A DNA stretch of 64,000 nucleotides, from assembly GCA_946611605.1 (NCBI GenBank), contig CAMODU010000001.1, forward strand, positions 170 to 64,169, in the 5' to 3' direction. Source of the stretch: an uncultured bacterium (lineage in GTDB: Bacteria; Bacillota_I; Bacilli_A; RF39; UBA660). Shown one piece after another: positions 1-64,000 of the stretch (positions are counted from its first letter, which is position 1; the number at the start of each line of letters is the position of its first letter). The notes under the pieces are model-generated. The model made no database searches. It saw only the letters and a program-made list of their open reading frames with translations, and was not told the origin of the DNA. The position numbers and the translations under genes are program-made.

Positions 1-979
1 ATTCATGTGAATAGGAATAAGCTAACGAATAAATCTCATCTCTTTTTCTTTTTCTAGAATTAGAAGAAGATGAATTAATAACATCACCGATTTTATTTTT
101 TAAAATATTATAATCATTGTAGACATTATTAATATTGCCATGAACAACATCAGATCGTATACTATAAATAAAGTTTATAATTGAACTCAATTGCTCAGAA
201 TTATTTTTAGATAATTCAGACTTAGTTCTATAAACAAGCAATCCACATTTAGCAATAAAGTTTTTCTCTATATTACTGTTAGATGCCATTAAAAGGCTTT
301 CTAAAACTAATACATTATTTACAAGCTTATTCTTGTTATTAAATGTATCCGTAAACCAAAACTCTAAAACATCTATTATTTTTTCTATATCTTCATTATT
401 AGACTTAGAAAAGAAAGAGGCTAAATTCTTAAGGTAATCATTATATTTTGAACAAAACATATCCACAGGAACAGTATTGTTTTTTACAAGAAAATAATAC
501 ACTAACAATCCACAGATATCATAATCAGTTAGTTCCTTTTTGGGCAAATTTTTTCTCATAACCAAAGGACGACGCATAAAAATGTCAAAACAATCATTTA
601 CAAATATTAATCTATGATATCTATCAATGTGTGATCTAGCAGATACGCTCTCATTCAAATATAACTCATTATATAGATTAAATATTCTTCTTAAGAAAGA
701 ATAATGAGTCCATTCATCTATATATTTGTTAAGTTTATCTTTAGACACTTCAATAACAAATAAACTTCGCACAAAATCAAAAAAATCCTTCTCGTTTATC
801 TTCTTTCTGTTGGTTTTTTGAGTTATGTTATTATAACATTCATTTGCTGTGTTTATAAGTTCCTTATCAACGTATTTTTCCTCTATTACTTGAATTTCTT
901 TTTCGTTAATTGGTCGAAATTGAATGCCTATTTTATCAAATTCTATTTTATCTTCTAATTTTAAATCCATTATTAGCAT
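1..979 (-). CDS. HEPN-motif protein, partial (326 aa within window; C-terminus lies beyond window start)
   Basis: Open frame translated by hand across 1..979. ATG at 979 has an AGGTGA RBS 7 nt upstream and an upstream in-frame TGA. It is absent from the ORF track because there is no stop inside the window. A C-terminal region carries I-R-S-D-V-V-H-G (Rx4H), a HEPN-type RNase motif. No other recognisable domain. Confidence 0.45.
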   Translation of the reverse strand, partial: MLIMDLKLEDKIEFDKIGIQFRPINEKEIQVIEEKYVDKELINTANECYNNITQKTNRKKINEKDFFDFVRSLFVIEVSKDKLNKYIDEWTHYSFLRRIFNLYNELYLNESVSARSHIDRYHRLIFVNDCFDIFMRRPLVMRKNLPKKELTDYDICGLLVYYFLVKNNTVPVDMFCSKYNDYLKNLASFFSKSNNEDIEKIIDVLEFWFTDTFNNKNKLVNNVLVLESLLMASNSNIEKNFIAKCGLLVYRTKSELSKNNSEQLSSIINFIYSIRSDVVHGNINNVYNDYNILKNKIGDVINSSSSNSRKRKRDEIYSLAYSYSHE

Positions 980-989
980 TTTATTTCAC

Positions 990-1307
990 CTACAATCTGT
1001 CATATTTCGTACTTACACCTTTAGCTTTTTCAACTGGATATTTCTTAGCTGTCTTTTCCATCTTATCTAATACTATTTGTTTAGGATCTACTCCTAACTT
1101 ATTAGCCATTTGAATACAATAGTTTAAAACATCAGCTAATTCCTCTTTTACCTCTTCTATATCATAGTTGTCTTCATTCCATTGAAAACACTCAAGTAAT
1201 TCTCCTGCTTCAATAGATATACTCTTTGCCAAATTAGCTGGTGAATGAAATTGATCCCAGTCTCTTTCTTCATTAAACTTTTCTATCTTTTCTTGAAGTT
1301 CTTTCAT
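990..1307 (-). CDS. MazG-like nucleoside triphosphate pyrophosphohydrolase (small all-alpha NTP-PPase)
   Basis: 105 aa with an EAGELLE...EELAD EExxE/ExxD-type metal-binding pattern typical of the MazG/YpjD family. RBS AGGTGA and an extended -10 (TGATATAAT) upstream. Tightly followed by the HEPN-motif ORF. Confidence 0.7.
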   Translation of the reverse strand: MKELQEKIEKFNEERDWDQFHSPANLAKSISIEAGELLECFQWNEDNYDIEEVKEELADVLNYCIQMANKLGVDPKQIVLDKMEKTAKKYPVEKAKGVSTKYDRL

Positions 1308-1381
1308 AAGATATCACCTATTTAAATTATATCATTTATTTGTCGAAAAAAGTCGAAAAACGACATTCTTCGACTTATTAT

Positions 1382-1717
1382 TTATTCCTTCTTTTTTATA
1401 TAACTTATTCCGATTCCTCCTGCTACAGCTCCTCCAACAAATAACAGTAACTTAGTAAAAAAATCATCAGAATCATCTTTACTATTTTTGGCTTTTTCAA
1501 CAGGTTTAGTAGTAGTTTTAGTAGTATTAGATTCAGATAAGGAATAAGAACCGCTATTTGGATTATCAGTACATCCTCCATGTCTAGAACAACATCCTCT
1601 ATGACAATCACCGCATGTCTTACTAATTGTTCCGTCATTACAAGTTATATTAGCTTTTGCATTAAATGGAATAAAGACCACTAATAAAACTAAAAATCTA
1701 ATCAATCTCTTCTTCAC
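1382..1717 (-). CDS. small secreted Cys-rich protein with C-terminal membrane anchor (DUF3761-like CxDGTxS...CCSRHGGC motif)
   Basis: GTG start with GGGTGA RBS. N-terminal signal peptide. Motif C-N-DGT-I-S-K-T-C-G-D-C-H-R-G-C-C-S-R-HGGC. Ser/Thr-rich linker and a C-terminal hydrophobic segment plus KKKE tail. Confidence 0.4.
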   Translation of the reverse strand: MKKRLIRFLVLLVVFIPFNAKANITCNDGTISKTCGDCHRGCCSRHGGCTDNPNSGSYSLSESNTTKTTTKPVEKAKNSKDDSDDFFTKLLLFVGGAVAGGIGISYIKKKE

Positions 1718-1740
1718 TAGATATCACCCATTAAAAAAAA

Positions 1741-1890
1741 TCAGTCACATTTAACAGATAAACCCAAGACACTCTCACATTGAGTTTCTCCATCAACAGT
1801 TTTAACTATTAATGGATAAAACAATAGAAAATATGCAACTAATCCTAATACAACTAAAACACCTATTATTTTACCTTTAATGTTTTCCAT
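1741..1890 (-). CDS. unannotated 49-aa small membrane peptide
   Basis: ATG 1890 with GAAGGTGA RBS 7 nt upstream. One TM helix (IIGVLVVLGLVAYFLLFYPLIV) then ETQCESVLGLSVKCD. Stop TGA at 1741, just upstream of the Cys-rich secreted protein gene on the same strand. Below the ORF-track length cutoff. Confidence 0.3.
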   Translation of the reverse strand: MENIKGKIIGVLVVLGLVAYFLLFYPLIVKTVDGETQCESVLGLSVKCD

Positions 1891-2038
1891 ACCAATCACC
1901 TTCTTTTATTATATAAAAAATCTGTATATAAAAACATACAAAAATCGACATTTCTCGATTATTTATACTATAATAAATACTATATTTTAAATATAATAAT
2001 GATATAATATTAATATAATATTGAATGAAGGTGTTTGT

Positions 2039-2851
2039 ATGAAATTAATTCAATTAAAATGTCCTAGTTGTGGAGCAAAATTAGAAGTAAATCCAAGCTT
2101 AGATAAATATACATGTAATTACTGTGGAGTAACTACTGTTCTAGATGATGAAAAAATCATAGTTAAGAATGTTTCTAGTAAATTACAAAACTACTTGACT
2201 GAACTTGAAGAATACTATGACAATGGCAATTATAGAAAATGTCATGCTATGGCACAACAATTATTAGAAGAATATCCTAAGAATAAAGAAATTAAAGATT
2301 ACTATGAAAAATGTCATGAAGAATTATTTGGTGAAGAAGAAAGACGCCAAAAGAAACTAGAAGAAGAAAGACAAAGAAGACTTGAAGAAGCAAGAAAACA
2401 ACGTGCAGAATGGGAAAGACAACAAAAAGAAGAAGAGCAAAGGAAAATCGCTGAACAACAAGCAAGAAAAGAAAAGATTAATGAAAGTGCTAGAAAGATA
2501 ACTGGTGGAATAGCAACAGGAGCTGCGATTGCTGGTACTGCCGCAGGAATCATTATTTTCAAAATATTAAATATAGTATTATATGTATTTGGTGGAATGA
2601 TAATACTTGCTTCTCCGTTCATTTCTAGCGTAAGCATATTAGGAAAAATATTATACTTTTTATGGGGAATAAGTTTACTTAAAGTATGTTACTCTAAGAT
2701 ACCTAATAATAATTTAAGAATCGCTTTAAGAATAATAGTTCCAATTATAATATTAATTTTAATTGGAGTAATGGTGCCAATTAATAACAACAATAATACA
2801 AACACTAATGATCAAACAACTACTACAACTACAACTGTAGTAGCTCAATAA
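2039..2851 (+). CDS. zinc-ribbon / coiled-coil / multi-TM membrane protein (hypothetical)
   Basis: The ORF track starts at 2021, but GAAGGTG lies 6 nt upstream of the ATG at 2039 (MKLIQLKCPSCG...). N-terminal CPxCG...CNYCG zinc ribbon, charged ER/K-rich coiled coil, then 3-4 TM segments and an Asn/Thr-rich tail. Confidence 0.5.
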   Translation: MKLIQLKCPSCGAKLEVNPSLDKYTCNYCGVTTVLDDEKIIVKNVSSKLQNYLTELEEYYDNGNYRKCHAMAQQLLEEYPKNKEIKDYYEKCHEELFGEEERRQKKLEEERQRRLEEARKQRAEWERQQKEEEQRKIAEQQARKEKINESARKITGGIATGAAIAGTAAGIIIFKILNIVLYVFGGMIILASPFISSVSILGKILYFLWGISLLKVCYSKIPNNNLRIALRIIVPIIILILIGVMVPINNNNNTNTNDQTTTTTTTVVAQ

Positions 2852-2895
2852 GGGAAGCACACATTCATTATTCTTTTTATTACATAAAAATAATC

Positions 2896-2923
2896 AAAAG
2901 CCATCCTAGGCTTTTCTTTTTAT
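2896..2923. terminator. bidirectional rho-independent terminator
   Basis: AAAAGCC-atccta-GGCTTTT hairpin followed by CTTTTTAT on plus and a T-rich run on minus. Lies between convergent genes 2039-2851 (+) and 2939-3568 (-). Confidence 0.55.
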
Positions 2924-2938
2924 CTAATACTATTAATA

Positions 2939-3568
2939 TTATTTATGTGTATTTATATTAAATCCATATATACCTAATATACCAGTGAAGATTACTGCAC
3001 TGTAGGTACTAAATCTCTCAAATATACCAAATATTTCTTTTGGTACATTTTGTGATACTACTGCTCCTATAAACATTAAGAGTAATGATATTATTGATAA
3101 TACTCCAAGTAATTTATATTTACTTTTAAATGATCCAATTGCTATTAATATAAGTGATATTATCGATAGTAATACTACTATAATAGTTATTATATATACA
3201 TGAATAAAACTTTGTAGTGTTCCATCATATCCACTACTTGATAATGGAAATAATGCATATCCAATTGCAGATATGAAATTCATTATTGATAATAAGTATA
3301 TACCTAGTCTTAATGATTTCTTATTTTCATTTTTTATTAATATACATAATAAAGCACAACATAAACAGTTAAGTATTTTATATACTGTTACATATCCATT
3401 TGATATTACAAAAGATGGAGCATCTGTAGCTGTTAAATCACTTACAGCTTGACTCATCCAGTTATATCCAGGATAATTCATAGCACCAATTATATCATGT
3501 AATAAGTAAAATATAATACTTATAATACCAGATAGACATAACCAATTAATTAATCTTTTATTCTTCAT
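2939..3568 (-). CDS. polytopic membrane protein of unknown function
   Basis: 209 aa, about 6 hydrophobic helices, no recognisable motif. Confidence 0.5.
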   Translation of the reverse strand: MKNKRLINWLCLSGIISIIFYLLHDIIGAMNYPGYNWMSQAVSDLTATDAPSFVISNGYVTVYKILNCLCCALLCILIKNENKKSLRLGIYLLSIMNFISAIGYALFPLSSSGYDGTLQSFIHVYIITIIVVLLSIISLILIAIGSFKSKYKLLGVLSIISLLLMFIGAVVSQNVPKEIFGIFERFSTYSAVIFTGILGIYGFNINTHK

Positions 3569-3591
3569 TATTACACCTCTATTATGATTAA

Positions 3592-4647
3592 TTAGAATTT
3601 ACTTAATAGATCTATTAATCTAGTATTCTTATATATACTTTCTCTACCAACTTTTTCATATTCTAATAATCCTGCTTCCACAAGACTATTTAGATATGTT
3701 GCAGCTGTTTGTCTAGTAACACCACATCTATCTTCTATATAATTAATCTTTGTATATACTTCATAGAATACTGAATCTAATAATTCATCAGAATATATCT
3801 TAGGTAATTTAGTTATAAATTCTTCTTTATATGAATCAATTAATGATTGTATTTTTTTAATTAATTCTATTGTGTGTTTAGATGTTATATCTACTCCTTT
3901 AAGAATATATATAATCCAATCCTCATAATTGTTATTATTTCTTAAATCAGATAATAATCTATAATATTCATCTTTTGTATCATTTATATAATTACTTAAA
4001 TATAGAATAGGACTATCTAATAAGTTATTTAATACTAGATATAAAACATTTAGAATTCTTCCTGTTCTTCCATTTCCATCATAGAATGGATGAATAGATT
4101 CAAATTGATAATGTATTAATGCCATTTTAATTAAAGGATCAATACCATCATCTTTTGTATTAATATAGTCTTCTAAGTTCTTTAAATAATCTCTTATTTC
4201 TTTTTCTTCTTGTGGTGGTGTGTATATTACTTCACCTGTTTTACTATTAACTAATTGAGTACCTGCAGTTTTTCTTATACCTGATTTATTTGGTTCAATC
4301 ATAGATTGTAAGTCCACTAAAACATTTGTTGATATGAAACCTTTTTTATTAATCACTTCATAGCCATGCCAAATAGCTCCTCTATAATCTACTACTTCTT
4401 TAGCTGCATCTTCCTTATATCCACTTTCAGTTAATACTTTATATATACTATCATGTGTTGTAACTATATTTTCTATTGCACTACTATCAATAGCTTCATT
4501 TATTGTGATAGCATTAATTAAAATGTGTTGATTAGGAATTGAACTAGCAAATCCTTTTAGTTCTGCAAGAGATCTAGATGCTTCATTAAGAGCTTCCATT
4601 ATTCTTGGAGTTTTATAATCATATTCATTGAATGGTAATAATTTCAT
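3592..4647 (-). CDS. Fic/DOC family protein (AMPylator-type, class II with N-terminal inhibitory helix, C-terminal winged helix)
   Basis: Canonical Fic motif HPFYDGNGRTGR. N-terminal S-S-A-I-E-N matches the (S/T)xxxE(G/N) auto-inhibition motif. Start trimmed to ATG 4647 (MKLLPF...), which has a GGAGGG RBS 5 nt upstream; the ORF-track start at 4698 has none. Confidence 0.85.
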   Translation of the reverse strand: MKLLPFNEYDYKTPRIMEALNEASRSLAELKGFASSIPNQHILINAITINEAIDSSAIENIVTTHDSIYKVLTESGYKEDAAKEVVDYRGAIWHGYEVINKKGFISTNVLVDLQSMIEPNKSGIRKTAGTQLVNSKTGEVIYTPPQEEKEIRDYLKNLEDYINTKDDGIDPLIKMALIHYQFESIHPFYDGNGRTGRILNVLYLVLNNLLDSPILYLSNYINDTKDEYYRLLSDLRNNNNYEDWIIYILKGVDITSKHTIELIKKIQSLIDSYKEEFITKLPKIYSDELLDSVFYEVYTKINYIEDRCGVTRQTAATYLNSLVEAGLLEYEKVGRESIYKNTRLIDLLSKF

Positions 4648-4680
4648 ATTATCCCTCCTTACATATATAATTTTACTATA

Positions 4681-4751
4681 TTTTTTTAACATATTCAAAT
4701 AATACGTTAAATTTTTGCTGTTTTTTTAACATATTTAAATAATGTGTTAAA
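4681..4751. promoter_or_regulatory. two tandem 31-bp direct repeats (TTTTTTTAACATATTYAAATAATRYGTTAAA, period 40 bp), each an imperfect palindrome TTAACAT-N12-AYGTTAA, overlapping the likely fic promoter
   Basis: Repeat copies at 4681-4711 and 4721-4751, 34 bp upstream of the fic ATG. On the fic sense strand TTGAAT-N17-TAAAAT overlaps copy 1. Confidence 0.4.
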
Positions 4752-4807
4752 GAATGAATTTGAAGGGATTAAAGAATACAATCTATAGAATGGATTACAT
4801 ATTAACA

Positions 4808-4896
4808 GTTTACTGATGTCAGTAAACCGATAATAAAAATTGCCGCCATTGGCGGCAAAATCTTAAAATCACTAAATTTGCACACACTGTGTGCAA
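4808..4896. repeat. three perfect short-centre palindromes: GTTTACTGA-tg-TCAGTAAAC (4808-4827), TTGCCGCCA-t-TGGCGGCAA (4840-4858), TTGCACACA-c-TGTGTGCAA (4878-4896)
   Basis: Read directly. 9-bp arms with 1-2 nt centres. The last two share a TTGC...GCAA frame. GC-rich relative to surroundings. Confidence 0.5.
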
Positions 4897-4904
4897 AATC
4901 AAAA

Positions 4905-4931
4905 AGAGAAGTACTCCTTCTCTTCTTTTTA
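4905..4931. terminator. bidirectional rho-independent terminator
   Basis: AGAGAAG-tactc-CTTCTCT followed by TCTTTTTAT on plus and TTTTTGATTTTG on minus. Confidence 0.55.
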
Positions 4932-4946
4932 TCTCATACACATAAA

Positions 4947-4974
4947 AAAAGAGATATTAATCTCTTTTATTCAT
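4947..4974 (-). terminator. rho-independent terminator of the ABC transporter operon
   Basis: AAAGAGAT-atta-ATCTCTTT hairpin overlapping the permease stop codon, followed on the minus strand by TTTTTTTATG. Confidence 0.55.
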
Positions 4975-7342
4975 TAGCTTTTAAACTAGTAACCATATCT
5001 ATCTTCTTTATATTTCTAGATAAGAATCTAGATACTAAATAAGATATAACAAATGTACCTACAGCTGCTATTACATATGATATAGGCCTAATAGATGCAC
5101 CAAAGTCATATGTTTCTTCTATAGCTGTTTTAAATAACCAATCAGTTAAATAGAATCCACCAGGTAATCCAAATATAATTGATACAATTGCTATCCAGTT
5201 ATTTTGTTTAATAAATATTTTCTTTATTTGTTTATCTTCAAAACCTAATACTTTTAATGTAGCAAATTGATATTGTTTTTCTGTATAAGAAAGTATTCCT
5301 AAATTATATATAATAACTGCACCTAAAAGAATAGCTATTGCTATAATTAATACAAGCATTGTTTTCATCATAGATAACATACCTTGCATACCATTCTTTA
5401 ATGATTCAATATCTTGGATGTTTTCAACATTCTTAATTTCTTTAACATTCTTTAAATCTACATTTGTATATAATGCATCAGGTTTATATTCTATACCTAA
5501 TGACTCTAAATACTTTCTAGTCATGGATATATTTTGATTTTGAGGATCTTTATTAAATCCGATTATCTTAGATTTATAGTATTTACTATCACCATATATA
5601 TGCCACTCGATAGTATCACCTAGTTTATATCCTTTAGTTTTAGCTAATTTATATGTAACAAATATACCATCATCATCTGGTTTATTCTTAATATTATTCT
5701 TATCATCTACAAATCTTACATATTCATTTGCATCAGTTACAAATATATTATTAGCTTCTCTATTACCTTCATTATCTTTTATTTCAATACCTAAGTATTT
5801 AGATGTATTATTACCATATTTATCATATAAGATATTTAAATCATCATTAGATATATCTTCTTTAATATTTAATTTATAATCAAAATTATAGATAGTTTCA
5901 AATTGTAATTTAACAAAGAAGTTCATAGAATCTAACATACCTAATGCACATACAATTAAAGTACAACAACCAACTACACCAGCAAGTCCCATGAATGTTC
6001 TCATTTTATTTCTTAAGATATCTCTTATATTCCATAGAGATTCAAAAGACATATGTTTAAATATTTTAGATCTAGTAATATTTAATGCATTACCTTTGAT
6101 ACTTGGTATTTTAGTTCTTAATGTTTCAGCAGGATTTTCTCTTAATATTGATCTACCTGTTATATAAGTTATTAAAGCTACTATTAATACAACAATACCT
6201 GCAACATAATAACTTGTAATATCCATTGAAGGAGCACCATTAGGTATTTCAAAGAATGCCATCTCTAAATCAATAAATACTTTACCTATTGCATAATAAC
6301 CTAATACTAAACCAACAATGGATGCAAATACAGATACCCAGAAACCATATCCCATATAATGGAATAATATTTTATTATTACTAAAACCTAATGCTTTTAA
6401 TGTTCCTATTTGAACTCTTTGATTCTTAACTACTCTTGTCATGGTAGTTATAACAGATAACATAGCAATAAATAAGAATATACCAGAGAATACTCCTACA
6501 TAAGTTTTTCCTTCATCTATTTCTCCTTGATATGCTGAATATGATGATGAATCTTCTATATTAATTATTGCTTTAGCATTTTCTACTTTATCTTCTATTT
6601 CTTCTTTTAGTTTATTTCTTTTATCTTTATCCTTAACATCTATCATGATAGATGAATATGGTATATAATCTTTATAATTAAAATCAGGTACAACCATATC
6701 AAATACTTTTTTATCTTCTATACCTGCTTCTTTCATAGCTTTAGATTTAATATAATCTTCAGTTATTTCATTGATAGATACATAAGCAAAACCAAATTCT
6801 TTTCTATCTGGATATAATTCAGATGAATCTCTTACATCATATAAATGATCAGGTATATTAACCAATGCTCTTACCTTTTCATGTAATTCCATAGTTTCAT
6901 ATTTAACTAGTATTACATCACCTACATGTATATTATTTTCTTTTGCATAAAATTCATCTAACCATACACCTGATTTATTATCAAATGGTTCTCCATCAAC
7001 AATATAGAATTTAGATATATTATTAGATTCAATAAAATTTAATAATAATGTTTTATCATTATCAGTTAAACCAGATACAGATAATTTTAATTCAGCATCA
7101 TTAACATTATCCATCTTTTTAATCATATTTAAATCATCATGTTTTAAATAACCCATGACATCCATATCTTGTAAGTTATTTTCAGTATAGAACTTATCAG
7201 CTGTTTTAGTCATACCATCCATATATGCTTTTATACCAGAGAAAGCCATGATACCAATCATAACCATTAAAAAGATTGTTATAAATTGAGATAAATTTTT
7301 TCTTATATCTCTAAACATCTTTCTATTTAACATGATTACCAC
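4967..7342 (-). CDS. ABC transporter permease, FtsX-like family (two FtsX-type 4-TM modules with large extracytoplasmic domains)
   Basis: 791 aa. N-terminal TM then a large soluble domain then 3 TM, repeated twice. This is the MacB/YtrF-like architecture. Start overlaps the ATPase gene end by 7 nt. Confidence 0.8.
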   Translation of the reverse strand: MVIMLNRKMFRDIRKNLSQFITIFLMVMIGIMAFSGIKAYMDGMTKTADKFYTENNLQDMDVMGYLKHDDLNMIKKMDNVNDAELKLSVSGLTDNDKTLLLNFIESNNISKFYIVDGEPFDNKSGVWLDEFYAKENNIHVGDVILVKYETMELHEKVRALVNIPDHLYDVRDSSELYPDRKEFGFAYVSINEITEDYIKSKAMKEAGIEDKKVFDMVVPDFNYKDYIPYSSIMIDVKDKDKRNKLKEEIEDKVENAKAIINIEDSSSYSAYQGEIDEGKTYVGVFSGIFLFIAMLSVITTMTRVVKNQRVQIGTLKALGFSNNKILFHYMGYGFWVSVFASIVGLVLGYYAIGKVFIDLEMAFFEIPNGAPSMDITSYYVAGIVVLIVALITYITGRSILRENPAETLRTKIPSIKGNALNITRSKIFKHMSFESLWNIRDILRNKMRTFMGLAGVVGCCTLIVCALGMLDSMNFFVKLQFETIYNFDYKLNIKEDISNDDLNILYDKYGNNTSKYLGIEIKDNEGNREANNIFVTDANEYVRFVDDKNNIKNKPDDDGIFVTYKLAKTKGYKLGDTIEWHIYGDSKYYKSKIIGFNKDPQNQNISMTRKYLESLGIEYKPDALYTNVDLKNVKEIKNVENIQDIESLKNGMQGMLSMMKTMLVLIIAIAILLGAVIIYNLGILSYTEKQYQFATLKVLGFEDKQIKKIFIKQNNWIAIVSIIFGLPGGFYLTDWLFKTAIEETYDFGASIRPISYVIAAVGTFVISYLVSRFLSRNIKKIDMVTSLKANE

Positions 7343-8034
7343 TTAACCTCATCGATGTTCTTTGGATGTTTATTTATTTCATTAGATTCAACTAAACCAT
7401 TTTTAATTCTAATTACTCTATCAGCTATATCAGCTATTAATGCATTATGAGTAACTATAATAACTGTAGTATCATTATCACTTTGTTCTCTTAAAAGTTT
7501 TAATACTTCAACACCTGTTTTAGAATCAAGTGCACCAGTTGGTTCATCACATAATAATACTTTAGGATTCTTCATGATTGCTCTAGCAATAGATACTCTT
7601 TGTTGTTCACCACCAGATAATTCTTGTGGGAACTTATTAGCATGTCTAGATAATCCAACAGCTTTTAATACTTCTTTAGAATCTTTTGAAGTATTAGTTA
7701 CATCTTTAATAAGATTAACATTTTCTTCAACTGTTAAAGTAGGCATTATATTATAGAATTGGAAAATAAATCCTACATCATTAGCTCTATATCTAGTTAA
7801 TTCTTTATCATTATATTTGGCTATATCATTATCACCTATCATAATAGATCCAGATGTTGCTTTATCCATTCCTCCAAGTAAATTTAATAAAGTAGATTTA
7901 CCAGCACCAGAAGGTCCAAGTATAACAACAAACTCACCTTGTTCAATTGATAAATCAATACCATCAAGAGCGTTAAATTTTTGATCTCCTACTATATATG
8001 TCTTTTTAACATTATTTAATTCAATAAAACTCAT
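7336..8034 (-). CDS. ABC transporter ATP-binding protein (MacB/LolD-like)
   Basis: Walker [10 protein letters not shown], signature [14 protein letters not shown], Walker [13 protein letters not shown]-loop VTHN. Confidence 0.9.
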
Positions 8035-8043
8035 TTATGTTCC

Positions 8044-8120
8044 TTCTTTCTAAATATGAAATTTATTTCATATTCCATTATACTCTTATGAAATGATAAG
8101 TCAATGAAAAATATGAATAT
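8044..8120. promoter_or_regulatory. two copies of an inverted repeat ATATGAAAT-tt-ATTTCATAT (8044-8063 perfect; 8101-8120 one mismatch) in the tetR / ABC-operon divergent region; candidate TetR operators
   Basis: Read directly. An extended -10 TGTTATAAT and AAGGA RBS lie upstream of tetR. Confidence 0.45.
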
Positions 8121-8171
8121 TATTTCATATTCGTAAAATATATGTTATAATTCAATCAAGGATGTGTATTT

Positions 8172-8783
8172 ATGATAGATACAATAAGAGAACCTAAACA
8201 AAAAAGAGCAATAGAAAAGAAAGAAAGAATCATTAAAGAAGGATTCGATCTTATCTGTAAGGAAGGCTATTATAATATTAATACTCAAGATATAGCTAAG
8301 GCTGCTGGAGTATCAACAGGAATAATATATCAATACTTCAATGATAAATATGATATCTTAATTGAAGGTTTAGAAAAATATGGTGATGATATATTCTTTC
8401 CTATGTTAAAAGATAAAGATTATAAATTAGATATAGATAATTTTGATAATCTAATTAATAAGATGATTAATAATTATATAAAGAATCATAAAATATCTAA
8501 TGTAGCTCATGAAGAAATAATGTCTATGATTCACTCAGATAAAAATGTAGCTGAATTTTATTATAAGAGAGAATTAGATATGACTAATTCTATAAAAGAT
8601 ATATTAGTATCTAATGGATTTAAAGATAATAACTTAACTGAAAAAGTTCATATTATGTTAGGTCTTATAGATAACTTATGTCATGAAGTTATTTACCATA
8701 AACATGATCATATGGATTATAAGATTATGGAAAAACTAGTAATAGATAATATAAAGAATTTATTTAAAGATGATATAAAATAA
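8172..8783 (+). CDS. TetR/AcrR family transcriptional regulator
   Basis: N-terminal HTH (...NTQDIAKAAGVSTGIIYQYFNDKYDIL...) typical of TetR. About 200 aa, all-alpha. Divergent from the ABC exporter. Confidence 0.8.
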   Translation: MIDTIREPKQKRAIEKKERIIKEGFDLICKEGYYNINTQDIAKAAGVSTGIIYQYFNDKYDILIEGLEKYGDDIFFPMLKDKDYKLDIDNFDNLINKMINNYIKNHKISNVAHEEIMSMIHSDKNVAEFYYKRELDMTNSIKDILVSNGFKDNNLTEKVHIMLGLIDNLCHEVIYHKHDHMDYKIMEKLVIDNIKNLFKDDIK

Positions 8784-8806
8784 AAGGAACTAATAATAGT
8801 TCCTTT
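8783..8806. terminator. bidirectional rho-independent terminator
   Basis: AAAGGAACTA-ataa-TAGTTCCTTT 10-bp stem between convergent tetR (+) and SDR (-), T-rich on both sides. Confidence 0.6.
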
Positions 8807-8808
8807 TA

Positions 8809-9579
8809 TTATACACAAGTATATCCACCATCAATAGGTAATATTACACCAGTAACATAACTAGCTTCATCACTAGCTAAGAATATAGCACCTGCATTAA
8901 GTTCTCCTTCTTTACCATATCTTTTCATTGGTACATGATTATTAGCAAATTCTTTAAAATAATCACTATCAAGAACTTCTGTAGTTAATTCAGTATAGAA
9001 GTATCCAGGACATATAGCATTAACTGTAATGTTATATGGTGCTAGTTCAGCTGCTGCTGCTCTAGTAAAGTTAACTACTCCACCCTTAGATGAATGATAT
9101 GCTATAGTAGGTATTTCAGTATTACCTACTAGCCCATACATAGAAGCTATATTAATTATTCTTCCATAGTTATTCTTTTTCATAAGATTAGCAAATGCTC
9201 TAGTCATTTTAAATACAGATGTAAGATCAGTATTAATTGTGAAATCCCATTCATCATCTTGCATATCAAGTACACCTTTATCTTTTGATGAACCAGCACA
9301 ATTAACTAAGATATCTACTTTACCAAATTCTTTTTCAGTTAATTCAACTGCATTATTAATATCTTCTGTAGATGTTACATCACATTTAATAGGTATTATT
9401 CTAACTCCTGTAGAAGATAATTCATTTTTAAGTTCTTCTAATCTTTCTATTCTTCTTGCAAGTATAACTAGATCAGCACCTTGATTAGCAAACGCCTTAG
9501 CCATTTGTTTACCTAATCCAGATGATGCCCCAGATATAACTGCTACTCTTCCTTTTAAGTTAAACATCTTATTCACCAC
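8809..9579 (-). CDS. SDR family NAD(P)-dependent oxidoreductase (FabG/KduD-like)
   Basis: VAVISGASSGLGK Rossmann motif, NAG, catalytic YxxxK region, 256 aa. Confidence 0.8.
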   Translation of the reverse strand: MVNKMFNLKGRVAVISGASSGLGKQMAKAFANQGADLVILARRIERLEELKNELSSTGVRIIPIKCDVTSTEDINNAVELTEKEFGKVDILVNCAGSSKDKGVLDMQDDEWDFTINTDLTSVFKMTRAFANLMKKNNYGRIINIASMYGLVGNTEIPTIAYHSSKGGVVNFTRAAAAELAPYNITVNAICPGYFYTELTTEVLDSDYFKEFANNHVPMKRYGKEGELNAGAIFLASDEASYVTGVILPIDGGYTCV

Positions 9580-10468
9580 TTTCTATATATTTAATAGCAT
9601 TAGTGGCAGCAACAGCACCATCAGATGTAGCTGTAACTAATTGCCTTACTTCTTTAGTTCTATTATCACCTGCTACAAATATAAATGGTATATTAGTCTT
9701 ACAATCTTCATTAGCTATTACATAACCTTGATCATCTAGATTAATTATATTTTTATAATAATCATTTGAAGGTACTCTTCCTATAGCTACAAATAAACCA
9801 TCTATATTAATAGTATTAATAGAACCATCTTTATTAGTCACTTCTATACCAGTTAATTTATCATCACTTATTAATTTAGTTACTGTACTATTAAGTATTA
9901 ATTCTATATTATCTTTTTGTTTAATTAAATTAAATGATTTATCTTCTCCTCTGAATTCATCTCTTCTATGTATTATATATACTTTATTAGCTAAGTTAGA
10001 TAAATATAATGCATCTTCAAGTGCAGTATTACCTCCACCTACAACTGCTACATCTTTCCCTTTAAAGAATGCTCCATCACATGTAGCACAGTAAGACACT
10101 CCTTTACCTATTAATTCATCTTCATTAGGTAAACCTAACTTTCTATTATCTGATCCTGTAGCAATAATAATAGCTTTAGCATTATATTTATTATTAGCTG
10201 TAATAACTTCTTTATTATTAGTTATTTCTATTACTTTATCAAATACTATTTCAGCACCTAATTCTTTGGCTTGATTATATAAATTAGTTGCAAAGTCAAA
10301 TCCAGATATATGATTATTAGCTGGATAGTTTTCAATATCTAATGTATTAATTATTTGTCCACCATAAGATTTAGCTTCTAAAACTAATACACTCTTATTA
10401 GCTCTTCTTCCATATATAGCTGCAGTTAATCCTGCAGGTCCTGCTCCTATTATAATAATATCGTACAT
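9569..10468 (-). CDS. trxB: thioredoxin-disulfide reductase
   Basis: FAD motif IIGAGPAGLTAA, redox CATCDG, NADPH motif VAVVGGGNTALEDA. 299 aa. Confidence 0.9.
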   Translation of the reverse strand: MYDIIIIGAGPAGLTAAIYGRRANKSVLVLEAKSYGGQIINTLDIENYPANNHISGFDFATNLYNQAKELGAEIVFDKVIEITNNKEVITANNKYNAKAIIIATGSDNRKLGLPNEDELIGKGVSYCATCDGAFFKGKDVAVVGGGNTALEDALYLSNLANKVYIIHRRDEFRGEDKSFNLIKQKDNIELILNSTVTKLISDDKLTGIEVTNKDGSINTINIDGLFVAIGRVPSNDYYKNIINLDDQGYVIANEDCKTNIPFIFVAGDNRTKEVRQLVTATSDGAVAATNAIKYIESGE

Positions 10469-10469
10469 A

Positions 10470-10778
10470 TTATTTACCTCCTATGAAAGAATCTAATTCT
10501 GATCTAGATATTAAACCAACACTTCTATTTATTTCTTCACCATTTTCAATTAATACTAAACATGGTATAGAAGATATATTATATTTACTAGCTAATTCAT
10601 CTTCATTATCTACATTAATAGATACTATTTTAATATCATTATTGGATGTTGATATTTCTTCTAAAACAGGTTTCATCATTTTACATGGTCCACACCATTC
10701 AGCATTAAAATCAACTAATACTCTTTTTTCACTTTGTAATACTTCTTTATCAAAGTTATCTTTATTTACTTCTATCAT
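10470..10778 (-). CDS. trxA: thioredoxin
   Basis: WCGPCK active site, 102 aa. AGGAGG RBS inside the ohrR 3' end. TAATG 1-nt overlap with ohrR. Confidence 0.85.
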   Translation of the reverse strand: MIEVNKDNFDKEVLQSEKRVLVDFNAEWCGPCKMMKPVLEEISTSNNDIKIVSINVDNEDELASKYNISSIPCLVLIENGEEINRSVGLISRSELDSFIGGK

Positions 10779-11221
10779 TATTCTTCCTCCTTACTTAAGT
10801 TACCTACTATTTTATACATAAGAGAATATAATGTTTTAACTTCTTCTTCAGATAAGTTAATACATTTACCCATTTCACATGGAACAGATAAAGCTTTATC
10901 TCTTAAAGCTAATCCTTTTTTAGTAATAGTTACATCTAAGTTTCTTTCATCTTTTAATGATCTAGTTCTAGTAATATAATCTTTAGCTTCTAACTTCTTT
11001 AATAAAGGTGTTAAAGTACCTGAATCTAAGAATAAAGCATCACTTATATCTTTAACATTACTTGTATTATGTTCCCATAGATACATCATAGTTATATATT
11101 GAGTATATGTTAAATCTAAATCATCTAATAAAGGTGTATATCTTCTTATTATTTCTTTTGAACATAAATAAATAGGAAAACATAATTGATTCTTAAGAGT
11201 TAATGAATCATATTTATTCAT
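10778..11221 (-). CDS. ohrR: MarR-family organic hydroperoxide resistance regulator OhrR
   Basis: LKNQLCFPIYLCSKEIIRRYTPLLDDLDLTYTQYITMMYLWEH and DSGTLTPLLKKLE closely parallel B. subtilis OhrR (recalled from memory), including the sensing Cys in the QLCF motif. Confidence 0.8.
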   Translation of the reverse strand: MNKYDSLTLKNQLCFPIYLCSKEIIRRYTPLLDDLDLTYTQYITMMYLWEHNTSNVKDISDALFLDSGTLTPLLKKLEAKDYITRTRSLKDERNLDVTITKKGLALRDKALSVPCEMGKCINLSEEEVKTLYSLMYKIVGNLSKEEE

Positions 11222-11233
11222 ACAATCACTTCC

Positions 11234-11773
11234 TTATAATAATTCTAATATATCTTTTTCTATATTAGCTGGATCAAATGTAGGATCATATCTTTTAACA
11301 GCATTACCATCTTTATCAACTAAGAACTTAGTAAAGTTCCATTTAATATCTGATTGTTTCTTACATGTAGTACTTATCTTAGATACTGCTTTCATAGCCA
11401 TTTTATTCTTAAGTCCTACTATTTCTTCAGCAGGTTGTTGTTCTTTTAAGATTTTAAATACTTCAGATTCATTTTCACCATTTACATCTATTTTATCAAA
11501 TTGATCAAACTTAGTATTATATTTAGCAGTACAGAATTCATGTATTTCATCATTACTACCTGGTGCTTGATGTCCGAATTGATTACATGGGAAATCTAAC
11601 ACTTCAAATCCTTTGTCATGATATTTTTCATATAACTTCTCTATTCCTTCATATTGTGGAGTAAATCCACATCCTGTAGCAGTATTAACTACTAATGATA
11701 CTTTCCCTTTCAAATTATTTAAATCAAAAACACTACCAGATCTTGTTTTTACTTTTAAATCATATATATTCAT
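11234..11773 (-). CDS. gpx: glutathione peroxidase
   Basis: VVNTATGCGFTPQYEGIEKLYEKY and FPCNQFGHQAPG are classic Gpx motifs. AAAAGGAGA RBS. Confidence 0.85.
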   Translation of the reverse strand: MNIYDLKVKTRSGSVFDLNNLKGKVSLVVNTATGCGFTPQYEGIEKLYEKYHDKGFEVLDFPCNQFGHQAPGSNDEIHEFCTAKYNTKFDQFDKIDVNGENESEVFKILKEQQPAEEIVGLKNKMAMKAVSKISTTCKKQSDIKWNFTKFLVDKDGNAVKRYDPTFDPANIEKDILELL

Positions 11774-11795
11774 ACTAATTTCTCCTTTTTGGTTG

Positions 11796-11835
11796 TACGC
11801 AATTTAATTGTACCCTGTTAAATAAGGTTTGTCAA
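11796..11835 (-). promoter_or_regulatory. near-consensus sigma-A promoter TTGACA-N17-TACAAT with an OhrR-box-like inverted repeat overlapping the -10
   Basis: On the minus strand: TTGACA (11835-11830), 17-nt spacer, TACAAT (11812-11807), then TACAATTAAATTGcgTAC. This resembles the B. subtilis ohrA operator TACAATT-AAATTGTA. Confidence 0.6.
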
Positions 11836-11846
11836 TAAAAAAGAAG

Positions 11847-13394
11847 TTATTCACTAACTTCTTCTTTATTATCATTTCCAACTAAACCTAATTTATCTAG
11901 TTCATCATAGAATCTTACATCATTTATATCTAGATCAGAAATAGATAAATATTCATAGTTAATTAATTCTTGAATATCATCTATTACTTTATCTAAATGA
12001 TCAGGTTCTAATGTTTCAGGTTGTAGATTAAAGTCATTTAAATTATATTTATTAATTATTAATAATTTAATTTCTTTTTCATCTAATAAAGCTAAATGAT
12101 TTAATAAACTAAAATCTATATAATCTAAACTATCCTTTAATTCTTCAAAGTTAAATGTTATATCTTGTAATGGAATATTTTCATCATGTTTCTTATATTC
12201 ATATACAAAATATAAGTAATTAGATGTAATAAAATCAAATATAACATCTACACTTGAATCTTTAGATAACTTATTATAAATAGTATCATTGAAACATATA
12301 TCATCAAACTTATCAAACTTATCTAATAAAGATTTAATAGTTTCATTATAATTGAATAGCCATTTTTCATCACTCTTCTTCTTAAAGAATAATATAGGTT
12401 TCTTATCTCTACTAGCATTTAACTTTCTTATCTTGTTTTCATCTTGTTGTATTTCTTTAATAGCATTAGCTTTTAAACCTTTATAAGAATCTTTATTATC
12501 TAATCTTTCTTTCATATTATTAAGTAAGAAAGAATAATCTAATAATAATTTATATTCCAATAAAGAATACTTAAACTTAAGTAGATTTTCTAATGAATAA
12601 CCATTATCTTTAAAATATAAGTATTTAGTTTTAGCTATATCAGCATCATTAAAGTCACCTAATAGCCATTCCTTATTCTTAAATTTATTAAATAATATAT
12701 AAGGATCAACACTTTCAATATGTTCAATTTGATTAATTAATTTTTCTTTTAAATTCTTAATCTCTTGTTCTGAATGTTCTTTTAAGAATTCTTGATGTCT
12801 ATCAACATAGTATTTTTGTATTTTCTTTTCATATCTTATATATATACTCTTAAAATTAATCTCAATAATTTTAATTATTTCAGGAACATGCCAATAGAAA
12901 TCTTCGAAGGCATTAACTAATTCTTCTTCAGACTTATTATTAATAATCATATCAACATATATAGCAGCATGATGATTATAATCAAAGTCAGCCTTAGTTA
13001 ATTCTATTCCTACCTTCTTAAATGCATCTAATACTTTTCTAATTACTTGATTAATACTACGTAGATCTTCTTTATAGAATCTATGTAATTGATATAAGTA
13101 ATAATCTAAATGCATTTTTTCATATGGAGTATTATATTCATTCCATTCATTTAAAATATTACAATTTTCTAATTCCTTCTTTAGATTATCTATTTCAGGA
13201 TTAGGTTGATATACATCAAATCGAGTAAGACGAGATTTAATCTCATCTTCCACGATCTTTAATTGTTCATTTACTTCATTTTCTGCATCTAATACTACTT
13301 TTTCTCTTTTCTTTCTTTGATCAACTGTTTTAGTTGGTAAGACTTCAATGACACCTTTAAATTCTTCTATTTTATTTTCTAATTCTTCTATCAT
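11847..13394 (-). CDS. hypothetical acidic, largely alpha-helical cytoplasmic protein (515 aa)
   Basis: No TM or signal, no recognisable motif. Start overlaps the stop of the upstream 39-aa ORF (ATGA). Confidence 0.5.
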   Translation of the reverse strand: MIEELENKIEEFKGVIEVLPTKTVDQRKKREKVVLDAENEVNEQLKIVEDEIKSRLTRFDVYQPNPEIDNLKKELENCNILNEWNEYNTPYEKMHLDYYLYQLHRFYKEDLRSINQVIRKVLDAFKKVGIELTKADFDYNHHAAIYVDMIINNKSEEELVNAFEDFYWHVPEIIKIIEINFKSIYIRYEKKIQKYYVDRHQEFLKEHSEQEIKNLKEKLINQIEHIESVDPYILFNKFKNKEWLLGDFNDADIAKTKYLYFKDNGYSLENLLKFKYSLLEYKLLLDYSFLLNNMKERLDNKDSYKGLKANAIKEIQQDENKIRKLNASRDKKPILFFKKKSDEKWLFNYNETIKSLLDKFDKFDDICFNDTIYNKLSKDSSVDVIFDFITSNYLYFVYEYKKHDENIPLQDITFNFEELKDSLDYIDFSLLNHLALLDEKEIKLLIINKYNLNDFNLQPETLEPDHLDKVIDDIQELINYEYLSISDLDINDVRFYDELDKLGLVGNDNKEEVSE

Positions 13395-13510
13395 TTCTTC
13401 TCACCAGCCTCTTGATTCTTCTCGGCTTTTATTACATCTAAATAATCTAATAATAGACGATATAATTGTATTATTTCAGCATTAGATAAATCTTTAATTT
13501 TTTCTTTCAT
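13391..13510 (-). CDS. unannotated 39-aa ORF (MKEKIKDLSNAEIIQLYRLLLDYLDVIKAEKNQEAGEKK), translationally coupled (ATGA overlap) to the 515-aa gene
   Basis: Hand translation. GTGAGG RBS 8 nt upstream of ATG 13510. Lies 10 nt downstream of the giant gene stop. Confidence 0.4.
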   Translation of the reverse strand: MKEKIKDLSNAEIIQLYRLLLDYLDVIKAEKNQEAGEKK

Positions 13511-13520
13511 GTTGATAACC

Positions 13521-16500
13521 TCACTTTATAATTATATACCTAGTTACATCTCCAATGAAAGTAGAGTTGTCATATAGTTTAAATACTAATCTATATGTAC
13601 CTGTTGTCATTGTTTCTTTCATCTTAAATGAATAATCTATAGATGCAACTGGTCTACCAGATAATATGTATTCATGATTATTTTCAGATGGGGTTAATTC
13701 TTGATCTATAAAATCTTGTAAATCCACTTCAACATAATCAGTGTCATAATAATCATCATATGTTCTTCTATACATTTGAATTCTAGTATTAGGATTACTT
13801 AATAATGAATTATACTTAATATTAAAGTTCAATGATTTATCATTATTAGTTCCATTAAATATAACTGAATTATCACTTATAGTAGGATTAATACCATACT
13901 TACTATTGATAATAGTTTTATTCATTTCAAATGTATAAGATGTATCAGAGAAGTATATACCATCAGGAGATCCAAATGCTTCAAATACAAATTTATAATC
14001 ACCTGAAGGTAAGTTAGAATTTTCTGTATTGAATGTAATCCACTTTTTAACATTACCTACTTTTTCAGCAATACTCATATGTGTAATACCATCAATATCA
14101 GAATAATACTTAACTCCATCCATTTGGAAATAACATCCTGTAAGGTCAGTTCCTGATACTATATGACCATCTTCTGTTTCTAAATGTATTTGTAATCCTA
14201 ATTTAGAATCAAAGTATTGTGTATCTATTACTGCAGTTCCACTGTCAGATGAATTATGATAATCAATTGTTACATCCATATTATCATTATAACCAATATA
14301 TAATGTATTATTCTTAGATGTAGCTACACCATTAATAATTGAATCTTTATTAGCATATATATTATATGTTAATTGATTATGTTCAATACCTAATACAGTT
14401 ACTAAGGTTTCATCTTGATCATCTCTTAATTCAATTAATAACCTAGAATTCATTTTATCAGTTGTTATATTAGCATCTGATAAATCAACTATAAATATAA
14501 ATTCTTCTGAACTATCTCTTCCATCATAATAAATACTATTCATGTATTCATCATTATATTTCTGAGATGTATCATCTGTACCCATCCTTGTAAAATTAGA
14601 CAATGGATAAGATGCTTCATGATGAATTCTTAATTCATTTGTTGCTCTAGCCTCTTCATCAGGAGTAACTATATAGTAATAGTAATAAGGTTCATCATTA
14701 GTATAATCTATCATAGTTATTTTAGTATTAGTTGGGAACACAATATTTGAAGATAATACTCTATGATAACCTTCTTTATATAAATTATTGTTTTCTGAAT
14801 ATATAGAGTAATAAGCAGAGAATTTACTCTTAGCTGATATATTAGTTGTTGTTGATGCAAACAACTCATACTTATCACCTGGAGTCATAGCTCCTTCATA
14901 TTCATCAGTTTGGAATAATGCAGTAGACATATTAACATTGATAACTAATCTTCTTACTTTACTCTCTAATGCACTTTCCTTTGTTATTGCCATTATTGAA
15001 ATTCTAACAGTTCCTAATTCTTTCTCTTCAGAGATATTTTTAGAATGGTATAAATAGAAAAGCATAGTTGGAACATTGCTAGAGTTTTCACCTACATAAT
15101 AATCTTGTCCACTCATAGATGGTTCACCAGTATAGAATGAGGTCTTACCTTTTGTTAACCATCCAGAGTTTGATGCTTCCATAGATAAACCAAATACATT
15201 ATTTTCAGTTCCTTCACCTATTCTAGGTATTTGATCTTTATCCACTAATGATATACCATCAGCTACATCATTAGCATTTGAATTTAATATTTGGAATGAT
15301 GTATTAGGTGCAGAGAATTCTAAGAATGATAACTCTGTAGATCCTAATGTAGAATACTTAGATGCTACTAGATTAACATTATATTCAATAACATTCTCAC
15401 CTATAAACCACATATAGAAGTTTGAACTTTCTGGTGTTGGTTCAATATATTTAACTTCATTTATTAAAGTATCTTCATCCATATAATTAGAATAGAATCC
15501 ATTTACTCTAATATCATGATTAGTTTGATGTTTACCTAATACATATGAACCACGGTCAAATGTTTCAGCATATGAAACATGATCACCATTGTTAACTGTA
15601 TGAGAGTAAATACCTGTATGAACATGACCATTACCATCATAGTTATACATACCAAAGAATGACATACCTTGAACATCACCATAATCAGTAACTTGTTGGT
15701 CTCTTGCAATATTTAAGTTTTTACCTTCATACATATATATTCTATTATCAACATTACGAGTAACATTACCATCTTCTATTTGAACAGTAGCTAAGTTATC
15801 ATCTTTATCAACTGATCTATATACTTCAAGTAAGTTAGCACCTGCTTCTAAATATAAATCAGAATTATCTTTTAATGTTAATAATGGAACTCTTGATATA
15901 GCAAATAATTCTTTATCATAATCATTAGCTCTATCCATTGCACCTGTTAATATCATACTTGAGTTTTCTATAGTTGCATAAGTAACTCTTTGAATAGATA
16001 TATTCTTTTGAGGATTATCTCTTGATCCATAGTTCTTAATATTTAAGCAACTATCACCTGCAGATGTAGATGCATTACCACCACCATAGAAAGAACCATC
16101 TATTTTGTATGAATCATAATCAGTTGCATCAATATTAATTTCTGTTCCTTCTGTAACAGATATAAAGTACCAGTCATATATTTCAGATCCAGCAGCATTA
16201 GCTTCACCACCACCAAAGATATGACCTTTAATATATATTGGTGATTTAGTTAATCCATCCATAGATGATAAATTATTAGCTCCTATATTAACTAATGCAT
16301 TACCATTTATAACTGATGTATTAGCTCCACCATATACATTACCATATATTGTTCCACCTACTATATCAACAGTAGATGTAGAATTACCTAATTCAGTACC
16401 AGTGAAAGCTTTATTACCTCCACCAAATACACATCCAGATGCCGGAGTAATAGATTCAGGTGTACCAACAATTGTATTACCATCTACTACTATATGTGTA

Positions 16501-19500
16501 TTACCTTGTACTGTTGCACTGTTACCATTACCACCTGCATAAGCAGAACCACCTATTGTTACATCAGTAACATTAACATGTGTATTACCATATACAACAC
16601 CATAGTTACCTCCACCATAGATGTTACCAGTTATAGTACCTCCATTAATATCAACATGTGTATCTTCATTAACTGAAGCATAATTAGCTCCACCATAGAT
16701 ATCAGTAATGGTACCTTTAGTTAAAGTAATATTTGTATTACCTACATCAGCATTATTACCTCCACCATATACTTTATAGATTCTGCCATCAGTATTTATT
16801 TCTATTTGAGTACTTGGTACAGTACCAGTATTATTAGAACCACCATAAATATTATTGATATTACCACCATTAATATATACATGTGATTGATCTAATCCTG
16901 CTGAGTTTCCTCCACCAAAGATAGTACCTATTTCACCATTATTAATATTTAATGTAGTATTACCACTGTTGGCTTGATTACCTCCACCATAAATTGTATT
17001 AGTTCTACCACCATTATAATTAATAGTTGAAGTAATAGTGTTACCACCAGCATTATTACCACCAAAGATATTATCAATAGTACCTGTTGTTACATTTATA
17101 GTTGATGTATTAACAGTTCCTGATGAATTAGATCCACCAAAGATATTTCCATATTCACCAGTTACTATATCTAAATTAACAGTAGTAACACTTGCTGAAT
17201 TACCTCCACCATATACATTATTAATTTTACCTGTATGTGTTTTAATTGATACATTAGATGTAGCAGTATTAACTTCATTACCACCACCATAGATATCTCC
17301 TATAGAAGCAGTACCTTCAACAGTAATATTAGATGTATTACATGTACCACCTTTATTATTTCCACCAAAGATAGAACCAATAGTACCAGCATTAATTAAT
17401 AATGTTGTTGATGTAACATTACCTGAGTTATTAGAACCACCATAGATATTTGTTACATTAGAACCATTAGCATATACATGTGTATTAGTAACTCCTGATG
17501 AATTACCTCCACCAAATACATTTGTTATAGTTCCACCATTTAAATAAATATTATTATCTTTTGAATGTGATCCAGCTAAATCGTTACCACCATATACATT
17601 AGTTACATTACCACCATTAATATCAACTTCAATATTACCTAATACATATGGAGTATATTGATTACTACCTTCACCACCACCAAATACTGAACCAGTTACA
17701 ATACCATTATGAACAATTACTTTAGTATTACCACCAGCAGTAGATTGATTAGTTGTAGTACCATTAACAGTACCATATCCAGAACCACCATATACATTAC
17801 CTTTAATAGTTGGTACATTTAATATTTCTTCTTGTCCAACTACTACATTTGTATCCTTAGCAATAAATGTGTTTTGACCTTTACCACCACCATAGACATT
17901 TGTATTGATAGTTCCATCTTTAATATTTAAGTTTGTAGAACCATATATAGTACCAGATACATTAGATCCACCAAATATATTACCTAATACAGTTCCACCT
18001 GTTTGATTGATAGTAACTGTAGCACTCTTATTATTAGTACCAGCACCATTTTGGTTACCACCACCATAGACATCTTGTCTAATAGTACCACCTAAGATAT
18101 TAATAATTGTTTCAGTAGTATTAGAAGAACTAGATACACCAGTTGCACCATAGTTACCTCCACCATATACTGAACCTTTAATATCAGCATTACCATCTAT
18201 TATTAAATATGAGTTATCATTTGATCCAATACCAGAGTATCCACTCTTACCATTACCATTACCAAATACTGAACCAGATGCTATACCCCACATCTTAGTA
18301 TTATTACTTACTAATGTATCATCACCTATAGTTGCATTACCACCGATATAAATATATGATGAACCATTTACTGTACCATCTCCATCATTGGCATCACTAC
18401 CAGAACCATTAGATCCACCTAGTACACCATAATTAACTTTACCACCAGTAACAGAAATAATACGGTTACCATAAGTAGGAGATCTACCTGCACCACCAAT
18501 GATAACATCAACATTACCACCAGTCATATAAATATATGTATCATTATAAGATGCTCTAGATGAGTCTGTTAATGGACCACCAATCATATTGTTGACCCAT
18601 CCACCTTCCATCTTAATCTTTCTTGCAGCATAATGAGTACCACCAGTTAATCCACCAACATAGATACCTGTATACATATCGGCTTGAGATGTACCAAACT
18701 TACCACTCTTAACAGTTAAGTCTGTAGCACACTCTTCAGTTGATCTAACAGTACCAGAGAATGATGATGCAGCTTCATAATAAACTGATAAGTTATTATT
18801 ATCCGGATCTAATATTTTATCTATATCAGAACCAAATGTTGTTTTGTTAGCTACATATATAGATGCACTTGTATTATATGGAAGTGTTAAAGCAGTTGAA
18901 CTGAAATGACCTGATTCAATAATCATATTATATTTAGTTGAACTACTAGATGATCCTGTACTAGAAGATCCACCCCATATATAATCAAATGTTGCATTGT
19001 TTGTATTATATTGTTTAATACCTCTACCAAGTTTTAAATTATGCCAGTTAGCATTTAAGGTTGCATAGTATGTTGTACTACCGAACCATCCACCAGATGA
19101 AGCACTAGTTTGAGGATCGACAGTATTAAATTGTTTACTGTTATAAATAGTTAAATGTTCAATAGTAGTATCATTGTATAAAGTTATATTATTACTTGTA
19201 ACAGACCAATCATATGTTGTTTGTCTTCCATTATGTAATCCTGTTAAAGTAAATGGTTTATTATTACCACTATCCCAATAAGATGTAATATCACCAGTTA
19301 AATAAGCTATATTAGTATCTCTTGTAACTAAATAATAATATTCTCTACCAAAATCTACAACTGGTCTATTACCATTTTCATCATATGATTGTAATAATTC
19401 ATAGTAAGTACATTTAGCTTGATTACATGTACCTGATACTTGATTACCACTTAAATCATAATAACCTGCATAAGACGTTCCACGGTCGAAGTCTCTTTCC

Positions 19501-21290
19501 ATATATAAACCAGCAGTAACAAAATCATCATTTACTACTCTAGTAGTTTCACAATCTAAATGATATTGAGATGTATCTAATTGATACATATTATTATTAC
19601 TGTAATAATAATATGTTTCCCCAGGAACAAATTGTTCATCATCTTCTATTTCTTCATAGTAAGGGCATCCATTACGAGAATTACAATATCTAGAAGTTGT
19701 ATAAGTATATCTACCATTACTTTGTCGATAATATCCAGTATAGTATGAATATCTAGGAGCAACTTGATAAGTATAATATCCTTGCATTGAAGGTCCAGTA
19801 CAATCAGTTCTAGTTGTTTCTACTCTCTTTAATCCAGGACTATCAAATTGATCAAATGCATAATCCCAATTATTTCCAGATAAGCCATATTCATTTGCAT
19901 CAATCCAACTAGCATGGAAGTTTACTGCAACGGGATCATATTCACCATTTTCATTAGGTGCTACATTGAATTCAGCAAATCTTTCATATCTAATTCTATC
20001 AATTGATATAGTAACACCAGTTACATCACTTATCCAGTTATTAAATCCTTTACCATTAGGTCTATTAGTAAATGGATTATCTACAAGTAATAATTTAACC
20101 TTACCATTTTCTACAGGTACATAATGATAATAAACTATCTTATTATAATTTTCAGTAGATGAAACAGTACCAGTTAATGTAGTTCCATTATTTTGTTCTA
20201 TACCTGAATAAGATACCATAACTTTTATTAAGTTATGTGAATTATACTTATTCTTATTTTCCATAGTTGGTAATTTACTAATATCTGATGAAGCATAGTT
20301 ATAACCAGTATAATAATTTAAATCATTAACTAAATCATTAACATATAATGTTGTACCATCAGAACCAGTAGAATGTTCACTATAATCACCAGATATAATA
20401 GTTGGTTCATATGGATTTTCCTCATCTTGTAATGAGAACTCACCATTGTTAATGAATATCTTATATTGTCCATTACCCATTCTATCTAATATAGTTGGAT
20501 CATCTAAGACTAATGTATTACCTTCTACTTTATACTTATTAACTTGTAAGTCTGCTGGTTTTTGAACGAAGTCATCCCATTCAGCATATCTAGTAATAAT
20601 ATTTTCATATATATCAGTTCCTGTAGCATAAGCTACATTATAAGTATTATTAGCAGTACAATTATCTTTAAAGTTATTCATTAATACAATATTCTTAAAT
20701 GTTGAATTAACAGATGAATAAGTAATACCACCAAATAAATTGTTTTCATCTGATTTATATATGTTTTGTTTAATAATAACTGTATCAACAACTGTATTAC
20801 CAATTGTTCTAGATAAGAAACCACCTTGATAATCATTTAAATAATAATCTATATCATCATATTCAACATTCTTAATAGTTGCATTAGCTAAGTTATAAAA
20901 TAATCCATTAGTAACTGATGCATTATACAATGCATGACCTTGTCCATCAAATACACCTTGGAATGTAGTCCAGTTACCAATACTGATATCATGACCACCA
21001 AAGTTTAAATCAGCAGTAACAACATAATACTTATTAACATATATCCATGAATCATATCCTTCAAGTAATTCTTTCATGTACATGTATTCACCAGGAGTGG
21101 ATATTTCATAAGGAGATTCTTCAGTACCAGTTCCTGATTTAAAAGATGTAGCAACTACTCCATCCCATGCAGAAGAAGTAGTCTTTCTAGAATATGAGAT
21201 ACTTAAAATCCATAGTGATCCTACGGCTAAAATTAACAGCAATAACACTAGTATTTTCTTAGATTTAATCCCGTTCACTAAATCTTTCAT
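13521..21290 (-). CDS. giant (2589 aa) secreted/surface protein with central Gly-rich parallel beta-helix-type repeats (Pmp/autotransporter-passenger-like), putative adhesin or fibre protein
   Basis: N-terminal K-rich/hydrophobic signal ending ...LWILSISYSRKT. About 25-30 tandem ~21-aa repeats of the form xIYGG(G/S)NxxGxVxxTxInI. Asn/Thr/Tyr-rich flanking domains. Confidence 0.7.
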   Translation of the reverse strand: MKDLVNGIKSKKILVLLLLILAVGSLWILSISYSRKTTSSAWDGVVATSFKSGTGTEESPYEISTPGEYMYMKELLEGYDSWIYVNKYYVVTADLNFGGHDISIGNWTTFQGVFDGQGHALYNASVTNGLFYNLANATIKNVEYDDIDYYLNDYQGGFLSRTIGNTVVDTVIIKQNIYKSDENNLFGGITYSSVNSTFKNIVLMNNFKDNCTANNTYNVAYATGTDIYENIITRYAEWDDFVQKPADLQVNKYKVEGNTLVLDDPTILDRMGNGQYKIFINNGEFSLQDEENPYEPTIISGDYSEHSTGSDGTTLYVNDLVNDLNYYTGYNYASSDISKLPTMENKNKYNSHNLIKVMVSYSGIEQNNGTTLTGTVSSTENYNKIVYYHYVPVENGKVKLLLVDNPFTNRPNGKGFNNWISDVTGVTISIDRIRYERFAEFNVAPNENGEYDPVAVNFHASWIDANEYGLSGNNWDYAFDQFDSPGLKRVETTRTDCTGPSMQGYYTYQVAPRYSYYTGYYRQSNGRYTYTTSRYCNSRNGCPYYEEIEDDEQFVPGETYYYYSNNNMYQLDTSQYHLDCETTRVVNDDFVTAGLYMERDFDRGTSYAGYYDLSGNQVSGTCNQAKCTYYELLQSYDENGNRPVVDFGREYYYLVTRDTNIAYLTGDITSYWDSGNNKPFTLTGLHNGRQTTYDWSVTSNNITLYNDTTIEHLTIYNSKQFNTVDPQTSASSGGWFGSTTYYATLNANWHNLKLGRGIKQYNTNNATFDYIWGGSSSTGSSSSSTKYNMIIESGHFSSTALTLPYNTSASIYVANKTTFGSDIDKILDPDNNNLSVYYEAASSFSGTVRSTEECATDLTVKSGKFGTSQADMYTGIYVGGLTGGTHYAARKIKMEGGWVNNMIGGPLTDSSRASYNDTYIYMTGGNVDVIIGGAGRSPTYGNRIISVTGGKVNYGVLGGSNGSGSDANDGDGTVNGSSYIYIGGNATIGDDTLVSNNTKMWGIASGSVFGNGNGKSGYSGIGSNDNSYLIIDGNADIKGSVYGGGNYGATGVSSSSNTTETIINILGGTIRQDVYGGGNQNGAGTNNKSATVTINQTGGTVLGNIFGGSNVSGTIYGSTNLNIKDGTINTNVYGGGKGQNTFIAKDTNVVVGQEEILNVPTIKGNVYGGSGYGTVNGTTTNQSTAGGNTKVIVHNGIVTGSVFGGGEGSNQYTPYVLGNIEVDINGGNVTNVYGGNDLAGSHSKDNNIYLNGGTITNVFGGGNSSGVTNTHVYANGSNVTNIYGGSNNSGNVTSTTLLINAGTIGSIFGGNNKGGTCNTSNITVEGTASIGDIYGGGNEVNTATSNVSIKTHTGKINNVYGGGNSASVTTVNLDIVTGEYGNIFGGSNSSGTVNTSTINVTTGTIDNIFGGNNAGGNTITSTINYNGGRTNTIYGGGNQANSGNTTLNINNGEIGTIFGGGNSAGLDQSHVYINGGNINNIYGGSNNTGTVPSTQIEINTDGRIYKVYGGGNNADVGNTNITLTKGTITDIYGGANYASVNEDTHVDINGGTITGNIYGGGNYGVVYGNTHVNVTDVTIGGSAYAGGNGNSATVQGNTHIVVDGNTIVGTPESITPASGCVFGGGNKAFTGTELGNSTSTVDIVGGTIYGNVYGGANTSVINGNALVNIGANNLSSMDGLTKSPIYIKGHIFGGGEANAAGSEIYDWYFISVTEGTEINIDATDYDSYKIDGSFYGGGNASTSAGDSCLNIKNYGSRDNPQKNISIQRVTYATIENSSMILTGAMDRANDYDKELFAISRVPLLTLKDNSDLYLEAGANLLEVYRSVDKDDNLATVQIEDGNVTRNVDNRIYMYEGKNLNIARDQQVTDYGDVQGMSFFGMYNYDGNGHVHTGIYSHTVNNGDHVSYAETFDRGSYVLGKHQTNHDIRVNGFYSNYMDEDTLINEVKYIEPTPESSNFYMWFIGENVIEYNVNLVASKYSTLGSTELSFLEFSAPNTSFQILNSNANDVADGISLVDKDQIPRIGEGTENNVFGLSMEASNSGWLTKGKTSFYTGEPSMSGQDYYVGENSSNVPTMLFYLYHSKNISEEKELGTVRISIMAITKESALESKVRRLVINVNMSTALFQTDEYEGAMTPGDKYELFASTTTNISAKSKFSAYYSIYSENNNLYKEGYHRVLSSNIVFPTNTKITMIDYTNDEPYYYYYIVTPDEEARATNELRIHHEASYPLSNFTRMGTDDTSQKYNDEYMNSIYYDGRDSSEEFIFIVDLSDANITTDKMNSRLLIELRDDQDETLVTVLGIEHNQLTYNIYANKDSIINGVATSKNNTLYIGYNDNMDVTIDYHNSSDSGTAVIDTQYFDSKLGLQIHLETEDGHIVSGTDLTGCYFQMDGVKYYSDIDGITHMSIAEKVGNVKKWITFNTENSNLPSGDYKFVFEAFGSPDGIYFSDTSYTFEMNKTIINSKYGINPTISDNSVIFNGTNNDKSLNFNIKYNSLLSNPNTRIQMYRRTYDDYYDTDYVEVDLQDFIDQELTPSENNHEYILSGRPVASIDYSFKMKETMTTGTYRLVFKLYDNSTFIGDVTRYIIIK
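16050..18600 (-). repeat. intragenic tandem repeat array (DNA period ~63-66 bp) encoding the Gly-rich beta-helix rungs
   Basis: Recurrent ACCACCACCATA / ATATCC...ACC words on the plus strand. Boundaries are approximate. Confidence 0.5.
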
Positions 21291-21371
21291 ACCTATGCTC
21301 CCATTTTCTATTATACCTATAATTATTTTACCATAAAACGATATAAAAAGTCTTTAATAATCGCATAAAAA

Positions 21372-21393
21372 AAGAAGATATTTCTATCTTCTT
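21372..21393. terminator. rho-independent terminator separating the fibre locus from the giant gene
   Basis: AAGAAGAT-atttct-ATCTTCTT preceded by A7 (T7 on minus) and followed by TTTTAT on plus. Confidence 0.55.
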
Positions 21394-21404
21394 TTTATAA
21401 TCTA

Positions 21405-22406
21405 TTAGTCAGTTATAGCAAATTGTAAATTATAAGAAATACTAGCTCCTGTTGCATAGTTTTCACAATCGATATCTTGTCCTTCAACCCACATGTAAAT
21501 TCTCATCTTAGTTACACCTGCAGAAAGACTAAATACTTGTTTATAATCTTCAACTTTATTACCATCAGCATCTAATTCAGTACCAAATGCGGCTAATGTA
21601 GCTAAATCTGGAGTAACTAATTCTGAATTATCAGTATTAGTACCATTAACTGTTTCAATTAATGATTGAGGAGTAGTAAATGCTCCATTAATACCATAAT
21701 AAGGAGTCTTATCATTAGCAACTAATGATACACCATATGTTGATGATAATTGATTCTTAACTGTATCAGCATGTGCATCAGCATTTGGTTCCCAAATGAA
21801 TGCTTTAGCAGCAGCAGAATTGTTTAATTTAATTAACTCACCTGGAGCTTTAGATGCATCTCCAGTACCAATTTCAACAAATGCTACACGAGCAGAGTTT
21901 TGTAATCCCTTATCAGTATCTTTATTAACTACTGATGAGTTTTGAGTTAAATAAATTTGTTCATCTTTATCAACTTTTAAGAATACATCAAATGCTACAA
22001 ACTTACCATTTGCAGATGTAGTTGATGCTTCATTTTCTTTATTAGTGAAAATAGTATAATTACCTTCATCATCGTTTCCGATTACTCCACTATACATATC
22101 CATTAAATGGTTAGTAATAGCACCATTTGTAGATACAGCAGTAACTGTTGCAGGTAATATGTTATTAGCACCAGCATAACCAGATGTAATATCATCATTA
22201 GTTATAACAGTCTTCCATGTACTTGCATCAGTAGATATTTGTAATCCGTTACTAGCTTCTACTTTAACATCAATTTGATTGATTGTTACTACACGGTTAG
22301 CAGTAAACCATGCATATGTTGATGTACCTAACATTACTACAGTAATAAGTAATAATAGGATCAACAAACTTAATTTCTTTTTGTTTTTCTTTTGTTTCTT
22401 TGCCAT
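21405..22406 (-). CDS. TasA/CalY (camelysin, peptidase M73)-like secreted protein with SipW-cognate-type signal
   Basis: N-terminus MAKKQKKNKKK + hydrophobic + GTSTYAWFTAN, compared to TasA GGGTWAAFND. C-terminal ...RIYMWVEGQD...ISYNLQFAITD resembles the CalY/TasA terminal strands. GAAGGAGA RBS. Confidence 0.55.
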   Translation of the reverse strand: MAKKQKKNKKKLSLLILLLLITVVMLGTSTYAWFTANRVVTINQIDVKVEASNGLQISTDASTWKTVITNDDITSGYAGANNILPATVTAVSTNGAITNHLMDMYSGVIGNDDEGNYTIFTNKENEASTTSANGKFVAFDVFLKVDKDEQIYLTQNSSVVNKDTDKGLQNSARVAFVEIGTGDASKAPGELIKLNNSAAAKAFIWEPNADAHADTVKNQLSSTYGVSLVANDKTPYYGINGAFTTPQSLIETVNGTNTDNSELVTPDLATLAAFGTELDADGNKVEDYKQVFSLSAGVTKMRIYMWVEGQDIDCENYATGASISYNLQFAITD

Positions 22407-22408
22407 AA

Positions 22409-23131
22409 TTATTCTCCTTCTTGTTCAATATGTTCTTCTGTAATTTTCATACGCATTTTTAATTCTCCACCAATAAGTGGATCAGTACAGTCAGGATCAT
22501 CACCCTCAAGCCATACTACAATAGTCATCTTATCAAAATCACCTGGTCTGAAATTTTCTCTTTTCTCTAAGATAATAGTTCCGTTATCTCCATCGATTTC
22601 TTTGAATCTAGTAGTTCCAGGTTCTGCTTCATCTGCTATTGAATTCTTTTTAGCATATGTTACATACTCGCCATTAAGATATATTCTGAATCTAACAGCT
22701 TCATCAACATTCTTAATAACGTCATCGATTATTACTTCGTACCAATAATTTAATACGTCTTTCCCCTGATTCTCAATGAAGAAAGTATAAGCAATATAGT
22801 TTTCTCCATTATGAGAGCCTTCATAGTTTCCATCTATATCATCAGGTAACCATTTATAGGAAATATTATCCATAAATTTAATTGGTATTGCTTCGAGTTT
22901 CCTTTTAGGTTGAGAATTATTTAAGCTATCAAATATAGCAAGCCCACTATTAATTGTTTCTTGAGAATCCAATGTAATAGTAAAACTACCTTGACTATAA
23001 GCAATGCTTAATATTCCGTAAAGACATATCAAAAACAGCAATAACACTAATGATGTAATCTTTACTACTCTAGAAGTAACTTTCTTCCTTTTGACTTTAT
23101 CAGCGGTTACTATTACATTTTTACCAAACAT
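22409..23131 (-). CDS. TasA-like paralog (start trimmed to MFGKN...)
   Basis: GGTGGTGGA RBS before ATG 23131. KRKK + hydrophobic + GILSIAYSQGSF. C-terminal TIVVWLEGDDPD motif. Confidence 0.45.
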   Translation of the reverse strand: MFGKNVIVTADKVKRKKVTSRVVKITSLVLLLFLICLYGILSIAYSQGSFTITLDSQETINSGLAIFDSLNNSQPKRKLEAIPIKFMDNISYKWLPDDIDGNYEGSHNGENYIAYTFFIENQGKDVLNYWYEVIIDDVIKNVDEAVRFRIYLNGEYVTYAKKNSIADEAEPGTTRFKEIDGDNGTIILEKRENFRPGDFDKMTIVVWLEGDDPDCTDPLIGGELKMRMKITEEHIEQEGE

Positions 23132-23349
23132 AATCCACCACCACAAAATATTTCTATATGACACCCTTCTATCATACAATCTCATTATAATTCAAACACA
23201 GATTTTTATCAATATCAATTTATAATAATTATTCCTTTTTACGATACTAGTCAGTATATATTTACGTCAAATACAATATACTTTATATTATATTTACATT
23301 ATATGGTTTTTAGCATGATAAAATAATAGTATAGGAAGGGATGTATATT

Positions 23350-23946
23350 ATGAGTAATATACTAAATAATAAGCGTATTAATCTATTTATAGCACTTATA
23401 TCATTGCTATTACTCATTACAATGGTACAAAATACATATGCTAAATATGTATCTAGTGCTAATGCAGATACTAACTTCACAATAGCAACATGGGCATTCG
23501 TAATCAATAGACAAGATGTATTAAGTAATTCCAACTTTAGTAATACTATTACACCAGTATTTATCAACAATGATAATATTAAACAAGGTGTTATAGCTCC
23601 TACTTCAGAAGGATATTTTGATTTAGCAATTGATGCTTCTGGAACTGATGTATCATTTACTGAAACTATAACAGTTGCTAATTCAGTAAATAATAAAATA
23701 AGTGATTTAAAGATAACTGGATATCAAATAAATGGTGGAGATTTAGTTGAATTCACTGAAACAACAAATACCATTACTACAGATCATTTATTAAGCGATC
23801 ATACAAGAACAACTACATATCGTATATTTATTAAATGGTATGATGGCGAAGGCGAAAACATGGATAACCAAGCCGATACTCAAGCATCACTTAATGATAC
23901 TGCTAAAGTAAACGTTAATGTCGGGTTCATACAAAAAGCTAATTAG
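23350..23946 (+). CDS. TasA-like paralog (only plus-strand member)
   Basis: GGAAGGG RBS. MSNILNNKR + hydrophobic + NTYAKYVSS. C-terminal YRIFIKWYDGEGEN. Confidence 0.45.
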   Translation: MSNILNNKRINLFIALISLLLLITMVQNTYAKYVSSANADTNFTIATWAFVINRQDVLSNSNFSNTITPVFINNDNIKQGVIAPTSEGYFDLAIDASGTDVSFTETITVANSVNNKISDLKITGYQINGGDLVEFTETTNTITTDHLLSDHTRTTTYRIFIKWYDGEGENMDNQADTQASLNDTAKVNVNVGFIQKAN

Positions 23947-23955
23947 TATTACTAA

Positions 23956-24588
23956 TTAGCTATTATTTTGTGTAATTATTACTTTTATTCTTAAAGTTAT
24001 GCTGGATAAATCAGGATGACTTTTTTTATAGTTACTAGCTATTATTCCCCATCTAGTATCTTCCTCATCATCACCAGTTTCAAATGGCCATACAACATTA
24101 AAATTATATGTTGCAATACCATCATGTGAAGATATATTAGTACTAGATATTCCAACTGTAATAGTAAAAGGATAATTATTAGCTAGTTTATTTAATAACT
24201 CAGCTGATGTCATATCTCCTTCTTGCACTTCTTCTTTTCTTGATTCTCTACCCTCAACTGTTATATACGTATCATCAAATATTCTAGCTTCCAACACTTC
24301 ATATGATAATGTAGCATCTACATCACCTTGGTTTCTAGCTTGTAAGCTATATACATAATCTTCCATACCTGGGTATATACTATCAACATCTAGATTAACA
24401 TAATCTTCTACAGCTTGTTCACCTGCTTGGAATAATACATTCCACGCTCTAACATGAACATCAACCTTATTATCTACTTTAGTAGTATATATAAACCATG
24501 CAAAGGTATTACCTACAACTAAGAATAAGATGAATATTAACCTAAGAATTATAAATTTTTTATTTGTCTTCTTTCTTTGGTTCTTCAT
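23956..24588 (-). CDS. TasA-like paralog
   Basis: MKNQRKKTNKK + hydrophobic + GNTFAWFIY. C-terminal FNVVWPFETGDDEED...ITLRIKVIITQ. Confidence 0.5.
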   Translation of the reverse strand: MKNQRKKTNKKFIILRLIFILFLVVGNTFAWFIYTTKVDNKVDVHVRAWNVLFQAGEQAVEDYVNLDVDSIYPGMEDYVYSLQARNQGDVDATLSYEVLEARIFDDTYITVEGRESRKEEVQEGDMTSAELLNKLANNYPFTITVGISSTNISSHDGIATYNFNVVWPFETGDDEEDTRWGIIASNYKKSHPDLSSITLRIKVIITQNNS

Positions 24589-25123
24589 CTTCTTCAGAAT
24601 CCTTTACAAATAATCCTCTTAATAAATCAAACGCAATAGATAAACCTACTATTACAAATATTCCATAGTAGACTGTATTATTTTGCATTAATCTACCTAA
24701 GAAACTTAATATAATTGAATGATATAATACTTTACCATATATCATATCACCAGATATTTTAGGATCTTCTACATCGTTTGCTATACCTTGAGTAGTAAAT
24801 GTATATTTACCATTATTCTCATCTATTTTTATAATTCTATGTGTTATAACTATTCCTTTATTATATCCATTAGGATCACTTTTATAAGTAACATCATCAC
24901 CTACTTTATAAGTAGATACATCTTGTTTCTTAACAACTATTAAATCACCTATTTTATATTCAGGTTCCATTGATCCTGATACTACTTGGAATATATAAAA
25001 ATTACCTATAGTTAAATTGTTTTTAGTAGTTCTTTGTAATATAACAATAGCTAACATAATAATTAATAATATAGTTATAATTATTCTTATTATATTAAAA
25101 GTTTTCATCACTACTTTTTTCAT
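24560..25123 (-). CDS. sipW: signal peptidase I, SipW/ER-type (S26B)
   Basis: TM anchor then VVSGSMEPEYKIGDLIVV (Ser nucleophile), ITHRII (His), ANDVEDP, and a C-terminal TM. Confidence 0.75.
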   Translation of the reverse strand: MKKVVMKTFNIIRIIITILLIIMLAIVILQRTTKNNLTIGNFYIFQVVSGSMEPEYKIGDLIVVKKQDVSTYKVGDDVTYKSDPNGYNKGIVITHRIIKIDENNGKYTFTTQGIANDVEDPKISGDMIYGKVLYHSIILSFLGRLMQNNTVYYGIFVIVGLSIAFDLLRGLFVKDSEEDEEPKKEDK

Positions 25124-25127
25124 AATA

Positions 25128-26246
25128 TCATCCCAAATCTATATTTTCTATTCTCTCTAGATAAGCTTTAATACTAGTTGAGAACACATTTTCAATTTCA
25201 GATAAACTAGCTTCTCTTTTAAATCTAGTAATAGCTATCTTATCTCCTATTTTCTTCTTTAATTGTTCCATATCTAAATCAGTATTTAATTCTACTATTC
25301 TTTGAATTAAGTTATCAGTTATTTCTTCAACTGCTCTATCTTTATCTTCTTTAGATTTAACATTACTTAATGTATTCATAGCAACATAATCCATTAAGAA
25401 AGTATTATTAATATACTCTTTTAAGATACCATTATCTTCATAATCTTTTTTACTCTTAACTATTTTAGTATCATCATCTGTATGAGCTTGTAGATAATCC
25501 CATAGTTTCATTGCATATTGGAAGTTAGTATTCTTTAAGATAACATTAGTCTTTTTAATTGGAGGTATTACTTTAGCTACATGAGCTTTATGTAATAACT
25601 TATATGTTTCCTCAGATTGAAGCATTTTAATGTCATCTTCAAGTCTTTTAACTCTTTCCTCAATAGATAATTCACCTTGTTCTTCTTCTTTATCTATTAA
25701 AGATGAAGTATAGTAAAATTCCATTGAAATTTGTTCTTTACCTACTTTACTCTTAGCATGATATTCAGCCTTCTTTATATCCTTATAACTAGAACCATTT
25801 ACTAATGTTTTCTTTTTTAATTCTACAAAGTTAGCCATATTATTTACTAAAGTATATATTAATCTGTTTTCATATGTATCATATGATTCATCTTTATTAA
25901 TATTTAAGATTTTAGATGGTTTAACATCACCATTATCTTCAATCTTTTGAATCATATTTGTATGTTTAGCTAAATGTCTAATACTTTCAACAGTAACTCT
26001 TCTAGCTAATTCAACTTTAACTATTTCTTCTTCATTTATAATGAATCTATTTGGGTTTCTAAAAATATTATCTATATATTTAACAGTATCTTCCATTAGG
26101 TCAAGCCATTCAAAACTTGTTTCTACTTTCTTTATATCAGTAGAAATGTTTAAACTTGATCTAGTATTATTTAAGAAACTAGTTTTATTAGTTTTATGGT
26201 CATCATAATATAAATCTATTATTTTTAAATCACCCATAGATATCAT
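25128..26246 (-). CDS. hypothetical cytoplasmic protein (372 aa), candidate partner of the McrB-like NTPase
   Basis: Coiled-coil-rich, no TM or signal. No nuclease motif recognisable by eye. 2-nt spacing to the upstream ATPase gene. Confidence 0.4.
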   Translation of the reverse strand: MISMGDLKIIDLYYDDHKTNKTSFLNNTRSSLNISTDIKKVETSFEWLDLMEDTVKYIDNIFRNPNRFIINEEEIVKVELARRVTVESIRHLAKHTNMIQKIEDNGDVKPSKILNINKDESYDTYENRLIYTLVNNMANFVELKKKTLVNGSSYKDIKKAEYHAKSKVGKEQISMEFYYTSSLIDKEEEQGELSIEERVKRLEDDIKMLQSEETYKLLHKAHVAKVIPPIKKTNVILKNTNFQYAMKLWDYLQAHTDDDTKIVKSKKDYEDNGILKEYINNTFLMDYVAMNTLSNVKSKEDKDRAVEEITDNLIQRIVELNTDLDMEQLKKKIGDKIAITRFKREASLSEIENVFSTSIKAYLERIENIDLG

Positions 26247-26247
26247 C

Positions 26248-27771
26248 CTAACTCATTTTCTTAAGTCTTAATAAATATTCAGTACATTCTTTCATTTTTC
26301 CTTTACCAAATTTATTATCTAGGAATTTAACGAAATCATCTATTTCATCACGAATGTATGCAATATTTAATTGTTCAAACTTTCTTAAAATCTTTCTTGC
26401 AATGAAGTAATCTATTCCATCTACTTCATCTCCACCACATGCTACATACACAGGAACGAACTTTTTCATGTGTGCAACAATACGGTTACCAAATGCAATA
26501 CGGAAATGTTGTATTACATAGTTATCCATTTCTTCTATCTTGTCTAAATTCTCTTGATGTATAGGATAATTAGCTATAGCATCTTGAATCTTTTCATCAA
26601 AATAAGAATAGTTAATATCCATCGCTTCTGTTTCAACAGGCTCAAATACTTCACCTTTATCATTTATATCAATTGGCATAGCACGGTCATATACCTTATC
26701 AGTAACCATGAATGTTGAGTCATCGTTATTGATTGTGCCGATGTACCATACATTTGGAGGTATTTTTAATTTACCTTCAATTAATTTCTTTGGATCGTTC
26801 TTCCATGCAGATGGAACTATTTCAACAATCCATTCATCTTTATTAGGCATTTCAAGTATAGATAGCATTTCTGCAAAATAGTATTCTACACGTGAAATGT
26901 TCATTTCATCTAAGATAACTGTATATATATCATCTGTATATCCAGCTACATATAATTCTTTTAATACTTCTGTTTCATTAAACTTCTTTGTAAATTCGTT
27001 GAAGTATCCAAATAACTCAGTTCTATCACGCCAAGATGGTTGAACAGACGCAATACATGAATCATGTTTTAAGAATTTTCCCCAAGCATATGCTAAGGAA
27101 GTTTTACCTGTACCAGAGATACCTTGTAAGATTACAAGTTTAGTAGATGCTAACGATGCAATAAATAATCTAATCATATCTTCTTTATAATATAGTTTTA
27201 ATTTACTTGCAGCAAAGTTTCTAAATGCATTAACTAAATCAGGTAATTCAAATGTATTGTTATATACTTGTACTTTATAATTTTCAAATTTTTGATCAAC
27301 TTCATATAATTTAGGGAATCTTATATCAGATGCAGGATTAACAGCATCCCCTTCTTCTTGAGTAGTATCTCCTTCAGCTTCATCAGGTTTTATACCTAGA
27401 TTAGATACTTTCATTGCTAATATATCTTCTTTTTCTTTCATTAGTTTTGCAACTTCATGATTTAAATCAGATACTTCTTCTAGTAATGATTCTTGATCTA
27501 CTAATGATTTTCTAAATCTAACATATTTTCTAATTAGTAGATAAATACCAAATATAATTAAAGCAACTACTGTAACAACTATAATAATTGCTATTGCAAA
27601 GAATAACCATTCAGGTCCATTAAAATCTTGCTTATAATTATCCGCTATTCTTGAGTACGCTGAAAAATCAAATAGAGTTCTAAATCCATTTGCTATACCC
27701 TCAAATATATATTTGAAAGAGTTAAAAAATTGAGTTAAGAATTCATATAGAAATCTAAAAAATGTTTCCAT
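26248..27771 (-). CDS. membrane-anchored McrB-like (AAA_5) NTPase
   Basis: One N-terminal TM helix (WLFFAIAIIIVVTVVALIIFGIYLLI) and a coiled coil. Walker A QGISGTGKTS. Walker B VILDEMNISRVEYYFAEMLSILE parallels the McrB IIDEINRANLSKVFGEVMMLME block (recalled from memory). GGAAGGAAG RBS. Confidence 0.55.
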   Translation of the reverse strand: METFFRFLYEFLTQFFNSFKYIFEGIANGFRTLFDFSAYSRIADNYKQDFNGPEWLFFAIAIIIVVTVVALIIFGIYLLIRKYVRFRKSLVDQESLLEEVSDLNHEVAKLMKEKEDILAMKVSNLGIKPDEAEGDTTQEEGDAVNPASDIRFPKLYEVDQKFENYKVQVYNNTFELPDLVNAFRNFAASKLKLYYKEDMIRLFIASLASTKLVILQGISGTGKTSLAYAWGKFLKHDSCIASVQPSWRDRTELFGYFNEFTKKFNETEVLKELYVAGYTDDIYTVILDEMNISRVEYYFAEMLSILEMPNKDEWIVEIVPSAWKNDPKKLIEGKLKIPPNVWYIGTINNDDSTFMVTDKVYDRAMPIDINDKGEVFEPVETEAMDINYSYFDEKIQDAIANYPIHQENLDKIEEMDNYVIQHFRIAFGNRIVAHMKKFVPVYVACGGDEVDGIDYFIARKILRKFEQLNIAYIRDEIDDFVKFLDNKFGKGKMKECTEYLLRLKKMS

Positions 27772-27784
27772 ATAATCTTCCTTC

Positions 27785-28762
27785 CTACATCTTTATTATT
27801 TTGCTCTCTATCTTATCCTCATTATCCTTAATCATATCAAAAAATTCACTATCTTCATAGATAAATATATATGAAAATATTGGTAAACTATTAATTTTTC
27901 CATCAAATGTATCATCTATTATAATTGCTACATTATAACCATATTTAATTATAAGATCAAATATTTCCTTATTTTTAATATATGTAGAATATGTGATTCT
28001 TAGATGAATAAACTTTCTTGCTAATGTATTATCAATAGTACTTAATAGTCTTTTAAACTTCTTATCTTTAGCTACTAAAGTAGCAGGAATATCTATAATA
28101 TATTTTCTAGTAAAATCTAGACTAATAGCATTCTTTAATAGTTCATATGAACATTTAATTAACATGATAAATAATTTATCTTCATTTATAACTGGTGTAT
28201 TATATGCTTTATCAATAGCATATTCAGAATATAAATTAGATATTTTTATATTACTATCTAATCCTAATAAATATGTTTTTCTATATACACTTTTCTCAGT
28301 TAATATAAAATCATTTGATACTATTGAATCAAAGAATTTCTCTTTAGTTCTAGAATAATTATTTAACCATTTCTTTATTTCTTTAATAGATTCATTAGAT
28401 AGATTTAACTTTAATGTTTCATCTTTAGTTAATAAATCTAAAACTGAATCACCATCTTCTATTGGATATACATCATCTACATATGCTATATAGATAAATA
28501 ATGCTACTGCTGTTTTTAATAATTCATCTTCTTCAGATGTTTTATTTTCATTATAAACATCTAATAATTCTTTATTAAGACGAGTAACAAAATCTCTTGT
28601 TGATGTATAATTAGTTTCATTAAAATATCTAACATCTATATATTTATTAACAAATAACTTACATACTTTCTTAGGATAATTATTACCTATAACTAATCTT
28701 AAGAATTCAAGTAATTCTCTCTTAACAAACTTAATATATTTACTTATTATATTGTATTCCAT
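27785..28762 (-). CDS. hypothetical protein with possible degenerate EAL-like C-terminal domain
   Basis: Start trimmed to ATG 28762 (AGGAGTGG RBS overlapping the upstream stop). The C-terminal ~110 aa follow the EAL layout (see findings) but with the catalytic ExxE, DDFGTG and K-I-D positions substituted. Confidence 0.3.
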   Translation of the reverse strand: MEYNIISKYIKFVKRELLEFLRLVIGNNYPKKVCKLFVNKYIDVRYFNETNYTSTRDFVTRLNKELLDVYNENKTSEEDELLKTAVALFIYIAYVDDVYPIEDGDSVLDLLTKDETLKLNLSNESIKEIKKWLNNYSRTKEKFFDSIVSNDFILTEKSVYRKTYLLGLDSNIKISNLYSEYAIDKAYNTPVINEDKLFIMLIKCSYELLKNAISLDFTRKYIIDIPATLVAKDKKFKRLLSTIDNTLARKFIHLRITYSTYIKNKEIFDLIIKYGYNVAIIIDDTFDGKINSLPIFSYIFIYEDSEFFDMIKDNEDKIESKIIKM

Positions 28763-28772
28763 AAGACCACTC

Positions 28773-29693
28773 CTAATTTGGATCTTCAACATTTAGTGAA
28801 ATAATACTAGTATTATTATCAAATGGATAAGTATAATTCTTTGTTGTATCTTTCTTATAGAATCTTAAAGCAGTTGAACTTAAAGGATCTATAGGAATTC
28901 TTACACTGTTGATGTATTGTACTCCATTATAATCTGTTGTTGTGTATTGTGCATTCTTTAATACATTACTAGTATTATCAAAGAACACATCATCATTATC
29001 AAATGCTAATGTTACATATTTACTTACACATTTTGATTGATTATCTTTAGATAATTTTCTATAGGTTTTATTATCTATAACATCACCTACATTATAATCA
29101 TCAAATGCTTCAGTTATTGTACATGAGTTATTAGCATTAGTAATTTTAAATACTAAATATGTTCTATTCTTTTCATCTTCTATTTCATATGTTAAACCTT
29201 TTTTACCAACTATATATTCAAACGTAGCACTTAAAGTTTTAACATATGGAGATGTTGATTTTGCATATATTTTAATAACCATTGATTCTTGTTCATTGTA
29301 TTCTCTTTGAGGATTAACATTTATTGTAACAGTAGAAGAATGGTTAATACTTGATGCATAAACTGTTCCTTCTCCATTTGATGTTGAACATATAACATCA
29401 GATGGACATTCAAACCATACTACATATGGAATATCATAATCAGTAAAAGTAAGATTATTCTTCATAGATAATAAATCAAATGATATATCAAATGCACCTA
29501 CACCAGACCAGTTATTAATCTGATATAAAGGTTCTTTATCAGTTAATCTATTACTTGAAAAATAGAAGTTCTTACTATTCAAATAGTAATCATGATATTC
29601 TTGTACTGCATATCTTGCAAATGTATATACACCAAATCCTAATACAATAACAAGTATAATAATAATTGCAATTCTTATATTCTTCTTTTTCAT
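28773..29693 (-). CDS. secreted protein with SipW-cognate-like signal (306 aa)
   Basis: MKKKNIR + hydrophobic + GVYTFARYAV. Asn/Tyr-rich. The C-terminal motif is less clear than in its paralogs. Confidence 0.4.
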   Translation of the reverse strand: MKKKNIRIAIIIILVIVLGFGVYTFARYAVQEYHDYYLNSKNFYFSSNRLTDKEPLYQINNWSGVGAFDISFDLLSMKNNLTFTDYDIPYVVWFECPSDVICSTSNGEGTVYASSINHSSTVTINVNPQREYNEQESMVIKIYAKSTSPYVKTLSATFEYIVGKKGLTYEIEDEKNRTYLVFKITNANNSCTITEAFDDYNVGDVIDNKTYRKLSKDNQSKCVSKYVTLAFDNDDVFFDNTSNVLKNAQYTTTDYNGVQYINSVRIPIDPLSSTALRFYKKDTTKNYTYPFDNNTSIISLNVEDPN

Positions 29694-29695
29694 TA

Positions 29696-30283
29696 TTACA
29701 CAACCTGTTCTGCATTTATCTTGATGTCTACTAAATCTATATTACCTGAATAATGTTCAGGAGAATTTTCATATTGTTTAGGAAATTTAACCCATAAATA
29801 ATAAACATCTGTTTTCTTATTACTAAAATACATAGGATTAATATCATCTATTATTAGATGTTTATAGAACACTCCATTATCATCTGTAGTATATGTAGTA
29901 TTACTTACTATATCATTAGATAAATCAGGATCTTTAAACACTTTAAACTCTAATGGCATATTTGTAGTTGTAATTAATTCTATTTTATATCTTAAATCTA
30001 CATTAGCTTTCTTATTATCTTTAAAGTTAGATACATCAAATCTATACATATATGGTTCATCAGATGGTACCATACTTTCTAATTTAATACTTTGAGTTTG
30101 ATTAGTTACATCAACTATAAAGAATGCAATAGCAGGTTTAAGATTAACTTTTGTATTTGTTTCATATTTTGAATAAGTAATATTAGATGTACTAATAACT
30201 ACTCCTACTAAAACTAAAAGAACGAATAATATACTATATCGTTTGAAATATTGATTATTCATTAACTCCTTTAGTTTATTCAT
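29696..30283 (-). CDS. TasA/CalY-like paralog
   Basis: Hydrophobic + NITYSKYETN. C-terminal VYYLWVKFPKQYEN...IDLVDIKINAEQ closely parallels the CalY end ...YLWVQFEFVDDG...LELQWTFNANQ. Confidence 0.5.
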   Translation of the reverse strand: MNKLKELMNNQYFKRYSILFVLLVLVGVVISTSNITYSKYETNTKVNLKPAIAFFIVDVTNQTQSIKLESMVPSDEPYMYRFDVSNFKDNKKANVDLRYKIELITTTNMPLEFKVFKDPDLSNDIVSNTTYTTDDNGVFYKHLIIDDINPMYFSNKKTDVYYLWVKFPKQYENSPEHYSGNIDLVDIKINAEQVV

Positions 30284-30291
30284 AGTTACAC

Positions 30292-31125
30292 CTACTTAAC
30301 TCTATCTTTAATTCTCTTTTGTATTTCAGATAAATCTAAACGCATAGTATAATTTATAAACTCTTTTTGTTTATCTTCTAAATCATCTACCGTTTTCTTT
30401 TCTTCATCTATTTCCTTAATATCTTTCTTTAATTCGTTAACTTCTTTTGTTGTCATCTTATATTCATCATTTTTAGCTAACATTTTATTTATTTCAGTAA
30501 GATCTATTGTCTTAGTGAACTCTAATAATTCTTCTTTATTTATTTGAGGAGTTTCATCAGGTAATTCTACCTTAGTAATAGTTATTTCTTCTTCCTCTTC
30601 CTTCTTTTCTTCTTTCTTTTTTTCTTCAGGTTTCTTTCTTGATAATGCTATATCAAATAATACTAAAGTAATAAATAACACTAGTATTATTTGAGGTTCA
30701 GAGAATACTTTTTTCCATATACCTAACTTAGGATATATTTTAACTACCTCACCTATTATCATACTTTTAGTAATAGTTGTATCTATAGTATTATTAGCAT
30801 CACCCTTACAAGTATATTTATCTCCATCAATAAACATTACCCTGTGAGTAATAATTGAACCTTCAGATATGTAAGAAATAATATCATCTTTTTGTACATT
30901 GTTATTATCTAGTTTAACTAGAATAATATCACTTGTACTTATAGTAGGTTCCATTGAACCTGATTCAACTTGTAATACTGTGTATCCAAAGAAATTAGGA
31001 TACATATTATTAGTAAAAGTCATTACTGCTTTACCATATATTATTAGGATTAATATGGCTAATAATATATAAGTAAAAACATTAACTATATTTTTAACTA
31101 TCTTTTTAACATCAATAGTTATCAT
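30292..31125 (-). CDS. sipW: signal peptidase I, SipW-type, with ~110-aa highly charged C-terminal extension
   Basis: VESGSMEPTIS, ITHRVM, KGDANN, second TM, then EKKKEEKKEEEEE... K/E-rich tail. Confidence 0.7.
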   Translation of the reverse strand: MITIDVKKIVKNIVNVFTYILLAILILIIYGKAVMTFTNNMYPNFFGYTVLQVESGSMEPTISTSDIILVKLDNNNVQKDDIISYISEGSIITHRVMFIDGDKYTCKGDANNTIDTTITKSMIIGEVVKIYPKLGIWKKVFSEPQIILVLFITLVLFDIALSRKKPEEKKKEEKKEEEEEITITKVELPDETPQINKEELLEFTKTIDLTEINKMLAKNDEYKMTTKEVNELKKDIKEIDEEKKTVDDLEDKQKEFINYTMRLDLSEIQKRIKDRVK

Positions 31126-31151
31126 TAGCCAATCAACCCTTTCTATTTATT

Positions 31152-31706
31152 TTATTCTCCAGTATATTGTTTAAAATTACTATTTATAACAATATCTAAT
31201 GAACCACCTATTAGTTCATTATCATTTTCATTATATTCTTCTATATCATTCCAAATTATTTGTATTTTAATTTTTCTAGTTTTATCTTGATCAGATAATC
31301 TAATTACTCCTGTTAATACTTCATCACTTACTTCTTGGTTTGTTGCTTCATCTACAATTCGTAATTCTATATTTGGATGATTATCAAACTTTGTTGTATC
31401 AAATGATAAATTATATTCAACAGAAGTATCACAGTTAGATACATCTATATCAACTTCAAACTCACCAGTAGATCCAGGAGCTAAATATCCTTCTTCTGTA
31501 TGAGTACTACCTGTTACAACAAAATCATTAAATGATATACTTTGTTGCAATGTTATATTAGTATCATTTAAAGATATACTCCACTTACCTACAGTCATAA
31601 CTGTTTCAGCTCTTGCATTAGTTTCAAATAAACCATATGTCTTAACTATATTTAATGAAACTATAGCAATAAGCAATATACTAATTAGAATTAGCTTCTT
31701 CTTCAT
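31152..31706 (-). CDS. TasA-like paralog
   Basis: MKKKLILISILLIAIVSLNIVKTYGLFETN. C-terminal KIQIIWNDIEEYNEND...LDIVINSN. Confidence 0.5.
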   Translation of the reverse strand: MKKKLILISILLIAIVSLNIVKTYGLFETNARAETVMTVGKWSISLNDTNITLQQSISFNDFVVTGSTHTEEGYLAPGSTGEFEVDIDVSNCDTSVEYNLSFDTTKFDNHPNIELRIVDEATNQEVSDEVLTGVIRLSDQDKTRKIKIQIIWNDIEEYNENDNELIGGSLDIVINSNFKQYTGE

Positions 31707-32232
31707 TTACTTTCTTATTTTCCTTAACTAATTCAATAATCATCATTATTTCATAAACAATAGCAAATAATGTTGGTAATATAATTAAGAATAAGAATCC
31801 CCATTTAGATGTTAGTATTCCAAGTACAGTACCTAGTCCATGATAAACTCTAGCTGTATCTTGTTTACCTATTACATATTCACCTGATACTTTATTATCA
31901 TTAACAGTGAATGTAGATTCAAATTGAGTAACTGTTTCTTTATCTGTTACTTCACCAGTATAAATAAATACTGAACTAGTTTTAGCTGAATTATAATAGA
32001 AGATTTTATCTCCTTTATTTATCTTATTGTCACTGTTACGTTTTACAATAACTAAATCCCCTTCTTTATAATCTGGTTCTAATTGATCATTATCAATAAT
32101 AATCAAAGTATTATTACCTAATACAGTAGTTTTATAATCGTTATAAGATAATAAACATACTGATACAAATACAGCAATAATAAACCAACATGTAATTAAA
32201 AGATCAATAAATAATTTCCCTATCTTTTGCAT
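31681..32232 (-). CDS. SipW paralog lacking catalytic Ser/His (pseudo-signal-peptidase)
   Basis: Same TM...x-x-LEPDYKEGDLVIVK...C-terminal TM architecture as the two SipW proteins. However NDQLEP replaces SGSMEP, IYTGEV replaces ITHRxx, and the GDAN box is absent. Confidence 0.5.
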   Translation of the reverse strand: MQKIGKLFIDLLITCWFIIAVFVSVCLLSYNDYKTTVLGNNTLIIIDNDQLEPDYKEGDLVIVKRNSDNKINKGDKIFYYNSAKTSSVFIYTGEVTDKETVTQFESTFTVNDNKVSGEYVIGKQDTARVYHGLGTVLGILTSKWGFLFLIILPTLFAIVYEIMMIIELVKENKKVNEEEANSN

Positions 32233-32327
32233 AAATTTCTCTCCGTCCTATCCTATTTTTCTACATATACTATTTTACCATAAATAGATAGTATTTTAAA
32301 CAACTTTTAGTAAAGAGTTTTACTAAA

Positions 32328-32351
32328 AAAGAGGCATATTTATGCCTCTTT
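32328..32351 (-). terminator. rho-independent terminator upstream boundary of fibre locus
   Basis: AAAGAGGCATA-tt-TATGCCTCTTT perfect 11-bp arms followed on minus by TTTTTTAGT. Terminates gene 32359-32994. Confidence 0.55.
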
Positions 32352-32358
32352 AAATAAA

Positions 32359-32994
32359 CTATAAATTATCAACAATTAATGATGCAATACCAGCAACAAA
32401 TAAACCTAGTACTATAGCTAATAATACTGAATCAGTTAATAATACTGTAGGAACCATTACCATAGTAGCAGCAATAGCAATTATAGTGCCTTTATTCTTT
32501 TCCTTTTTCTCTTCTTTTTTCTTTTCTTGTTGCTCTTGTTTCACATTCCTATAGCTTCTATCGTAAATATCCATTAAAACACTTTCATCAATAATGATTG
32601 CCATGACTTTTTCAACAAGCACTTCAAGTTTTTTAGATAAACTATTAAGTTCTTTCTTGGTTTCTTCAACATCTGATGCAGCTTTTTCTCTCCATTCATC
32701 AATATGATTATTTCTATCATCAGCTTTCAATGCAGAATAAACTCCAGCACCAACACCTGCTATACCTTGAGCAGCGCCACCAGCAATATAAGGATCTACT
32801 TTATGAGTTTTAAGTGAATTAACATGGCTTTGTAGATTTGATAAATGCCTCCATTGAACAGAGCAATATTCATTATAAACATGATGTAGATCACGAAGTA
32901 ATTCTTGTAATTCAACTCTCTTTTTCTTTGAACTCTTACATAACTCATCTCTAACATTTAAAATTACATATGCTTTATCTTGAGTTTCTTTCAT
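32359..32994 (-). CDS. hypothetical protein with Gly-rich segment and C-terminal TM helices
   Basis: 211 aa, no known motif. Confidence 0.45.
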   Translation of the reverse strand: MKETQDKAYVILNVRDELCKSSKKKRVELQELLRDLHHVYNEYCSVQWRHLSNLQSHVNSLKTHKVDPYIAGGAAQGIAGVGAGVYSALKADDRNNHIDEWREKAASDVEETKKELNSLSKKLEVLVEKVMAIIIDESVLMDIYDRSYRNVKQEQQEKKKEEKKEKNKGTIIAIAATMVMVPTVLLTDSVLLAIVLGLFVAGIASLIVDNL

Positions 32995-33050
32995 AGCATC
33001 ACTTCCAATTGTATTATAACATTAAGTAATTAAAAATAAATATATGTTTA

Positions 33051-33716
33051 TTATCTATTTCTTACTTCTCCTACTTTTTCAAGTATTCTTAATTTACCTT
33101 GTACTAAGTATTCATTAGTTTTATCATTTAAATCTTTCTTCTTAGGATGAAAATAATTATAAGATGCTTTTACTTTATCACCATAAGATAACTCTTCATA
33201 AGGTAATAAACTTTCATTAGATACAAATGGTTCTTCCATTACATCAAGTCTATATATATCTAAATCATTATCTCTTATTTGTGATAACCAGAAGTTAATT
33301 CCTTCTTCTGAACATGCAAATAATGAATGTAATCTAGATGGTATATTTGGAGTATTAATTCTTCTATATTCTTCCATTGCTGTTTCTCTCAAATTAATAC
33401 CTTCAGATAAAATAATTTCTTTAGATGCTTTTAATAAGTTTATTAATTCTTCTTGAGAGCATCCTCTTTTTAATACATATTCTATTAATTCTCCTGGATT
33501 AATTCTATCACCAAATCCACCCATTCCATATATAGATAATAGATGATTTAATTCATCAACTATATCTTTAAAGTCAGATGAATTAACAGTTGTATTCATA
33601 TCATATATTCTTTTATATATTCTATTATTAAATTTATCAGGATCTATTGTGAATTCTTTATTAGGTTCATATAAATAATCATGATTACCCAATAAATGTA
33701 AATGATACAATTCCAT
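33051..33716 (-). CDS. hypothetical cytoplasmic protein (221 aa)
   Basis: No motif recognised. Confidence 0.45.
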   Translation of the reverse strand: MELYHLHLLGNHDYLYEPNKEFTIDPDKFNNRIYKRIYDMNTTVNSSDFKDIVDELNHLLSIYGMGGFGDRINPGELIEYVLKRGCSQEELINLLKASKEIILSEGINLRETAMEEYRRINTPNIPSRLHSLFACSEEGINFWLSQIRDNDLDIYRLDVMEEPFVSNESLLPYEELSYGDKVKASYNYFHPKKKDLNDKTNEYLVQGKLRILEKVGEVRNR

Positions 33717-33783
33717 ATCAAATACCCCCTTGATTAGTTATTTATTATAGCATTAAAGATTATAAATAACAAAAAAGGAAGAA

Positions 33784-34506
33784 TTAATCTTCCATATCAA
33801 CATTAGTATAAATATTAGTTACATCATCTATTTGATCTAATAAATTATAAATAATATTAAATGTTTCTAAATCTTCACCAACAAGCGTGATCATTTCTTT
33901 AGCATACCAACCAGATTCATCTACATCATAATCAATGTTAGGAATTAGTTTTTCTAATGCTTCTTTTGTTTTATATGTATCTTGATATTTAACAGATAAT
34001 TCTATAATACCATCATGTGATTCTAATTCAAATGGTTCAATTCCTTCATCTAGTAATGCCATTAAAACAGAATCTTCATCATCATATTTAAATGCTAATA
34101 CAGTTAAATTATCATAGTTATATGAAACAGAATTAGTTACACCCAAAGATTTATTCTTTTTATTAAATGCTGCTCTTACTTCACCAACAGTTCTATTAAC
34201 GTTGTCAGTTAATGTTTTAATCATGAATGTTGATGCACCAGGACCAAATCCTTCATACATTATTTCTTCATATTCATCTTTACCAGCACCTTTAGCTTTA
34301 TCTAATGCTCTCTTAATAACATCTTGAGGTACTTGTTCTTTCTTAGCTTTTTCTATTAAGTGTCTTAAAGCTAGATTTGATTCTACTTCAGTTCCACCTC
34401 TTTTAGCAACTAAATATATTTCTTTTGCATAAGTAGTATATAACTTACCTTTAGCTGCTCCTGTTTCTTTTATTTTTTTCTCTCTAACAGCATATGCTCT
34501 TCCCAT
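33784..34506 (-). CDS. yebC: YebC/PmpR family DNA-binding transcriptional regulator
   Basis: MGRAYAVREKKIKETGAAKGKLYTTYAKEIYLVAKRGG is a diagnostic N-terminus. 240 aa. Confidence 0.85.
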   Translation of the reverse strand: MGRAYAVREKKIKETGAAKGKLYTTYAKEIYLVAKRGGTEVESNLALRHLIEKAKKEQVPQDVIKRALDKAKGAGKDEYEEIMYEGFGPGASTFMIKTLTDNVNRTVGEVRAAFNKKNKSLGVTNSVSYNYDNLTVLAFKYDDEDSVLMALLDEGIEPFELESHDGIIELSVKYQDTYKTKEALEKLIPNIDYDVDESGWYAKEMITLVGEDLETFNIIYNLLDQIDDVTNIYTNVDMED

Positions 34507-34537
34507 TTAAATCACCTATTCAATTCTATAATAATTA

Positions 34538-35086
34538 TTATTTATTTTCAACATCAAATGATAGATTAGGATTTTCTATAATATCAATGTTATAAACATC
34601 TTTATATATAGTTTGAACATCTAATGTAGTAATTCTATCTTTAGATATTCCTAATATATCTAATGTATTATATACTTCATCTTCATCCTTACCTTCTATT
34701 TCTAAATATGTAGGTATCTTAGGCCATGTATCTATATCTATTTCTACTCCATTTATATTATATTTAATTCTTTTGTTTTCTTGTAATCCTTTTGGAATAT
34801 AACCTAACTCATTTAATATTTCATTTGTTTTATCAAAGTCATCTACTATTATTTCTAATTCTTTAGTACCATCTATAGTTTTTTCAGTTACATCTTTAAT
34901 AGTTAATGTAGTAGTAGTTCCATTTGTTCTTAATCTAATCCATTTATTTGGATTAACTGGATTAAAATCATATACATATCTTCTTTGGAATGAATCTTCT
35001 ACTAAAGTAGCATTTAATTCATTTAATTTGCTTATAATTTCATCCTTATTTATTTCTAAAACTCTTACTTCATATTCAGTGTTCAT
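34538..35086 (-). CDS. CYTH-like domain protein (triphosphate tunnel metalloenzyme family)
   Basis: N-terminal E-Y-E-V-R (ExExK-like) and overall 180-aa beta-rich pattern. Moderate confidence. Confidence 0.45.
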   Translation of the reverse strand: MNTEYEVRVLEINKDEIISKLNELNATLVEDSFQRRYVYDFNPVNPNKWIRLRTNGTTTTLTIKDVTEKTIDGTKELEIIVDDFDKTNEILNELGYIPKGLQENKRIKYNINGVEIDIDTWPKIPTYLEIEGKDEDEVYNTLDILGISKDRITTLDVQTIYKDVYNIDIIENPNLSFDVENK

Positions 35087-35202
35087 ATTTATCCCTTCTT
35101 ACTTAAACATATATTAATATAATTTATTAATAATATCAATGAAATCGTTTACAAAAGAATTATAAATTGTTATAATTTTATATAGAATAAGAAGGTGTTT
35201 GT

Positions 35203-36081
35203 ATGAATACTAGTTTAATTAAAGAGACTAATACTAAATTACAAGAAATAGTTGATAATATTAGATCTATTAAAGATGAATATGAAGTTAAATTAGCTGA
35301 AAATAAAAATCAAATAGATGAAGAATTATCAAAAGTAGATGAATATAAAAGATTATTCAATGAAGCTAAAAAGAAAATTCAAAAGATGTCTGATGATATC
35401 AATGGATTTGAAGAAGATTATCGTAATTTAGTTGAAAAGTTCCAAGATGATGAATTATCTAATATATTAACTGGTGTTTCCAAAGAGATTAATTCTAAGA
35501 TCAAAGAAAAGAAAAGAAATATTCAAAAAGATCAACAAGAAATGAACTCTTTAATTGATAAAGCACAAGATGCTAAGAAAGCATTAGTAAAACTAACATC
35601 AGAAAAGAAAGCATTAGAAACTGTTCTAAGACAAGTAACTGATGTATATAAATATTATGATGAAGAATTTGAAAAATTAATTACATTCACAGATGATCAC
35701 TTTGATAACTTACATCCAGATGATGATGCATTTGAAGTTGATGATGTAGAAGAAAATATTAATTTTGATGATATAGAAATAGATGAAAAAGAAGAACTAA
35801 TAACAGATGAAGATGTAGAAAAGAAAGTTGTTGAAGATGTTGATGATGATGAACCAACATTTAAAGAAGACGATGAAGATGATATGTCTGAGTTTGCTAT
35901 ATTAGATGAAGATGTTCCTCCTACTGAAGAAGTAGAAGAAACAAAAGAAGAAGAGGAAACATCTGATGAAATTGCTAACAGTATTGAAAACTTAGTATTA
36001 AATGATGACTTAGATCAAGATGATGAAGAATCTATTGAATCATTCCTAGCTAAGGATGAAAATGATTTAGATGAAGAATAA
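35203..36081 (+). CDS. hypothetical coiled-coil protein with strongly acidic C-terminal tail
   Basis: 292 aa. GAAGGTG RBS. DE-rich C-terminus. Confidence 0.5.
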   Translation: MNTSLIKETNTKLQEIVDNIRSIKDEYEVKLAENKNQIDEELSKVDEYKRLFNEAKKKIQKMSDDINGFEEDYRNLVEKFQDDELSNILTGVSKEINSKIKEKKRNIQKDQQEMNSLIDKAQDAKKALVKLTSEKKALETVLRQVTDVYKYYDEEFEKLITFTDDHFDNLHPDDDAFEVDDVEENINFDDIEIDEKEELITDEDVEKKVVEDVDDDEPTFKEDDEDDMSEFAILDEDVPPTEEVEETKEEEETSDEIANSIENLVLNDDLDQDDEESIESFLAKDENDLDEE

Positions 36082-36084
36082 AAA

Positions 36085-36108
36085 AACTATAAGTATTAAC
36101 TTATAGTT
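36085..36108. terminator. bidirectional rho-independent terminator
   Basis: AACTATAAGT-atta-ACTTATAGTT followed by TTTATTTTAC, between convergent genes. Confidence 0.55.
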
Positions 36109-36109
36109 T

Positions 36110-37186
36110 TTATTTTACTAATTTATTTCTACCAGTTTTCTTAGCAACGTATAAATTCTTATCTGCATTTGAAATAGCTTCATCAACAGTTAAATCATCA
36201 TTTAAACGAGCAGCACCAATTGAAATAGTAACTTTAATTCTTCTACCATCTTCTGATTTAAACTTAGTAGATTCAACTTTCTTTCTTATTTTTTCTAGTC
36301 TATTACAGAAAGCAGCATATTCAACTGAAGAAGGAGCAATCATTACAAACTCTTCTCCACCCCATCTACCAGATTTAATTCTCTTAGTAGAAAAATCTAT
36401 AATTATTTCTGCTACTCCTTTTAATACTATATCACCTGTTTGATGACCATATGTATCATTTATCTTTTTAAAATGATCTAAGTCAAATATAGCTACACAG
36501 TAATATCCTTTAGATACTATTGAATTATATATAATACCTTTAGCTAAGTAATTAAATGAATGTCTGTTATACATTTCAGTTAATTCATCAAAATCAGCTT
36601 TTCTTGTTAATTCATGTACTCTAGATTCATTTCTGATTGTATAGAATATAGATAATAAGATAATTGCAATAAATACTATCATATTATTGAAAGTAAATAA
36701 TGTTCTTAATAACCAACCATCTACTTCAGTATAGATAGTCATTGGAATTACATGTATTAATACTGAGAATAATAAATAAGATATTATAACTATAGTTGCA
36801 TATGCTAATGATGCTTTATAGTTAGTTTTAGTTCCTTCTGTTTTAAATGATGGTAAGAAGGTACCAACTAATAGAGCGAATGTCCAGTTTTGATAAGCAG
36901 CATGCCATCCAAATGAACACATACCACATAACATATGAAGCCATATCTCTAAGAAAGTAAATCCAATATATACTTCCTTCTTCTTATAACAACTTAAGAA
37001 CCATACTGAATAGAATAATAATGATACTATATTAATTATTACCATAAACTTATGTCCTACTATTAAATATAATACCATCAAGAATATATGAGTCATCAAT
37101 AAGAACACATTCAAAAAGAATATAGTAATATCTATACGTCCTTGTGAATCTCTTTTATTCTGCCATAACTGTCTAATGTCTTTCAT
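36110..37186 (-). CDS. membrane-bound diguanylate cyclase (GGDEF domain; GGEEF active site, no RxxD I-site)
   Basis: 5-6 N-terminal TM helices. DELTEMYNRHSF, RWGGEEFVM. Confidence 0.85.
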   Translation of the reverse strand: MKDIRQLWQNKRDSQGRIDITIFFLNVFLLMTHIFLMVLYLIVGHKFMVIINIVSLLFYSVWFLSCYKKKEVYIGFTFLEIWLHMLCGMCSFGWHAAYQNWTFALLVGTFLPSFKTEGTKTNYKASLAYATIVIISYLLFSVLIHVIPMTIYTEVDGWLLRTLFTFNNMIVFIAIILLSIFYTIRNESRVHELTRKADFDELTEMYNRHSFNYLAKGIIYNSIVSKGYYCVAIFDLDHFKKINDTYGHQTGDIVLKGVAEIIIDFSTKRIKSGRWGGEEFVMIAPSSVEYAAFCNRLEKIRKKVESTKFKSEDGRRIKVTISIGAARLNDDLTVDEAISNADKNLYVAKKTGRNKLVK

Positions 37187-37244
37187 AAGATTTATTCCCC
37201 TCTTGTTCTTTTAATATTAACACTTAGAAGATATAAATACAATA

Positions 37245-38039
37245 CTATTTATATATCTTATTATTTATATTTATAATACTATTATAATCTATATCTCTTA
37301 ATACTGAAATACTATTATTGATAGTTATTTCAACACTTATTAAATCTTTAATAGGAATCATTTTTCCATCTACTATTATAGATATAGAATTATCCTTATT
37401 AATAGGTTTAATAATAATTCTATTCTTATCACTTGTTATATATGAATTAGAAATATTCTTATTAATATTATTATTAATAGGTGCTATTGGAGTTAATTCA
37501 ACAACATTAGAATCATTATCTAAAATTGTTCCTCCTAAACTCATATTATATGCAGTACTACCAGTTGGAGTACAAACATTTATACCATCACCTGATAATT
37601 TATATAACATATTATTATTAATAAATACTGATAAGTATAATGTTTTTAATAAAGTATTTCTAATACTTATTTCATTTATAGCTTTATATGTTGTTTCATT
37701 ATATTCATCATTAGTATTAATTCTAATATCTAAAAATTTTAACTTTTCAACTATAAAACTATTAGTATTTAAATCTTGTATAAATGATGATAAATCATCT
37801 TTATTTGTAGTAGTTAAATATCCAAGGTTACCAGTGTTGATAGCTGCATACCTTTTAGTAGTATCAAAGTCACATTCATGTAACATTGATATAAATTTTC
37901 CATCTCCACCTACAGATATAGCTAATTCATAATCATCTTTATTAGATAATTCATATCCATTAGATACTAGTTTTTCTTCTAATTCATTTCTAGTAGTTTC
38001 AGATATTTCATTATTTTTAGAGAATAATCTAATCTTCAT
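37245..38039 (-). CDS. nadK: NAD(+) kinase
   Basis: GGDGKF (GGDGT-like) and NTGNLGYL (NxGxLGFL) motifs. Start trimmed to ATG 38039 (GGGAGAG RBS). Confidence 0.7.
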   Translation of the reverse strand: MKIRLFSKNNEISETTRNELEEKLVSNGYELSNKDDYELAISVGGDGKFISMLHECDFDTTKRYAAINTGNLGYLTTTNKDDLSSFIQDLNTNSFIVEKLKFLDIRINTNDEYNETTYKAINEISIRNTLLKTLYLSVFINNNMLYKLSGDGINVCTPTGSTAYNMSLGGTILDNDSNVVELTPIAPINNNINKNISNSYITSDKNRIIIKPINKDNSISIIVDGKMIPIKDLISVEITINNSISVLRDIDYNSIININNKIYK

Positions 38040-38916
38040 ATTTTGTACTCTCCCATCTTGCAAATATACCACATGGTAATATGATATCTGAATCTTTAAC
38101 AGGTAATCCTATTTCATCAGATGTAATATAACCTTGATATTTATTTTCAACAGTTAACTTTAATATATTAACTAATACAGTTTGAGATAATCCTGTTGTA
38201 TAAGAATTAATTAAGAACATGATTGGATCATCAGATAATAATTCAGAACACTTCTTAACTAAATCATATAAATCATTTTCAATATTCCAAACTTCTTTAT
38301 TCGCTCCTCTTCCAAATGAAGGAGGATCCATTAGTATAATATCGTATTTATGTCCTCTTCTTATTTCTCTTTCTACAAACTTAACTACATCATCAACTAA
38401 GAAATGACATTCTTCATTTTCTAATCCTGATGATTTAACATTTTCTTTTGCCCAGTCAACCATACCACGTGATGAATCAACGTGAGTAACAATAGCATGT
38501 TCAGATAAAGCTGCAACAGTAGCTCCACCTGTATATGCAAATAAATTTAATACTTTAACTTCTCTATTAGCTTCTTTAATTTTCTTTCTTATAATATTCC
38601 AATTATAAGATTGTTCAGGAAATAATCCTGTATGTTTAAATCCCATTAATTTTAAGTTAAATGTTAAATCTTTATAATGGATTTGCCAACTATCTTTTAT
38701 TCTATTATTATTCTTAGTCCAGGCTCCTCCACCTTTATTAGATCTAGTGTAGAAAGCATCAGGTTCCCATTTACTATTCAGTAACTTATCATTCCAAATA
38801 ACTTCAGGATCTGGTCTAACTAATCTTATATTATTCCAGTTTTCATACTTGTTACCATCTGATAAATCTAATATTTGATATTCATCAAAATCCTTGATTA
38901 CTTTCATTATAATCAC
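38029..38916 (-). CDS. class I SAM-dependent RNA methyltransferase (RlmI/YccW-like core without PUA)
   Basis: FAYTGGATVAAL SAM-binding motif I, DPPSF motif IV. 295 aa. Confidence 0.6.
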   Translation of the reverse strand: MIIMKVIKDFDEYQILDLSDGNKYENWNNIRLVRPDPEVIWNDKLLNSKWEPDAFYTRSNKGGGAWTKNNNRIKDSWQIHYKDLTFNLKLMGFKHTGLFPEQSYNWNIIRKKIKEANREVKVLNLFAYTGGATVAALSEHAIVTHVDSSRGMVDWAKENVKSSGLENEECHFLVDDVVKFVEREIRRGHKYDIILMDPPSFGRGANKEVWNIENDLYDLVKKCSELLSDDPIMFLINSYTTGLSQTVLVNILKLTVENKYQGYITSDEIGLPVKDSDIILPCGIFARWESTKYED

Positions 38917-38994
38917 CTACTATAATTATATCAAAAATAGATATTAATTTATATATATTTGTATTATAATATTTGTAAGAAAGGAAGAGATTAT

Positions 38995-39780
38995 ATGGAA
39001 TATATTTTAGGGCCAGCTCTATTTATAGTTGGTATGATTATCTTATCATCTATAAGACAAGTAAACGAATATGAAAGAGGAGTATTATTTCAATTAGGTA
39101 AGTTTAAAAGAATACTTAATCCAGGATGGAATATAGTATTACCTATTATTCAATCATTCAATAAAGTTGATATAAGAACTAAAGCAGTAGACGTACCTGA
39201 ACAAGATGCTATTACTAAAGATAACGTATCAATTAGAATTAATGCAGTTATCTACTATAAAGTATTTGATGCATCTAAGGCATTAATTGCTGTTCAAAAT
39301 TATCAATATGCTGTTGGTCAATTAGCTCAAACAACTATGCGTAATGCAGTTGGTGCTATCTCATTAGATGAATTATTATCTGAAAGAGATAAGATATCTT
39401 CTGAAATATGTAAGATAATTGATGAAGCAACTGACCCATGGGGAATCAAAGTTGAAAATGTTGAATTAAAAGATATTAAGTTACCTGAAGAAATGCAAAG
39501 AGTTATTGCTAAAGTTGCTGAAGCAGAAAGAGAAAAGATGGCAGTTATTACTAAATCTAAAGGTGAAGTTGAATCTGCAGCTAACTTAGCTCAAGCAGCT
39601 GAAACTATGGCATCAACTCCTGGTGCATTACATTTAAGAACTTTAGCTACATTAAATGATTTATCATCTGATCAATCTAATACAATTATATTTGCTATTC
39701 CAATTGAAGTATTAAATGCATTTGGACAACAAAATATGCAAAAAGCTGCTGAAAAAATTAAAGACATAACAAAAAAATAG
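38995..39780 (+). CDS. SPFH/Band 7 (stomatin-like) membrane protein
   Basis: N-terminal TM then a typical SPFH core (VDIRTKAVDVPEQDAITKDNVSIRINAVIYYKV...). The ORF track starts at a TTG at 38959; ATG 38995 has an AAGGAAGAG RBS. Confidence 0.8.
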   Translation: MEYILGPALFIVGMIILSSIRQVNEYERGVLFQLGKFKRILNPGWNIVLPIIQSFNKVDIRTKAVDVPEQDAITKDNVSIRINAVIYYKVFDASKALIAVQNYQYAVGQLAQTTMRNAVGAISLDELLSERDKISSEICKIIDEATDPWGIKVENVELKDIKLPEEMQRVIAKVAEAEREKMAVITKSKGEVESAANLAQAAETMASTPGALHLRTLATLNDLSSDQSNTIIFAIPIEVLNAFGQQNMQKAAEKIKDITKK

Positions 39781-39786
39781 AGCTTA

Positions 39787-40602
39787 TTAAAGCTCTTTTT
39801 TCTTTCCTAATCCTCTTTCTTCTTGACTAAGAATTCTATCATATACATTTAAGAAATCTTGTTTAAAAGTATTAAATACTAATTTATCATCTTCATTCAT
39901 ACTATTAAGAATATACTTAACTTTAACTATTAAATTAGAATGTGTTTTATGATCTAATTCAAATAATAAAGTAAGTGGATTACTACCTTGACAATATAAA
40001 TATGTAATAACATCTAATAAACCACTTTCATCTGTATCTAATAAATAATAAAATCCTTTATGTTCAGATGCATTAGGTATATTATTATGTGTCCACCAAT
40101 AATTAATTATTTCTCTTACTGTATGAGTTCTTGGTGTTCTATTATATATTTCAGTATTAATATCTACATATAATTTCTTAATAATATATTTATCTAATCC
40201 TTCATAATAATTTTCATCAATATATTCAAATTCTTCAGGCAATAAATATTTTAATTCATTTTTACTCATTTCCATATATTCTATATATTGTTGACCAATA
40301 TTATATACAAATATACCAGCAGCAATTCCTACTGCTATAAAATATTCAAATAATTCTAAAGATTTCTTATCATATATATTAATCCATACTTTATGATCAA
40401 CAGCATATCTTAATGTATCATATAAAGCAGAATCACCACATATAAATACATTACTTAAATAACCATCAATAATCTTATCCTTATCTTCATTAACTTTATC
40501 TATATCTACACCTACATATTTAGTTAATGCTTCTACTTTATAAGGGCTATTATTATCTATATATTTATAAATAAGTCTTTTAATTACATCTTGTCTTTCC
40601 AT
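39787..40602 (-). CDS. hypothetical protein (271 aa)
   Basis: No motif recognised. Confidence 0.45.
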   Translation of the reverse strand: MERQDVIKRLIYKYIDNNSPYKVEALTKYVGVDIDKVNEDKDKIIDGYLSNVFICGDSALYDTLRYAVDHKVWINIYDKKSLELFEYFIAVGIAAGIFVYNIGQQYIEYMEMSKNELKYLLPEEFEYIDENYYEGLDKYIIKKLYVDINTEIYNRTPRTHTVREIINYWWTHNNIPNASEHKGFYYLLDTDESGLLDVITYLYCQGSNPLTLLFELDHKTHSNLIVKVKYILNSMNEDDKLVFNTFKQDFLNVYDRILSQEERGLGKKKEL

Positions 40603-40628
40603 TAAAATCCCCTCTTTAATGGAAAATA

Positions 40629-41393
40629 TTATAAACCTTTTTTACTTGTTTTTGCAACTTGATACTTAGAAATAAACTTCATAGCTAACTTTTTAGGTAT
40701 AAATTTATATAAGAATAATCCAAGTTTAATTCTTAATCCTGGAATAATAGTCATCTTACCTTTTAGCATTCCATCTACTGCTATCTTAGCTACCCTATCA
40801 GCTTTCATTCCTTTTCCTACAAATGTTCCACCTGCTACTTTATTAAATTCAGTATCAACAGGTCCAGGGCATAAAGACGATATCTTAACATGAGATTTCA
40901 TTTCTTTTAATTCTTGATAGATAGCTTCATCTAATCTACATACATAATTCTTAGTTGCGTAGTAAGTAGATAAATGAGGTCCTGACATAAATCCTGCAGA
41001 TGATGCAACATTTAATATATATCCTTTATCTTTCTTTATAAAATCATATAAGAATAATTTAGTCATATAATGAACTGCTTTAATATTAACATCTATCATT
41101 TCAAATTCTCTAGTTATATCAGTTTCATTGAAATTACCAAATAAACCAAATCCAGCATTATTAACTACAATATCTATATCTTCATTTCTAACTTCTTTAT
41201 ATAAATATTCTATATTCTTCATATCAGATATATCTAATTGATAGCATTTAACATTAACAGGTAATACACTCTTTAATTCTTTTAATACTAATCCTCTTCT
41301 TGCAACTAATATTAAATCTATTCCTCTTGATGCTAATTCATATGCTATAGCTTTACCTATACCTGAAGATGCTCCAGTTATTAATGCTTTCAT
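40629..41393 (-). CDS. SDR family oxidoreductase
   Basis: ITGASSGIGKAIAYELA, NAG, YxxxK. 254 aa. Confidence 0.8.
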   Translation of the reverse strand: MKALITGASSGIGKAIAYELASRGIDLILVARRGLVLKELKSVLPVNVKCYQLDISDMKNIEYLYKEVRNEDIDIVVNNAGFGLFGNFNETDITREFEMIDVNIKAVHYMTKLFLYDFIKKDKGYILNVASSAGFMSGPHLSTYYATKNYVCRLDEAIYQELKEMKSHVKISSLCPGPVDTEFNKVAGGTFVGKGMKADRVAKIAVDGMLKGKMTIIPGLRIKLGLFLYKFIPKKLAMKFISKYQVAKTSKKGL

Positions 41394-41911
41394 TTATTAC
41401 CTCCAAATATAGATAATACTTTACTTAAAGATAAGATAATATTATCAGCATTCTTAATTGCTATTTGTTTAAAGATAGCTTTACCACCTACAGTAAAAGC
41501 AGATATAAATGCTGCTAATACTATACTTACTATAGTATTATTTATATTTAATGTATTAGATAAACTAATAGCTAGTATTGCACCTATAGAACCAGATATA
41601 ATACCACATATATCTCCTACTATATCATTACAAATAGATGATATCTTATTATTATTCTTAACTATATATATACCTTGTTTAGCACCTTTAATTTTCTTAC
41701 TATTTAAAGCATGAAATGTTGCTTCATTTGCCGATATAGCAGCAGTACCAATTACATCAAATAAAATACCAAATGATATAGTTAATACTAATATAATAAA
41801 GAATAATATATTATTACCTGTTAATACTATTAAATTAGATACAGTACTAAATATTATAGATAATATAAATGTTAATAAAAATACAATTAATATCCAATGA
41901 TCTTTTTTCAT
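41390..41911 (-). CDS. small polytopic membrane protein (4-5 TM), unknown function
   Basis: Hydrophobicity pattern only. Confidence 0.45.
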   Translation of the reverse strand: MKKDHWILIVFLLTFILSIIFSTVSNLIVLTGNNILFFIILVLTISFGILFDVIGTAAISANEATFHALNSKKIKGAKQGIYIVKNNNKISSICNDIVGDICGIISGSIGAILAISLSNTLNINNTIVSIVLAAFISAFTVGGKAIFKQIAIKNADNIILSLSKVLSIFGGNK

Positions 41912-41940
41912 TTAAACCACCATGAAATAATTATACCAAA

Positions 41941-41962
41941 TAAAAAGATAGTATTAAACTAT
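41941..41962 (-). terminator. rho-independent terminator (copy 1 of duplicated cassette terminator)
   Basis: AAGATAGT-attaa-ACTATCTT followed by TTTTATTTGG on minus. A near-identical copy lies at 43714-43736. Confidence 0.5.
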
Positions 41963-41963
41963 C

Positions 41964-43691
41964 TTAATATCTATTATAGTATGTTTTCTTACTATATACT
42001 TTATATATCTTAAATGATATTAGTAATAATACTATTATAGTAAATGTATTTTTAAATACTCCTGTCTTAGGATTTTCTTTTATTTCTTCTACACCTTTTA
42101 CTTTTTCTTCAGTATAAATAATATTAAATGTTGAAGGAGTAGGATTATTTCTTGGTCTTATTGCTAATGTTGTATCTATATCTATATAGTTTCTTCCAAT
42201 TTCATTTCCTTCATCATCTTTAATTGGAACATATCCCATCTTCATATATGTTACAAAATCACTTGATATTAATGTGATATTAGAATTAGGAAAATACCAA
42301 TATGAATCAGATTGATCTAATATACTTTCAAAATCTCGCTTATCATGTTGAACACCTTCATATTCATAAGTTTCTAATAAAGGATATTCATTTCTATTGC
42401 CTATCTTAACAACACTTAATGAATCAGCTTCATAGAACACTCCCCATGACATTTTACCTCTATAAGGCAAATTAACATATTTAGCATCTTGATTAAATAA
42501 CAACATATAATCCAATATTTTACGATTCATTAAAGAACCAAAATTAACACCAGTAAAATCTAATGACTCAGTTCCACCATAATAAGTAAAATATTCAGTA
42601 TCAGCATAGCTATAAGTTGCTCCATTCATAGCTGAACTAAAATCAAGATTACTAATATTAACATGTTTCAATGAAGGAGTACCAGTTAAAAAGTAATGCC
42701 AACTTTCAACTTTGGATGTATCGAAGTTATCAATATATAATTCTTCTAATGAATAACAATATGCAAACATATAATACATTGACTTCGCATTTGAAGTATC
42801 CCATGTTGATAAATCTATTGTTTTTAGTGAATAATCGTTATAGAACATATAGTCAAATTTTACTAAATCAGATGTATCTACTTTATCTAAACCTTCTATT
42901 TCTTCAAGATTTGGCATATAGTCAAACATATCATAAGAACGATCTCCTTGTATTTTAATTGGATCTTTGATTATGATTTTCTTAACAACATTCTTATAAT
43001 CATAAGGAAGATAATTAGTACTCCACCAGTCACTATCATCTTCTTTAGCAGGTTCTGCATGATTAATGTAATACTTTCCATCTACTTCTTGATTATATGA
43101 ATACTTACCTGGTTCATCTCTAAAATAGGTTGCAACTTTTGTTTCAGGATCAAAAACGATGTATGCTTCTCCCCATAACTCTTCTTCAGTTGCATGATAT
43201 ATTTTAGCATCTTTTTTTGTAGGACCATGTATATTTAAACTCTCTGGATTTTTTAAATAATTAACAACTATAGGTTTTGCATCAGTTGAATACTTACCAG
43301 CTCCAACTCCAACATATACTATTTCATTATCTAATTGGTAATGATTATCTTTATTATTAACTATATTAATTGTATAAAAGATATTCTCTGATTCATGAGA
43401 ATTGTATCCACATGAAGTTTGATTTCTAGGACAAGACTTAGATCTATCCATATCACGAATATCAAACATATTCTTTAGTGTCTTAAATACTACTTTACCA
43501 TCTTTATCATTTGTAGCAGTATCTATTACTTCACCTTTATCATTTCTTAATTCAAAAGTAAATTCTCCTGCTTCTATATCTTTACCTTGAAGATTAACAT
43601 ATGTTTCTATTGTATATGGATATTCAACAGGTGCTGCAAATACTCCAAATGGTATCAATAATAAGATTAATAATAATAAATATTTCTTCAT
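41964..43691 (-). CDS. cell-wall-anchored surface protein with BspA-type leucine-rich repeats and NPKTG sorting signal
   Basis: Signal peptide. Repeats of the F..C.SL..I.L. type (e.g. MFAYCYSLEELYIDNFDTSKVES). C-terminal NPKTG + hydrophobic + KIYKVYSKK tail. Confidence 0.65.
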   Translation of the reverse strand: MKKYLLLLILLLIPFGVFAAPVEYPYTIETYVNLQGKDIEAGEFTFELRNDKGEVIDTATNDKDGKVVFKTLKNMFDIRDMDRSKSCPRNQTSCGYNSHESENIFYTINIVNNKDNHYQLDNEIVYVGVGAGKYSTDAKPIVVNYLKNPESLNIHGPTKKDAKIYHATEEELWGEAYIVFDPETKVATYFRDEPGKYSYNQEVDGKYYINHAEPAKEDDSDWWSTNYLPYDYKNVVKKIIIKDPIKIQGDRSYDMFDYMPNLEEIEGLDKVDTSDLVKFDYMFYNDYSLKTIDLSTWDTSNAKSMYYMFAYCYSLEELYIDNFDTSKVESWHYFLTGTPSLKHVNISNLDFSSAMNGATYSYADTEYFTYYGGTESLDFTGVNFGSLMNRKILDYMLLFNQDAKYVNLPYRGKMSWGVFYEADSLSVVKIGNRNEYPLLETYEYEGVQHDKRDFESILDQSDSYWYFPNSNITLISSDFVTYMKMGYVPIKDDEGNEIGRNYIDIDTTLAIRPRNNPTPSTFNIIYTEEKVKGVEEIKENPKTGVFKNTFTIIVLLLISFKIYKVYSKKTYYNRY

Positions 43692-43745
43692 ATCATCACC
43701 TACTATAATAATTATAACAAAGAAAAAGATAGTTTATTAACTATC

Positions 43746-45386
43746 TTAATTATATTTATATAATGTTTTACATTTATATTTATGATGAATATATAAACTT
43801 ATCATTAATAAAGCTACTATTAATGAAGTATAAGTAAACACTCCTGTTTTAGGATTAGTTACTTCTTCTTCACCTTTAACTTTACCAAATATATATACAA
43901 ATTCTAAATCATCTTTTATATAATTTTCTGTAGATGGAACTACTTTCCAATAACCTTCTCCATCTCCTAACATACCTGTTGGTATTTCATCAGTTGTTAA
44001 TTTAGTCCAGATATCTTTAGTTATTACTATATCATCAGTAGTACCATCAGCCCAAGTTCCACCTTGTATTTTAAATGTAATAGTTTTCTTAGATGATAAT
44101 GTTACTGAAGAAGATAATTCATCATTTGAATAGAATAATTCATAAATATCTACAGGATCCCACTCATCATCTATATGAATAAGCTTTTGATTTAATTCAG
44201 TATTATTAATGTCAGTCAATTTTAAGCCATCATCTATTTTAATACTATAATATGCAAATGGTAATTCATCTTGATCATTTACTATTTTAAAATATGAATT
44301 ATTAATATTAGCTGAACCATATACAATAATTGATCCTATAAGATTAAAATAACTATCTTTTATATTTAACTCAGCATCATCAGAATAAAATGTCCATGCT
44401 CCTTTTTGATTCCAATAAGTATTATTAATATTTAATTTTTGAGCTGATATATTCCATGAAGCCATATCTTTTATATTTACTATGCAATTATTAAAGTTTA
44501 GATAGTTTGTTAATCCACCTGTTCTTAATGAATTTATATTTAATGTACTATTATCTATATATGCTCCTTTATATAAATTTAATTCGCCTACATCCAAAGT
44601 GGAATTCTTTACTTCTAAATCTCCTGCTACATCAGTATTACCATCAGATTGTAATAAGGCAACACGTATTGTTGAATTCTCAACTATTATTGTTTTTCTT
44701 TCAACAGTTGATGTCCACAAACGGGAATCCTCATCATCAGATTCTATTATTGAATCCACAAACTTAAAATAACCTTGATTAGCATTAGTATAATAAGATT
44801 TAAAACCATGTATATGTGAATTATTAACAATTATATATGGAGAATAATCTATCTTCATAGATTGTGGTTGTATATCAGAATTATTTATAACTACTGGCCC
44901 ATTACCAACAATATAACCTCCAGCTAATTTACAATTATTAATTTCAATACCATCTTTATGTACTTCAATTCTATCATAATTATCTGCTTCAACATTAGTA
45001 AGCTTTGCTGAGTTTAGACGTGATATATTAAAACGGTATGAATTATCAAGAGTTACTATTTTAGTATCATAAATGTTAACATCAGATTTATCCCAATCAT
45101 CATATACATAATCAATTCTTCCTAAACCAACAGGTTTATTATTAGATGTAATAGATATTTGTTTATGTAATAGTATTTCATTTATAATTGTATTTTCATT
45201 TATAGTTAATATATTATTGCTATAAGTGAAATCTTCTGAATAATCATCTACTACAGGTCCATTATAACCATCTTTAACAATTAATGAATCATCAGAGTTT
45301 AATTCTATAAAATAATTACGTGCATATACATTAGATGCAACAAACATAGTTAATAACAATACAATTATCATACATGCTTTTTTCAT
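43746..45386 (-). CDS. cell-wall-anchored surface protein with parallel beta-helix-like Asn-rich repeats and NPKTG sorting signal
   Basis: Signal peptide. Recurrent INN(S/T)/NxS rungs. C-terminal NPKTG + hydrophobic + HHKYKCK tail. Its 5'UTR/RBS is nearly identical to that of the LRR paralog. Confidence 0.6.
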   Translation of the reverse strand: MKKACMIIVLLLTMFVASNVYARNYFIELNSDDSLIVKDGYNGPVVDDYSEDFTYSNNILTINENTIINEILLHKQISITSNNKPVGLGRIDYVYDDWDKSDVNIYDTKIVTLDNSYRFNISRLNSAKLTNVEADNYDRIEVHKDGIEINNCKLAGGYIVGNGPVVINNSDIQPQSMKIDYSPYIIVNNSHIHGFKSYYTNANQGYFKFVDSIIESDDEDSRLWTSTVERKTIIVENSTIRVALLQSDGNTDVAGDLEVKNSTLDVGELNLYKGAYIDNSTLNINSLRTGGLTNYLNFNNCIVNIKDMASWNISAQKLNINNTYWNQKGAWTFYSDDAELNIKDSYFNLIGSIIVYGSANINNSYFKIVNDQDELPFAYYSIKIDDGLKLTDINNTELNQKLIHIDDEWDPVDIYELFYSNDELSSSVTLSSKKTITFKIQGGTWADGTTDDIVITKDIWTKLTTDEIPTGMLGDGEGYWKVVPSTENYIKDDLEFVYIFGKVKGEEEVTNPKTGVFTYTSLIVALLMISLYIHHKYKCKTLYKYN

Positions 45387-45454
45387 ATCATCACCTACTA
45401 TAATGATAACAATTATACAAGTTTATATAAATGTGATTAATAAAATTTGACACA

Positions 45455-45960
45455 AAAAAACATTATCGATTTCCCCCGATAATGTAGTTTTCTATGTGGT
45501 ATATCATAAATCAATTTTACGGCTTAGGTCGAGATGTATTTCACTATATCCCACTTAATATTACTATTAAGCACTTTCGTATTATGAGATATAACTAGAT
45601 ATCTAGTTCCTCGATTGCCACTTAGTCCGCACCTTAATACCTATGACATATACACGCTAGAGGTTTTCCCTAACAATAGTGACTATCCTTATATGCTTTT
45701 GCATTTATTGTTTCATCATATGAATCCCCAACAAACACTCACATCATGTATGTTATTATATTATTTTAGTGACGGGGTTAAAGGAATTTCTAATCAGTTA
45801 CATGCCATTGTAATTATCCTAAAACCTTAAATCATTTAACCACCCAGCCCTGGCAGACCAAGCAATTAAGTGAAGTGTCATGTCTACAATTGGTAGATTT
45901 TTAGCCCTACCTTCAAATAGTATAATGACTAGCATAATGCACCACACATATGTAAATTAT
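45455..45960 (-). ncRNA. candidate large structured non-coding RNA (unclassified); ORF-free ~500-nt transcription unit between two terminators
   Basis: No ORF longer than 71 aa in six frames. GC visibly higher than flanks. Bounded on the minus strand by terminator 45968-45992 (upstream) and hairpin+T7 45461-45484 (downstream). Several internal stems. No tmRNA, RNase P or SRP signatures seen. Confidence 0.3.
45461..45484 (-). terminator. rho-independent terminator
   Basis: CATTATCG-atttcccc-CGATAATG perfect 8-bp stem followed on minus by TTTTTTTGTG. Confidence 0.55.
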
Positions 45961-45967
45961 ATCAAAA

Positions 45968-45992
45968 AAAGTGATTTTTTGCAAATCACTTT
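45968..45992 (-). terminator. rho-independent terminator for gene 45991-46395
   Basis: AAAGTGATTT-tttgc-AAATCACTTT followed on minus by TTTTTTTGAT. Overlaps the stop codon. Confidence 0.55.
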
Positions 45993-46395
45993 ATTTCAAC
46001 ATATCGATTAAAATAGGTAGTTCAAATACAAAGAAACCTATAATAATTACTGCTAATACTAGTATTAATATTAATACCACTTTTGGGTTTTCTTTTTTAA
46101 CTTTTTCTACTTTAACAATATCATTAACTTCATGTAGTTTTTCTATATTAACTTGTTGATTATATAAATCAGCATTACTAACATTGAAGTTAGTTTGAGG
46201 TTTACTCATTTGTTCAGCTTGTTGTTGTATTTCTTCCATAGAAGCTTTTTCTTCTAAAGGAATATCAGCAACAGGATTATTAGCATTTTGTGCTCTAGCT
46301 ATATTCATAGCTTGTTCACTTGTAACCGCTATAGGTGCAGCTACACCTGCATCTAATGTTTGAGTAACAACCTTTACTTCTTTTTCTTCATTCAT
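45991..46395 (-). CDS. small protein with C-terminal TM anchor (134 aa), hypothetical
   Basis: Charged N-terminal region, one C-terminal TM helix. Confidence 0.45.
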   Translation of the reverse strand: MNEEKEVKVVTQTLDAGVAAPIAVTSEQAMNIARAQNANNPVADIPLEEKASMEEIQQQAEQMSKPQTNFNVSNADLYNQQVNIEKLHEVNDIVKVEKVKKENPKVVLILILVLAVIIIGFFVFELPILIDMLK

Positions 46396-46404
46396 TTTAT
46401 CACC

Positions 46405-48024
46405 TTAATTACTAAGTACTTCTAATATACATGGTACCATTTGTTTCTTACGAGATACAACTCCTTCAAGTAAATATCCTTGAGATAACTCTTCTATACC
46501 ATATGCTATTTCTAATATACTCTTAGAATTATCTGAATACAATAGATATGAATTATTATTAATAAAGTCTGTTACATATAATGCACATACTTCATAGTTA
46601 TGTCTATCTACTTCTTTATTTAATTCATCTACTAATTCATTTATTCTGTTCTTATATTGATTAAAGTCTGTTGTAAATATTTGAGATATTGATACTTTAT
46701 GATCATTTACTTCATATTGCTTACAATCTTTAAATACTATATCATCAGCAGGTACTCCTTCAATAGATACACCTGATTCTAATAATTCTATTCCATATTT
46801 ATCAATATTAACAGCAGCTAACTTAGCTAACTCCTTAGCAGCTTCTTTATCATATTCTGTTGTTGTAGGACTCTTTAAACATAATGTATCAGATAATATA
46901 CCAGATAACATAATACCTGCTATATCCCTAGGTATTTCAATATTATAATCTTTATACATTTGATATATTACTGTATTAGATGCACCTACTGCCATAGTTC
47001 TAACATTAATAGGATCCTTGGTAAATAAATCTCCCATATTATGATGATCTACTATTTCTAATATTTCAGCTTCATTTAAACCATCAACTGATTGAGATGG
47101 TGTATTATGATCAACTAATATTACTTTCTTTCTATTAACTTTATTAATATCTACTGTTCTTAACATACCTAAACATTTATTTTCGTTATTAATGATAGGA
47201 TAGTTAGTATGTTTTAATCTTTCTATAACATCTATAGCATCAGATAGATACATATTAATATTAAATGTTGTACACTTTTCATTTCTTTGAATAGTCTTAA
47301 TAGGATTAGCTAAACACATAACTCTTGCAACTTTAAATGAAGATTTATTAGCAGAAATAATATTTATATTATTTTGAGCAGCTAATCTCATTTGATCTTC
47401 AGTTAACTCTTTAGCATGAACCATGATAATAAGTTTTACTCCAACTTTTAATGCATGTTCAATTATTTGTTTTCTATCTCCAACTATTAATATACTTTTA
47501 TTATCTAATGGTATTTCTTTAATAAATGTTGCATCATCAAATGTTGTAGCATGAGCATATCCTTCTATATGATCATCTACTTTATAATAACTCTTAGCAT
47601 CTAATACTTTAACTAGATTATCAAATGATGTATCTACATATAATGATTCATTATAAATCATATCTGCAGCTATTTCTTTTAAAGAAACATATCCTTTAAA
47701 TCTATCTTCATCATCTACTAAAGGTACACCTGTAATTCCATTATCATGCATAAAATTAAAGGCATCTATAATAGCAGTATTTTCATTTATCATATATTCT
47801 TTATTATATGCTACATCTTTAATTTGTAATTTAACATCATTTAAATATTCAGGGACTTTAATCTTAAATCTATTTAAAGCAAATTGTGTTTCTTGATTAA
47901 TAGCACCTAATATTCTAGGCTCAGCATGAACACCTAACTTATACTTTAAATATGATAAACTAATAGATCCTGTTACAGCATCTGTATCTGGATTCTTATG
48001 ACCAATTACAAATATTTTATCCAT
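46405..48024 (-). CDS. ppaC: CBS-domain-containing family II (Mn-dependent, DHH-DHHA2) inorganic pyrophosphatase
   Basis: N-terminus FVIGHKNPDTDAV (DHH). Central CBS pair insert. C-terminal DHHA2-type region with DHHN, GxxSxT-like motifs. Confidence 0.75.
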   Translation of the reverse strand: MDKIFVIGHKNPDTDAVTGSISLSYLKYKLGVHAEPRILGAINQETQFALNRFKIKVPEYLNDVKLQIKDVAYNKEYMINENTAIIDAFNFMHDNGITGVPLVDDEDRFKGYVSLKEIAADMIYNESLYVDTSFDNLVKVLDAKSYYKVDDHIEGYAHATTFDDATFIKEIPLDNKSILIVGDRKQIIEHALKVGVKLIIMVHAKELTEDQMRLAAQNNINIISANKSSFKVARVMCLANPIKTIQRNEKCTTFNINMYLSDAIDVIERLKHTNYPIINNENKCLGMLRTVDINKVNRKKVILVDHNTPSQSVDGLNEAEILEIVDHHNMGDLFTKDPINVRTMAVGASNTVIYQMYKDYNIEIPRDIAGIMLSGILSDTLCLKSPTTTEYDKEAAKELAKLAAVNIDKYGIELLESGVSIEGVPADDIVFKDCKQYEVNDHKVSISQIFTTDFNQYKNRINELVDELNKEVDRHNYEVCALYVTDFINNNSYLLYSDNSKSILEIAYGIEELSQGYLLEGVVSRKKQMVPCILEVLSN

Positions 48025-48057
48025 GCTTTCACCTCCTCATATTAAGATATAAAAGAA

Positions 48058-48864
48058 CTACTTAGTTGTAGTTCCTGTTTTCTTTGTTCTGCTATGATGA
48101 CTCTTTTTCTTTTTATCATCATCAGCTTTAACTTCTTTTTTAACAACTTTCTTAGTTGGTTGTTTCTTAGTATCAGCTGCAACTAATTTCTTTAATTCTT
48201 TTAATTCAGCTTCCCTTTTAATTGATTGAATCTTTAATTCATCTATATCTGCTTTATAATCATCTATAGTTCTATCAAACTTAGAGTTTTCTCTAACGAT
48301 AGATAATCCTCTTCCAACTATTATTCTAACTACACCAGCAAATGCTATAAAGAATAATCCAGCAAATGATGTAGTTACATATACATCTAAGAACATATTT
48401 GTTGTAGTAGATAATATAAATAACATGATTGGCATTAAGAATGTCATCATAAATGAGATACTTAATAACTCACCAGCTAAATCATATGACTTTCTACTAA
48501 ATACATCACCTATAGTTATTTCTTTATATAACTTAATAGATCTACTAACTAATGCATATATAATAATATTGTTAATTGAATTAGCAACAGCATATCCACA
48601 TGATGCTACTAATACTTTACCCATTCCATAGTTAGTTACAAATAAATCTACATCTACTTTATTATATGGTAATAATACAGTAGTAAACTTAACTAATGTA
48701 TCAGTTGCTAATGAATCACCATATATAATAGCTGCAACTATTAATCCTATTGTTAAACCAACATATAGTACTGAGAATATTAATACTATCCATTTAATAA
48801 TATTTAATAATACATTTCCAGCTACATAAGCTTTTTTTCTTGTTTCTTCACTCATCTTAGCCAC
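48058..48864 (-). CDS. polytopic membrane protein with Lys-rich C-terminal tail, hypothetical
   Basis: About 6 TM, coiled coil, KKxxK-rich tail. Confidence 0.45.
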   Translation of the reverse strand: MAKMSEETRKKAYVAGNVLLNIIKWIVLIFSVLYVGLTIGLIVAAIIYGDSLATDTLVKFTTVLLPYNKVDVDLFVTNYGMGKVLVASCGYAVANSINNIIIYALVSRSIKLYKEITIGDVFSRKSYDLAGELLSISFMMTFLMPIMLFILSTTTNMFLDVYVTTSFAGLFFIAFAGVVRIIVGRGLSIVRENSKFDRTIDDYKADIDELKIQSIKREAELKELKKLVAADTKKQPTKKVVKKEVKADDDKKKKSHHSRTKKTGTTTK

Positions 48865-48946
48865 TCCCTATCTTATATAAATAATATCATATAATGACTT
48901 TATTTAAAAGTATTTATTTAATATAATTATAATAGGAGATAGTAAT

Positions 48947-50269
48947 ATGAAGAAAATATTGATAATGCTTATAACTTTTATTATTATCATTACTTCGGTA
49001 CTATTGTTAGCTTTAGACTACAGTAGAAAATATAAACCAATTAAGTTGAATGAATTAATTGTTCATTACGATAATATATTAAACAGTGATGATACTTACA
49101 ATGTAACTTTCACTTATTTAGATGATCCTGATGTTTATTGTTCTATTGATGCAGAAAACTATATACCTATTAAAGATTGTACTTTTAGATTAAAAGCAGG
49201 TACTTATAAACTATTCTTAAAAAGAAATATGTTAGATACATTTAAAGAATTTACTATACATCCTAAATTTGTTGGAACATTCTCATCTCCTATAGACGTA
49301 TTAAGTGAATATTATTTAGCATTAGGTGGTACTAAAGATTTAGATTTTACTTTTGATTATCCTGAAGAATATAAGACTAATAGAAAATATATTATAGAAG
49401 ATGAAAGTATTATATCTATTAAAAAAGATATAGTTAAAGGATTAAAAGTTGGTACTACTAGATTCACTGTTCAATTACCTGATGGTAATAATAAAACATA
49501 TACTGTAACTGTAACAGATTTAATACAACCTATTACATTAAATAATAATAAACCATATCTTCCTTGTAAGAAATATACTGAAGAACAAGCTCATTTATTA
49601 GATAAGATATTAGAATCTAGAATTAAAGAAGCAGGAGAAGGTACTAGAGGAGCTACTGTTGCTATTGCTAGATTCCTAACTATGGAGTTCCCTTATCAAA
49701 TAAGATATTTCAATGAAAATGGAAGATTAGATGGACATGGTAGACCTGTTATAGATGGAGAAGGAAGATATTATCATAAAGGATTATATTTGTCAGAAGA
49801 TAAATATAAAGATATAGTTAAATCTACTCCATCTGGACCTAAGATATGGGGATGTAATATATATGATCAATTCATTGCTAAGATGAATATGAATGGATTT
49901 ACTTGTTCAGGATTTGTTACTTGGGTATTATATAATGCAGGTTTAAATCCTGGTGATGTTGGTGCTGGTGATTATCCTCAGTTTAATGATGATTTATCTG
50001 ACATGGGACCACATCATGAAATAACTGAAGAATATATGAAAACAGGTAATTATAAAGTGGGAGATTTTATTGGTAGAAATGGACATGCAGCATTGATAAT
50101 AGGAATTGATGATGATACTATCTATACTGCTGAATCATTACCTCCTAAATTAAAAGTATATACATATGAAAGATATCAAGGTATAGTTCAAGATAAGAAT
50201 CTTACATATGTAATTGAAATGGATGATAATTATCCTAATGGAGAAGGATATTATAAAAATATGTGGTAA
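48947..50269 (+). CDS. secreted NlpC/P60-family cell-wall hydrolase with N-terminal Ig-like (Big_2-type) domain
   Basis: Signal/TM anchor. FTCSGFVTWVLYNAG (Cys nucleophile) and GHAALIIG (His). Confidence 0.6.
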   Translation: MKKILIMLITFIIIITSVLLLALDYSRKYKPIKLNELIVHYDNILNSDDTYNVTFTYLDDPDVYCSIDAENYIPIKDCTFRLKAGTYKLFLKRNMLDTFKEFTIHPKFVGTFSSPIDVLSEYYLALGGTKDLDFTFDYPEEYKTNRKYIIEDESIISIKKDIVKGLKVGTTRFTVQLPDGNNKTYTVTVTDLIQPITLNNNKPYLPCKKYTEEQAHLLDKILESRIKEAGEGTRGATVAIARFLTMEFPYQIRYFNENGRLDGHGRPVIDGEGRYYHKGLYLSEDKYKDIVKSTPSGPKIWGCNIYDQFIAKMNMNGFTCSGFVTWVLYNAGLNPGDVGAGDYPQFNDDLSDMGPHHEITEEYMKTGNYKVGDFIGRNGHAALIIGIDDDTIYTAESLPPKLKVYTYERYQGIVQDKNLTYVIEMDDNYPNGEGYYKNMW

Positions 50270-50271
50270 AT

Positions 50272-50301
50272 AAAAAGATACTTTATAATGTAAGTATCTT
50301 T
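50272..50301. terminator. bidirectional rho-independent terminator
   Basis: AAAAGATACTT-tataatgt-AAGTATCTTTT followed by CTTTTTC. Confidence 0.55.
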
Positions 50302-50816
50302 TCTTTTTCTTTTCTTATAGTATCAAAATCTAATCTTTCTCTACCATAGTCAATTATAGGAGTAAGATCACTTTTTGTTTCAGTATCTGGTCCATATTCT
50401 ATAACATTATTACCAAATTCATATGCAGCAACAGTAATCTTATATAATTCAAATATATGTCTATAGTATTCTTTTAAATCAGTTAAATATTCATATTCAT
50501 CTAAAGTGATAGTCTTAGGAAAATAGAATGCTATTATTTTAAATAATTCTGAATTCCAATACTTAATAGATATTAAATTATATAAATGAGTATCATATGA
50601 AGTACCATATATTTCATTTAATACTTCTTTAGTTGCTACTTCATGATCACCTATACCTAAATAATTAACTCCACTTTTCTTGTCTAATCCAACTGGATTA
50701 TAAACATGAATAGATTGTTTAGATGTAATAAATCCCATACCACCTATTCCCGATTTATTATTAAGTGATTCATATTTAGGATTGAAAAACTCATTTATAT
50801 CTAATTTATATAACAT
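50283..50816 (-). CDS. hypothetical protein (177 aa) immediately downstream of uvrB
   Basis: No motif. 1-nt spacing to the uvrB stop. Confidence 0.45.
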   Translation of the reverse strand: MLYKLDINEFFNPKYESLNNKSGIGGMGFITSKQSIHVYNPVGLDKKSGVNYLGIGDHEVATKEVLNEIYGTSYDTHLYNLISIKYWNSELFKIIAFYFPKTITLDEYEYLTDLKEYYRHIFELYKITVAAYEFGNNVIEYGPDTETKSDLTPIIDYGRERLDFDTIRKEKEKILTL

Positions 50817-50817
50817 A

Positions 50818-52782
50818 TTAATCCCCTGATTTCATTTCGAATATTAAGTCTCTTAGTTCCATAGCTTTCTCGAAATCTAAGTTAGCTGCTGCTTCCTTCA
50901 TTTCTTCTTCTAATGTATTAATAATACCTACTTTATCTTCTTTAGATAATTTTTTATCTTCTAGTTTTTCTATTTCTTCATTAGATACTACTTCATTTAT
51001 CTTCTTGATAATAGTCTTTGGAACTATGCCATGTTCTTTATTATATTCGTCTTGTATTTTTCTTCTTCTTTCAGTTTCTTTAATAGCATCTCTCATACTA
51101 TCAGATTCATTATCAGCATACATGATAACTTTACCTTCAGCATTTCTTGCACATCTACCAATAATTTGGATAAGTGATCTATAACTACGTAAGAAACCTT
51201 GCTTATCAGCATCTATTATAGCTATTAAAGATACTTCTGGCAAATCTAATCCTTCTCTTAATAGATTAATACCAACTAATACATCATATTTACCTTGTCT
51301 TAGTTCTTTAATTATTTTTAATCTTTCTAATGTTTTTACTTCAGTATGTAAGTATGCAACTTTTATACCTACTCCTTTTAAATATTGAGTAAGTTCTTCA
51401 GCCATACGAATAGTTAAAGTAGTAACAAGAACTCTTTCTTTCTTCTCTATTCTTTCATTTATTTCACCAATTAAATCATCTATTTGTCCTTCAGATGGTC
51501 TTACATCTATTAATGGATCTAATAAACCAGTTGGTCTAATTAATTGTTCTACTGGTTTAGGTGATAATTCTAATTCATAATCACCTGGTGTTGCAGATAC
51601 ATATATGACTTGATTAGTTTTTTCTTGAAACTCATCAAACTTTAAAGGTCTATTATCTAAAGCACTTGGTAATCTAAATCCATAGTCTACTAAAGTTTGT
51701 TTTCTCATTCTATCACCATTATACATACCTCTTACTTGAGGTAATGTGATATGTGATTCATCTATAAATAATAAATAATCTTCATCAAAGAAATCCATAA
51801 GAGTACAAGGAGTAGATCCTTCATCTCTTAAAGATAGATGTCTAGAATAGTTTTCTATACCATGACAGAAACCAGTCTCTCTTAACATCTCTAAATCATA
51901 ATTGCATCTTTGTTCTAATCTTTCAGCTTCTAATAATTTATTATTATCTCTAAAGAATTGTAATCTTTCTTTTAATTCATTTTCAATTCTATCACATGCT
52001 TGATTTAATTTTTCTTTATTAGTAACAAAGTGAGTAGCTGGGAATATCATGACAGTTTTCTTAGTCTTAATTATACTTCCAGTTAATACATCAAATTCAG
52101 ATATTCTATCTACTTCATCACCAAATAATTCTATTCTTATACCATTTTTCTTTTCAGCAGCAGGTACTATATCTATAGTATCTCCTTTTGATCTAAATGT
52201 ACCACGGTGGAAATCTAATTCATTTCTTTCATAGTTCATATCTATTAGTTTATGTAATATATCTTCTCTTTTTTTAGTATCTCCTACTTGTACAACTAAA
52301 CATTCATTTAAATAATCATCTTTATCTCCTAAACCATATATACATGATACAGATGCAACTACAATTGTATCTCTTCTTGTTAGAAGTGATTCAGTTGCTG
52401 AATGTCTTAGTTCATCTATTTCATCATTTATAGATGCATCCTTTTCTATATATGTATCTGAAGATGGTACATATGCTTCAGGTTGATAATAATCATAATA
52501 AGATACAAAATACTCTACTCTATTATTAGGAAATATTTCTTTCATCTCAGCATATAATTGTCCTGCTAAAGTTTTATTAGGTTCAAGTATTAAAGTAGGT
52601 TTATTCTCTCTTGCTATAACATTAGCCATGGTAAAAGTTTTACCTGAACCTGTTACACCTAATAATACTTGATGTTTATTTCCTTCATCAATTGATTTGC
52701 ATAAAGCATCAATCGCTTTAGGTTGATCTCCTGATGGTTTATAATCAGATACTATTTCAAACTTATTATCCATGACTTTCAC
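50818..52782 (-). CDS. uvrB: excinuclease ABC subunit B
   Basis: N-terminus [17 protein letters not shown], Walker A GVTGSGKT, helicase motifs, C-terminal UvrB/UvrC-interaction coiled coil. 654 aa. Confidence 0.95.
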
Positions 52783-52890
52783 CTCTTTCTATATGTATTC
52801 TACCATTAATGTATATTAATTAAAATATAAAAAGTTTTTATTGATTTATTAATCATATTATAATATTATAAGTTCAAGGAGTGTGAAAGT

Positions 52891-53241
52891 ATGGTTCAAA
52901 GAAGAGACATAGCTGTAGCTATCATTTTATCTTTAGTAACTTGTGGAATCTATGGTATTTACTGGTTCATAGTTATGACTGATGATGTTAAGACTGCTTC
53001 TTCAGATACTCAAGTAGCATCTGGTGGATTAGCATTCTTATTCACAATATTAACTTGTGGAATCTATCAAGTATACTGGGGATATAAGATGGGCGAATTA
53101 ATGAAAACTGCTCAAGAAGCTAAGAAGCTACCAGTTAAAGACAATTCTGTATTATACTTAATTTTAAATCTATTTGGATTTGGTATAATTACTTATGCAT
53201 TAATTCAATCTGATTTAAATGCAATAGCAGATGCGAAATAA
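52891..53241 (+). CDS. DUF4234-like small membrane protein
   Basis: Duplicated TCGIYxxYW helices. Confidence 0.5.
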   Translation: MVQRRDIAVAIILSLVTCGIYGIYWFIVMTDDVKTASSDTQVASGGLAFLFTILTCGIYQVYWGYKMGELMKTAQEAKKLPVKDNSVLYLILNLFGFGIITYALIQSDLNAIADAK

Positions 53242-53271
53242 GCCTTATGGCTTTTTTCTTTTATAGGAAAT

Positions 53272-53649
53272 ATGAAAATAATTAAAAGACATATAATATT
53301 ATTCTTAATATTGGTAGCATACTTTATATTCGGACACTTCACTCATTTATATATACCATGTCCTATACATTCTATATTTCATGTATATTGTCCTGGATGT
53401 GGTATTACTAGATTATTTATTGCATTATTTAAATTAGATTTTGCTACAGCATTTAGATCTAATCAATTAATATTTATATTATTACCATTTGCAATAATAA
53501 TATATATAAATTATATTTATTCAATTATAAAGAATAAGACATCATGGTATTCTAAAATACCTACATGGATATTCTATGTATTAATAGTTATAGTATTAGC
53601 ATTTGGAGTAATAAGAAACTTTATTCCATATCTAATGCCAATAGAATAA
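53272..53649 (+). CDS. DUF2752-like membrane protein
   Basis: CPGCGITR motif between TM helices. Confidence 0.5.
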   Translation: MKIIKRHIILFLILVAYFIFGHFTHLYIPCPIHSIFHVYCPGCGITRLFIALFKLDFATAFRSNQLIFILLPFAIIIYINYIYSIIKNKTSWYSKIPTWIFYVLIVIVLAFGVIRNFIPYLMPIE

Positions 53650-53650
53650 A

Positions 53651-53674
53651 AAAAGATATCAAACGATATCTTTT
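53651..53674. terminator. bidirectional rho-independent terminator
   Basis: AAAAGATATC-aaac-GATATCTTTT followed by TATTTTTC. Confidence 0.55.
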
Positions 53675-54801
53675 TATTTTTCTAAAATTATAACAGGTCG
53701 AACACCGAAATTAAAAGAAGCTGATGCATAATCTTTAGATACATGTCTCATACCACCATCATAGTCAACAAACCATACACGATCGGTTGCAGCTGCAGTT
53801 CCAGTCCAAAAATTTACTCCAAATAACCAATCATTAACTCCATCAATAGAAGAACCTTGTCCATAAGATGCAACACCCAAAGATTCCATTTCTTGCTCAG
53901 TAATTAAACGACCACTTACATCAGCACCAGTAGAGTTTAAATAAGCAACATAATTATCTACGTGCGATTGCAATCCATTAATAAAATCATTAGCATTATC
54001 AACAGTCAACGTAATTGCACCTCTACATAAGTCATCAGCTGGACGCGTACCATCCGATGGATTACGTGGATTAGCAGGGCATCCTAATGCACTGGATTCT
54101 TGCTTATTAGTAGGAGTATCATATCCTATTCCTACACCTAAGTTATATTTTGATAATAATTTAACATGATCTGTATCTTCTTGTCCTATTACATAAAATT
54201 CTTCATCAGCTATTTTTACTACTGAACCTACTGTATCTAAATCACCAGATACTATTTGATAACGTGGCCCAACAGCTTCTTCAATTCTTTCTACAGCACT
54301 AGGAACTAGAGTTAAAGTAAATTTAATTTCTACTTCTTTTAATAAAGCTTGTACTAGAGTAATAGTTATTTTACCACTCTTGGTAGTTTTACCAGGCATT
54401 AAAGTTGTATGATCACTTGTAGTTGGATCAAATCCTTCAAATGAAATAGTATAGTAATCAGAGTAGTCTACTCCATCTACTGTATTAACAGCATTAAACT
54501 CTACATTAACATTTGCATCATATTGAGATGAATTATTATAAACAGTATAATTTAATTCTGTTGAATTACCTACAAATGATAACTTCTTAGATACAAAAGT
54601 TATACTTTTATTATTAGATGGATCTATTGTAGCAGTTCCACCTTCATCAGTTGATGCTTCAGTAAAATAAATATCGAAGTCATCCGTATTTGCATTAATA
54701 TTAGCTTGTCCATTTATAATTAAGTTAGTTGCAACAGTAGCAAAACCAACAGCTAATAATATAACAAGTATTAATATACCTGAACCAACATGTCTTTTCA
54801 T
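53674..54801 (-). CDS. secreted hypothetical protein (375 aa)
   Basis: Signal peptide, Thr/Asn-rich, no motif. Confidence 0.45.
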   Translation of the reverse strand: MKRHVGSGILILVILLAVGFATVATNLIINGQANINANTDDFDIYFTEASTDEGGTATIDPSNNKSITFVSKKLSFVGNSTELNYTVYNNSSQYDANVNVEFNAVNTVDGVDYSDYYTISFEGFDPTTSDHTTLMPGKTTKSGKITITLVQALLKEVEIKFTLTLVPSAVERIEEAVGPRYQIVSGDLDTVGSVVKIADEEFYVIGQEDTDHVKLLSKYNLGVGIGYDTPTNKQESSALGCPANPRNPSDGTRPADDLCRGAITLTVDNANDFINGLQSHVDNYVAYLNSTGADVSGRLITEQEMESLGVASYGQGSSIDGVNDWLFGVNFWTGTAAATDRVWFVDYDGGMRHVSKDYASASFNFGVRPVIILEK

Positions 54802-54854
54802 AAGTCCTCCTATTATTACAATATAATTATAATAAAAATTAAAGAGATAGTAAA

Positions 54855-55754
54855 CTATCTCTTTATAATTACTTGATCTCCTACAGTTAATTTTTTAACT
54901 AATGTCTTAGCATTTTCCTTTGGCATATTAACACATCCATGAGAACCATTTGTTAAATATGTTTCTCCACCAAAGTCTGTATCAGGTCTCCATGAAGCAT
55001 CATGGAATCCTTCAGCATCATCATCAAACTTAGCATATACATCAACTGGAACATTCCATCCTGGTCCTTTTAATCTAGTATTCTTTCTTATTTGAATAAT
55101 TTCATGATATCCCATATTAGTTTCATGTCCAGGACCACCTGTAACAACATCACTTTCTAATGTTAATCTATTATTCTCATAATATTTTAAATGTTGATCA
55201 GATATATCAACTACAACTACCTTATCAGATAATTCAGTACAATCATCTGCTCTAACACATCCTGTTACACCATTAGTATTAACATAATACATACCATTTA
55301 ATTCACCCAATACTTCACATACTTCATATTGATGTATATCATCTATTTCTCTTACTCCTAGTATATTATCATATACAGGTGTAGTAGGTTTATTAACATA
55401 TACTAGCTTATCAAATTGAGGAGGTAATATAGTTACAACTTCTTCTTTAGAATAATCTTTAGATACATACCCTATTTGATTATTATAATTAACTATATAG
55501 AAGTCATCATATTCTCCTACTTTACTTACTTGTTCATCTATGCTCATTAAACCTATTGCTTCAGATGCGGTTGTAGGTAATTTTCTAACAAATACATTAG
55601 CAGTTGCTTGAATAACTGTATTATATTCTACTCCATCTACTTCTTCTTCAACAGGTGTTGGTAATTCAACAGCATGAGCTGTAATACCATTTGATAAAAC
55701 AATACCACCAGCTAAAGCTAATGCTAATGCTTTTTTATATAATTTTATATTCAT
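54855..55754 (-). CDS. L,D-transpeptidase (YkuD domain) with N-terminal SH3-like repeats
   Basis: Signal peptide. Catalytic HGCVNMP motif near the C-terminus. Confidence 0.7.
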   Translation of the reverse strand: MNIKLYKKALALALAGGIVLSNGITAHAVELPTPVEEEVDGVEYNTVIQATANVFVRKLPTTASEAIGLMSIDEQVSKVGEYDDFYIVNYNNQIGYVSKDYSKEEVVTILPPQFDKLVYVNKPTTPVYDNILGVREIDDIHQYEVCEVLGELNGMYYVNTNGVTGCVRADDCTELSDKVVVVDISDQHLKYYENNRLTLESDVVTGGPGHETNMGYHEIIQIRKNTRLKGPGWNVPVDVYAKFDDDAEGFHDASWRPDTDFGGETYLTNGSHGCVNMPKENAKTLVKKLTVGDQVIIKR

Positions 55755-55828
55755 TTTATTCTTTTCCCCTTTTTAAACGAACAAACAATATTATATACTT
55801 TTTCATTAAAAAAGCAAATTAAAAGAGT

Positions 55829-56122
55829 TTATTTTTTCATAAACTCTTCCATCTCAGATTTACTAGCCATACCTACATGTCTAGATACTTCTTCACCATC
55901 TTTAAACTTAATAAAACAAGGAATAGACATAATACCTAATGATAATGCTAGTTCATTATTATCATCTGTATTAATCTTATATATTGTATTATCTTTAGCT
56001 AATTCTTCCATAACTGGCATCATCATTTGGCATGGTCCACACCAATCAGCATAAAAATCAACTACACATTCTTCTTTATCTTCTATTACTTTCTTATTAA
56101 ATTCTTCTTCATTAATAATCAT
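55829..56122 (-). CDS. thioredoxin-family protein
   Basis: WCGPCQ active site, 97 aa. Confidence 0.8.
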   Translation of the reverse strand: MIINEEEFNKKVIEDKEECVVDFYADWCGPCQMMMPVMEELAKDNTIYKINTDDNNELALSLGIMSIPCFIKFKDGEEVSRHVGMASKSEMEEFMKK

Positions 56123-56165
56123 ATTATATTCTCCTTACAATAATTATAATTTATATTACTACTTA

Positions 56166-57635
56166 TTACAAATTAAAATCTTCAGGATTCTTTACCATTT
56201 CTTTTTTAAGTTTTAATGTTTTAGGGATTTCATGACAATCATCTATTTCATCTATCATGGCACCTTCTAATTTAATAAATGCATTTGTAATTATCTTAGA
56301 TAAACTTCTTCCACCTGCTTCAGTCTTTAAAGCCGAATCTATTATCTCATCTAAGAAATCTGTATCATATTCTATAGTACATCCATATTCTTCAAGTAAT
56401 CTTTCTTTTTCTTGTACTAAAGGAGATATCTTAGATTTAGTTAATAATAATCTTAAGCCATCTAAGTCTAATGGTTTATAAGTATATATTAAAGGGAATC
56501 TTGCAACAAACTCAGGAATAAATCCAAAGTCTATTATATCTGCATCTATTAATTGTTTTTCCTCTAATACTTCATCTTTAGCACCAAATCCGATACCATG
56601 TTTTTGTTTATTCTTATCAAATAAATCATTGAAAGCTCCAGCACCTATCTTAGTAATAAATGTTGTATCTAAATGTATTTGCCCATTTCCTCTTTTATTC
56701 TCAAATGAGAAATTAAATCCTTCTAGTAACTTTAATAAAGATTGTTGAACATCTATATCTTTAATAGGATCTCCACGTGATGCTAACTTATCTATTTCAT
56801 CTAATAATAAAATAGATCTAGATGCTTTTATTAAATTACCACCTGATTTAGAATATATATCTTTAAATATATCTTCAACCGAATTACCTACAAAACCTTC
56901 AGCAGTTAACTTAGTACAATCATATATAGTAAATGGTAGATCTGCATATTCAGCTATTAACTTAAATGTTTCTGATTTACCAGATCCTGTTGGACCTACA
57001 CATAATAGGTTCTTCATTAATCTAGGATTAGTAGCTCTAAAGTTAGCAACTATAACTGTAGCTATATCATCCATTAAAGAATCATTCATTAATATTCTTT
57101 CTTTTAAATATGTAGCTAAGGCTCTTCTTTTAATAGATGATAAATCAGCTATATCTTGTTTTTCACTTTCTTTTAAATCAAAGTTAATTTGTTTTTCATG
57201 ATATTCTTTTTCTATCTTCTCATTTAATTTTCTTAAATCTTCTTTATCTCTTTTAACAACAGTTTCTATAGTTACTTCTTCAGATGTTTCTGTTCTATAT
57301 ATTAAATGAATATTTTTTCTAATTTCTCTATAATAAGCTACCATTAATTCAGTAGATGTAGTCTTATCAGGATATCTTTTTTTTAATTCGGATAATTCCA
57401 TAGGAAAAGCAAAATATCTACTTTCATGTTCATTCATATATGTTTCTTCAAATCTAGATACTTCTAAATATTTTGCACCTGTATCTTCAGCAGTAAAAGT
57501 ATTGGAATCATCTACTTTTCCAATTGCTACTTCTTGAGGTATAAGTGCATAGTTATCATAGTTTGAATCTATTGGTTTAATAGTACATATTATACCTATT
57601 AAATCATTAGGTTGGTTTTGTATAATCTTTTCCAT
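56166..57635 (-). CDS. ClpX/HslU-family AAA+ ATPase lacking the ClpX zinc-binding domain
   Basis: LLCVGPTGSGKSETFKLIAEYADLPFTIYDCTKLTAEGFVG parallels the ClpX Walker A region. LLLDEIDK Walker B. The N-terminal ~200 aa are unrelated to the ClpX ZBD. Confidence 0.6.
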   Translation of the reverse strand: MEKIIQNQPNDLIGIICTIKPIDSNYDNYALIPQEVAIGKVDDSNTFTAEDTGAKYLEVSRFEETYMNEHESRYFAFPMELSELKKRYPDKTTSTELMVAYYREIRKNIHLIYRTETSEEVTIETVVKRDKEDLRKLNEKIEKEYHEKQINFDLKESEKQDIADLSSIKRRALATYLKERILMNDSLMDDIATVIVANFRATNPRLMKNLLCVGPTGSGKSETFKLIAEYADLPFTIYDCTKLTAEGFVGNSVEDIFKDIYSKSGGNLIKASRSILLLDEIDKLASRGDPIKDIDVQQSLLKLLEGFNFSFENKRGNGQIHLDTTFITKIGAGAFNDLFDKNKQKHGIGFGAKDEVLEEKQLIDADIIDFGFIPEFVARFPLIYTYKPLDLDGLRLLLTKSKISPLVQEKERLLEEYGCTIEYDTDFLDEIIDSALKTEAGGRSLSKIITNAFIKLEGAMIDEIDDCHEIPKTLKLKKEMVKNPEDFNL

Positions 57636-57712
57636 ATTATCACCCTTAATGGTTATATATAATAATACAAAATATAGAATTTCTCAATAAAAAAAGAGTA
57701 TATTCAATACTC

Positions 57713-58882
57713 TTATGCAATTAAAGTTGTTCTTAAGGAATAAATAGTACCATTATCATTAATATATAATGATTTATTAGCATTAATATCTACTCTTATA
57801 ATTCCTTCTTTATTAACTTTATATGATTTTAATTTGCCATCTGTAGTTACTATAAGTAATTCTACTTCTTTATCAAAATTATAAGCTATATAATTATACA
57901 TATTAGATATCTTATAACTTCCTTTATAAGGGTTTGCACTAGTTAATCTATCTTCATATTCATCTAATGATAAATCAACTAAAGCATCATAGCTATCATT
58001 AGCAACTAATTCAGTAGGATTATAATTACCTATTAAATCAGAATATAAGTTATATGATCTACCAATAAATGATACATCTTCACTAGATATATTACTTGTA
58101 TAATCTATATCATCTGTATTAGATGTTATAGAAGTTATTCTACCCATATAATCTATATCTAATCTTAAATCTTTAGTAACATCTTTATCTTGGTTATATG
58201 ATAAAGCAATCTTATTCTTATATATAGCAAAACCTCTTATATAATCTAATGATACATAACTAATCATATTACCCATGTTATCAAATCCTCTTAACATAGA
58301 ATTATAATCATTAGTATTACCAACCATATAATAAATATCATTCATACCAATTTGAGATTTAACATCAAATGAATAAATATTATTATCAAATGCTTCTATA
58401 GGCATTTCTATTGTTTTAGATGTTCCATCTTCTAGTTTTAATGTAATAAAGTTATTACTATCAGCATATAATCCATATACAGGTATTATATGGTTCTTAG
58501 ATCTTTCAACGTTTGTTTTAACAGAATCGTTTATAGATACTTCTACTCTTGTTTCTTCTTCTGTATTAAATATTATTAATGCAGTTAATGGATTTAATTC
58601 ATATGGTCTTTTTAATACCAATGGATTATCTAAAGTATATCCACCATTTATAGATAAGTCTTGTATCTTATTATCTATATCTTTTTGTTTCTTAAGTAAT
58701 TCACTTAGTTTATTTTGTTTCTTATCATTATAAGATGAGAAATACTTACTAGTTGGAGATGATAAATTCATACCAAAATAAGTAACAAATATTATAGCTA
58801 TAATGAAGATAACTATAATAGATATCATCATTATAGGAGAAACATCATTATTAACTGTATTCACTGTTTTTTTCTTAGCCAT
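57713..58882 (-). CDS. membrane-anchored hypothetical protein (389 aa)
   Basis: N-terminal TM, no motif. TTTACT-N17-TATAAT promoter with TG extension upstream. Confidence 0.45.
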   Translation of the reverse strand: MAKKKTVNTVNNDVSPIMMISIIVIFIIAIIFVTYFGMNLSSPTSKYFSSYNDKKQNKLSELLKKQKDIDNKIQDLSINGGYTLDNPLVLKRPYELNPLTALIIFNTEEETRVEVSINDSVKTNVERSKNHIIPVYGLYADSNNFITLKLEDGTSKTIEMPIEAFDNNIYSFDVKSQIGMNDIYYMVGNTNDYNSMLRGFDNMGNMISYVSLDYIRGFAIYKNKIALSYNQDKDVTKDLRLDIDYMGRITSITSNTDDIDYTSNISSEDVSFIGRSYNLYSDLIGNYNPTELVANDSYDALVDLSLDEYEDRLTSANPYKGSYKISNMYNYIAYNFDKEVELLIVTTDGKLKSYKVNKEGIIRVDINANKSLYINDNGTIYSLRTTLIA

Positions 58883-59273
58883 ATTATATTCCCTCTATTC
58901 TATATAGATTATAACAATATCATATATAAAAGTAAATAATTCCACAAAAAAACTCCGGCCTGATAAACCAAAGTTTTTTTGAGTTTTTTTAAAAATAATT
59001 GACTAAACGAAATCGTTAATTATCAGTTAACAGTTCCGCCTTGTAACTAAAGATAGAGTGTTCTTTCTCTAATATGATCATATACTTAGTAATTGTTACA
59101 ACCTCTTGGTAGTCCAAAAGTAAGAATCGAAATAATGAATCGAACTTAATCGAGACAAAATTAAATGTTCTTACGCAAAAATATTTATAAAGTAATTAGT
59201 CATACTAATAAATATTTTTTAAAAATAATTTACTAAGTATCTAAATTATATATCACTACTATAAGGATGTCAA

Positions 59274-61367
59274 TTACTTAAATTCAAATTTTATTTTTTT
59301 GTCATCAAGAATTAACTTAGCAGTAAATTCTTTGCCTTGTTTAGAAATAAAACCATCAATAAAATCAGTTTTCTTATTTTTAATTAATTGATCAAATATG
59401 TCCTTAGTAATATATTTCTTACATATATTAAAGTTAATATTAAATTTACATTCTTTATAATCTTCACAGGCATATGAATATTTAGTCACCTTCATATCCT
59501 TACCACAGTAAGGACACTTACCTACTACATCGCCAAAGAATGGAGTTTCATCTTTTTTATTAAATACTTCTGATATTTCATCTTCAGCTAGTTTAACTGA
59601 ATCTTCTACTTTTATTTCGTTATGATAAACTTTCTTTAAGGCTTTACCTAATTCAGAAGTTTTATATTTATCCATTGATATACCCATATGAGAAATAGAT
59701 TCAATTAAATATTCTCCATCAGGTAATATATAATAAACATCTTTCTTTAATTCTATATAATTAGATTTTCTAGCATTATCAATAATACCTGTTCTTGTTG
59801 CTTCAGTTCCTAACTCTAATCCTTCAAAGATTGCTTTATAATCTTCTGTATCATCTACTTCTTCATTATTCTCTTCTTCTAATCTTTTCTTATCATCTTT
59901 AAAAGGATTCTTTAAATAGTTATTTAATGTTTCAATTGTATAATGCTTAGGTGGAGTAGTTTCTTTTTCTTTAGGTTTAAAATCATGATTGACTTTATCT
60001 CCTATATTTAAATTAGGTAATATCTTATCCTTAGAATTAGGTTCTTCAAATTTAGTCCAACCTGGTTCTAAGATCATCATACCCTTAAGATTGAATTCTT
60101 CATAATCTCCTACCATGATTTTTATTTCAGTCTTTTGTACTACACATTCATTTGCACAGAAGACTGCAACAAATCTTTTAAATACAGTTTGATAAACTGT
60201 CATTTCTTCTTCAGTTAAATTCTTAGGATTAGGTATTTTATATGTTGGTGTTAATGCTGAGTGAGATTCTATCTTACTATCATCAAAGATGGTCTTCTTA
60301 TCAACAAACTTAACTGGATAACCTAATTCTTTAATATTATTAATTATCTTTTTAACTTTATCCTTTTCAGCTACTGCTAAATATTCTGAATTTGTTCTTG
60401 GATAAGTTAAGTATCCTTTTTCATATAATCCTTGAGTAATAGCTAATGATTTTTCCATACTCATTTTATATTTCTTACCTAAGTAGTTTTGTAATTTAGT
60501 AAGTGAGAATAACTTAGGAGGATTCATAGTATCCTTCTTTTGTTTTTTATCAGTTACTATAGCATCTACTTCATTATATTTTTTACATAAATCTAAAGCA
60601 CGCTGTTGTTCATTCTTTTCAAACTTTTCTTTAGAATTCAATTCAACAGGTTCTCCATTTGTTATTTCATTAGAAGTTATTCCATAGTAAGTTTCAGGAA
60701 CAAAGTTTCTTATAGCTAAGTCTCTATCATATATAGCTTTAACAATTGGAACTATTACTCTTCCTACTCTAAGTAATGTACCAGTTTTTAAAGTAGCATA
60801 TCTAGTTAAGTTAACTCCATATAACCAATCTATATATGTTCTTGCAAATCCCTCATTAGCAAGATTATCATATTCTTTATCTTCTTTTAAATCTGCTAAT
60901 GCTTCTTTAATAGTCTCAGGTGTTTGATCTGGTAACCATAATCTAGTTTTCTTTTTATTATTATCTTCTAATGCATGTTGAATAATAAGTCTTACTATTA
61001 CTTCACCTTCACGATCAGCATCTCCTGCATTTATGATATTATCAACATCTTCTCTATTAATTAATGTTTTAATAATGTTATATTGTTTTTCTACACCAGC
61101 ATCTACTTTTTTAGATGCATCTCTTTTAAGATTAAACTTAAATGTTTCAGGATAACATGGAATATTATTCATACTCCATTTTCCATCACCTTCATGTCCA
61201 GGATAATCTTCTATATCAGCTAAAGTAAATAGATGACCAAATACATAAGTTACTATATATTCATCATTGATGTAATAACCAGTTTGTTGTTTCATATTAC
61301 CAATTGCTCCAACTATATTACGAGCAAGACTTGGTTTTTCTGCTATAATAACTTTCATTTGTTTCAC
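59274..61367 (-). CDS. topB: DNA topoisomerase III (type IA) with C-terminal zinc ribbon
   Basis: N-terminus VIIAEKPSLARNI (Toprim). Catalytic-Tyr region. C-terminal CPYCG...C..C ribbon. 697 aa. Confidence 0.85.
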   Translation of the reverse strand: MKQMKVIIAEKPSLARNIVGAIGNMKQQTGYYINDEYIVTYVFGHLFTLADIEDYPGHEGDGKWSMNNIPCYPETFKFNLKRDASKKVDAGVEKQYNIIKTLINREDVDNIINAGDADREGEVIVRLIIQHALEDNNKKKTRLWLPDQTPETIKEALADLKEDKEYDNLANEGFARTYIDWLYGVNLTRYATLKTGTLLRVGRVIVPIVKAIYDRDLAIRNFVPETYYGITSNEITNGEPVELNSKEKFEKNEQQRALDLCKKYNEVDAIVTDKKQKKDTMNPPKLFSLTKLQNYLGKKYKMSMEKSLAITQGLYEKGYLTYPRTNSEYLAVAEKDKVKKIINNIKELGYPVKFVDKKTIFDDSKIESHSALTPTYKIPNPKNLTEEEMTVYQTVFKRFVAVFCANECVVQKTEIKIMVGDYEEFNLKGMMILEPGWTKFEEPNSKDKILPNLNIGDKVNHDFKPKEKETTPPKHYTIETLNNYLKNPFKDDKKRLEEENNEEVDDTEDYKAIFEGLELGTEATRTGIIDNARKSNYIELKKDVYYILPDGEYLIESISHMGISMDKYKTSELGKALKKVYHNEIKVEDSVKLAEDEISEVFNKKDETPFFGDVVGKCPYCGKDMKVTKYSYACEDYKECKFNINFNICKKYITKDIFDQLIKNKKTDFIDGFISKQGKEFTAKLILDDKKIKFEFK

Positions 61368-61409
61368 CTACTTTCTTTTTAATACAAGTATTTCTATTAT
61401 ACCATAAAA

Positions 61410-61433
61410 AAGAATACAAATAATTGTATTCTT
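61410..61433 (-). terminator. rho-independent terminator
   Basis: AAGAATACAA-ataa-TTGTATTCTT preceded by A-run (T-run on minus). Confidence 0.5.
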
Positions 61434-62166
61434 ATGGATTACATGAATATTTAATAAATGCATCACTTTTAGCTTGCTTATTAAAGTCTATATATTTTAT
61501 TTCACAGTTATATCCATTAAACTCTTCAACAGCAACTGGAGATATATAATAAACTATATTATCTTGTATAAATGGTATAGCAGGAGCTTTATCTTTTGTA
61601 CCTGTATGATTAATAATAGAATCAGTTAATACTATAGTTCCACCATTATATACAGTTATATTACCTAATAAACCATTTGCAGGTACATTATATACAATAT
61701 AATATTTATCGTTTTTATAAACTGCTACTTTAACTGTATTATCTTGATTTAATACAGTATTTAATCTAACTACTTTATTAATTACTAATGAAGCAGATGT
61801 TTTATTAGCATCACAAGTAAATGTAATAGTATTACCTTTAGAATCAGTATATTCTTCTCCTGATTCACAATAAGTTAATATATCTGGTATTTCTATTTCA
61901 TCAAATGATTTATCTTTTAAACTAATAGAATTAATATCTCCTCTACTACTTGTATATGAAGTAAATGTGCTTAAGTTAGTCATGAATATAAGTTTATCTA
62001 TTTCTTTAGTTGTTGTAGTTTCTATTTCTTCAGTTGTTGTTCTATCTTGATTAGGATGATCTTTTTTATATTTCATAAACCTAACAGTAAAAGCAACACC
62101 AACAATAACTATTAGGAAGAAGAATAGAATTACGTATGTTATATTATTTCCATCATAATCACTCAT
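61432..62166 (-). CDS. membrane-anchored hypothetical protein, paralog A (244 aa)
   Basis: N-terminal TM then a Thr/Glu linker. Same length and layout as the adjacent gene. Confidence 0.45.
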   Translation of the reverse strand: MSDYDGNNITYVILFFFLIVIVGVAFTVRFMKYKKDHPNQDRTTTEEIETTTTKEIDKLIFMTNLSTFTSYTSSRGDINSISLKDKSFDEIEIPDILTYCESGEEYTDSKGNTITFTCDANKTSASLVINKVVRLNTVLNQDNTVKVAVYKNDKYYIVYNVPANGLLGNITVYNGGTIVLTDSIINHTGTKDKAPAIPFIQDNIVYYISPVAVEEFNGYNCEIKYIDFNKQAKSDAFIKYSCNP

Positions 62167-62175
62167 ATTATCCTC

Positions 62176-62910
62176 CTAACATGCAAATGACGTTAAATCT
62201 TTTTTCTCTTTAGATTCAAAATCATAATAGTTAACTCTACATATACCGTTTTCATCTTTAGTTATATAGTAAAGAATATTCTTACTTACAAATGGTCTTA
62301 CTCTTTCTTCTTTATTCTTATAGAAAACAGGCCATTCAATAGCTACTCTTTCAATTTGATTAACATCTTTATCATATATTTCTATAAATGTTTTCATATC
62401 ATGAATATCAGATGAACCAAGACATCCTTGTTTAACATATCTTATATAATAATCTCCATTAGAATAATAAATATCATTTAAACCACATGAATCATCAGTA
62501 AAATAAGCAACTTCTAATTTATCATTTACTCTACCTCTTACTTCCCATGTATCATATTTACCTTGAACAGCATTACATTTATACATGATATGATTACCAT
62601 TTCTTTCAAATTCAACAGTTTGGTAATTTCTACTACATCTATTACTTACTTCTAAATCTATTTTCTTAAAACTATCATCTCTTAAATATAAATCTCTATT
62701 AGTATTATTAACAGGAGAATTATATCTATAGTTTTCAAATGATTTAATCTCTAATAATCTAACAGCTTCTCTAGTTGTTGTAGTTGTTGTTGTAGTTGTT
62801 GTAACTTCTTCTTTATTCTTTATTTTATCTGAAACAAAATAATAAATAGCACCAAATCCAACTATTAGTATTATTAAAAATATAGTTATTTCAGCACCTT
62901 TACCCTTCAT
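62176..62910 (-). CDS. membrane-anchored hypothetical protein, paralog B (244 aa) with poly-Thr tract
   Basis: N-terminal TM then T10 linker encoded by an (ACA/ACT)n tract. Confidence 0.45.
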   Translation of the reverse strand: MKGKGAEITIFLIILIVGFGAIYYFVSDKIKNKEEVTTTTTTTTTTREAVRLLEIKSFENYRYNSPVNNTNRDLYLRDDSFKKIDLEVSNRCSRNYQTVEFERNGNHIMYKCNAVQGKYDTWEVRGRVNDKLEVAYFTDDSCGLNDIYYSNGDYYIRYVKQGCLGSSDIHDMKTFIEIYDKDVNQIERVAIEWPVFYKNKEERVRPFVSKNILYYITKDENGICRVNYYDFESKEKKDLTSFAC

Positions 62911-62959
62911 AGTATCCCTCTATTCTAATAATTATTATATAACAAATAAAATAAAAAGA

Positions 62960-62981
62960 GAATACAACTAGTATTGTATTC
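62960..62981 (-). terminator. rho-independent terminator of proS
   Basis: GAATACAA-ctagta-TTGTATTC overlapping the proS stop. Confidence 0.5.
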
Positions 62982-64000
62982 CCCAGATTACGTGTTCCTT
63001 TGCTGGTTTACCACAGCAAACACATTTATCATCTATTCTTTCTCCATCTTCTACGATACATCTAGACTTACATCCTTTAATCTCTTTAATTCTATTCTCA
63101 CATGCTTCATCTCCACACCACATAGCATGAATGAATCCTGGTTGAGTATTTAGAATCTTTTCCATGTCTTCTAGATTATGAGCTTCGAAAGTTAATTTAT
63201 CTCTTCTTTCAGTTGCTCTTTCAAACATATCTCTTTGAATGGTATCTAATAATACTTTAATATAAGTAACTATATCAGTATCAGCATCAGTTGTAAGTTT
63301 TTCTCTTGTATCTCTTCTTGCTACTGTTATTTTATTTTCAGCTAAATCTCTTGCACCTACTTCTATTCTTACAGGTATACCATTTACTTCTGCTTCAGCA
63401 AATTTAAATCCTGGAGATTTATCTGAATTATCTATATAACAATCTACTCCTGCTTTAGTTAATTTATCTTTATATTCATTACATAACTTATTTACTTCTT
63501 CATTATCTTTACCAATAGGTATAATAACTACTTGTTTAGGAGCAATTCTTGGAGGAAGAACTAAACCATAGTCATCTGCATGTACCATGATAATTGCAGC
63601 TATTGCTCTTGTTGTTTTACCCCAAGTAGTATAGTATGCATATTCATCTTTATTATCTTTATTAGTAAATTTAACATCATATGCTTTACTAAACTTTTGA
63701 CCAAAGTAATGAGATGTACCATCTTGTAAGCATACACCATTATACATTAAGTCTTCATTAGTTAAAGTATACTCAGCACCTGCAAATTTTTCTTTTTCAG
63801 TCTTCTTACCAGTTATAGATGGAATAGCAAGTATTTCATGATTAAACCATTTATATACATCCATCATTTGTTTTGTTTCAGCTTCAGCTTCTTCAGCTGT
63901 AGCATGAACAGTATGTCCTTCTTGCCATAAGAATTCTCTAGATCTTAAAAATGGTCTAGTTTCTTTTTCATATCTAAATACATTACACCATTGATTATAT
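62968..64000 (-). CDS. proS: proline--tRNA ligase, archaeal/eukaryotic type, C-terminal part (N-terminus beyond window end)
   Basis: The frame stays open upstream of the track's first Met to the window edge. Class II motif ...RPFLRSREFLWQEGHT... and a C-terminal zinc-binding CxxC...CxxC domain. Confidence 0.85.
   Translation of the reverse strand, partial: YNQWCNVFRYEKETRPFLRSREFLWQEGHTVHATAEEAEAETKQMMDVYKWFNHEILAIPSITGKKTEKEKFAGAEYTLTNEDLMYNGVCLQDGTSHYFGQKFSKAYDVKFTNKDNKDEYAYYTTWGKTTRAIAAIIMVHADDYGLVLPPRIAPKQVVIIPIGKDNEEVNKLCNEYKDKLTKAGVDCYIDNSDKSPGFKFAEAEVNGIPVRIEVGARDLAENKITVARRDTREKLTTDADTDIVTYIKVLLDTIQRDMFERATERRDKLTFEAHNLEDMEKILNTQPGFIHAMWCGDEACENRIKEIKGCKSRCIVEDGERIDDKCVCCGKPAKEHVIWGIQY

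Follow-up and report, generated by a model that had tools for sequence, protein, structure and literature searches.

The minus-strand open reading frame at 13521..21290 of the stretch of DNA analysed here (64,000 nucleotides, hereafter the window) is a genuine gene with an ATG start, as given by the list of open reading frames and the translation. It encodes an exported protein of 2589 residues, the length proposed in the first-pass annotation, and the product is described here as a 280-kDa rod, a shape deduced for its central part. The reading that we favour, with moderate confidence, is that this giant protein is the large extracellular component, a rod or adhesin probably cut by a SipW-type signal peptidase, of a conserved cluster of the CoCoPALM type, which comprises about 16 genes and spans about 20 kb (window 11847-32232).

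Family and architecture of the giant protein

A collection with one genome per species gave 494 pattern-matched stretches, and tblastn confirmed relatives of the giant in 350 of them. The 68 full-length homologues range from 2323 to 3052 aa and none has a Pfam domain; in public records the family appears mostly as 'hypothetical protein'. The 80 loci fetched belong to metagenome bins, for which Bacilli, Mollicutes and Erysipelotrichaceae are the usual labels; the samples are of rumen and of chicken, rabbit and human gut. Two of the genomes bearing a relative are about 1.26 Mb in size, one of them closed and circular; the 7.8-kb giant gene occupies about 0.6% of such a genome and the 20-kb cluster about 1.6%. 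The most distant giants, with 31% identity, are located in the same type of cluster. The protein is divided as follows:

aa 1-34, 21189..21290, minus: signal, with basic n-region, 19-aa hydrophobic core (ILVLLLLILAVGSLWILSI) and then S-Y-S (sequence)
aa ~40-300, 20391..21173, minus: accessory N-terminal domain (WDG..ATSF..G.GT..PY.IS), of low conservation and missing in many relatives
aa ~300-650, 19341..20393, minus: family-specific region, all-beta, in which Cys pairs are conserved and some stretches are rich in Tyr (AF2 model)
aa ~650-1880, 15651..19343, minus: long putative beta-solenoid (rung table, motif spacing, DSSP at the modelled ends)
aa 1035-1752, 16035-18188, minus: regular core of the solenoid (rung table)
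aa ~1880-2589, 13524..15653, minus: chain of beta-sandwich (Ig-like) domains, ending in ...YIIIK without anchor motif (AF2 model)

Searches of the whole protein against the Pfam and NCBIfam models (E<=1), TIGR01376 and PF02415 included, gave zero matches, as did seven segments at E<=10 and, by phmmer, three segments against the PDB. The only part that matches a solved structure lies in the accessory domain and was found with the full family profile only: profile positions 47-165 match PDB 3n6z, a putative IgA1 protease (E 1.3e-10). This likeness concerns aa 47-165, less than 5% of the giant, in a domain absent from many relatives, and the match implies no protease function. Many of the 80 loci align to the giant query only from residue ~277-330 on.

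Structure models cover aa 300-905 and aa 1745-2589, while the centre of the solenoid, aa 905-1745, was judged from the rungs in the sequence; the alignments behind the AF2 models are shallow, with 18 and 13 rows. The model of aa 300-905 reached a pLDDT of 88.1 and a pTM of 0.81, and Foldseek retrieved for it no match at E<0.07 in the PDB nor at E<0.01 in BFVD. Profile positions 1-350 match mostly near the N-terminus of long proteins (2300-3400 aa); shorter entries, which may be fragments, are also matched. The model of the C-terminal 845 residues, aa 1745-2589 (pLDDT 85.2), comprises the end of the solenoid and the beta-sandwich domains, and its Foldseek matches are generic multi-Ig ones only, with TM-scores up to 0.17. 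At both modelled ends of the solenoid, DSSP assigns a pattern of short strands.

The rungs follow the motif GxIxx[IV][YF]GG[GS]N. There are 24 strict [YF]GG[GSNA] rungs at aa 1035-1752 and 34 looser xGG motifs at aa 900-1760, for a total of about 28-34 rungs, 14 of which follow one another at aa 1226-1550, each 24-26 aa long. These counts agree with the Gly-rich central array described earlier, which had been put at 25-30 rungs of ~21 aa; the array stands and the rung length has to be corrected. The Asn/Tyr-rich character ascribed to its flanks is likewise found, with Tyr reaching 20% in aa 501-600. The profile searches suggested for this region (TIGR01376, pectate-lyase-like beta-helix) gave no match in the giant; in Pfam, no beta-helix repeat model of the pectate-lyase-like kind matched the whole protein or its segments. 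Tandem Repeats Finder detected no DNA-level array across the rung region; the array is therefore not obviously recombinogenic, and the earlier suggestion that it is finds no support.

A motif scan confirmed that a cell-wall sorting signal is missing: no LPxTG-like motif ([LIVS]Px[TSA]G) is present anywhere in the giant, no second uncharged run of at least 17 residues resembles a membrane span, no hydrophobic run is found at the C-terminus, and the Pfam/NCBIfam search revealed no wall-binding domain. A sortase-anchored surface protein, which would end in LPxTG, a hydrophobic span and a basic tail, was considered and rejected, since the giant has neither the LPxTG nor the span.

The gene cluster and its conservation

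The other members of the cluster, and the hairpin that lies before the giant gene, are the following:

11847-13394, minus: 515-aa protein without signal sequence, with a 4-nt overlap with the 39-aa ORF
13391-13510, minus: 39-aa ORF without signal sequence, starting 10 nt past the stop of the giant
21366..21396, minus: AT-rich hairpin and T-run that separate the giant gene from the 333-aa gene upstream of it (RNA fold -22.3 kcal/mol, z -3.2)
21405-22406, minus: 333-aa small exported protein (sequence, orthologues in other loci)
22409-23185, minus: 258-aa small exported protein (same basis)
23341-23946, plus: 201-aa small exported protein (same basis)
23956-24588, minus: 210-aa small exported protein (same basis)
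24560..25123, minus: SipW-type signal peptidase 1 (TIGR02228, 9.7e-27), with SGSMEP and THR motifs present in the alignment
25128-26246, minus: DUF2357 (McrC N-terminal domain) protein (DUF2357 at 8.2e-10)
26248-27771, minus: McrB-like GTPase with N-terminal membrane span and coiled coil (PDB McrB match, E 4e-4, aa 192-365)
27785-28792, minus: 335-aa protein without signal (sequence)
28773-29693, minus: 306-aa small exported protein (sequence)
29696-30283, minus: 195-aa small exported protein (sequence)
30292..31125, minus: SipW-type signal peptidase 2 with long charged C-terminal tail (TIGR02228, 1.1e-18; alignment)
31152-31706, minus: 184-aa small exported protein (sequence)
31681..32232, minus: SipW paralogue 3, with catalytic Ser and His positions replaced (DNDQLEP, YTGEV; BLAST to peptidase 1)

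The 39-aa and 515-aa products are predicted to be a cytoplasmic pair; a 34-45-aa ORF and one of about 500-540 aa also adjoin the giant, or lie near it, in five other loci (L002, L003, L004, L085, L086). The GTPase carries the sequence GTINNDD, and a hydrophobic span at aa ~54-80 followed by a heptad-like stretch can be read from its sequence. The genes for the 335-aa protein and for the 306-, 195- and 184-aa small proteins are interleaved with the gene of peptidase 2. Peptidases 1 and 2 are predicted to be active and paralogue 3 to be catalytically dead; in the latter both the positions that, as in S26 peptidases, we take for those of the catalytic Ser and His carry other residues, as they do in the aligned orthologues of three other loci.

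The hairpin and T-run agree with the single terminator placed by the first-pass annotation between the giant gene and a fibre locus; they had been missed by a consensus terminator scan because the stem has few G-C pairs. Past the hairpin, TATAAT (21310-21315) and GGGAG (21298-21302) occur, as consensus matches only.

The small exported proteins had been regarded as TasA-like. Homology to TasA is not demonstrable: Peptidase_M73 (TasA/camelysin) was matched by 0 of the 127 small-protein members scanned with Pfam, in which no family was common to more than two members, and hhalign against a TasA sequence entered by hand gave E 0.32 and 0.19. PDB profile searches with the small-protein families returned nothing significant, and hhalign of their profiles against the C-terminus of the giant detected no similarity.

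The cluster proteins of the window were searched by tblastn in 84 loci. Counting matches no more than 10 kb from the giant, the 515-aa protein was found in 72 loci, the 333-, 258- and 201-aa proteins in 70, 69 and 70, the McrB-like GTPase in 65, the DUF2357 protein in 63 and the three SipW paralogues in 63, 64 and 58. Absences fall mostly at contig ends, and where the flanking DNA is long enough nearly every locus has these genes around the giant. The linkage survives block-wise changes of gene order between loci; for SipW it holds throughout the 86 loci examined, relatives of 31% identity included, and none of these loci has a member of the giant family away from SipW. The GTPase and the DUF2357 protein are 64-76% identical across loci where the giants are 31-41% identical, and a homologue search with the GTPase gave, among the matches listed, only identities above 75%. 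The earlier description of the giant gene as adjacent to the fibre locus falls short: the gene is an integral member of the cluster rather than a mere neighbour. A GGDEF gene at 36110-37186 was considered as a further conserved neighbour and rejected, being present in only 2 of 86 loci.

Export signal and competing readings

Residues 11-38 of the giant are KKILVLLLLILAVGSLWILSISYSRKTT; S-Y-S is found at aa 32-34 and the core is followed by SYS-RKTT, with a putative cleavage after Ser34. Of 57 giants, 46 have the motif [TS][YFW][AGSC] immediately behind the hydrophobic core. Two small-protein families of the cluster show it there in 78 of 83 and in 47 of 51 members, against only 10 among 132 unrelated ORFs whose N-terminus holds a hydrophobic segment. 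The consensus of the giants is [TS][YF][SG], then E-K-T-T-S-S-x-W-D-G, and that of the small exported proteins is [TS][YF][AGS]-x-[FY]. The two differ at P2', where the small proteins have F/Y and TasA, in the account of PMC10269814, carries Phe; this giant has no aromatic residue there (R-K after the motif), the giant consensus being E/A and then K/L, although a minority of giants are also aromatic. Behind the core there is no AxA site. The signal motifs of giant and small proteins were also compared within three divergent loci (L085, L086, L004); in L004 they co-vary in a suggestive but not decisive way. Another exported protein of the window, 41964-43691, has a classic VFA|AP-type signal.

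The signal had been likened to those of the TasA-like paralogs and especially to that of gene 22409-23131. The first part of this comparison holds as a motif shared within the cluster, and the data support assigning to the giant a signal of the cluster's own type. The special likeness does not hold: the stretch ILSIAYSQGSF of 22409-23131 is specific to this genome, and its family conserves IIYxxGxFTVTLD, with [TS][YFW][AGSC] in only 1 of 64 members; the resemblance is a coincidence of this genome. TIGR04088 (cognate_SipW) gave no match in the first 80 aa of the giant and in 0 of 37 giant N-termini at E<=10, and a Pfam/NCBIfam search of the same 37 N-termini yielded nothing useful; the cluster's own 333-aa protein scores only 15.3 bits against this model, whose curated cut-off is 19 bits. 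T/S at -3 with S/G/A at -1 is also compatible with an ordinary type I signal peptidase, and a core of 19 residues is long enough for a membrane anchor.

The reading of the giant as a large extracellular component is supported by the linkage across the 84 loci, the motif enrichment, the predicted active SipW peptidases, the lack of an anchor and the architecture. Counting against it are the missing TIGR04088 match and P2' aromatic residue, the lack of demonstrable TasA homology in the small proteins and of detectable similarity between these and the giant, and also the core length and the type-I-compatible residues at -3 and -1. According to this reading, the giant would be exported via Sec by a signal of the same type as that of the small proteins and one of the two putatively active co-encoded peptidases would probably cleave it behind S-Y-S34. 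Outside the cell it would form a rod, by our estimate a few tens of nanometres long, in which an optional IgA1-protease-like N-terminal domain, an all-beta module, a beta-solenoid of about 45 turns and an Ig-like stalk succeed one another. Since the giant has no anchor of its own, it would probably be held on the cell by joining a structure built from the small exported proteins, of which it would be the distal or adhesive element.

The strongest competing explanation, which we regard as rather unlikely, is that the N-terminal segment remains uncut and acts as a membrane anchor of the rod, which projects from the cell alone; the motif after the helix would then serve otherwise, for instance as a recognition site for the machinery or for the dead paralogue of SipW. 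The 19-residue core with its basic flanks fits such an anchor, as do the absence of any other (LPxTG, C-terminal span, wall-binding domain), of an aromatic P2' and of a TIGR04088 match. Nevertheless, small residues at -3 and -1 are conserved in relatives of 31-60% identity and in the small proteins of the cluster, a pattern that resembles a cleavage site, and two peptidases predicted to be active are always co-encoded.

The McrB/DUF2357 module resembles restriction systems, and the giant could be the surface part of an anti-phage or inter-bacterial conflict system; indeed, the GTPase matches McrB and the PADLOC candidate family PDC-M26A (6.5e-37), and DUF2357 is the N-terminal domain of McrC. 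This is improbable, given that the searches of the DUF2357 protein detected no nuclease domain, that PADLOC gave 0 matches among the other five cluster proteins tested, and that no toxin-like domain was found in the giant by Pfam/NCBIfam, whether searched whole or in segments. Furthermore, the GTPase is predicted to be membrane-anchored and is 64-80% identical across species, unlike fast-evolving, patchy defence genes, and nearly every locus examined has the cluster. A stand-alone adhesin using the ordinary signal peptidase and lying beside a SipW locus by chance is strongly disfavoured: the terminator-like hairpin and the -10-like box do set the giant apart from the upstream genes, but the linkage persists across dozens of loci in different bins despite block rearrangements, the signal motif is common to the cluster, and the classic type of signal is the one used by the other window protein (41964-43691). 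Beta-helix proteins are frequent in phage tailspikes, but a prophage tail-fibre or tailspike-like gene is disfavoured as the least probable origin of all, since the viral structure library gave no significant match (best E 0.011, TM 0.09) and the neighbourhoods have no phage genes and a conserved chromosomal context.

Two genomes of only about 1.26 Mb keep a 7.8-kb gene within a 20-kb cluster, and the fetched loci stem from several kinds of gut sample; this points to a central role, for which attachment to the surface of a host or partner is the most plausible candidate. A further step, which we put forward tentatively and consider possible rather than probable, is that the cluster encodes an uncharacterised surface-appendage machine, where a membrane McrB-like GTPase of restriction ancestry, together with two active and one dead SipW proteins, assembles the small subunits and the giant. 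If true, a large group of uncultured gut bacteria whose genomes are small (~1.26 Mb) would owe its main surface organelle to this machine, and the giant would be the shaft or tip of that organelle.

Comparison with known systems

The CoCoPALM class was named, with its description deferred, in PMC11090510 (2024, eLife), as McrBC-like GTPase genes linked to 'pilus assembly' genes of the signal peptidase family. In the literature searched, no mention was found beyond this 2023-24 CoCoNuT paper, and none in its text supplements. By gene content the cluster of the giant can be assigned to this class, since it contains a McrB-type GTPase whose NxD signature is of the shortened form (here GTINNDD) and which is joined in one chain to a membrane span and a coiled coil, and, in the same cluster, a McrC homologue (DUF2357) and genes of the signal peptidase family. 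The paper is silent on a giant beta-helix protein, small exported proteins, a dead peptidase paralogue and a 39-aa plus 515-aa pair. A class so far named but undescribed would gain a concrete extracellular product, and the idea that a McrBC-type GTPase of DNA restriction was recruited to assemble a surface structure becomes testable.

In Bacillus subtilis, the tapA-sipW-tasA operon encodes a dedicated signal peptidase of the archaeal/ER type together with its substrates, TasA, which forms fibres, and TapA, an accessory protein. In the substrates the hydrophobic core is followed by T-[YFW]-A, and the larger accessory protein TapA has the same type of signal. This description of the operon is partly that of PMC10269814 and PMC10151520. 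The cluster of the giant shares with it a signal peptidase encoded with putative substrates, a motif after the core and a larger accessory protein. Conversely, its small proteins have no detectable similarity to TasA, it contains three peptidase paralogues, a McrBC-like pair and predicted cytoplasmic partners, and the accessory protein is 2589 aa long, with no P2' aromatic residue.

The SipA protein of Streptococcus pyogenes is itself inactive. SipA/LepA is signal-peptidase-like and essential for pilus polymerisation (PMC4049620). Here too a signal peptidase homologue is found in a putative appendage locus, and paralogue 3 has both catalytic positions replaced; differently from our cluster, the streptococcal pili depend on sortases and LPxTG pilins, while the giant has no LPxTG, and the peptidases belong to another subfamily.

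The first-pass annotation had assigned the solenoid to the Pmp/autotransporter-passenger type, which does not agree with the data: TIGR01376 and PF02415 are not matched, and the C-terminus is modelled as Ig-like sandwiches in place of a barrel. Compared with Chlamydia Pmp proteins, autotransporter passengers and the FHA of two-partner secretion, the giant lacks matches to their repeat models, their C-terminal barrel and the TPS domain; the Pmp rungs are GGA[ILV]/FxxN, whereas those of the giant are GxIxx[IV][YF]GG[GS]N, and its host bins carry labels of the Gram-positive type (Bacilli, Bacillota). What the giant has in common with these proteins is a long stack of Gly/Asn-rich rungs with flanking domains, which, as in the giant beta-solenoid adhesins, would form a rigid rod.

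The giant protein and its repeat array

The giant protein is encoded on the minus strand, as established from the ORF list and the translation of the window:

13521-21290, (-), giant ORF, 2589 codons

Its N-terminus, MKDLVNGIKSKKILVLLLLILAVGSLWILSISYSRKTT, is as quoted in the first-pass annotation, which also correctly described a Gly-rich centre (20-24% Gly across aa 900-1700), an enrichment of Asn and Tyr in both flanks of the rung array and the absence of a cell-wall sorting signal, no LPxTG-like motif being present. Strict [YF]GG[GSNA] rungs number 24 between aa 1035 and 1752, and between aa 1226 and 1550 there are 14 rungs in succession with the consensus G-x-[IV]-x-x-[IV]-[YF]-G-G-[GS]-N-x-x-G-x-V-x-x-T-x-[IV]-x-[IV]. 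Since each of these 14 measures 24-26 aa, the period is about 25 aa and not the ~21 aa first proposed. A second membrane span was not found, the sole other long uncharged run of the protein, at aa 728, being Ser/Thr/Gly-rich and not span-like. The array had also been called recombinogenic; Tandem Repeats Finder gave no report in the rung region, down to a score of 30, and the rungs have therefore diverged at the DNA level. The terminator claimed before the gene is indeed present between it and the upstream gene, as an AT-rich hairpin followed by a T-run (-22.3 kcal/mol, z -3.2 versus shuffles), and was not picked up by a consensus terminator scan.

The AlphaFold2 model of aa 1745-2589 (18-row alignment, mean pLDDT 85.2) contains short solenoid-type strands to about aa 1885 and then a series of beta-sandwich domains; the Foldseek matches in the PDB were generic multi-Ig proteins only (integrins, complement, pilins, transglutaminases), none with a TM-score above 0.17. 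The model of aa 300-905 (13 rows, pLDDT 88.1, pTM 0.81) is all-beta, and its best matches were no better than E 0.07 in the PDB and E 0.011 in the viral library. Beyond about aa 650 (YYYLVTRDTNI), short and periodic strands take over, which can be read as the predicted start of the solenoid; judging from the rungs, the centre (aa 905-1745) would be solenoid as well. As a rough estimate, some 45 rungs at ~0.48 nm each, together with several Ig-like domains, would give a rod of a few tens of nm.

The giant family and its conserved neighbourhood

The whole protein matched no Pfam or NCBIfam family at E<=1, seven of its segments scanned at E<=10 gave nothing meaningful, and three segments compared with the PDB by phmmer gave no match. 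Among solved structures, a profile built from 25 full-length relatives matched only 3n6z, a putative IgA1 protease (E 1.3e-10), with the match confined to aa 47-165 of the giant. In public records the giant and its neighbours are named 'hypothetical protein', and one relative is labelled 'beta strand repeat-containing protein'.

Full-length relatives numbered 68 in the homologue search, with lengths of 2323-3052 aa and identities of 31-81%, and none (0/68) has a Pfam domain. A relative is encoded in 350 of the 494 pattern-matched stretches (one genome per GTDB species), and 80 of these 350 loci were fetched for comparison. They derive from metagenome bins whose labels are Bacilli, Mollicutes, Tenericutes, Mycoplasmatota or Erysipelotrichaceae, or in a few cases those of other phyla (e.g., Muribaculaceae, Sphaerochaetaceae), which may be bin mislabels. 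Record titles name goat, sheep and roe deer gut, chicken, rabbit ('Lapin') and Hadza human gut as sources. One giant-bearing genome is closed and circular (1,256,474 bp), and another giant-bearing contig measures 1,256,952 bp.

Searched against 1.84 billion cluster representatives, the profile of aa 300-905 found 313 proteins at E<=0.001; full-length matches have 2300-3400 aa, with the match near the N-terminus, and the first 350 profile positions were matched mainly in proteins of this size, together with shorter, possibly fragmentary entries. The giant is evenly conserved from aa 300 onward to its C-terminus, and aa 40-300 are variable; many of the 80 loci align only from residue ~277-330 onward, and in these relatives the signal is followed almost immediately by a conserved VYVNDL block. 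The segment aligned to aa 900-1760 varies across species from 779 to 1332 aa, with 21-47 xGG motifs, and close relatives are equal in length (2589 aa at 81% identity; 2590 aa inside the 90% cluster). Thus, the suggested variation in repeat number is found between species, not between the close relatives compared, and rung number drifts over long times.

The giant gene lies in a cluster of about 16 genes.

Genes of the cluster, in gene order
31681-32232, (-), SipW paralogue 3 (signal peptidase type), first in gene order
between SipW paralogues 3 and 2, 184-aa exported protein
30292-31125, SipW paralogue 2, after the 184-aa protein
after SipW paralogue 2, 195-aa and 306-aa exported proteins
after the 306-aa protein, 335-aa protein without signal
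26248-27771, (-), McrB-like protein, 507 aa, N-terminal membrane span
25128-26246, (-), DUF2357 protein
24560-25123, SipW paralogue 1, after the DUF2357 gene
between SipW paralogue 1 and the giant, 210-, 201- (opposite strand), 258- and 333-aa exported proteins
directly after the giant, 39-aa ORF, start 10 nt past the giant stop
last in gene order, 515-aa protein without signal, 4-nt overlap with the 39-aa ORF

When the cluster proteins were compared by tblastn with 84 loci, each turned up in 47-72 of them at no more than 10 kb from the giant, the loci without it being mostly cut off by a contig end. Gene order is permuted blockwise: the giant block precedes the peptidase/McrB block in locus L002 and follows it in the window. 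The neighbours are the same as in the window also around the two most divergent giants, at 31% identity. A linkage that survives rearrangement is strong evidence for a shared function, and this conserved neighbourhood is the key result of the analysis. The best supported reading is that the giant is the large extracellular component of the structure made by the cluster.

The 39-aa ORF and the 515-aa protein, which is helical (11847-13510, (-)), are translationally coupled to the giant gene and have no Pfam or PADLOC match; their role may be that of a dedicated chaperone, or they may belong to the machine as its cytoplasmic part. An equivalent pair adjoins or is near the giant in five other loci (L002-L004, L085, L086), and in L003 it consists of 45 and 542 aa and stands before the giant, not after. 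The 201-aa (+) and 210-aa (-) genes converge on a perfect 11-bp inverted repeat (23937-23961), flanked on each side by a T-run, which resembles a bidirectional terminator within the cluster. The cluster is followed immediately downstream by a redox gene set (glutathione peroxidase, MarR-type regulator, thioredoxin, thioredoxin reductase; 9569-11773, (-)); in other loci this set is not conserved at that place, the peroxidase query having matched only L001, identical to the window. A multi-span membrane diguanylate cyclase with a GGEEF motif, 4 kb beyond the cluster (36110-37186, (-)), was rejected as a conserved neighbour, with relatives near the cluster in only 2/86 loci.

Export signal and signal peptidases

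Alignments of the giant family present [TS]-[YFLW]-[STG] directly after the hydrophobic core. All ORFs of at least 90 aa from the loci and the window were scanned for [TS][YFW][AGSC] after a hydrophobic segment at the N-terminus.

ORFs with the motif among ORFs with an N-terminal hydrophobic segment
giants, 46/57
333-aa family, 78/83
201-aa family, 47/51
184-aa family, 32/47
210-aa family, 31/49
306-aa family, 30/59
195-aa family, 16/56
258-aa family, 1/64
SipW paralogues, 1-8 each
unrelated ORFs, 10/132

The counts indicate that the giant's signal type is common to most of the cluster's small proteins, so that the proposed likeness holds for most families and fails for the 258-aa protein (22409-23131) that the first-pass annotation had singled out; this family conserves IIYxxGxFTVTLD. 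The small exported proteins have an aromatic residue two positions past the motif, a P2' Phe being reported for TasA in PMC10269814; it is missing in most giants, including that of the window (R-K). The curated TIGR04088 model does not match the giants, and any type I signal peptidase would accept the small residues at -3 and -1. Ordinary signals are used by this genome outside the cluster, as indicated by a 575-aa exported protein (41964-43691, (-)) with a classic signal (…GVFA|APVEY), a repeat-rich middle and a C-terminal membrane span.

SipW paralogues 1 and 2 match TIGR02228 (9.7e-27 and 1.1e-18) and keep SGSMEP and ITHR. Paralogue 3 has other residues at both positions, and so do its orthologues from three further loci (L002:19853-20413, L004:19841-20365, L086:21990-22493): the first reads DNDQLEP, NSDEMEP or SNNELEP, and the His is G or A, ITHR becoming YTGE in the window. 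We take these positions to be the catalytic Ser and His of S26 peptidases; by its sequence, paralogue 3 is a predicted conserved pseudo-peptidase. In one lineage (L003:8770-9984), the paralogue just upstream of the giant has 404 aa, the peptidase being fused to a long extension.

The giant would thus be exported with a signal of the cluster's own type and cut after Ser34, probably by SipW paralogue 1 or 2; as it has no anchor of its own, the small exported proteins would keep it attached to the cell. In the main rival explanation, the rod is anchored in the membrane by its 19-residue hydrophobic core, which is not cleaved. The giant may also, as first suggested, act as a tip adhesin.

The near-invariant TYAWFTAN follows the signal in the 333-aa family (21405-22406, (-), and relatives), whose C-terminal block, RIYMWIEGQDVDCEN, is invariant and holds a single conserved Cys; a similar block, W-x-EG-D-D-x-DC, closes the 258-aa protein. 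In hhalign comparisons, no relation emerged between the giant's C-terminus and the small proteins.

The McrB-like GTPase, other readings and known systems

In the 507-aa protein, which matches E. coli McrB in the AAA+ domain at E 4e-4, GTINNDD stands at the place of the NxxD signature of McrB; DUF2357 is the N-terminal domain of McrC. The McrB-like protein is far better conserved (64-80% identity) than all other cluster genes: between loci with giants of 31-41% identity, its own identity is 64-76%, and at least hundreds of relatives above 75% identity are among the matches listed. This GTPase matches the PADLOC candidate PDC-M26A, which favours a role of the giant in a defence or conflict system; such a role is less likely, as no nuclease was found, no other tested cluster component matches PADLOC and the conservation is unlike that of defence genes. 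A chance neighbourhood of giant and cluster is also less likely, being strongly disfavoured by the conserved linkage, as is a prophage fibre, given that neither phage genes nor a viral structure match were found.

Bell et al. 2024 (PMC11090510) described NxD-type McrB GTPases that form a clade and carry a fused FtsB-like membrane and coiled-coil segment, named this clade CoCoPALM and deferred its description; the giant is not mentioned there, and no other paper using the name was found in the literature searched. The window's cluster fits that description, a membrane-anchored NxD-type GTPase and its DUF2357 partner (25128-27771, (-)) being set among signal-peptidase genes.

The small proteins resemble TasA at the motif level only, sharing with it the signal, a strand containing PG and, at the C-terminus, an alternating strand that ends in Q: Peptidase_M73 matched 0/127 of them, profiles of the 333-aa and 201/184-aa families found nothing significant in the PDB, and hhalign against a sequence taken as B. 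subtilis TasA gave E 0.32 and 0.19. SipW paralogue 3 is reminiscent of SipA, a signal-peptidase-like protein essential for pilus polymerisation in Streptococcus pyogenes (PMC4049620). Long beta-solenoid surface proteins are known as a kind, and the McrBC-signal-peptidase linkage has already been named. New with respect to the literature and libraries searched are a large giant family without Pfam or NCBIfam match, its aa 300-905 module without significant match in two structure libraries, the dead peptidase paralogue and the translationally coupled cytoplasmic pair beside the giant, the giant's possession of the cluster's signal type and the place of its family as a constant member of the cluster.

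What the first reader, a model, noticed from the sequence alone, without database searches (positions are those of the whole stretch)
21405..32232. Expanded SipW/TasA-like secreted-fibre locus: three S26B signal-peptidase paralogs and seven or more cognate-signal proteins in one terminator-bounded unit
Between terminators at 32328-32351 and 21372-21393 lie 13 tightly packed genes, 12 on the minus strand. Three are SipW-type signal peptidases (24560-25123, 30292-31125, 31681-32232). At least six small secreted proteins (184-333 aa) share an N-terminal Lys-rich/hydrophobic/T-[YF]-[ASG]-x-[YFW] motif, and two more candidates share the N-terminal motif only. Observed variants are TYAWF, TFAWF, TYAKY, TFARY, TYSKY, TYGLF and SIAYS. 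This resembles the TasA/CalY SipW-cognate signal (GGGTWAAFND / GGGTFAFFSD, recalled from B. subtilis and B. cereus). Six of the paralogs also end with a h-h-W-x-[DE]-G...h-x-h-x-h block like the CalY/TasA terminal strands. Model systems have one SipW plus two substrates (tapA-sipW-tasA; sipW-tasA-calY). This locus has three SipW and at least seven substrates, with an embedded NTPase module, which suggests a multi-subunit extracellular fibre or matrix of unknown architecture.
Basis: partly seen in the sequence, partly recalled or inferred. Interest (0 to 1): 0.8.

Follow-up and report, generated by a model that had tools for sequence, protein, structure and literature searches.

The report
Signal-peptidase surface-fibre locus with McrB-type motor
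This is a real gene cluster, conserved in hundreds of uncultured gut and rumen bacteria, that pairs archaeal-type signal peptidases and a family of secreted beta-sandwich proteins with a membrane-tethered GTPase borrowed from a DNA-restriction system; it probably builds a cell-surface fibre, and one paper has so far mentioned such systems only in passing.

Summary
In detail: 13 packed genes, 12 on the minus strand, lie between two hairpin terminators. Six share a hydrophobic segment followed by T-[YF]-[AGS]-x-[FY]. That is 6/13 genes here against 0/46 elsewhere in the window.

Three corrections apply.
1. Only two peptidases (30292-31125, 24560-25123) are active ER/archaeal-type enzymes. The third (31681-32232) has lost the catalytic Ser and His in all orthologues and is a conserved pseudo-peptidase.
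3. The "NTPase module" is a membrane-anchored McrB-like GTPase plus a DUF2357 (McrC N-domain) partner with no detectable nuclease. This fits the "CoCoPALM" systems that Bell et al. 2024 named but did not describe.

The conserved unit is also larger than reported (11847-32232). It includes a 2589-aa glycine-rich repeat protein carrying the same signal motif, and a 515-aa cytoplasmic protein. Gene order is kept across many uncultured Bacilli MAGs, and 430 species encode a relative of the 333-aa protein.

Best reading: a SipW-dependent, heteropolymeric surface fibre coupled to a McrBC-derived motor. It is a new variant of a known kind, and the mechanism is inferred.

The parts
31681..32232 (-). 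S1: pseudo-signal-peptidase (183 aa). S26B homologue with N- and C-terminal TM segments and no catalytic Ser or His.
   Evidence: TIGR02228 36.2 bits, below the 51.85 cutoff. blastp to S3 gives 6e-11. In 46 orthologues the Ser column is variable and the His column is never His. Median identity of 55% is higher than for the active paralogues.
31152..31706 (-). A: 184-aa secreted beta-sandwich-family protein. Signal motif ..VKTYG|LFETN. Its start overlaps the end of S1 by 26 nt.
   Evidence: hhalign gives A~E 99.9%, A~D 95.4% and A~B 87%, all full length.
30292..31125 (-). S2: active ER/archaeal-type signal peptidase (277 aa) with a K/E-rich cytoplasmic tail of about 130 aa after the C-terminal TM segment.
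   Evidence: TIGR02228 67.6 bits, above the cutoff. Ser and His are invariant in 68 orthologues. The tail is present in orthologues, with a median of 73 aa after the last hydrophobic segment.
29696..30283 (-). B: 195-aa secreted protein, motif ..NITYS|KYETN. Paralogue of A, D and E.
28773..29693 (-). C: 306-aa secreted protein, motif ..VYTFA|RY. It shares only the signal motif clearly with the others.
   Evidence: hhalign to the other families is weak, at most 62%.
27785..28792 (-). X: 335-aa conserved cytoplasmic protein of unknown fold. No TM segment.
   Evidence: No Pfam, NCBIfam, PADLOC or PDB hit. Syntenic in 39 loci.
26248..27771 (-). N: membrane-anchored McrB-like AAA+ GTPase (507 aa). 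Conserved N-terminal segment, one TM (about residues 55-80), a helical linker, then the AAA+ domain with GISGTGKTS, VILDEMN and TINNDDST.
   Evidence: NCBIfam McrB 4e-5. PDB McrB 6hz4/6ut6 4e-4. PADLOC PDC-M26A 6.5e-37. Motifs are over 90% conserved. It is the most conserved protein of the cluster, at 76.5% median identity.
25128..26246 (-). M: McrC-like partner (372 aa). DUF2357 N-domain, with no detectable PD-(D/E)xK nuclease.
   Evidence: Pfam DUF2357 8.2e-10 over residues 28-157. No other family or PDB hit. Median identity 66.7%.
24560..25123 (-). S3: active ER/archaeal-type signal peptidase (187 aa). Its end overlaps the start of D by 29 nt.
   Evidence: TIGR02228 93.8 bits. Ser is present in 43/43 orthologues and His in 42/43.
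23956..24588 (-). D: 210-aa secreted beta-sandwich protein, motif ..GNTFA|WFIY. Conserved YPGM and WPxExGDDxxDTxWG motifs.
23937..23961 (.). Bidirectional terminator-like hairpin between the convergent genes D and E.
23341..23946 (+). E: 201-aa secreted paralogue of A, motif ..QNTYA|KY. It lies on the opposite strand in every related locus that has it.
22409..23185 (-). F: 258-aa membrane-anchored or secreted protein, conserved h-region followed by IIY[SN]EGRFT. It shares the C-terminal W-x-EGDDxDC block with G.
   Evidence: hhalign F~G C-terminus 69%. Always adjacent to G.
21405..22406 (-). G: 333-aa candidate major subunit, motif ..STYA|WFTAN.
21372..21393 (-). Hairpin plus T-run after G. 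It is followed by a promoter-like TTATGGTAAAATA (21324-21336) that is identical to the one upstream of S1 (32271-32283).
13521..21290 (-). BIG: 2589-aa surface protein. A single N-terminal hydrophobic segment is followed by the SISYS/T[FWY]S motif. The central region (about residues 930-1740) is G/N/T-rich, with hGG[GS]N repeats mostly 24-26 residues apart.
   Evidence: Linked to G in nearly all loci. No Pfam, NCBIfam or PDB hit.
11847..13394 (-). Y: 515-aa conserved cytoplasmic helical protein downstream of BIG.
   Evidence: Orthologues in 63 of 83 related loci, whereas the outer flanking genes are not conserved. No family hit.

Best explanation
The region 11847-32232 encodes one conserved cell-surface appendage system of uncultured, low-GC gut and rumen Bacilli.

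Shown:
- Seven small proteins (A-G) and the giant protein BIG carry a Lys-rich, hydrophobic N-terminus. In A-E and G it ends in T-[YFW]-[AGS] followed by x-[FY]; in BIG it ends in a T-[FWY]-S type motif without the aromatic at P2', and in F in a divergent IIY[SN]EG. This is the cleavage context of TasA (TWA|AF).
- Two ER/archaeal-type signal peptidases (S2, S3) keep the Ser-His dyad. A third paralogue (S1) has lost it but is well conserved.
- A, B, D and E are full-length paralogues. G and F share their end motifs.
- The folds are beta-sandwiches.
- The embedded NTPase is a McrB-type AAA+ GTPase with an N-terminal membrane anchor. Beside it lies a DUF2357 (McrC N-domain) protein with no detectable nuclease.
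- Gene order is kept across many species.

Inferred:
- After Sec export, S2 and S3 cleave the subunits. The freed, highly conserved N-terminal strand inserts into the neighbouring subunit, giving TasA-superfamily-type donor-strand polymerisation.
- The product is a heteropolymeric fibre with G as major subunit, the small paralogues as minor, adaptor or terminator subunits, and BIG as a giant adhesin.
- S1 acts as a non-cleaving signal-peptide-binding holder or anchor.
- The membrane-tethered N hexamer and its M 'shaft', with cytoplasmic X and Y and the cytoplasmic K/E-rich tail of S2, form a GTP-driven module that gates or powers assembly. This corresponds to the 'CoCoPALM' idea of Bell et al. 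2024.
For: Gene map and tight packing.

Peptidase type and catalytic residues.

Signal motif: enriched 6/13 against 0/46 and conserved in each orthologous family and in BIG. The mature N-terminus of TasA is A28, so cleavage is TWA|AF. Aromatic P2' is the reported hallmark of SipW substrates (abstract of PMC10269814).

Paralogy.

McrB-like GTPase. DUF2357.

Synteny S1-A-S2-B-C-X-N-M-S3-D-E(-)-F-G-BIG in many MAGs, with G at only 40-56% identity.

N and M are the most conserved proteins of the cluster, which is unlike a mobile defence island.

Multiple TasA/BsaA paralogues in one operon with a signal peptidase have precedent (PMC11580942).
Against: - No sequence-level link to TasA/camelysin: Pfam has no hit and hhalign is below 5%.
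- TIGR04088 is below threshold.
- No multimer model or experimental data show donor-strand exchange, cleavage, or any contact between the GTPase module and the exported proteins.
- At least 18 related loci carry F-G-Y-peptidase-BIG with no N or M within 10 kb, so the motor may not be needed for the core.
- Coiled coils and FtsB-likeness of N were not demonstrated here.
Confidence: 0.6

Rival explanations
1. The small proteins do not form a fibre. They are membrane-anchored or released accessory factors (chaperones, anchors or a surface lattice) whose job is to export, fold and display the giant BIG adhesin. The peptidases and the GTPase module form a dedicated secretion and anchoring machine for BIG.
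For: BIG is linked to the cluster in almost every locus and carries the same signal motif. The minimal form is F-G-Y-peptidase-BIG. D is a generic beta-sandwich, closest to membrane-anchored viral envelope proteins and to lectin and CUB domains. AF2 models the N-terminal segment as one long helix.
Against: G is the most widespread component. Its best structural matches, though weak, are fibre subunits. The -3/-1 small-residue pattern is conserved, as expected for cleavage. The mature N-terminal strand is the most conserved part of G and D, as expected for a donor strand.
Confidence: 0.22
2. Two unrelated things lie side by side. A SipW-type secreted-protein locus has had a McrBC-like (Type IV restriction / CoCoNuT-like) defence module (X-N-M) inserted into it, and that module acts on nucleic acids.
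For: N matches McrB and a PADLOC defence-candidate model, PDC-M26A, at 6.5e-37. M carries DUF2357, the McrC N-domain. Short-form loci lack N and M.
Against: - N has a TM anchor where McrB has its DNA-binding domain.
- M has no detectable nuclease.
- X-N-M sits in the same position, between C and S3, in loci as divergent as 40% identity in G.
- N and M are the most conserved proteins of the cluster, whereas defence islands are typically patchy.
- Bell et al. independently found this GTPase clade associated with signal-peptidase proteins.
Confidence: 0.07
3. A type-IV-filament-like logic applies. The hydrophobic N-terminal helices are retained and pack into a filament core, and the hexameric GTPase extracts subunits from the membrane. 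The S26 homologues would act mainly as scaffolds.
For: There are many pilin-like paralogues with conserved N-terminal hydrophobic helices, together with a membrane-associated hexameric NTPase and a peptidase. AF2 draws the N-terminus as a helix that runs into the conserved motif. One peptidase paralogue is inactive.
Against: The conserved motif lies after the hydrophobic segment, not before it, and it fits SPase I cleavage (-3 T, -1 A/G/S). Two peptidases keep the full catalytic dyad in every orthologue. No prepilin peptidase, PilB/PilC-type ATPase or platform gene was seen in the cluster.
Confidence: 0.08

Closest known systems
[quoted passage not shown] 2024, eLife (PMC11090510)
   Same: The McrB-like GTPase has an N-terminal transmembrane segment and helical linker in place of a DNA-binding domain. 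[quoted passage not shown] The GTPase domain is far closer to a CoCoNuT-like PADLOC model (6.5e-37) than to canonical McrB.
   Different: The paper gives only three sentences and defers the description. It does not mention, in the text held here, the TasA-type signal motif, the seven paralogous beta-sandwich substrates, the pseudo-peptidase, the giant repeat protein or the X and Y proteins. The FtsB homology and the NxD motif were not confirmed here: the sensor reads NNDD, which fits either NxD-D or NxxD.
tapA-sipW-tasA (B. subtilis) and sipW-tasA-calY (B. cereus) biofilm fibre operons
   Same: A dedicated ER/archaeal-type signal peptidase is encoded beside its substrates. The cleavage context is T-aromatic-small, then x-aromatic. 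The subunits are beta-sandwiches whose C-terminal pattern is an acidic loop followed by an alternating last strand ending in Q or D. More than one paralogous subunit is present.
   Different: There is no PF12389 or hhalign match. The peptidases score 63-74 bits against the SipW equivalog model, whose cutoff is 190. This locus has two active peptidases plus one dead one, seven or eight substrates, a cytoplasmic GTPase module and a 2589-aa protein, none of which exist in the Bacillus operons.
TasA superfamily of donor-strand filaments in archaea and clostridia (AbpA/AbpX bundling pili, Sulfolobus 0406 threads, Pyrodictium cannulae CanX, C. perfringens BsaA)
   Same: Weak structural similarity of G to the 0406 thread, the TasA fibre and CanX. 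These systems also show adjacent signal peptidase I genes and several paralogues per operon. Acidic loops in A, D, E, F and G recall the Ca-dependent polymerisation of cannulae.
McrBC Type IV restriction and CoCoNuT systems
   Same: An AAA+ GTPase with Walker A, Walker B and an Asn/Asp sensor motif, together with a DUF2357 partner that in McrC activates the hexamer.
   Different: There is a membrane anchor instead of a DNA- or RNA-binding domain. No nuclease was detected. The context is a fixed position inside a secreted-protein operon, not a defence island.

Membership tests
ER/archaeal-type signal peptidase I (S26B; TIGR02228, SipW-like) | HMM score above the curated cutoff (51.85 bits) | tested here: met
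   S3 scores 93.8 bits and S2 67.6 bits. S1 scores only 36.2 bits, so two of the three meet the cutoff.
ER/archaeal-type signal peptidase I (S26B; TIGR02228, SipW-like) | Catalytic Ser-His dyad (SGSMEP ... THR) instead of the P-type Ser-Lys | tested here: met
   S2: Ser 68/68 and His 68/68. S3: Ser 43/43 and His 42/43. S1 has NDQLEP and YTGEV at these positions, and His is absent in all 46 orthologues, so S1 does not meet this feature.
SipW proper (NCBIfam NF046067 equivalog) | Score of at least 190 bits | tested here: not met
   Scores are 73.6, 62.9 and 34.6 bits. These are the same type of enzyme as SipW, not orthologues of it.
TasA/camelysin (Pfam PF12389, Peptidase_M73) | Match to the family HMM | tested here: not met
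   No hit at E<=0.1 for any window protein and none among 126 orthologues at E<=1. By contrast, all 120 listed homologues of a bona fide TasA carry PF12389.
TasA/camelysin (Pfam PF12389, Peptidase_M73) | Profile-profile homology to a TasA alignment | tested here: not met
   hhalign probability is 0.3-4.5% for A-G against a 112-sequence TasA alignment, no better than the controls. The TasA alignment covered Bacillaceae only, so very remote homology is not excluded.
TasA superfamily (structural) | Jelly-roll/beta-sandwich fold resembling solved TasA-type fibre subunits | tested here: inconclusive
SipW-dependent signal peptide (TIGR04088) | HMM score of at least 19 bits | tested here: inconclusive
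   G scores 15.3 bits. 14/43 G orthologues match at E<=1, best 0.0037. JGI names some orthologues with this model. A-F do not match. By inspection, the motif T-[YFW]-[AGS]|x-[FY] is shared with TasA.
TasA superfamily (functional) | Polymerisation by donor-strand complementation | not testable with these tools
   No multimer prediction was available. The only indirect evidence is the strong conservation of the mature N-terminal strand.
CoCoPALM (Bell et al. 2024) | McrB-like GTPase with a DUF2357 McrC homologue | tested here: met
CoCoPALM (Bell et al. 2024) | GTPase fused to an FtsB-like TM plus coiled-coil domain | tested here: inconclusive
   One TM segment (about residues 55-80) followed by a charged helical stretch is seen and conserved. 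hmmscan found no DivIC/FtsB match at E<=0.1. No coiled-coil predictor was run.
CoCoPALM (Bell et al. 2024) | NxD variant of the GTPase signature | tested here: inconclusive
   The invariant TINNDDST can be read as NxD followed by D, as the paper describes, or as NxxD.
CoCoPALM (Bell et al. 2024) | Association with signal-peptidase-family proteins | tested here: met
   Three are in the same operon, and the arrangement is conserved in synteny.
McrBC Type IV restriction | PD-(D/E)xK nuclease in the McrC homologue and a DNA-binding N-domain in McrB | tested here: not met
   M matches only DUF2357 (residues 28-157), with no nuclease family or PDB hit. The N-terminus of N is a membrane anchor. Absence of a nuclease is by HMM only and was not checked by structure.

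The most novel reading that the evidence does not exclude
A previously undescribed class of NTP-powered surface-filament machine. A membrane-tethered McrB-type AAA+ GTPase ring and its nuclease-less McrC-like shaft, co-opted from restriction systems, would gate or drive the ordered assembly of a heteropolymeric, SipW-processed, TasA-superfamily fibre carrying a giant adhesin, with a pseudo-signal-peptidase as holder or anchor. It would be widespread in uncultured, reduced-genome gut Bacilli. This would be the first McrBC derivative acting on protein export or assembly rather than on nucleic acids, and the first donor-strand fibre with a dedicated cytoplasmic motor.
Probability: 0.35. Interest if true: 0.85.

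Novelty: new variant of a known kind. Interest (0 to 1): 0.66.

Why it matters
TasA-type and archaeal donor-strand fibres are thought to assemble without an energy source outside the cell. McrBC is regarded as a nucleic-acid-directed defence motor. A conserved operon that joins the two, and that includes a dead signal peptidase under purifying selection, would challenge both views. It would also give a concrete, testable model for the 'CoCoPALM' systems that have been named but never described.

The system is also a signature surface structure of a large, uncultured group of gut and rumen Bacilli: 430 species-level genomes encode the main subunit. It is therefore a candidate determinant of how these reduced-genome organisms attach to hosts, particles or partner cells.

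Tried and rejected
- Foldseek of the G model against the PDB gave only noise.
- phmmer of G, M and BIG against PDB sequences gave nothing. A profile of X against the PDB, and Pfam on 20 X orthologues, also gave nothing. A single EAL hit at E 0.012 in one member was dismissed.
- The exhaustive profile search with the D family returned only close family members. It gave no bridge to annotated families, but it did give the family size of 512 representatives.
- I checked whether E, the only plus-strand gene, sits on an invertible segment. Only short AT-rich inverted repeats were found, so the idea was rejected.
- The weak NCBIfam N-terminal hits (Mfer763, MAG1140, the Mbov_0395 pilin-like family, TapA TIGR04087, FliL) were treated as signal-peptide-level noise.
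- The supplementary text of the CoCoNuT paper held here has nothing on CoCoPALM, and no other paper uses the term in this sense.
- The promoter and terminator scan was uninformative in this 26% GC DNA: there were fewer promoter-like sites than in shuffles, and it missed the AT-rich terminators.

Full report
**Observation**

ORF listing confirms 13 tightly packed genes between 21405 and 32232, twelve on the minus strand. I label them in transcription order:

| Label | Coordinates | Size |
|---|---|---|
| S1 | 31681-32232 | 183 aa |
| A | 31152-31706 | 184 aa |
| S2 | 30292-31125 | 277 aa |
| B | 29696-30283 | 195 aa |
| C | 28773-29693 | 306 aa |
| X | 27785-28792 | 335 aa |
| N | 26248-27771 | 507 aa |
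| M | 25128-26246 | 372 aa |
| S3 | 24560-25123 | 187 aa |
| D | 23956-24588 | 210 aa |
| E | 23341-23946 (plus strand) | 201 aa |
| F | 22409-23185 | 258 aa |
| G | 21405-22406 | 333 aa |

- S1 to D is a single run of ten genes, with three overlaps (26, 20 and 29 nt) and gaps of 1-26 nt.
- The two bounding hairpin and T-run terminators are visible in the sequence. The consensus scanner missed them because their stems are AT-rich.
- A perfect bidirectional hairpin (23937-23961) separates the convergent genes D and E.
- The motif 'hydrophobic run, then [ST][YFW][AGS]x[FYW]' occurs in 6 of 13 genes of the locus and in none of 46 other genes in the window (Fisher p = 3.8e-5).

**Peptidases**

- All three match the archaeal/ER-type signal peptidase model TIGR02228 better than the bacterial P-type model. 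S3 scores 93.8 bits and S2 67.6 bits, both above the 51.85 cutoff. S1 scores 36.2 bits, below it.
- None reaches the SipW equivalog cutoff: the scores are 63-74 bits against 190. They are SipW-like in type, not SipW orthologues.
- In an alignment with orthologues from 80 related loci, S2 (68 sequences) and S3 (43) keep the catalytic Ser and His essentially without exception. S1 (46 sequences) has a variable residue at the Ser position (NDQLEP in the window instead of SGSMEP) and never has His.
- S1 is nevertheless more conserved (55% median identity) than S2 (46%) or S3 (51%). It is therefore a maintained pseudo-enzyme, not a decaying gene.
- S2 carries a K/E-rich tail of about 130 residues after its C-terminal membrane segment. 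From SipW/Sec11 topology this tail is inferred to be cytoplasmic. Orthologues also have such tails.

**Small proteins**

- Profile-profile comparison of the orthologous families shows that A, B, D and E are full-length paralogues: A~E 99.9%, A~D 95.4%, B~E 95.8%, D~E 91.8%, A~B 87%.
- G shares only the N-terminal 35-50 residues with D and E (95% and 88%). F shares only the C-terminal block with G (69%). C is linked mainly by the signal motif.
- Each family conserves its own version of the motif: A [ND]T[YF][AG]|LFETN; B T[QYF][AS]|[RK]YE; C T[FL][AG]|[KR][YF]; D NTFA|WFIY; E [TI]YA|KY; G STYA|WFTAN.
- My recalled TasA sequence was verified against PDB 8aur. The mature chain begins at A28, so TasA is cut at TWA|AF. 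The small residues at -3/-1 and the aromatic at P2' are therefore shared. The abstract of PMC10269814 reports that an aromatic P2' is why TasA is inefficiently cleaved by LepB and is instead processed by the dedicated peptidase SipW.
- Orthologues of the giant downstream protein also show a single N-terminal hydrophobic segment followed by [ST][FWY]S.

**Membership of TasA/camelysin is not supported by sequence**

- There is no PF12389 hit for any window protein or for 126 orthologues. Every listed true TasA homologue carries PF12389.
- hhalign of each family against a 112-sequence TasA alignment gives probabilities of at most 4.5%, the same as unrelated controls.
- TIGR04088 is hit only by G, below threshold at 15.3 bits against 19. 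14 of 43 G orthologues match at E<=1. JGI annotates some G orthologues with that model's name.

**Folds**

- AF2 models are confident: G has pLDDT 86 and pTM 0.83, and D has pLDDT 84. Both are beta-sandwiches with a few flanking helices.
- Foldseek found nothing for G.

**NTPase module**

- N matches McrB weakly (NCBIfam 4e-5; PDB 6hz4/6ut6 4e-4). It matches a PADLOC defence-candidate model, PDC-M26A, strongly (6.5e-37).
- Its Walker A (GISGTGKTS), Walker B (VILDEMN) and sensor (TINNDDST) motifs are more than 90% conserved. The same holds for an N-terminal segment and for one transmembrane helix followed by a charged helical linker.
- M matches only DUF2357, the McrC N-terminal domain (8.2e-10). 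No nuclease was detected.
- X has no detectable relatives outside this cluster.
- Bell et al. [quoted passage not shown] They name it CoCoPALM and defer it to a later paper. No other paper in the library uses the term in this sense, and the held supplementary text adds nothing. This locus fits that description.
- I could not confirm the FtsB homology, and I could not decide between NxD-D and NxxD for the NNDD motif.

**Conservation and true extent**

- G has 1959 database homologues, none with a Pfam domain. 430 species-level GTDB genomes encode a relative. All are uncultured gut or rumen MAGs, labelled Bacilli, Tenericutes, Erysipelotrichaceae, 'Clostridium sp. CAG:1193/780/609' or 'Mycoplasma sp. 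CAG:877'.
- The order S1-A-S2-B-C-X-N-M-S3-D-E(-)-F-G-BIG is kept in loci where G is only 40-56% identical. Fifteen of the fetched loci show it whole and many more show it truncated at a contig end. E is on the opposite strand in every locus where it was found.
- The 2589-aa gene (13521-21290) follows G almost everywhere. It has one N-terminal hydrophobic segment and a central G/N/T-rich region (about residues 930-1740) of hGG[GS]N repeats, mostly 24-26 residues apart. It has no database family.
- The next gene (11847-13394, a 515-aa cytoplasmic helical protein, Y) has orthologues in 63 of 83 loci. The genes beyond it, and those upstream of S1, are not conserved with the cluster. The conserved unit is therefore 11847-32232.
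- An identical 13-mer, TTATGGTAAAATA (extended -10-like), precedes both S1 and BIG. This hints at co-regulation.
- N (76.5%) and M (66.7%) are the most conserved proteins of the cluster.
- Two other layouts exist. One is a permuted form, BIG-S1-A-S2-B-G-S1-C-X-N-M-S3-D. The other is a short form, F-G-Y-like-two unknown genes-peptidase-BIG, with no N or M within 10 kb (at least 18 loci, including Mycoplasma sp. CAG:877). The core is therefore F-G-peptidase-BIG-Y. The McrBC-like module, with A-E, S1 and S3, is either an elaboration of that core or is encoded elsewhere in those genomes. I could not test which.

**Mechanism**

Shown:
- Sec-type signals with a SipW/TasA-like cleavage context.
- Two competent ER-type peptidases and one dead one.
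- Beta-sandwich substrates in paralogous families.
- A membrane-tethered McrB-type GTPase with a nuclease-less McrC-like partner.
- A single conserved unit.

Inferred:
- Cleavage exposes a conserved N-terminal strand, which is the most conserved part of G and D. That strand complements the neighbouring subunit, as in TasA-superfamily fibres.
- G is the major subunit. The small paralogues are minor, adaptor or terminating subunits. BIG is an adhesin.
- The acidic loop before the last strand (WxEGxDxDCEN in G and F; WPxExGDDxxDT in D) may bind Ca2+, as in cannulae (PMC12518558).
- S1 may hold or anchor an uncleaved subunit. C. perfringens BsaA oligomers are reported to be membrane-anchored (section heading in PMC11580942).
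- The N6-M complex, with X, Y and the S2 tail, gates or powers assembly from the cytoplasmic side.

Rivals:
- An export and display machine for BIG rather than a fibre.
- A defence module juxtaposed by chance.
- A type-IV-like mechanism with retained N-terminal helices.

**Verdict**

The finding is real and its core reading is partly right. It is not a TasA/camelysin family member by any sequence test. One 'SipW' is a pseudo-enzyme. The NTPase is a McrBC derivative already flagged as CoCoPALM. The unit extends about 9.5 kb further than reported. It is a new variant of a known kind, and it is interesting because no donor-strand-type fibre is known to have a dedicated cytoplasmic motor and no McrBC derivative is known to act in protein assembly.

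Noticed in passing
window 45480-45961 (-): A full-length OLE (Ornate Large Extremophilic) RNA, RF01071, at 204 bits (E 6e-56). It lies in what appears to be a reduced-genome gut or rumen Bacilli lineage.
   Followed up: no
window 32271-32283 and 21324-21336 (-): An identical 13-mer, TTATGGTAAAATA (TG-extended -10-like), sits upstream of S1 and of the giant gene. A third copy with one mismatch is at 61395-61407. It may be a shared promoter or operator. Three or more matches occurred in 9 of 100 shuffles, so this is weak on its own.
   Followed up: partly
window 23341-23946 (+) and related loci: E is on the opposite strand to the rest of the cluster in every related locus that contains it. It converges on D at a perfect bidirectional hairpin (23937-23961). 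No flanking inverted repeats suggest an invertible element.
   Followed up: yes
window 21405-22406 (G, residues about 306-320), 22409-23185 (F), 23956-24588 (D): A conserved acidic loop precedes the last beta-strand: G W-V-E-G-Q-D-I-D-C-E-N, F W-L-E-G-D-D-P-D-C-T-D, D W-P-x-E-x-G-D-D-x-x-D-T-x-W-G. The Cys is invariant in 43 G-family sequences. It may be a metal (Ca2+) site.
   Followed up: no
L049 (Mycoplasma sp. CAG:877, HF992493.1) 9231-20954, and at least 17 similar loci: A short-form locus: F-G-555 aa (Y-like)-133 aa-468 aa (Ser/Thr/Asn-rich N-terminal region; hydrophobic segment then an acidic tail at the C-terminus)-417-aa peptidase-BIG. No McrB-like or DUF2357 gene lies within 10 kb. 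The upstream neighbours are a MacB/FtsX ABC transporter.
   Followed up: partly
L050, L053, L059, L064, L081 and others: A permuted architecture, BIG-S1-A-S2-B-G-S1-C-X-N-M-S3-D, with a second pseudo-peptidase copy and a G paralogue in the middle of the operon.
   Followed up: no
representative library hits P0351, P0354, P0378, P0396 and others: Many D-family proteins are about 390-460 aa long. The D domain is followed, or in a few cases preceded, by an extra region of about 200 aa of unknown nature.
   Followed up: no
window 33051-33716 (-) and 32359-32994 (-): Upstream neighbours are a DUF2441 protein and a 211-aa protein with a C-terminal membrane segment. Neither is conserved next to the cluster in the related loci.
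   Followed up: partly
window 22392-22748 (+), 23310-23570 (-), 28164-28358 (+): ORFs of 64-118 aa, each overlapping a much longer ORF on the opposite strand. I take them to be spurious; this was not tested.
   Followed up: no

Follow-up and report, generated by a model that had tools for sequence, protein, structure and literature searches.

A membrane-anchored McrB/McrC-like module in SipW operons that probably helps to build surface fibres

Introduction

McrBC is the textbook GTP-driven restriction enzyme, in which the McrB hexamer is stimulated to hydrolyse GTP when the N-terminal domain of McrC inserts into it. What, then, is the role of a McrB-like GTPase that is tethered to the membrane and encoded among signal peptidases and secreted proteins? 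This question is raised by three neighbouring genes in a 64,000-nucleotide stretch of DNA from an uncultured bacterium (the whole stretch is called the window hereafter). A first-pass annotation had described the three as a membrane-anchored NTPase with two uncharacterised partners, and had offered two readings: an assembly or export motor for fibres, or a defence island nested in the locus.

Results

A gene trio within a SipW operon

The trio consists of three minus-strand ORFs, found where the first-pass annotation had placed them, which encode a 325-aa cytoplasmic accessory protein (27785..28762, hereafter X325), a 507-aa GTPase (26248..27771) and a 372-aa McrC homologue (25128..26246). Since homologues exist in their thousands or hundreds (more than 8000 for the GTPase, 2699 for the McrC-like protein and 144 for X325), we regard them as real genes and not as chance ORFs. 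The longest ORF of the X325 gene extends to 28792 and gives 335 aa, and the probable true start of the 372-aa protein is Met4 at 26237, because its homologues measure 368-369 aa. The X325 and GTPase genes are 13 nt apart, the GTPase and McrC-like genes 1-10 nt, and the next SipW gene follows the latter after 4 nt; these short gaps bear out the tight coupling that had been proposed for the trio inside the SipW locus. A bidirectional terminator-like hairpin with an 11-bp stem at the convergent junction (23937..23961) is the sole terminator-like site between 21300 and 32300, and as judged from the sequence the trio locus is one operon without an internal terminator-like site.

The predicted operon, all on the minus strand, opens with a SipW-like pseudo-peptidase of 183 aa (31681..32232). 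It matches the SipW model TIGR02228 below the cut-off of 51.85 bits (36 bits, E 5e-9), carries NDQLEP in place of SGSMEP and has no His box; the catalytic Ser motif and the His are missing in 54 of its 55 orthologues across loci. It is followed by a putative secreted protein of 184 aa (31152..31706) with an N-terminal hydrophobic segment and the SipW-type motif KTYGLFE, which belongs to no Pfam family and has an orthologue at the matching position in 38 loci. Next comes a SipW-type signal peptidase of 277 aa (30292..31125; SGSMEP and THR; TIGR02228 67.6 bits), whose charged, coiled-coil-like C-terminal tail runs for ∼120 aa past the second transmembrane (TM) helix. Two further putative secreted proteins with syntenic orthologues, one of 195 aa (29696..30283; motif ITYSKYE) and one of 306 aa (28773..29693; motif YTFARYA; orthologues in 58 loci), precede the trio. 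Downstream of it lie a SipW-type signal peptidase of 187 aa with an acidic C-terminal tail (24560..25123; SGSMEP and THR; 93.8 bits), a type that immediately follows the McrC-like gene in 72 loci, and, as the last gene, a putative secreted protein of 210 aa (23956..24588; motif NTFAWF; syntenic in 64 loci). Beyond the hairpin a 201-aa putative secreted protein (23341..23946; motif NTYAKY) is encoded convergently on the plus strand, an orientation conserved in 55 loci. A second transcription unit on the minus strand (13521..23185), syntenic in 40-50 loci, encodes SipW-signal proteins of 258 aa (22409-23185) and 333 aa (21405-22406) and a giant protein of 2589 aa with an N-terminal signal anchor (13521-21290).

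The SipW-type signal motif is visible in seven window proteins, and in two secreted families (the alignments of the second unit and of the 210-aa protein) A-W-F is invariant after the hydrophobic segment. The neighbouring secreted proteins had been called TasA-like. They gave no Pfam, NCBIfam or PDB-profile match to the TasA/camelysin (Peptidase_M73) family, and the 333-aa protein scores 15.3 bits with TIGR04088, below the 19-bit cut-off; what can be upheld is the SipW-type signal motif alone. No nuclease or HEPN family was found in the 16 locus proteins scanned. The flanks of the locus are housekeeping genes, with no integrase or mobile-element genes among them. A diguanylate cyclase (GGDEF) gene lies 7 kb away within the window; it is not a conserved neighbour across related loci.

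The 507-aa protein is an NxD-branch McrB-like GTPase

The 507-aa protein comprises an N-terminal amphipathic segment, a TM helix, a coiled coil (∼88-121), an acidic linker and an NxD-type AAA+ GTPase domain (∼190-507) with Walker A GISGTGKTS and Walker B VILDEMNISRVEYYFAEMLSILE. Its likeness to McrB, suggested before on the basis of motifs, is supported by a phmmer match to E. coli McrB over residues 193-365 (E 4e-4) and by comparison of the family profile with the same protein (hhalign probability 96.3%, E 1.5e-9); among curated models those of McrB match best (NF008457, PDB 6HZ4). The label AAA_5 had to be dropped for the window protein, which does not match this Pfam family even at E<=1; its relatives alone reach AAA_5. 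MoxR-type AAA+ proteins with a VWA partner were considered as well, and profile searches of the window proteins gave no MoxR, AAA_3 or VWA match. The placement in such a clade and the occurrence in unrelated contexts, which had been named as the case against the first-pass reading, did not hold.

The signature reads G-T-I-N348-N-D350-D in the window protein. The NxD branch is marked by NxD in place of NxxD, in most cases with D or E as the next residue. Across 35 diverse members with a TM segment, N348 and D350 never change while the D after D350 varies, and the pattern GT[AI]NxD is present in 130 of the 150 representatives listed, the remainder being mostly fragments. By sequence comparison, the 507-aa protein is thus an NxD-branch McrB-family GTPase. 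The membrane tether is likewise confirmed as a single TM helix at residues 56-80 (Kyte-Doolittle 3.39), and a TM segment is found in most close family members of ∼450-680 aa. RKYVRFRK comes right after this helix, and by the positive-inside rule the GTPase domain is predicted to be cytoplasmic. A heptad pattern, L95/L102/L109/I116 with V99/V106, can be read from the sequence of the coiled coil. No DNA-binding family was matched in residues 1-190, that is, in the TM helix, coiled coil and acidic linker.

No gene of the locus is better conserved than that of the GTPase, whose median identity is 65-70%. The corresponding values are 43% for the McrC-like protein, 34-41% for SipW, 29% for X325 and mostly 27-39% for the secreted proteins, with 49-51% for the 258-aa one.

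The partner is an McrC homologue that has probably lost its nuclease

The first-pass annotation had contrasted the locus with McrB proteins that are normally paired with McrC. This contrast falls away and the 372-aa partner is no longer uncharacterised: over residues 28-157 it matches DUF2357 (PF09823), the N-terminal domain of McrC, with E 8e-10 and 38.8 bits (Pfam cut-off 23.3 bits). PF09823 is present in all 120 homologues listed, and in 79 of 82 loci the gene right after that of the GTPase encodes an McrC homologue, the other loci being truncated contigs. Conservation is confined to residues 44-133, the DUF2357 core, and to a motif at 228-249; the C-terminal half is variable and helical/beta, and residues 250-372 are poorly conserved. 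The earlier remark that no nuclease is visible in the partner was correct, as no nuclease family matched at E<=1 and no invariant D...(D/E)xK occurs in the C-terminal part among 71 orthologues. In the AF2 model of the monomer, which is of low confidence (pLDDT 63.6), the C-terminal half consists of helices (195-220, 274-320 and 348-367) and strands and not of one long coiled coil; given this low confidence it is sequence conservation alone that argues for the loss of the nuclease. The DUF2357 core is invariant and yet of low confidence in the monomer model, as expected of an interface segment. On these grounds we regard the 372-aa protein as an McrC homologue whose nuclease has been lost.

X325 carries a truncated EAL-like domain

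The structure model of X325 is confident and consists of an N-terminal helical domain (residues 1-147) and a truncated EAL-like (beta/alpha) barrel domain (∼150-325). Pfam EAL does not match any member of the family. The EAL-type residues sought were the EAL Glu, Asn, ExxE, DDFG, KxD and EGVE; when strand order was matched, which gives a secondary-structure register and not a residue-level superposition, D283 (the first D of DDFG) was the sole catalytic or metal residue conserved in 52 homologues. The guess of a dead EAL domain is therefore borne out by the model, according to which X325 is a truncated, catalytically dead EAL-like protein. Compared with the degenerate EAL proteins FimX, LapD and YdiV/STM1697, it has no EAL signal at the sequence level, lacks the last strand as well as the motifs EGVE and QG, and bears a novel helical N-terminal domain. 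By analogy with these proteins the module may either act as a receptor for c-di-GMP, as FimX and LapD do, or serve purely as an adaptor in the manner of YdiV.

In 12 loci the protein directly upstream of the GTPase has 646-756 aa and consists of a SipW that passes the TIGR02228 cut-off and the full X325 module, fused to the C-terminus of this SipW. The SipW part is of the paralogue type encoded at 30292..31125, and the fusion occurs in a sister clade. A Clostridia-type clade keeps SipW, GTPase and McrC without the EAL-like module, which for this reason does not seem to be part of the core logic.

The module is syntenic with SipW across two bacterial classes

The close set of relatives comprised 82 loci fetched with the GTPase at 53-77% identity, from metagenome-assembled genomes labelled Bacilli, Tenericutes and Clostridia. 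In essentially all related loci the GTPase/McrC pair sits among SipW genes and genes for SipW-signal proteins. A SipW gene is part of the locus in 78 of the 82 genome loci and in 62 of 80 more distant metagenome loci, and the core order SipW-GTPase-McrC-SipW is constant across loci. SipW lies directly upstream even of a distant GTPase subtype (35-45% identity) that has several TM helices and measures ∼600 aa. At least 594 species genomes contain relatives; many of these belong to uncultured bacteria of the human gut and the rumen whose genomes are small, and there the module adjoins multi-kilobase adhesin-like genes. Full-length copies were found on none of the plasmids or viral contigs searched; this is weak evidence, as these collections hold few elements of uncultured gut Bacilli. 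Of the two possibilities raised at first, that the trio goes with SipW or forms a mobile cassette, the loci covered here favour the former.

Discussion

The architecture described here is not a new class, and the novelty claimed for it at first has to be withdrawn: it fits CoCoPALM, a class named in one paragraph by Bell et al. (eLife 2024), who deferred its analysis (PMC11090510). CoCoPALM-type features were checked in the window and in ∼140 related loci. Both have an McrB GTPase of the NxD branch whose N-terminal part holds a TM helix and a coiled coil, next to a DUF2357 McrC homologue and to signal-peptidase-family genes; the McrC homologue of CoCoPALM usually bears a coiled coil (PMC11090510), and nothing in the window module contradicts membership. 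As far as sequence comparison goes, the module fits this class, which has been uncharacterised since it was named. In the part of the source available to us, the main text of PMC11090510 makes no mention of SipW/TasA-type substrates, an EAL-like protein, a SipW fusion or an inactive SipW paralogue, and one supplementary table has no match for CoCoPALM, FtsB, peptidase or pilus.

How far has the module moved away from canonical McrBC (E. coli K-12; PDB 6HZ4, 6UT6)? The aligned AAA+ GTPase core with Walker A, Walker B and sensor Asn is the same, as is the order of GTPase and partner, and the partner retains the N-terminal domain family with which McrC plugs the McrB hexamer and stimulates it. 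However, the N-terminal domain of McrB, which binds DNA as a reader of modified bases, is replaced by a TM helix and coiled coil, the signature NxxD by an invariant N-x-D, the PD-(D/E)xK nuclease of McrC has no counterpart in the window protein, and the genes sit in a chromosomal operon for secretion and fibres. CoCoNuT (CnuB/CnuC) and the PADLOC candidate PDC-M26 share the NxD branch, and the window GTPase matches PDC-M26A with E 6.5e-37 in the GTPase domain only; its nearest out-group are TM-less relatives of 700-870 aa. CoCoNuT GTPases have long soluble coiled coils and HEPN or other nucleases always adjoining, whereas the window GTPase has a TM anchor and no nuclease was found among its neighbours. 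With the B. subtilis TasA/TapA/SipW operon and the archaeal bundling pili the locus shares SipW, a dedicated signal peptidase of archaeal type (TIGR02228), and substrates whose signal peptides have an end of the [ST]-[YFW]-A-x-F type. Unlike the B. subtilis operon, which has no NTPase, it adds an McrBC-derived module, three SipW paralogues (one of them inactive) and at least seven putative substrates including the 2589-aa protein.

Taken together, the membrane-anchored McrB/McrC module probably helps to build surface fibres rather than fight phages. We put the probability at roughly 0.6 that it is an McrBC-derived, GTP-driven module which has lost DNA binding and nuclease, has become fixed in the SipW operon and drives or gates fibre biogenesis. 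In such a mechanism one McrC-like subunit would plug a membrane-tethered GTPase hexamer. Docking of the GTPase on the cytoplasmic side of SipW would fall to the EAL-like module and possibly also to the charged SipW tails, and GTP hydrolysis would drive or gate the processing of signal-anchored subunits and their hand-over to the extracellular fibre, much as type IV pili are assembled with the power of a hexameric ATPase that works within the cell. As the GTPase domain and the McrC-like protein are predicted to be cytoplasmic, any action on extracellular subunits must go via the TM segment of the GTPase or via SipW, and we can only infer how the two proteins are linked to these subunits. Fibres of the TasA type form extracellularly through donor-strand exchange, with no known NTPase (PMC9674648), so that an energy requirement for the window fibres is not established. 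More tentatively, an exapted restriction motor, docked on the SipW tail via a degenerate EAL adaptor that may sense c-di-GMP, could constitute a new pilus or fibre machine of single-membrane gut bacteria.

Of the two original readings, the assembly or export motor is favoured over the defence island by the synteny with SipW and by the lack of full-length copies on plasmids or viral contigs. Could the module nevertheless be a defence system that became fixed in a fibre locus? It would then be a membrane-bound, McrBC-derived sensor of phage DNA or of pilus-dependent phage entry, with abortive infection or shut-down of the receptor fibre as its output. The descent from a type IV restriction system and the match to PDC-M26A speak for it, one source labels a homologue 'predicted component of viral defense system', and the sister CoCoNuT systems are predicted as defence systems (PMC11090510). 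However, no nuclease, HEPN or other effector was detected in the trio or its neighbours, the McrC-like protein and X325 match no PADLOC model, and the flanks carry no mobile-element genes. Position and order are moreover fixed across two bacterial classes with the GTPase as the slowest-evolving gene, the opposite of patchy defence islands with their fast turnover, and we consider a defence role unlikely.

A regulatory or quality-control device is less remote, although still doubtful. It would be a GTP-dependent switch or unfoldase that performs no mechanical work on the fibre. Its task would be to regulate the activity of SipW, to remove signal anchors after their cleavage, or to link fibre production to c-di-GMP or nucleotide status by way of the EAL-like module. 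The resemblance of the EAL-like module to LapD, FimX and YdiV, its fusion to SipW in the sister clade and the nearby diguanylate cyclase would suit such a device, as would the fact that the GTPase and the McrC-like protein are cytoplasmic save one TM helix and ∼55 N-terminal residues. Yet the Clostridia-type clade does without the EAL-like module, the GGDEF gene is no conserved neighbour, and the high conservation of an AAA+ hexamer-type GTPase with a stimulatory partner suggests mechanical or enzymatic work. Very improbable, finally, is a cell-division or membrane-remodelling factor unrelated to fibres that came to lie beside SipW by operon hitch-hiking. According to Bell et al., the N-terminal TM helix and coiled coil of CoCoPALM resemble FtsB in HHpred (PMC11090510). 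In our hands the family profile gave a probability of 0.6% with E. coli FtsB in hhalign, a weak comparison as the template was a single sequence, and Pfam DivIC/FtsB did not match the window GTPase at E<=1. The coiled coil of FtsB is not cytoplasmic, opposite to the topology predicted for the GTPase, and near-universal synteny with SipW and its putative substrates is hard to explain by hitch-hiking.

If the more tentative reading, that of a restriction motor exapted for fibre assembly, is true, it would provide the first function outside defence in the McrBC family and the first NTP-driven assembly route for the class of SipW-processed fibres. The conserved GTPase, the constant core order, the inactive first SipW paralogue and the fusion of EAL-like module and SipW offer starting points for experiments. 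Being widespread and encoded next to multi-kilobase adhesin-like genes, the module may have a bearing on colonisation and on the formation of biofilms. A branch of McrBC would then show that defence machinery can be recycled into the biogenesis of the cell surface.

RESULTS

In this study we find that one operon combines a membrane-tethered McrB-type GTPase and an apparently nuclease-less McrC-type partner with SipW peptidases (archaeal-type signal peptidases, TIGR02228) and their presumed substrates. The window is AT-rich (~26% GC), and between 13.5 and 32.2 kb nearly all genes lie on the minus strand. Three of these, as described in the first-pass annotation, follow each other with spacings of only 1–13 nt: those for X325, a 325-aa EAL-like protein (27785–28762, minus strand), B, the 507-aa McrB-like GTPase (26248–27771, minus strand), and C, the 372-aa McrC-like protein (25128–26246, minus strand). 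All three are real genes, with more than 8000 homologues for B, 2699 for C and 144 for X325. Since the homologues of C are 368–369 aa long, its true start is probably Met4. An identical X325 is encoded on a metagenome-assembly contig (ENA ERZ28612945); an exact-sequence look-up of B returned no record. Close relatives are uncultured low-GC MAGs from rumen and gut, labelled Bacilli, Tenericutes or Mollicutes.

Judged by its sequence, B is an McrB-family GTPase, as had been proposed. Its Walker A motif is GISGTGKTS and its Walker B block VILDEMNISRVEYYFAEMLSILE. E. coli McrB (6HZ4) was the sole match among PDB sequences (phmmer, E 4e-4, residues 193–365), NCBIfam assigns the protein to McrB, and a profile of 35 family members aligned with E. 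coli McrB at 96.3% probability (hhalign, E 1.5e-9). The sensor motif of B, G-T-I-N348-N-D350-D, agrees with these searches: 35 diverse TM-bearing relatives all keep N348 and D350 while the next D varies, and GT[AI]NxD, often with D next, is seen in representatives of the family. This NxD variant defines a major branch of McrB GTPases (Bell et al., PMC11090510). The label AAA_5 had to be dropped, as the Pfam model fails to reach the window protein and gives no more than marginal matches in relatives. Assignments to MoxR with a VWA partner, the outcome that had been named as speaking against an McrB-like protein, and to STAND were likewise rejected, both giving sub-threshold P-loop matches only. 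The anticipated single N-terminal TM helix and coiled coil are present: one strong helix spans residues 56–80, and a four-heptad pattern can be read from residues ~88–121. Because the basic cluster RKYVRFRK follows the TM helix, the remainder of B is predicted to be cytoplasmic.

C is by homology an McrC homologue. It matches Pfam DUF2357, the N-terminal domain of McrC, with an E value of 8e-10 and a score above the curated cut-off, and the domain is carried by all C homologues among the matches listed. Across 71 orthologues (29–70% identity) conservation is restricted to the DUF2357 core (residues 44–133) and to a motif at residues 228–249, PIKKTNVILKNxNF..LW. That no nuclease motif is visible in this protein was noted before, and it fits what we see: Pfam detected no nuclease family, and a conserved D...(D/E)xK was not found in the variable last 120 residues of the 71 orthologues. 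C thus appears to have lost its nuclease, a reading that draws on Pfam and conservation because AF2 gave a poor model (pLDDT 63.6) and the fold search was uninformative, with Foldseek of this low-confidence model against PDB returning only noise. Neither alignment of the low-diversity C profile with E. coli McrC (hhalign) nor a profile search against PDB found anything.

The model of X325 is confident (pLDDT 90.1, pTM 0.86): its N-terminal domain is helical, and an alpha/beta domain comes next. It supports the earlier suggestion of a dead EAL-like protein: when strands are matched in order, the barrel lacks its last strand and, among the EAL catalytic positions, only D283, the first D of DDFG, is kept. 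By sequence profile EAL was undetected in all 52 members of the X325 family. In 56 loci X325 is freestanding directly upstream of B, with gaps of -13 to +46 nt except in a single case, where the copy is divided between two ORFs. Twelve other loci, in which B has 54–60% identity, have immediately before B a gene for a 646–756-aa protein composed of SipW, an acidic linker and a complete X325 module (for example L055:7748-9916, L058:8049-10001 and L070:7749-10004, from related loci, plus nine more). The SipW part of these fusions scores 60–66 bits against a TIGR02228 cut-off of 51.85, and the X325 part gives E values of 2e-28 (BLASTP) and 1e-38 to 1e-51 (HMM). The C-terminus of SipW, beyond the second TM helix, is cytoplasmic, and X325 would therefore be a cytoplasmic appendage of SipW beside the cytoplasmic GTPase. 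A Clostridia-type clade is without X325 yet keeps SipW-B-C; X325 is an accessory part, not core. A GGDEF diguanylate cyclase (36110–37186, minus strand; TIGR00254, 128 bits) is encoded 7 kb upstream of the X325 gene, which makes c-di-GMP production by the organism probable. We rejected the idea that this cyclase is a conserved partner of X325, since just 2 of 82 loci have it as a neighbour.

The operon begins on the minus strand with an inactive SipW-like protein (31681–32232), followed by a 184-aa protein, a SipW with a long charged tail (30292–31125), a 195-aa and a 306-aa protein and then X325, B and C; it continues with another SipW and ends with a 210-aa protein. After the 210-aa gene lies a terminator-like hairpin (23937–23961), the only such site between 21.3 and 32.3 kb. 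A second unit of the locus encodes proteins of 258, 333 and 2589 aa. A promoter scan was uninformative, giving fewer matches than shuffled sequence. Two of the SipW genes exceed the curated TIGR02228 cut-off and the third, which opens the operon, is sub-threshold: its Ser box reads NDQLEP instead of SGSMEP and it has no His box. The catalytic Ser motif and His are missing in 54 of 55 orthologues as well. Streptococcal pilus loci contain a comparable inactive signal-peptidase homologue, SipA/LepA, and by analogy the inactive SipW may be a pseudo-peptidase serving as an assembly chaperone. In the active SipW at 30292–31125 a Lys/Glu-rich, coiled-coil-like extension of ~120 aa follows the second TM helix, and this tail could pair with coiled coils of B or C.

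In the small secreted proteins the N-terminal hydrophobic segment ends in a [ST]-[YF]-[AG]-x-[FY] motif, which we take to mark signal peptides of the kind carried by B. subtilis TasA, and two of the families keep A-W-F without exception. Calling these neighbours TasA-like, as was done at first, goes further than this signal motif: Pfam and PDB profiles detected no relationship to TasA or camelysin, so the name is unproven. No Pfam or NCBIfam model matches the 2589-aa protein (13521–21290, minus strand), whose N-terminus carries a signal anchor; a fibre tip or adhesin is a possible role for it. It is followed by a 515-aa protein of unassigned function (11847–13394, minus strand), and proteins of giant size and of ~500 aa turn up repeatedly at the margins of related loci. 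The longest ORF for the 258-aa protein (22409–23185, minus strand) is probably overextended: a promoter-like site (TTGATA-17-TATAAT, 11/12) at 23212–23184 overlaps its first codon, and another Met further on (MFGKNVIV...) still lies ahead of the signal anchor. The locus is flanked by housekeeping genes, and no integrase was found there. Elsewhere in the window we noted a Fic/DOC-family protein (3592–4698, minus strand) with Fic_N and SoFic-like C-terminal domains, unrelated to the locus, and a 292-aa coiled-coil protein (35203–36081, plus strand) whose weak sub-threshold match to the anti-phage protein ZorA (E 1.7e-5, 23.9 bits against a cut-off of 250) probably reflects coiled-coil composition only.

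A scan of one genome per species revealed B relatives in at least 594 genomes, and the best 80 loci (53–77% identity) were kept; their labels span Bacilli, Tenericutes and Clostridia, including Oscillospiraceae and Ruminococcus sp. CAG:488. In every kept locus B sits among SipW genes and SipW-signal proteins, the co-occurrence that the first-pass annotation had proposed to look for, and the core order is SipW-B-C-SipW. C directly follows B in 79 of 82 loci, the others being truncated contigs. When metagenomes were scanned with distant ~600-aa multi-TM relatives (35–45% identity), SipW again immediately preceded B, and the surrounding genes, themselves conserved, formed a different set. Human-gut metagenome contigs L086–L112 carry this ~600-aa multi-TM subtype with SipW directly upstream and conserved downstream proteins of ~415–475, 250, 530, 810, 370, 227 and 700 aa. 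Loci L134 and L137 show a tandem: a GTPase of 435–445 aa, an McrC-like gene and a second GTPase of 458 aa. SipW is absent from their 10-kb flanks, and the arrangement may be a different NxD subtype. B is the slowest-evolving protein of the locus, with a median identity of 65–70% compared to 43% for C, 34–41% for SipW and 29% for X325; the secreted proteins mostly show 27–39%, the 258-aa one 49–51%.

DISCUSSION

The architecture described here is not categorically new, although novelty had been implied: it has already been named CoCoPALM, a class to which Bell et al. devote one paragraph (eLife 2024, PMC11090510). By their definition, an NxD McrB GTPase carries an FtsB-like TM helix and coiled coil as a fusion; coiled coils usually occur on the McrB as well as the McrC homologue, and analysis is postponed to a later paper (PMC11090510). 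A full-text literature search for the name found only this paper and its preprint. Our window has the NxD GTPase, its TM helix with coiled coil, a DUF2357 partner and an association with SipW, while a coiled coil on C was not reproduced in the low-confidence AF2 model. Unlike canonical McrBC the system has no DNA-binding domain, NxxD or nuclease, and it differs from CoCoNuT in having no adjacent nuclease. Membership in PADLOC PDC-M26 was rejected, as only the GTPase domain matches. The system is a typical member of a named, uncharacterised class. The main text of Bell et al. makes no mention of SipW/TasA-type substrates, EAL or c-di-GMP (PMC11090510), and one of its supplementary tables has no match for CoCoPALM, FtsB, peptidase or pilus. 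Since they are absent from that text and table, the EAL-like module, the SipW fusion and the inactive SipW appear to be additions to the published description.

How might such a complex work? By analogy to McrBC structures (6HZ4, 6UT6; mechanism summarised in PMC11090510), B would form a hexamer into which the invariant DUF2357 core of C would insert to stimulate GTP hydrolysis. In the isolated C monomer this core is modelled with low confidence, as expected of an interface segment. The complex might dock on SipW via X325 or charged SipW tails, and GTP hydrolysis could then power or gate the step that passes signal-anchored subunits on to a fibre outside the cell. For BsaA of C. perfringens, a matrix protein processed by SipW, passage across the wall appears to require type IV pilus proteins (PMC11580942), and therefore some SipW substrates depend on energised machinery. 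No NTPase is known to take part when TasA fibres assemble by donor-strand exchange (PMC9674648), which counts against a motor; that B and C act instead as a regulatory or quality-control switch seems rather unlikely to us, though it deserves some weight.

The first-pass annotation had left open whether the genes encode a fibre motor or a defence island. Here the comparison favours fibre machinery: on plasmids we found only GTPase-domain matches below 40% identity and among 2.9 million viral contigs only five distant partial matches, and this rarity, the synteny with SipW and the conservation of B argue against a mobile defence cassette. A defence sensor residing in the fibre locus we consider improbable. 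A role of B in cell division would build on the FtsB-like segment of the class, and it seems very improbable; comparison of our B-family profile with FtsB did not reproduce this homology. An unexplored class that is widespread in gut bacteria now has specific testable features.
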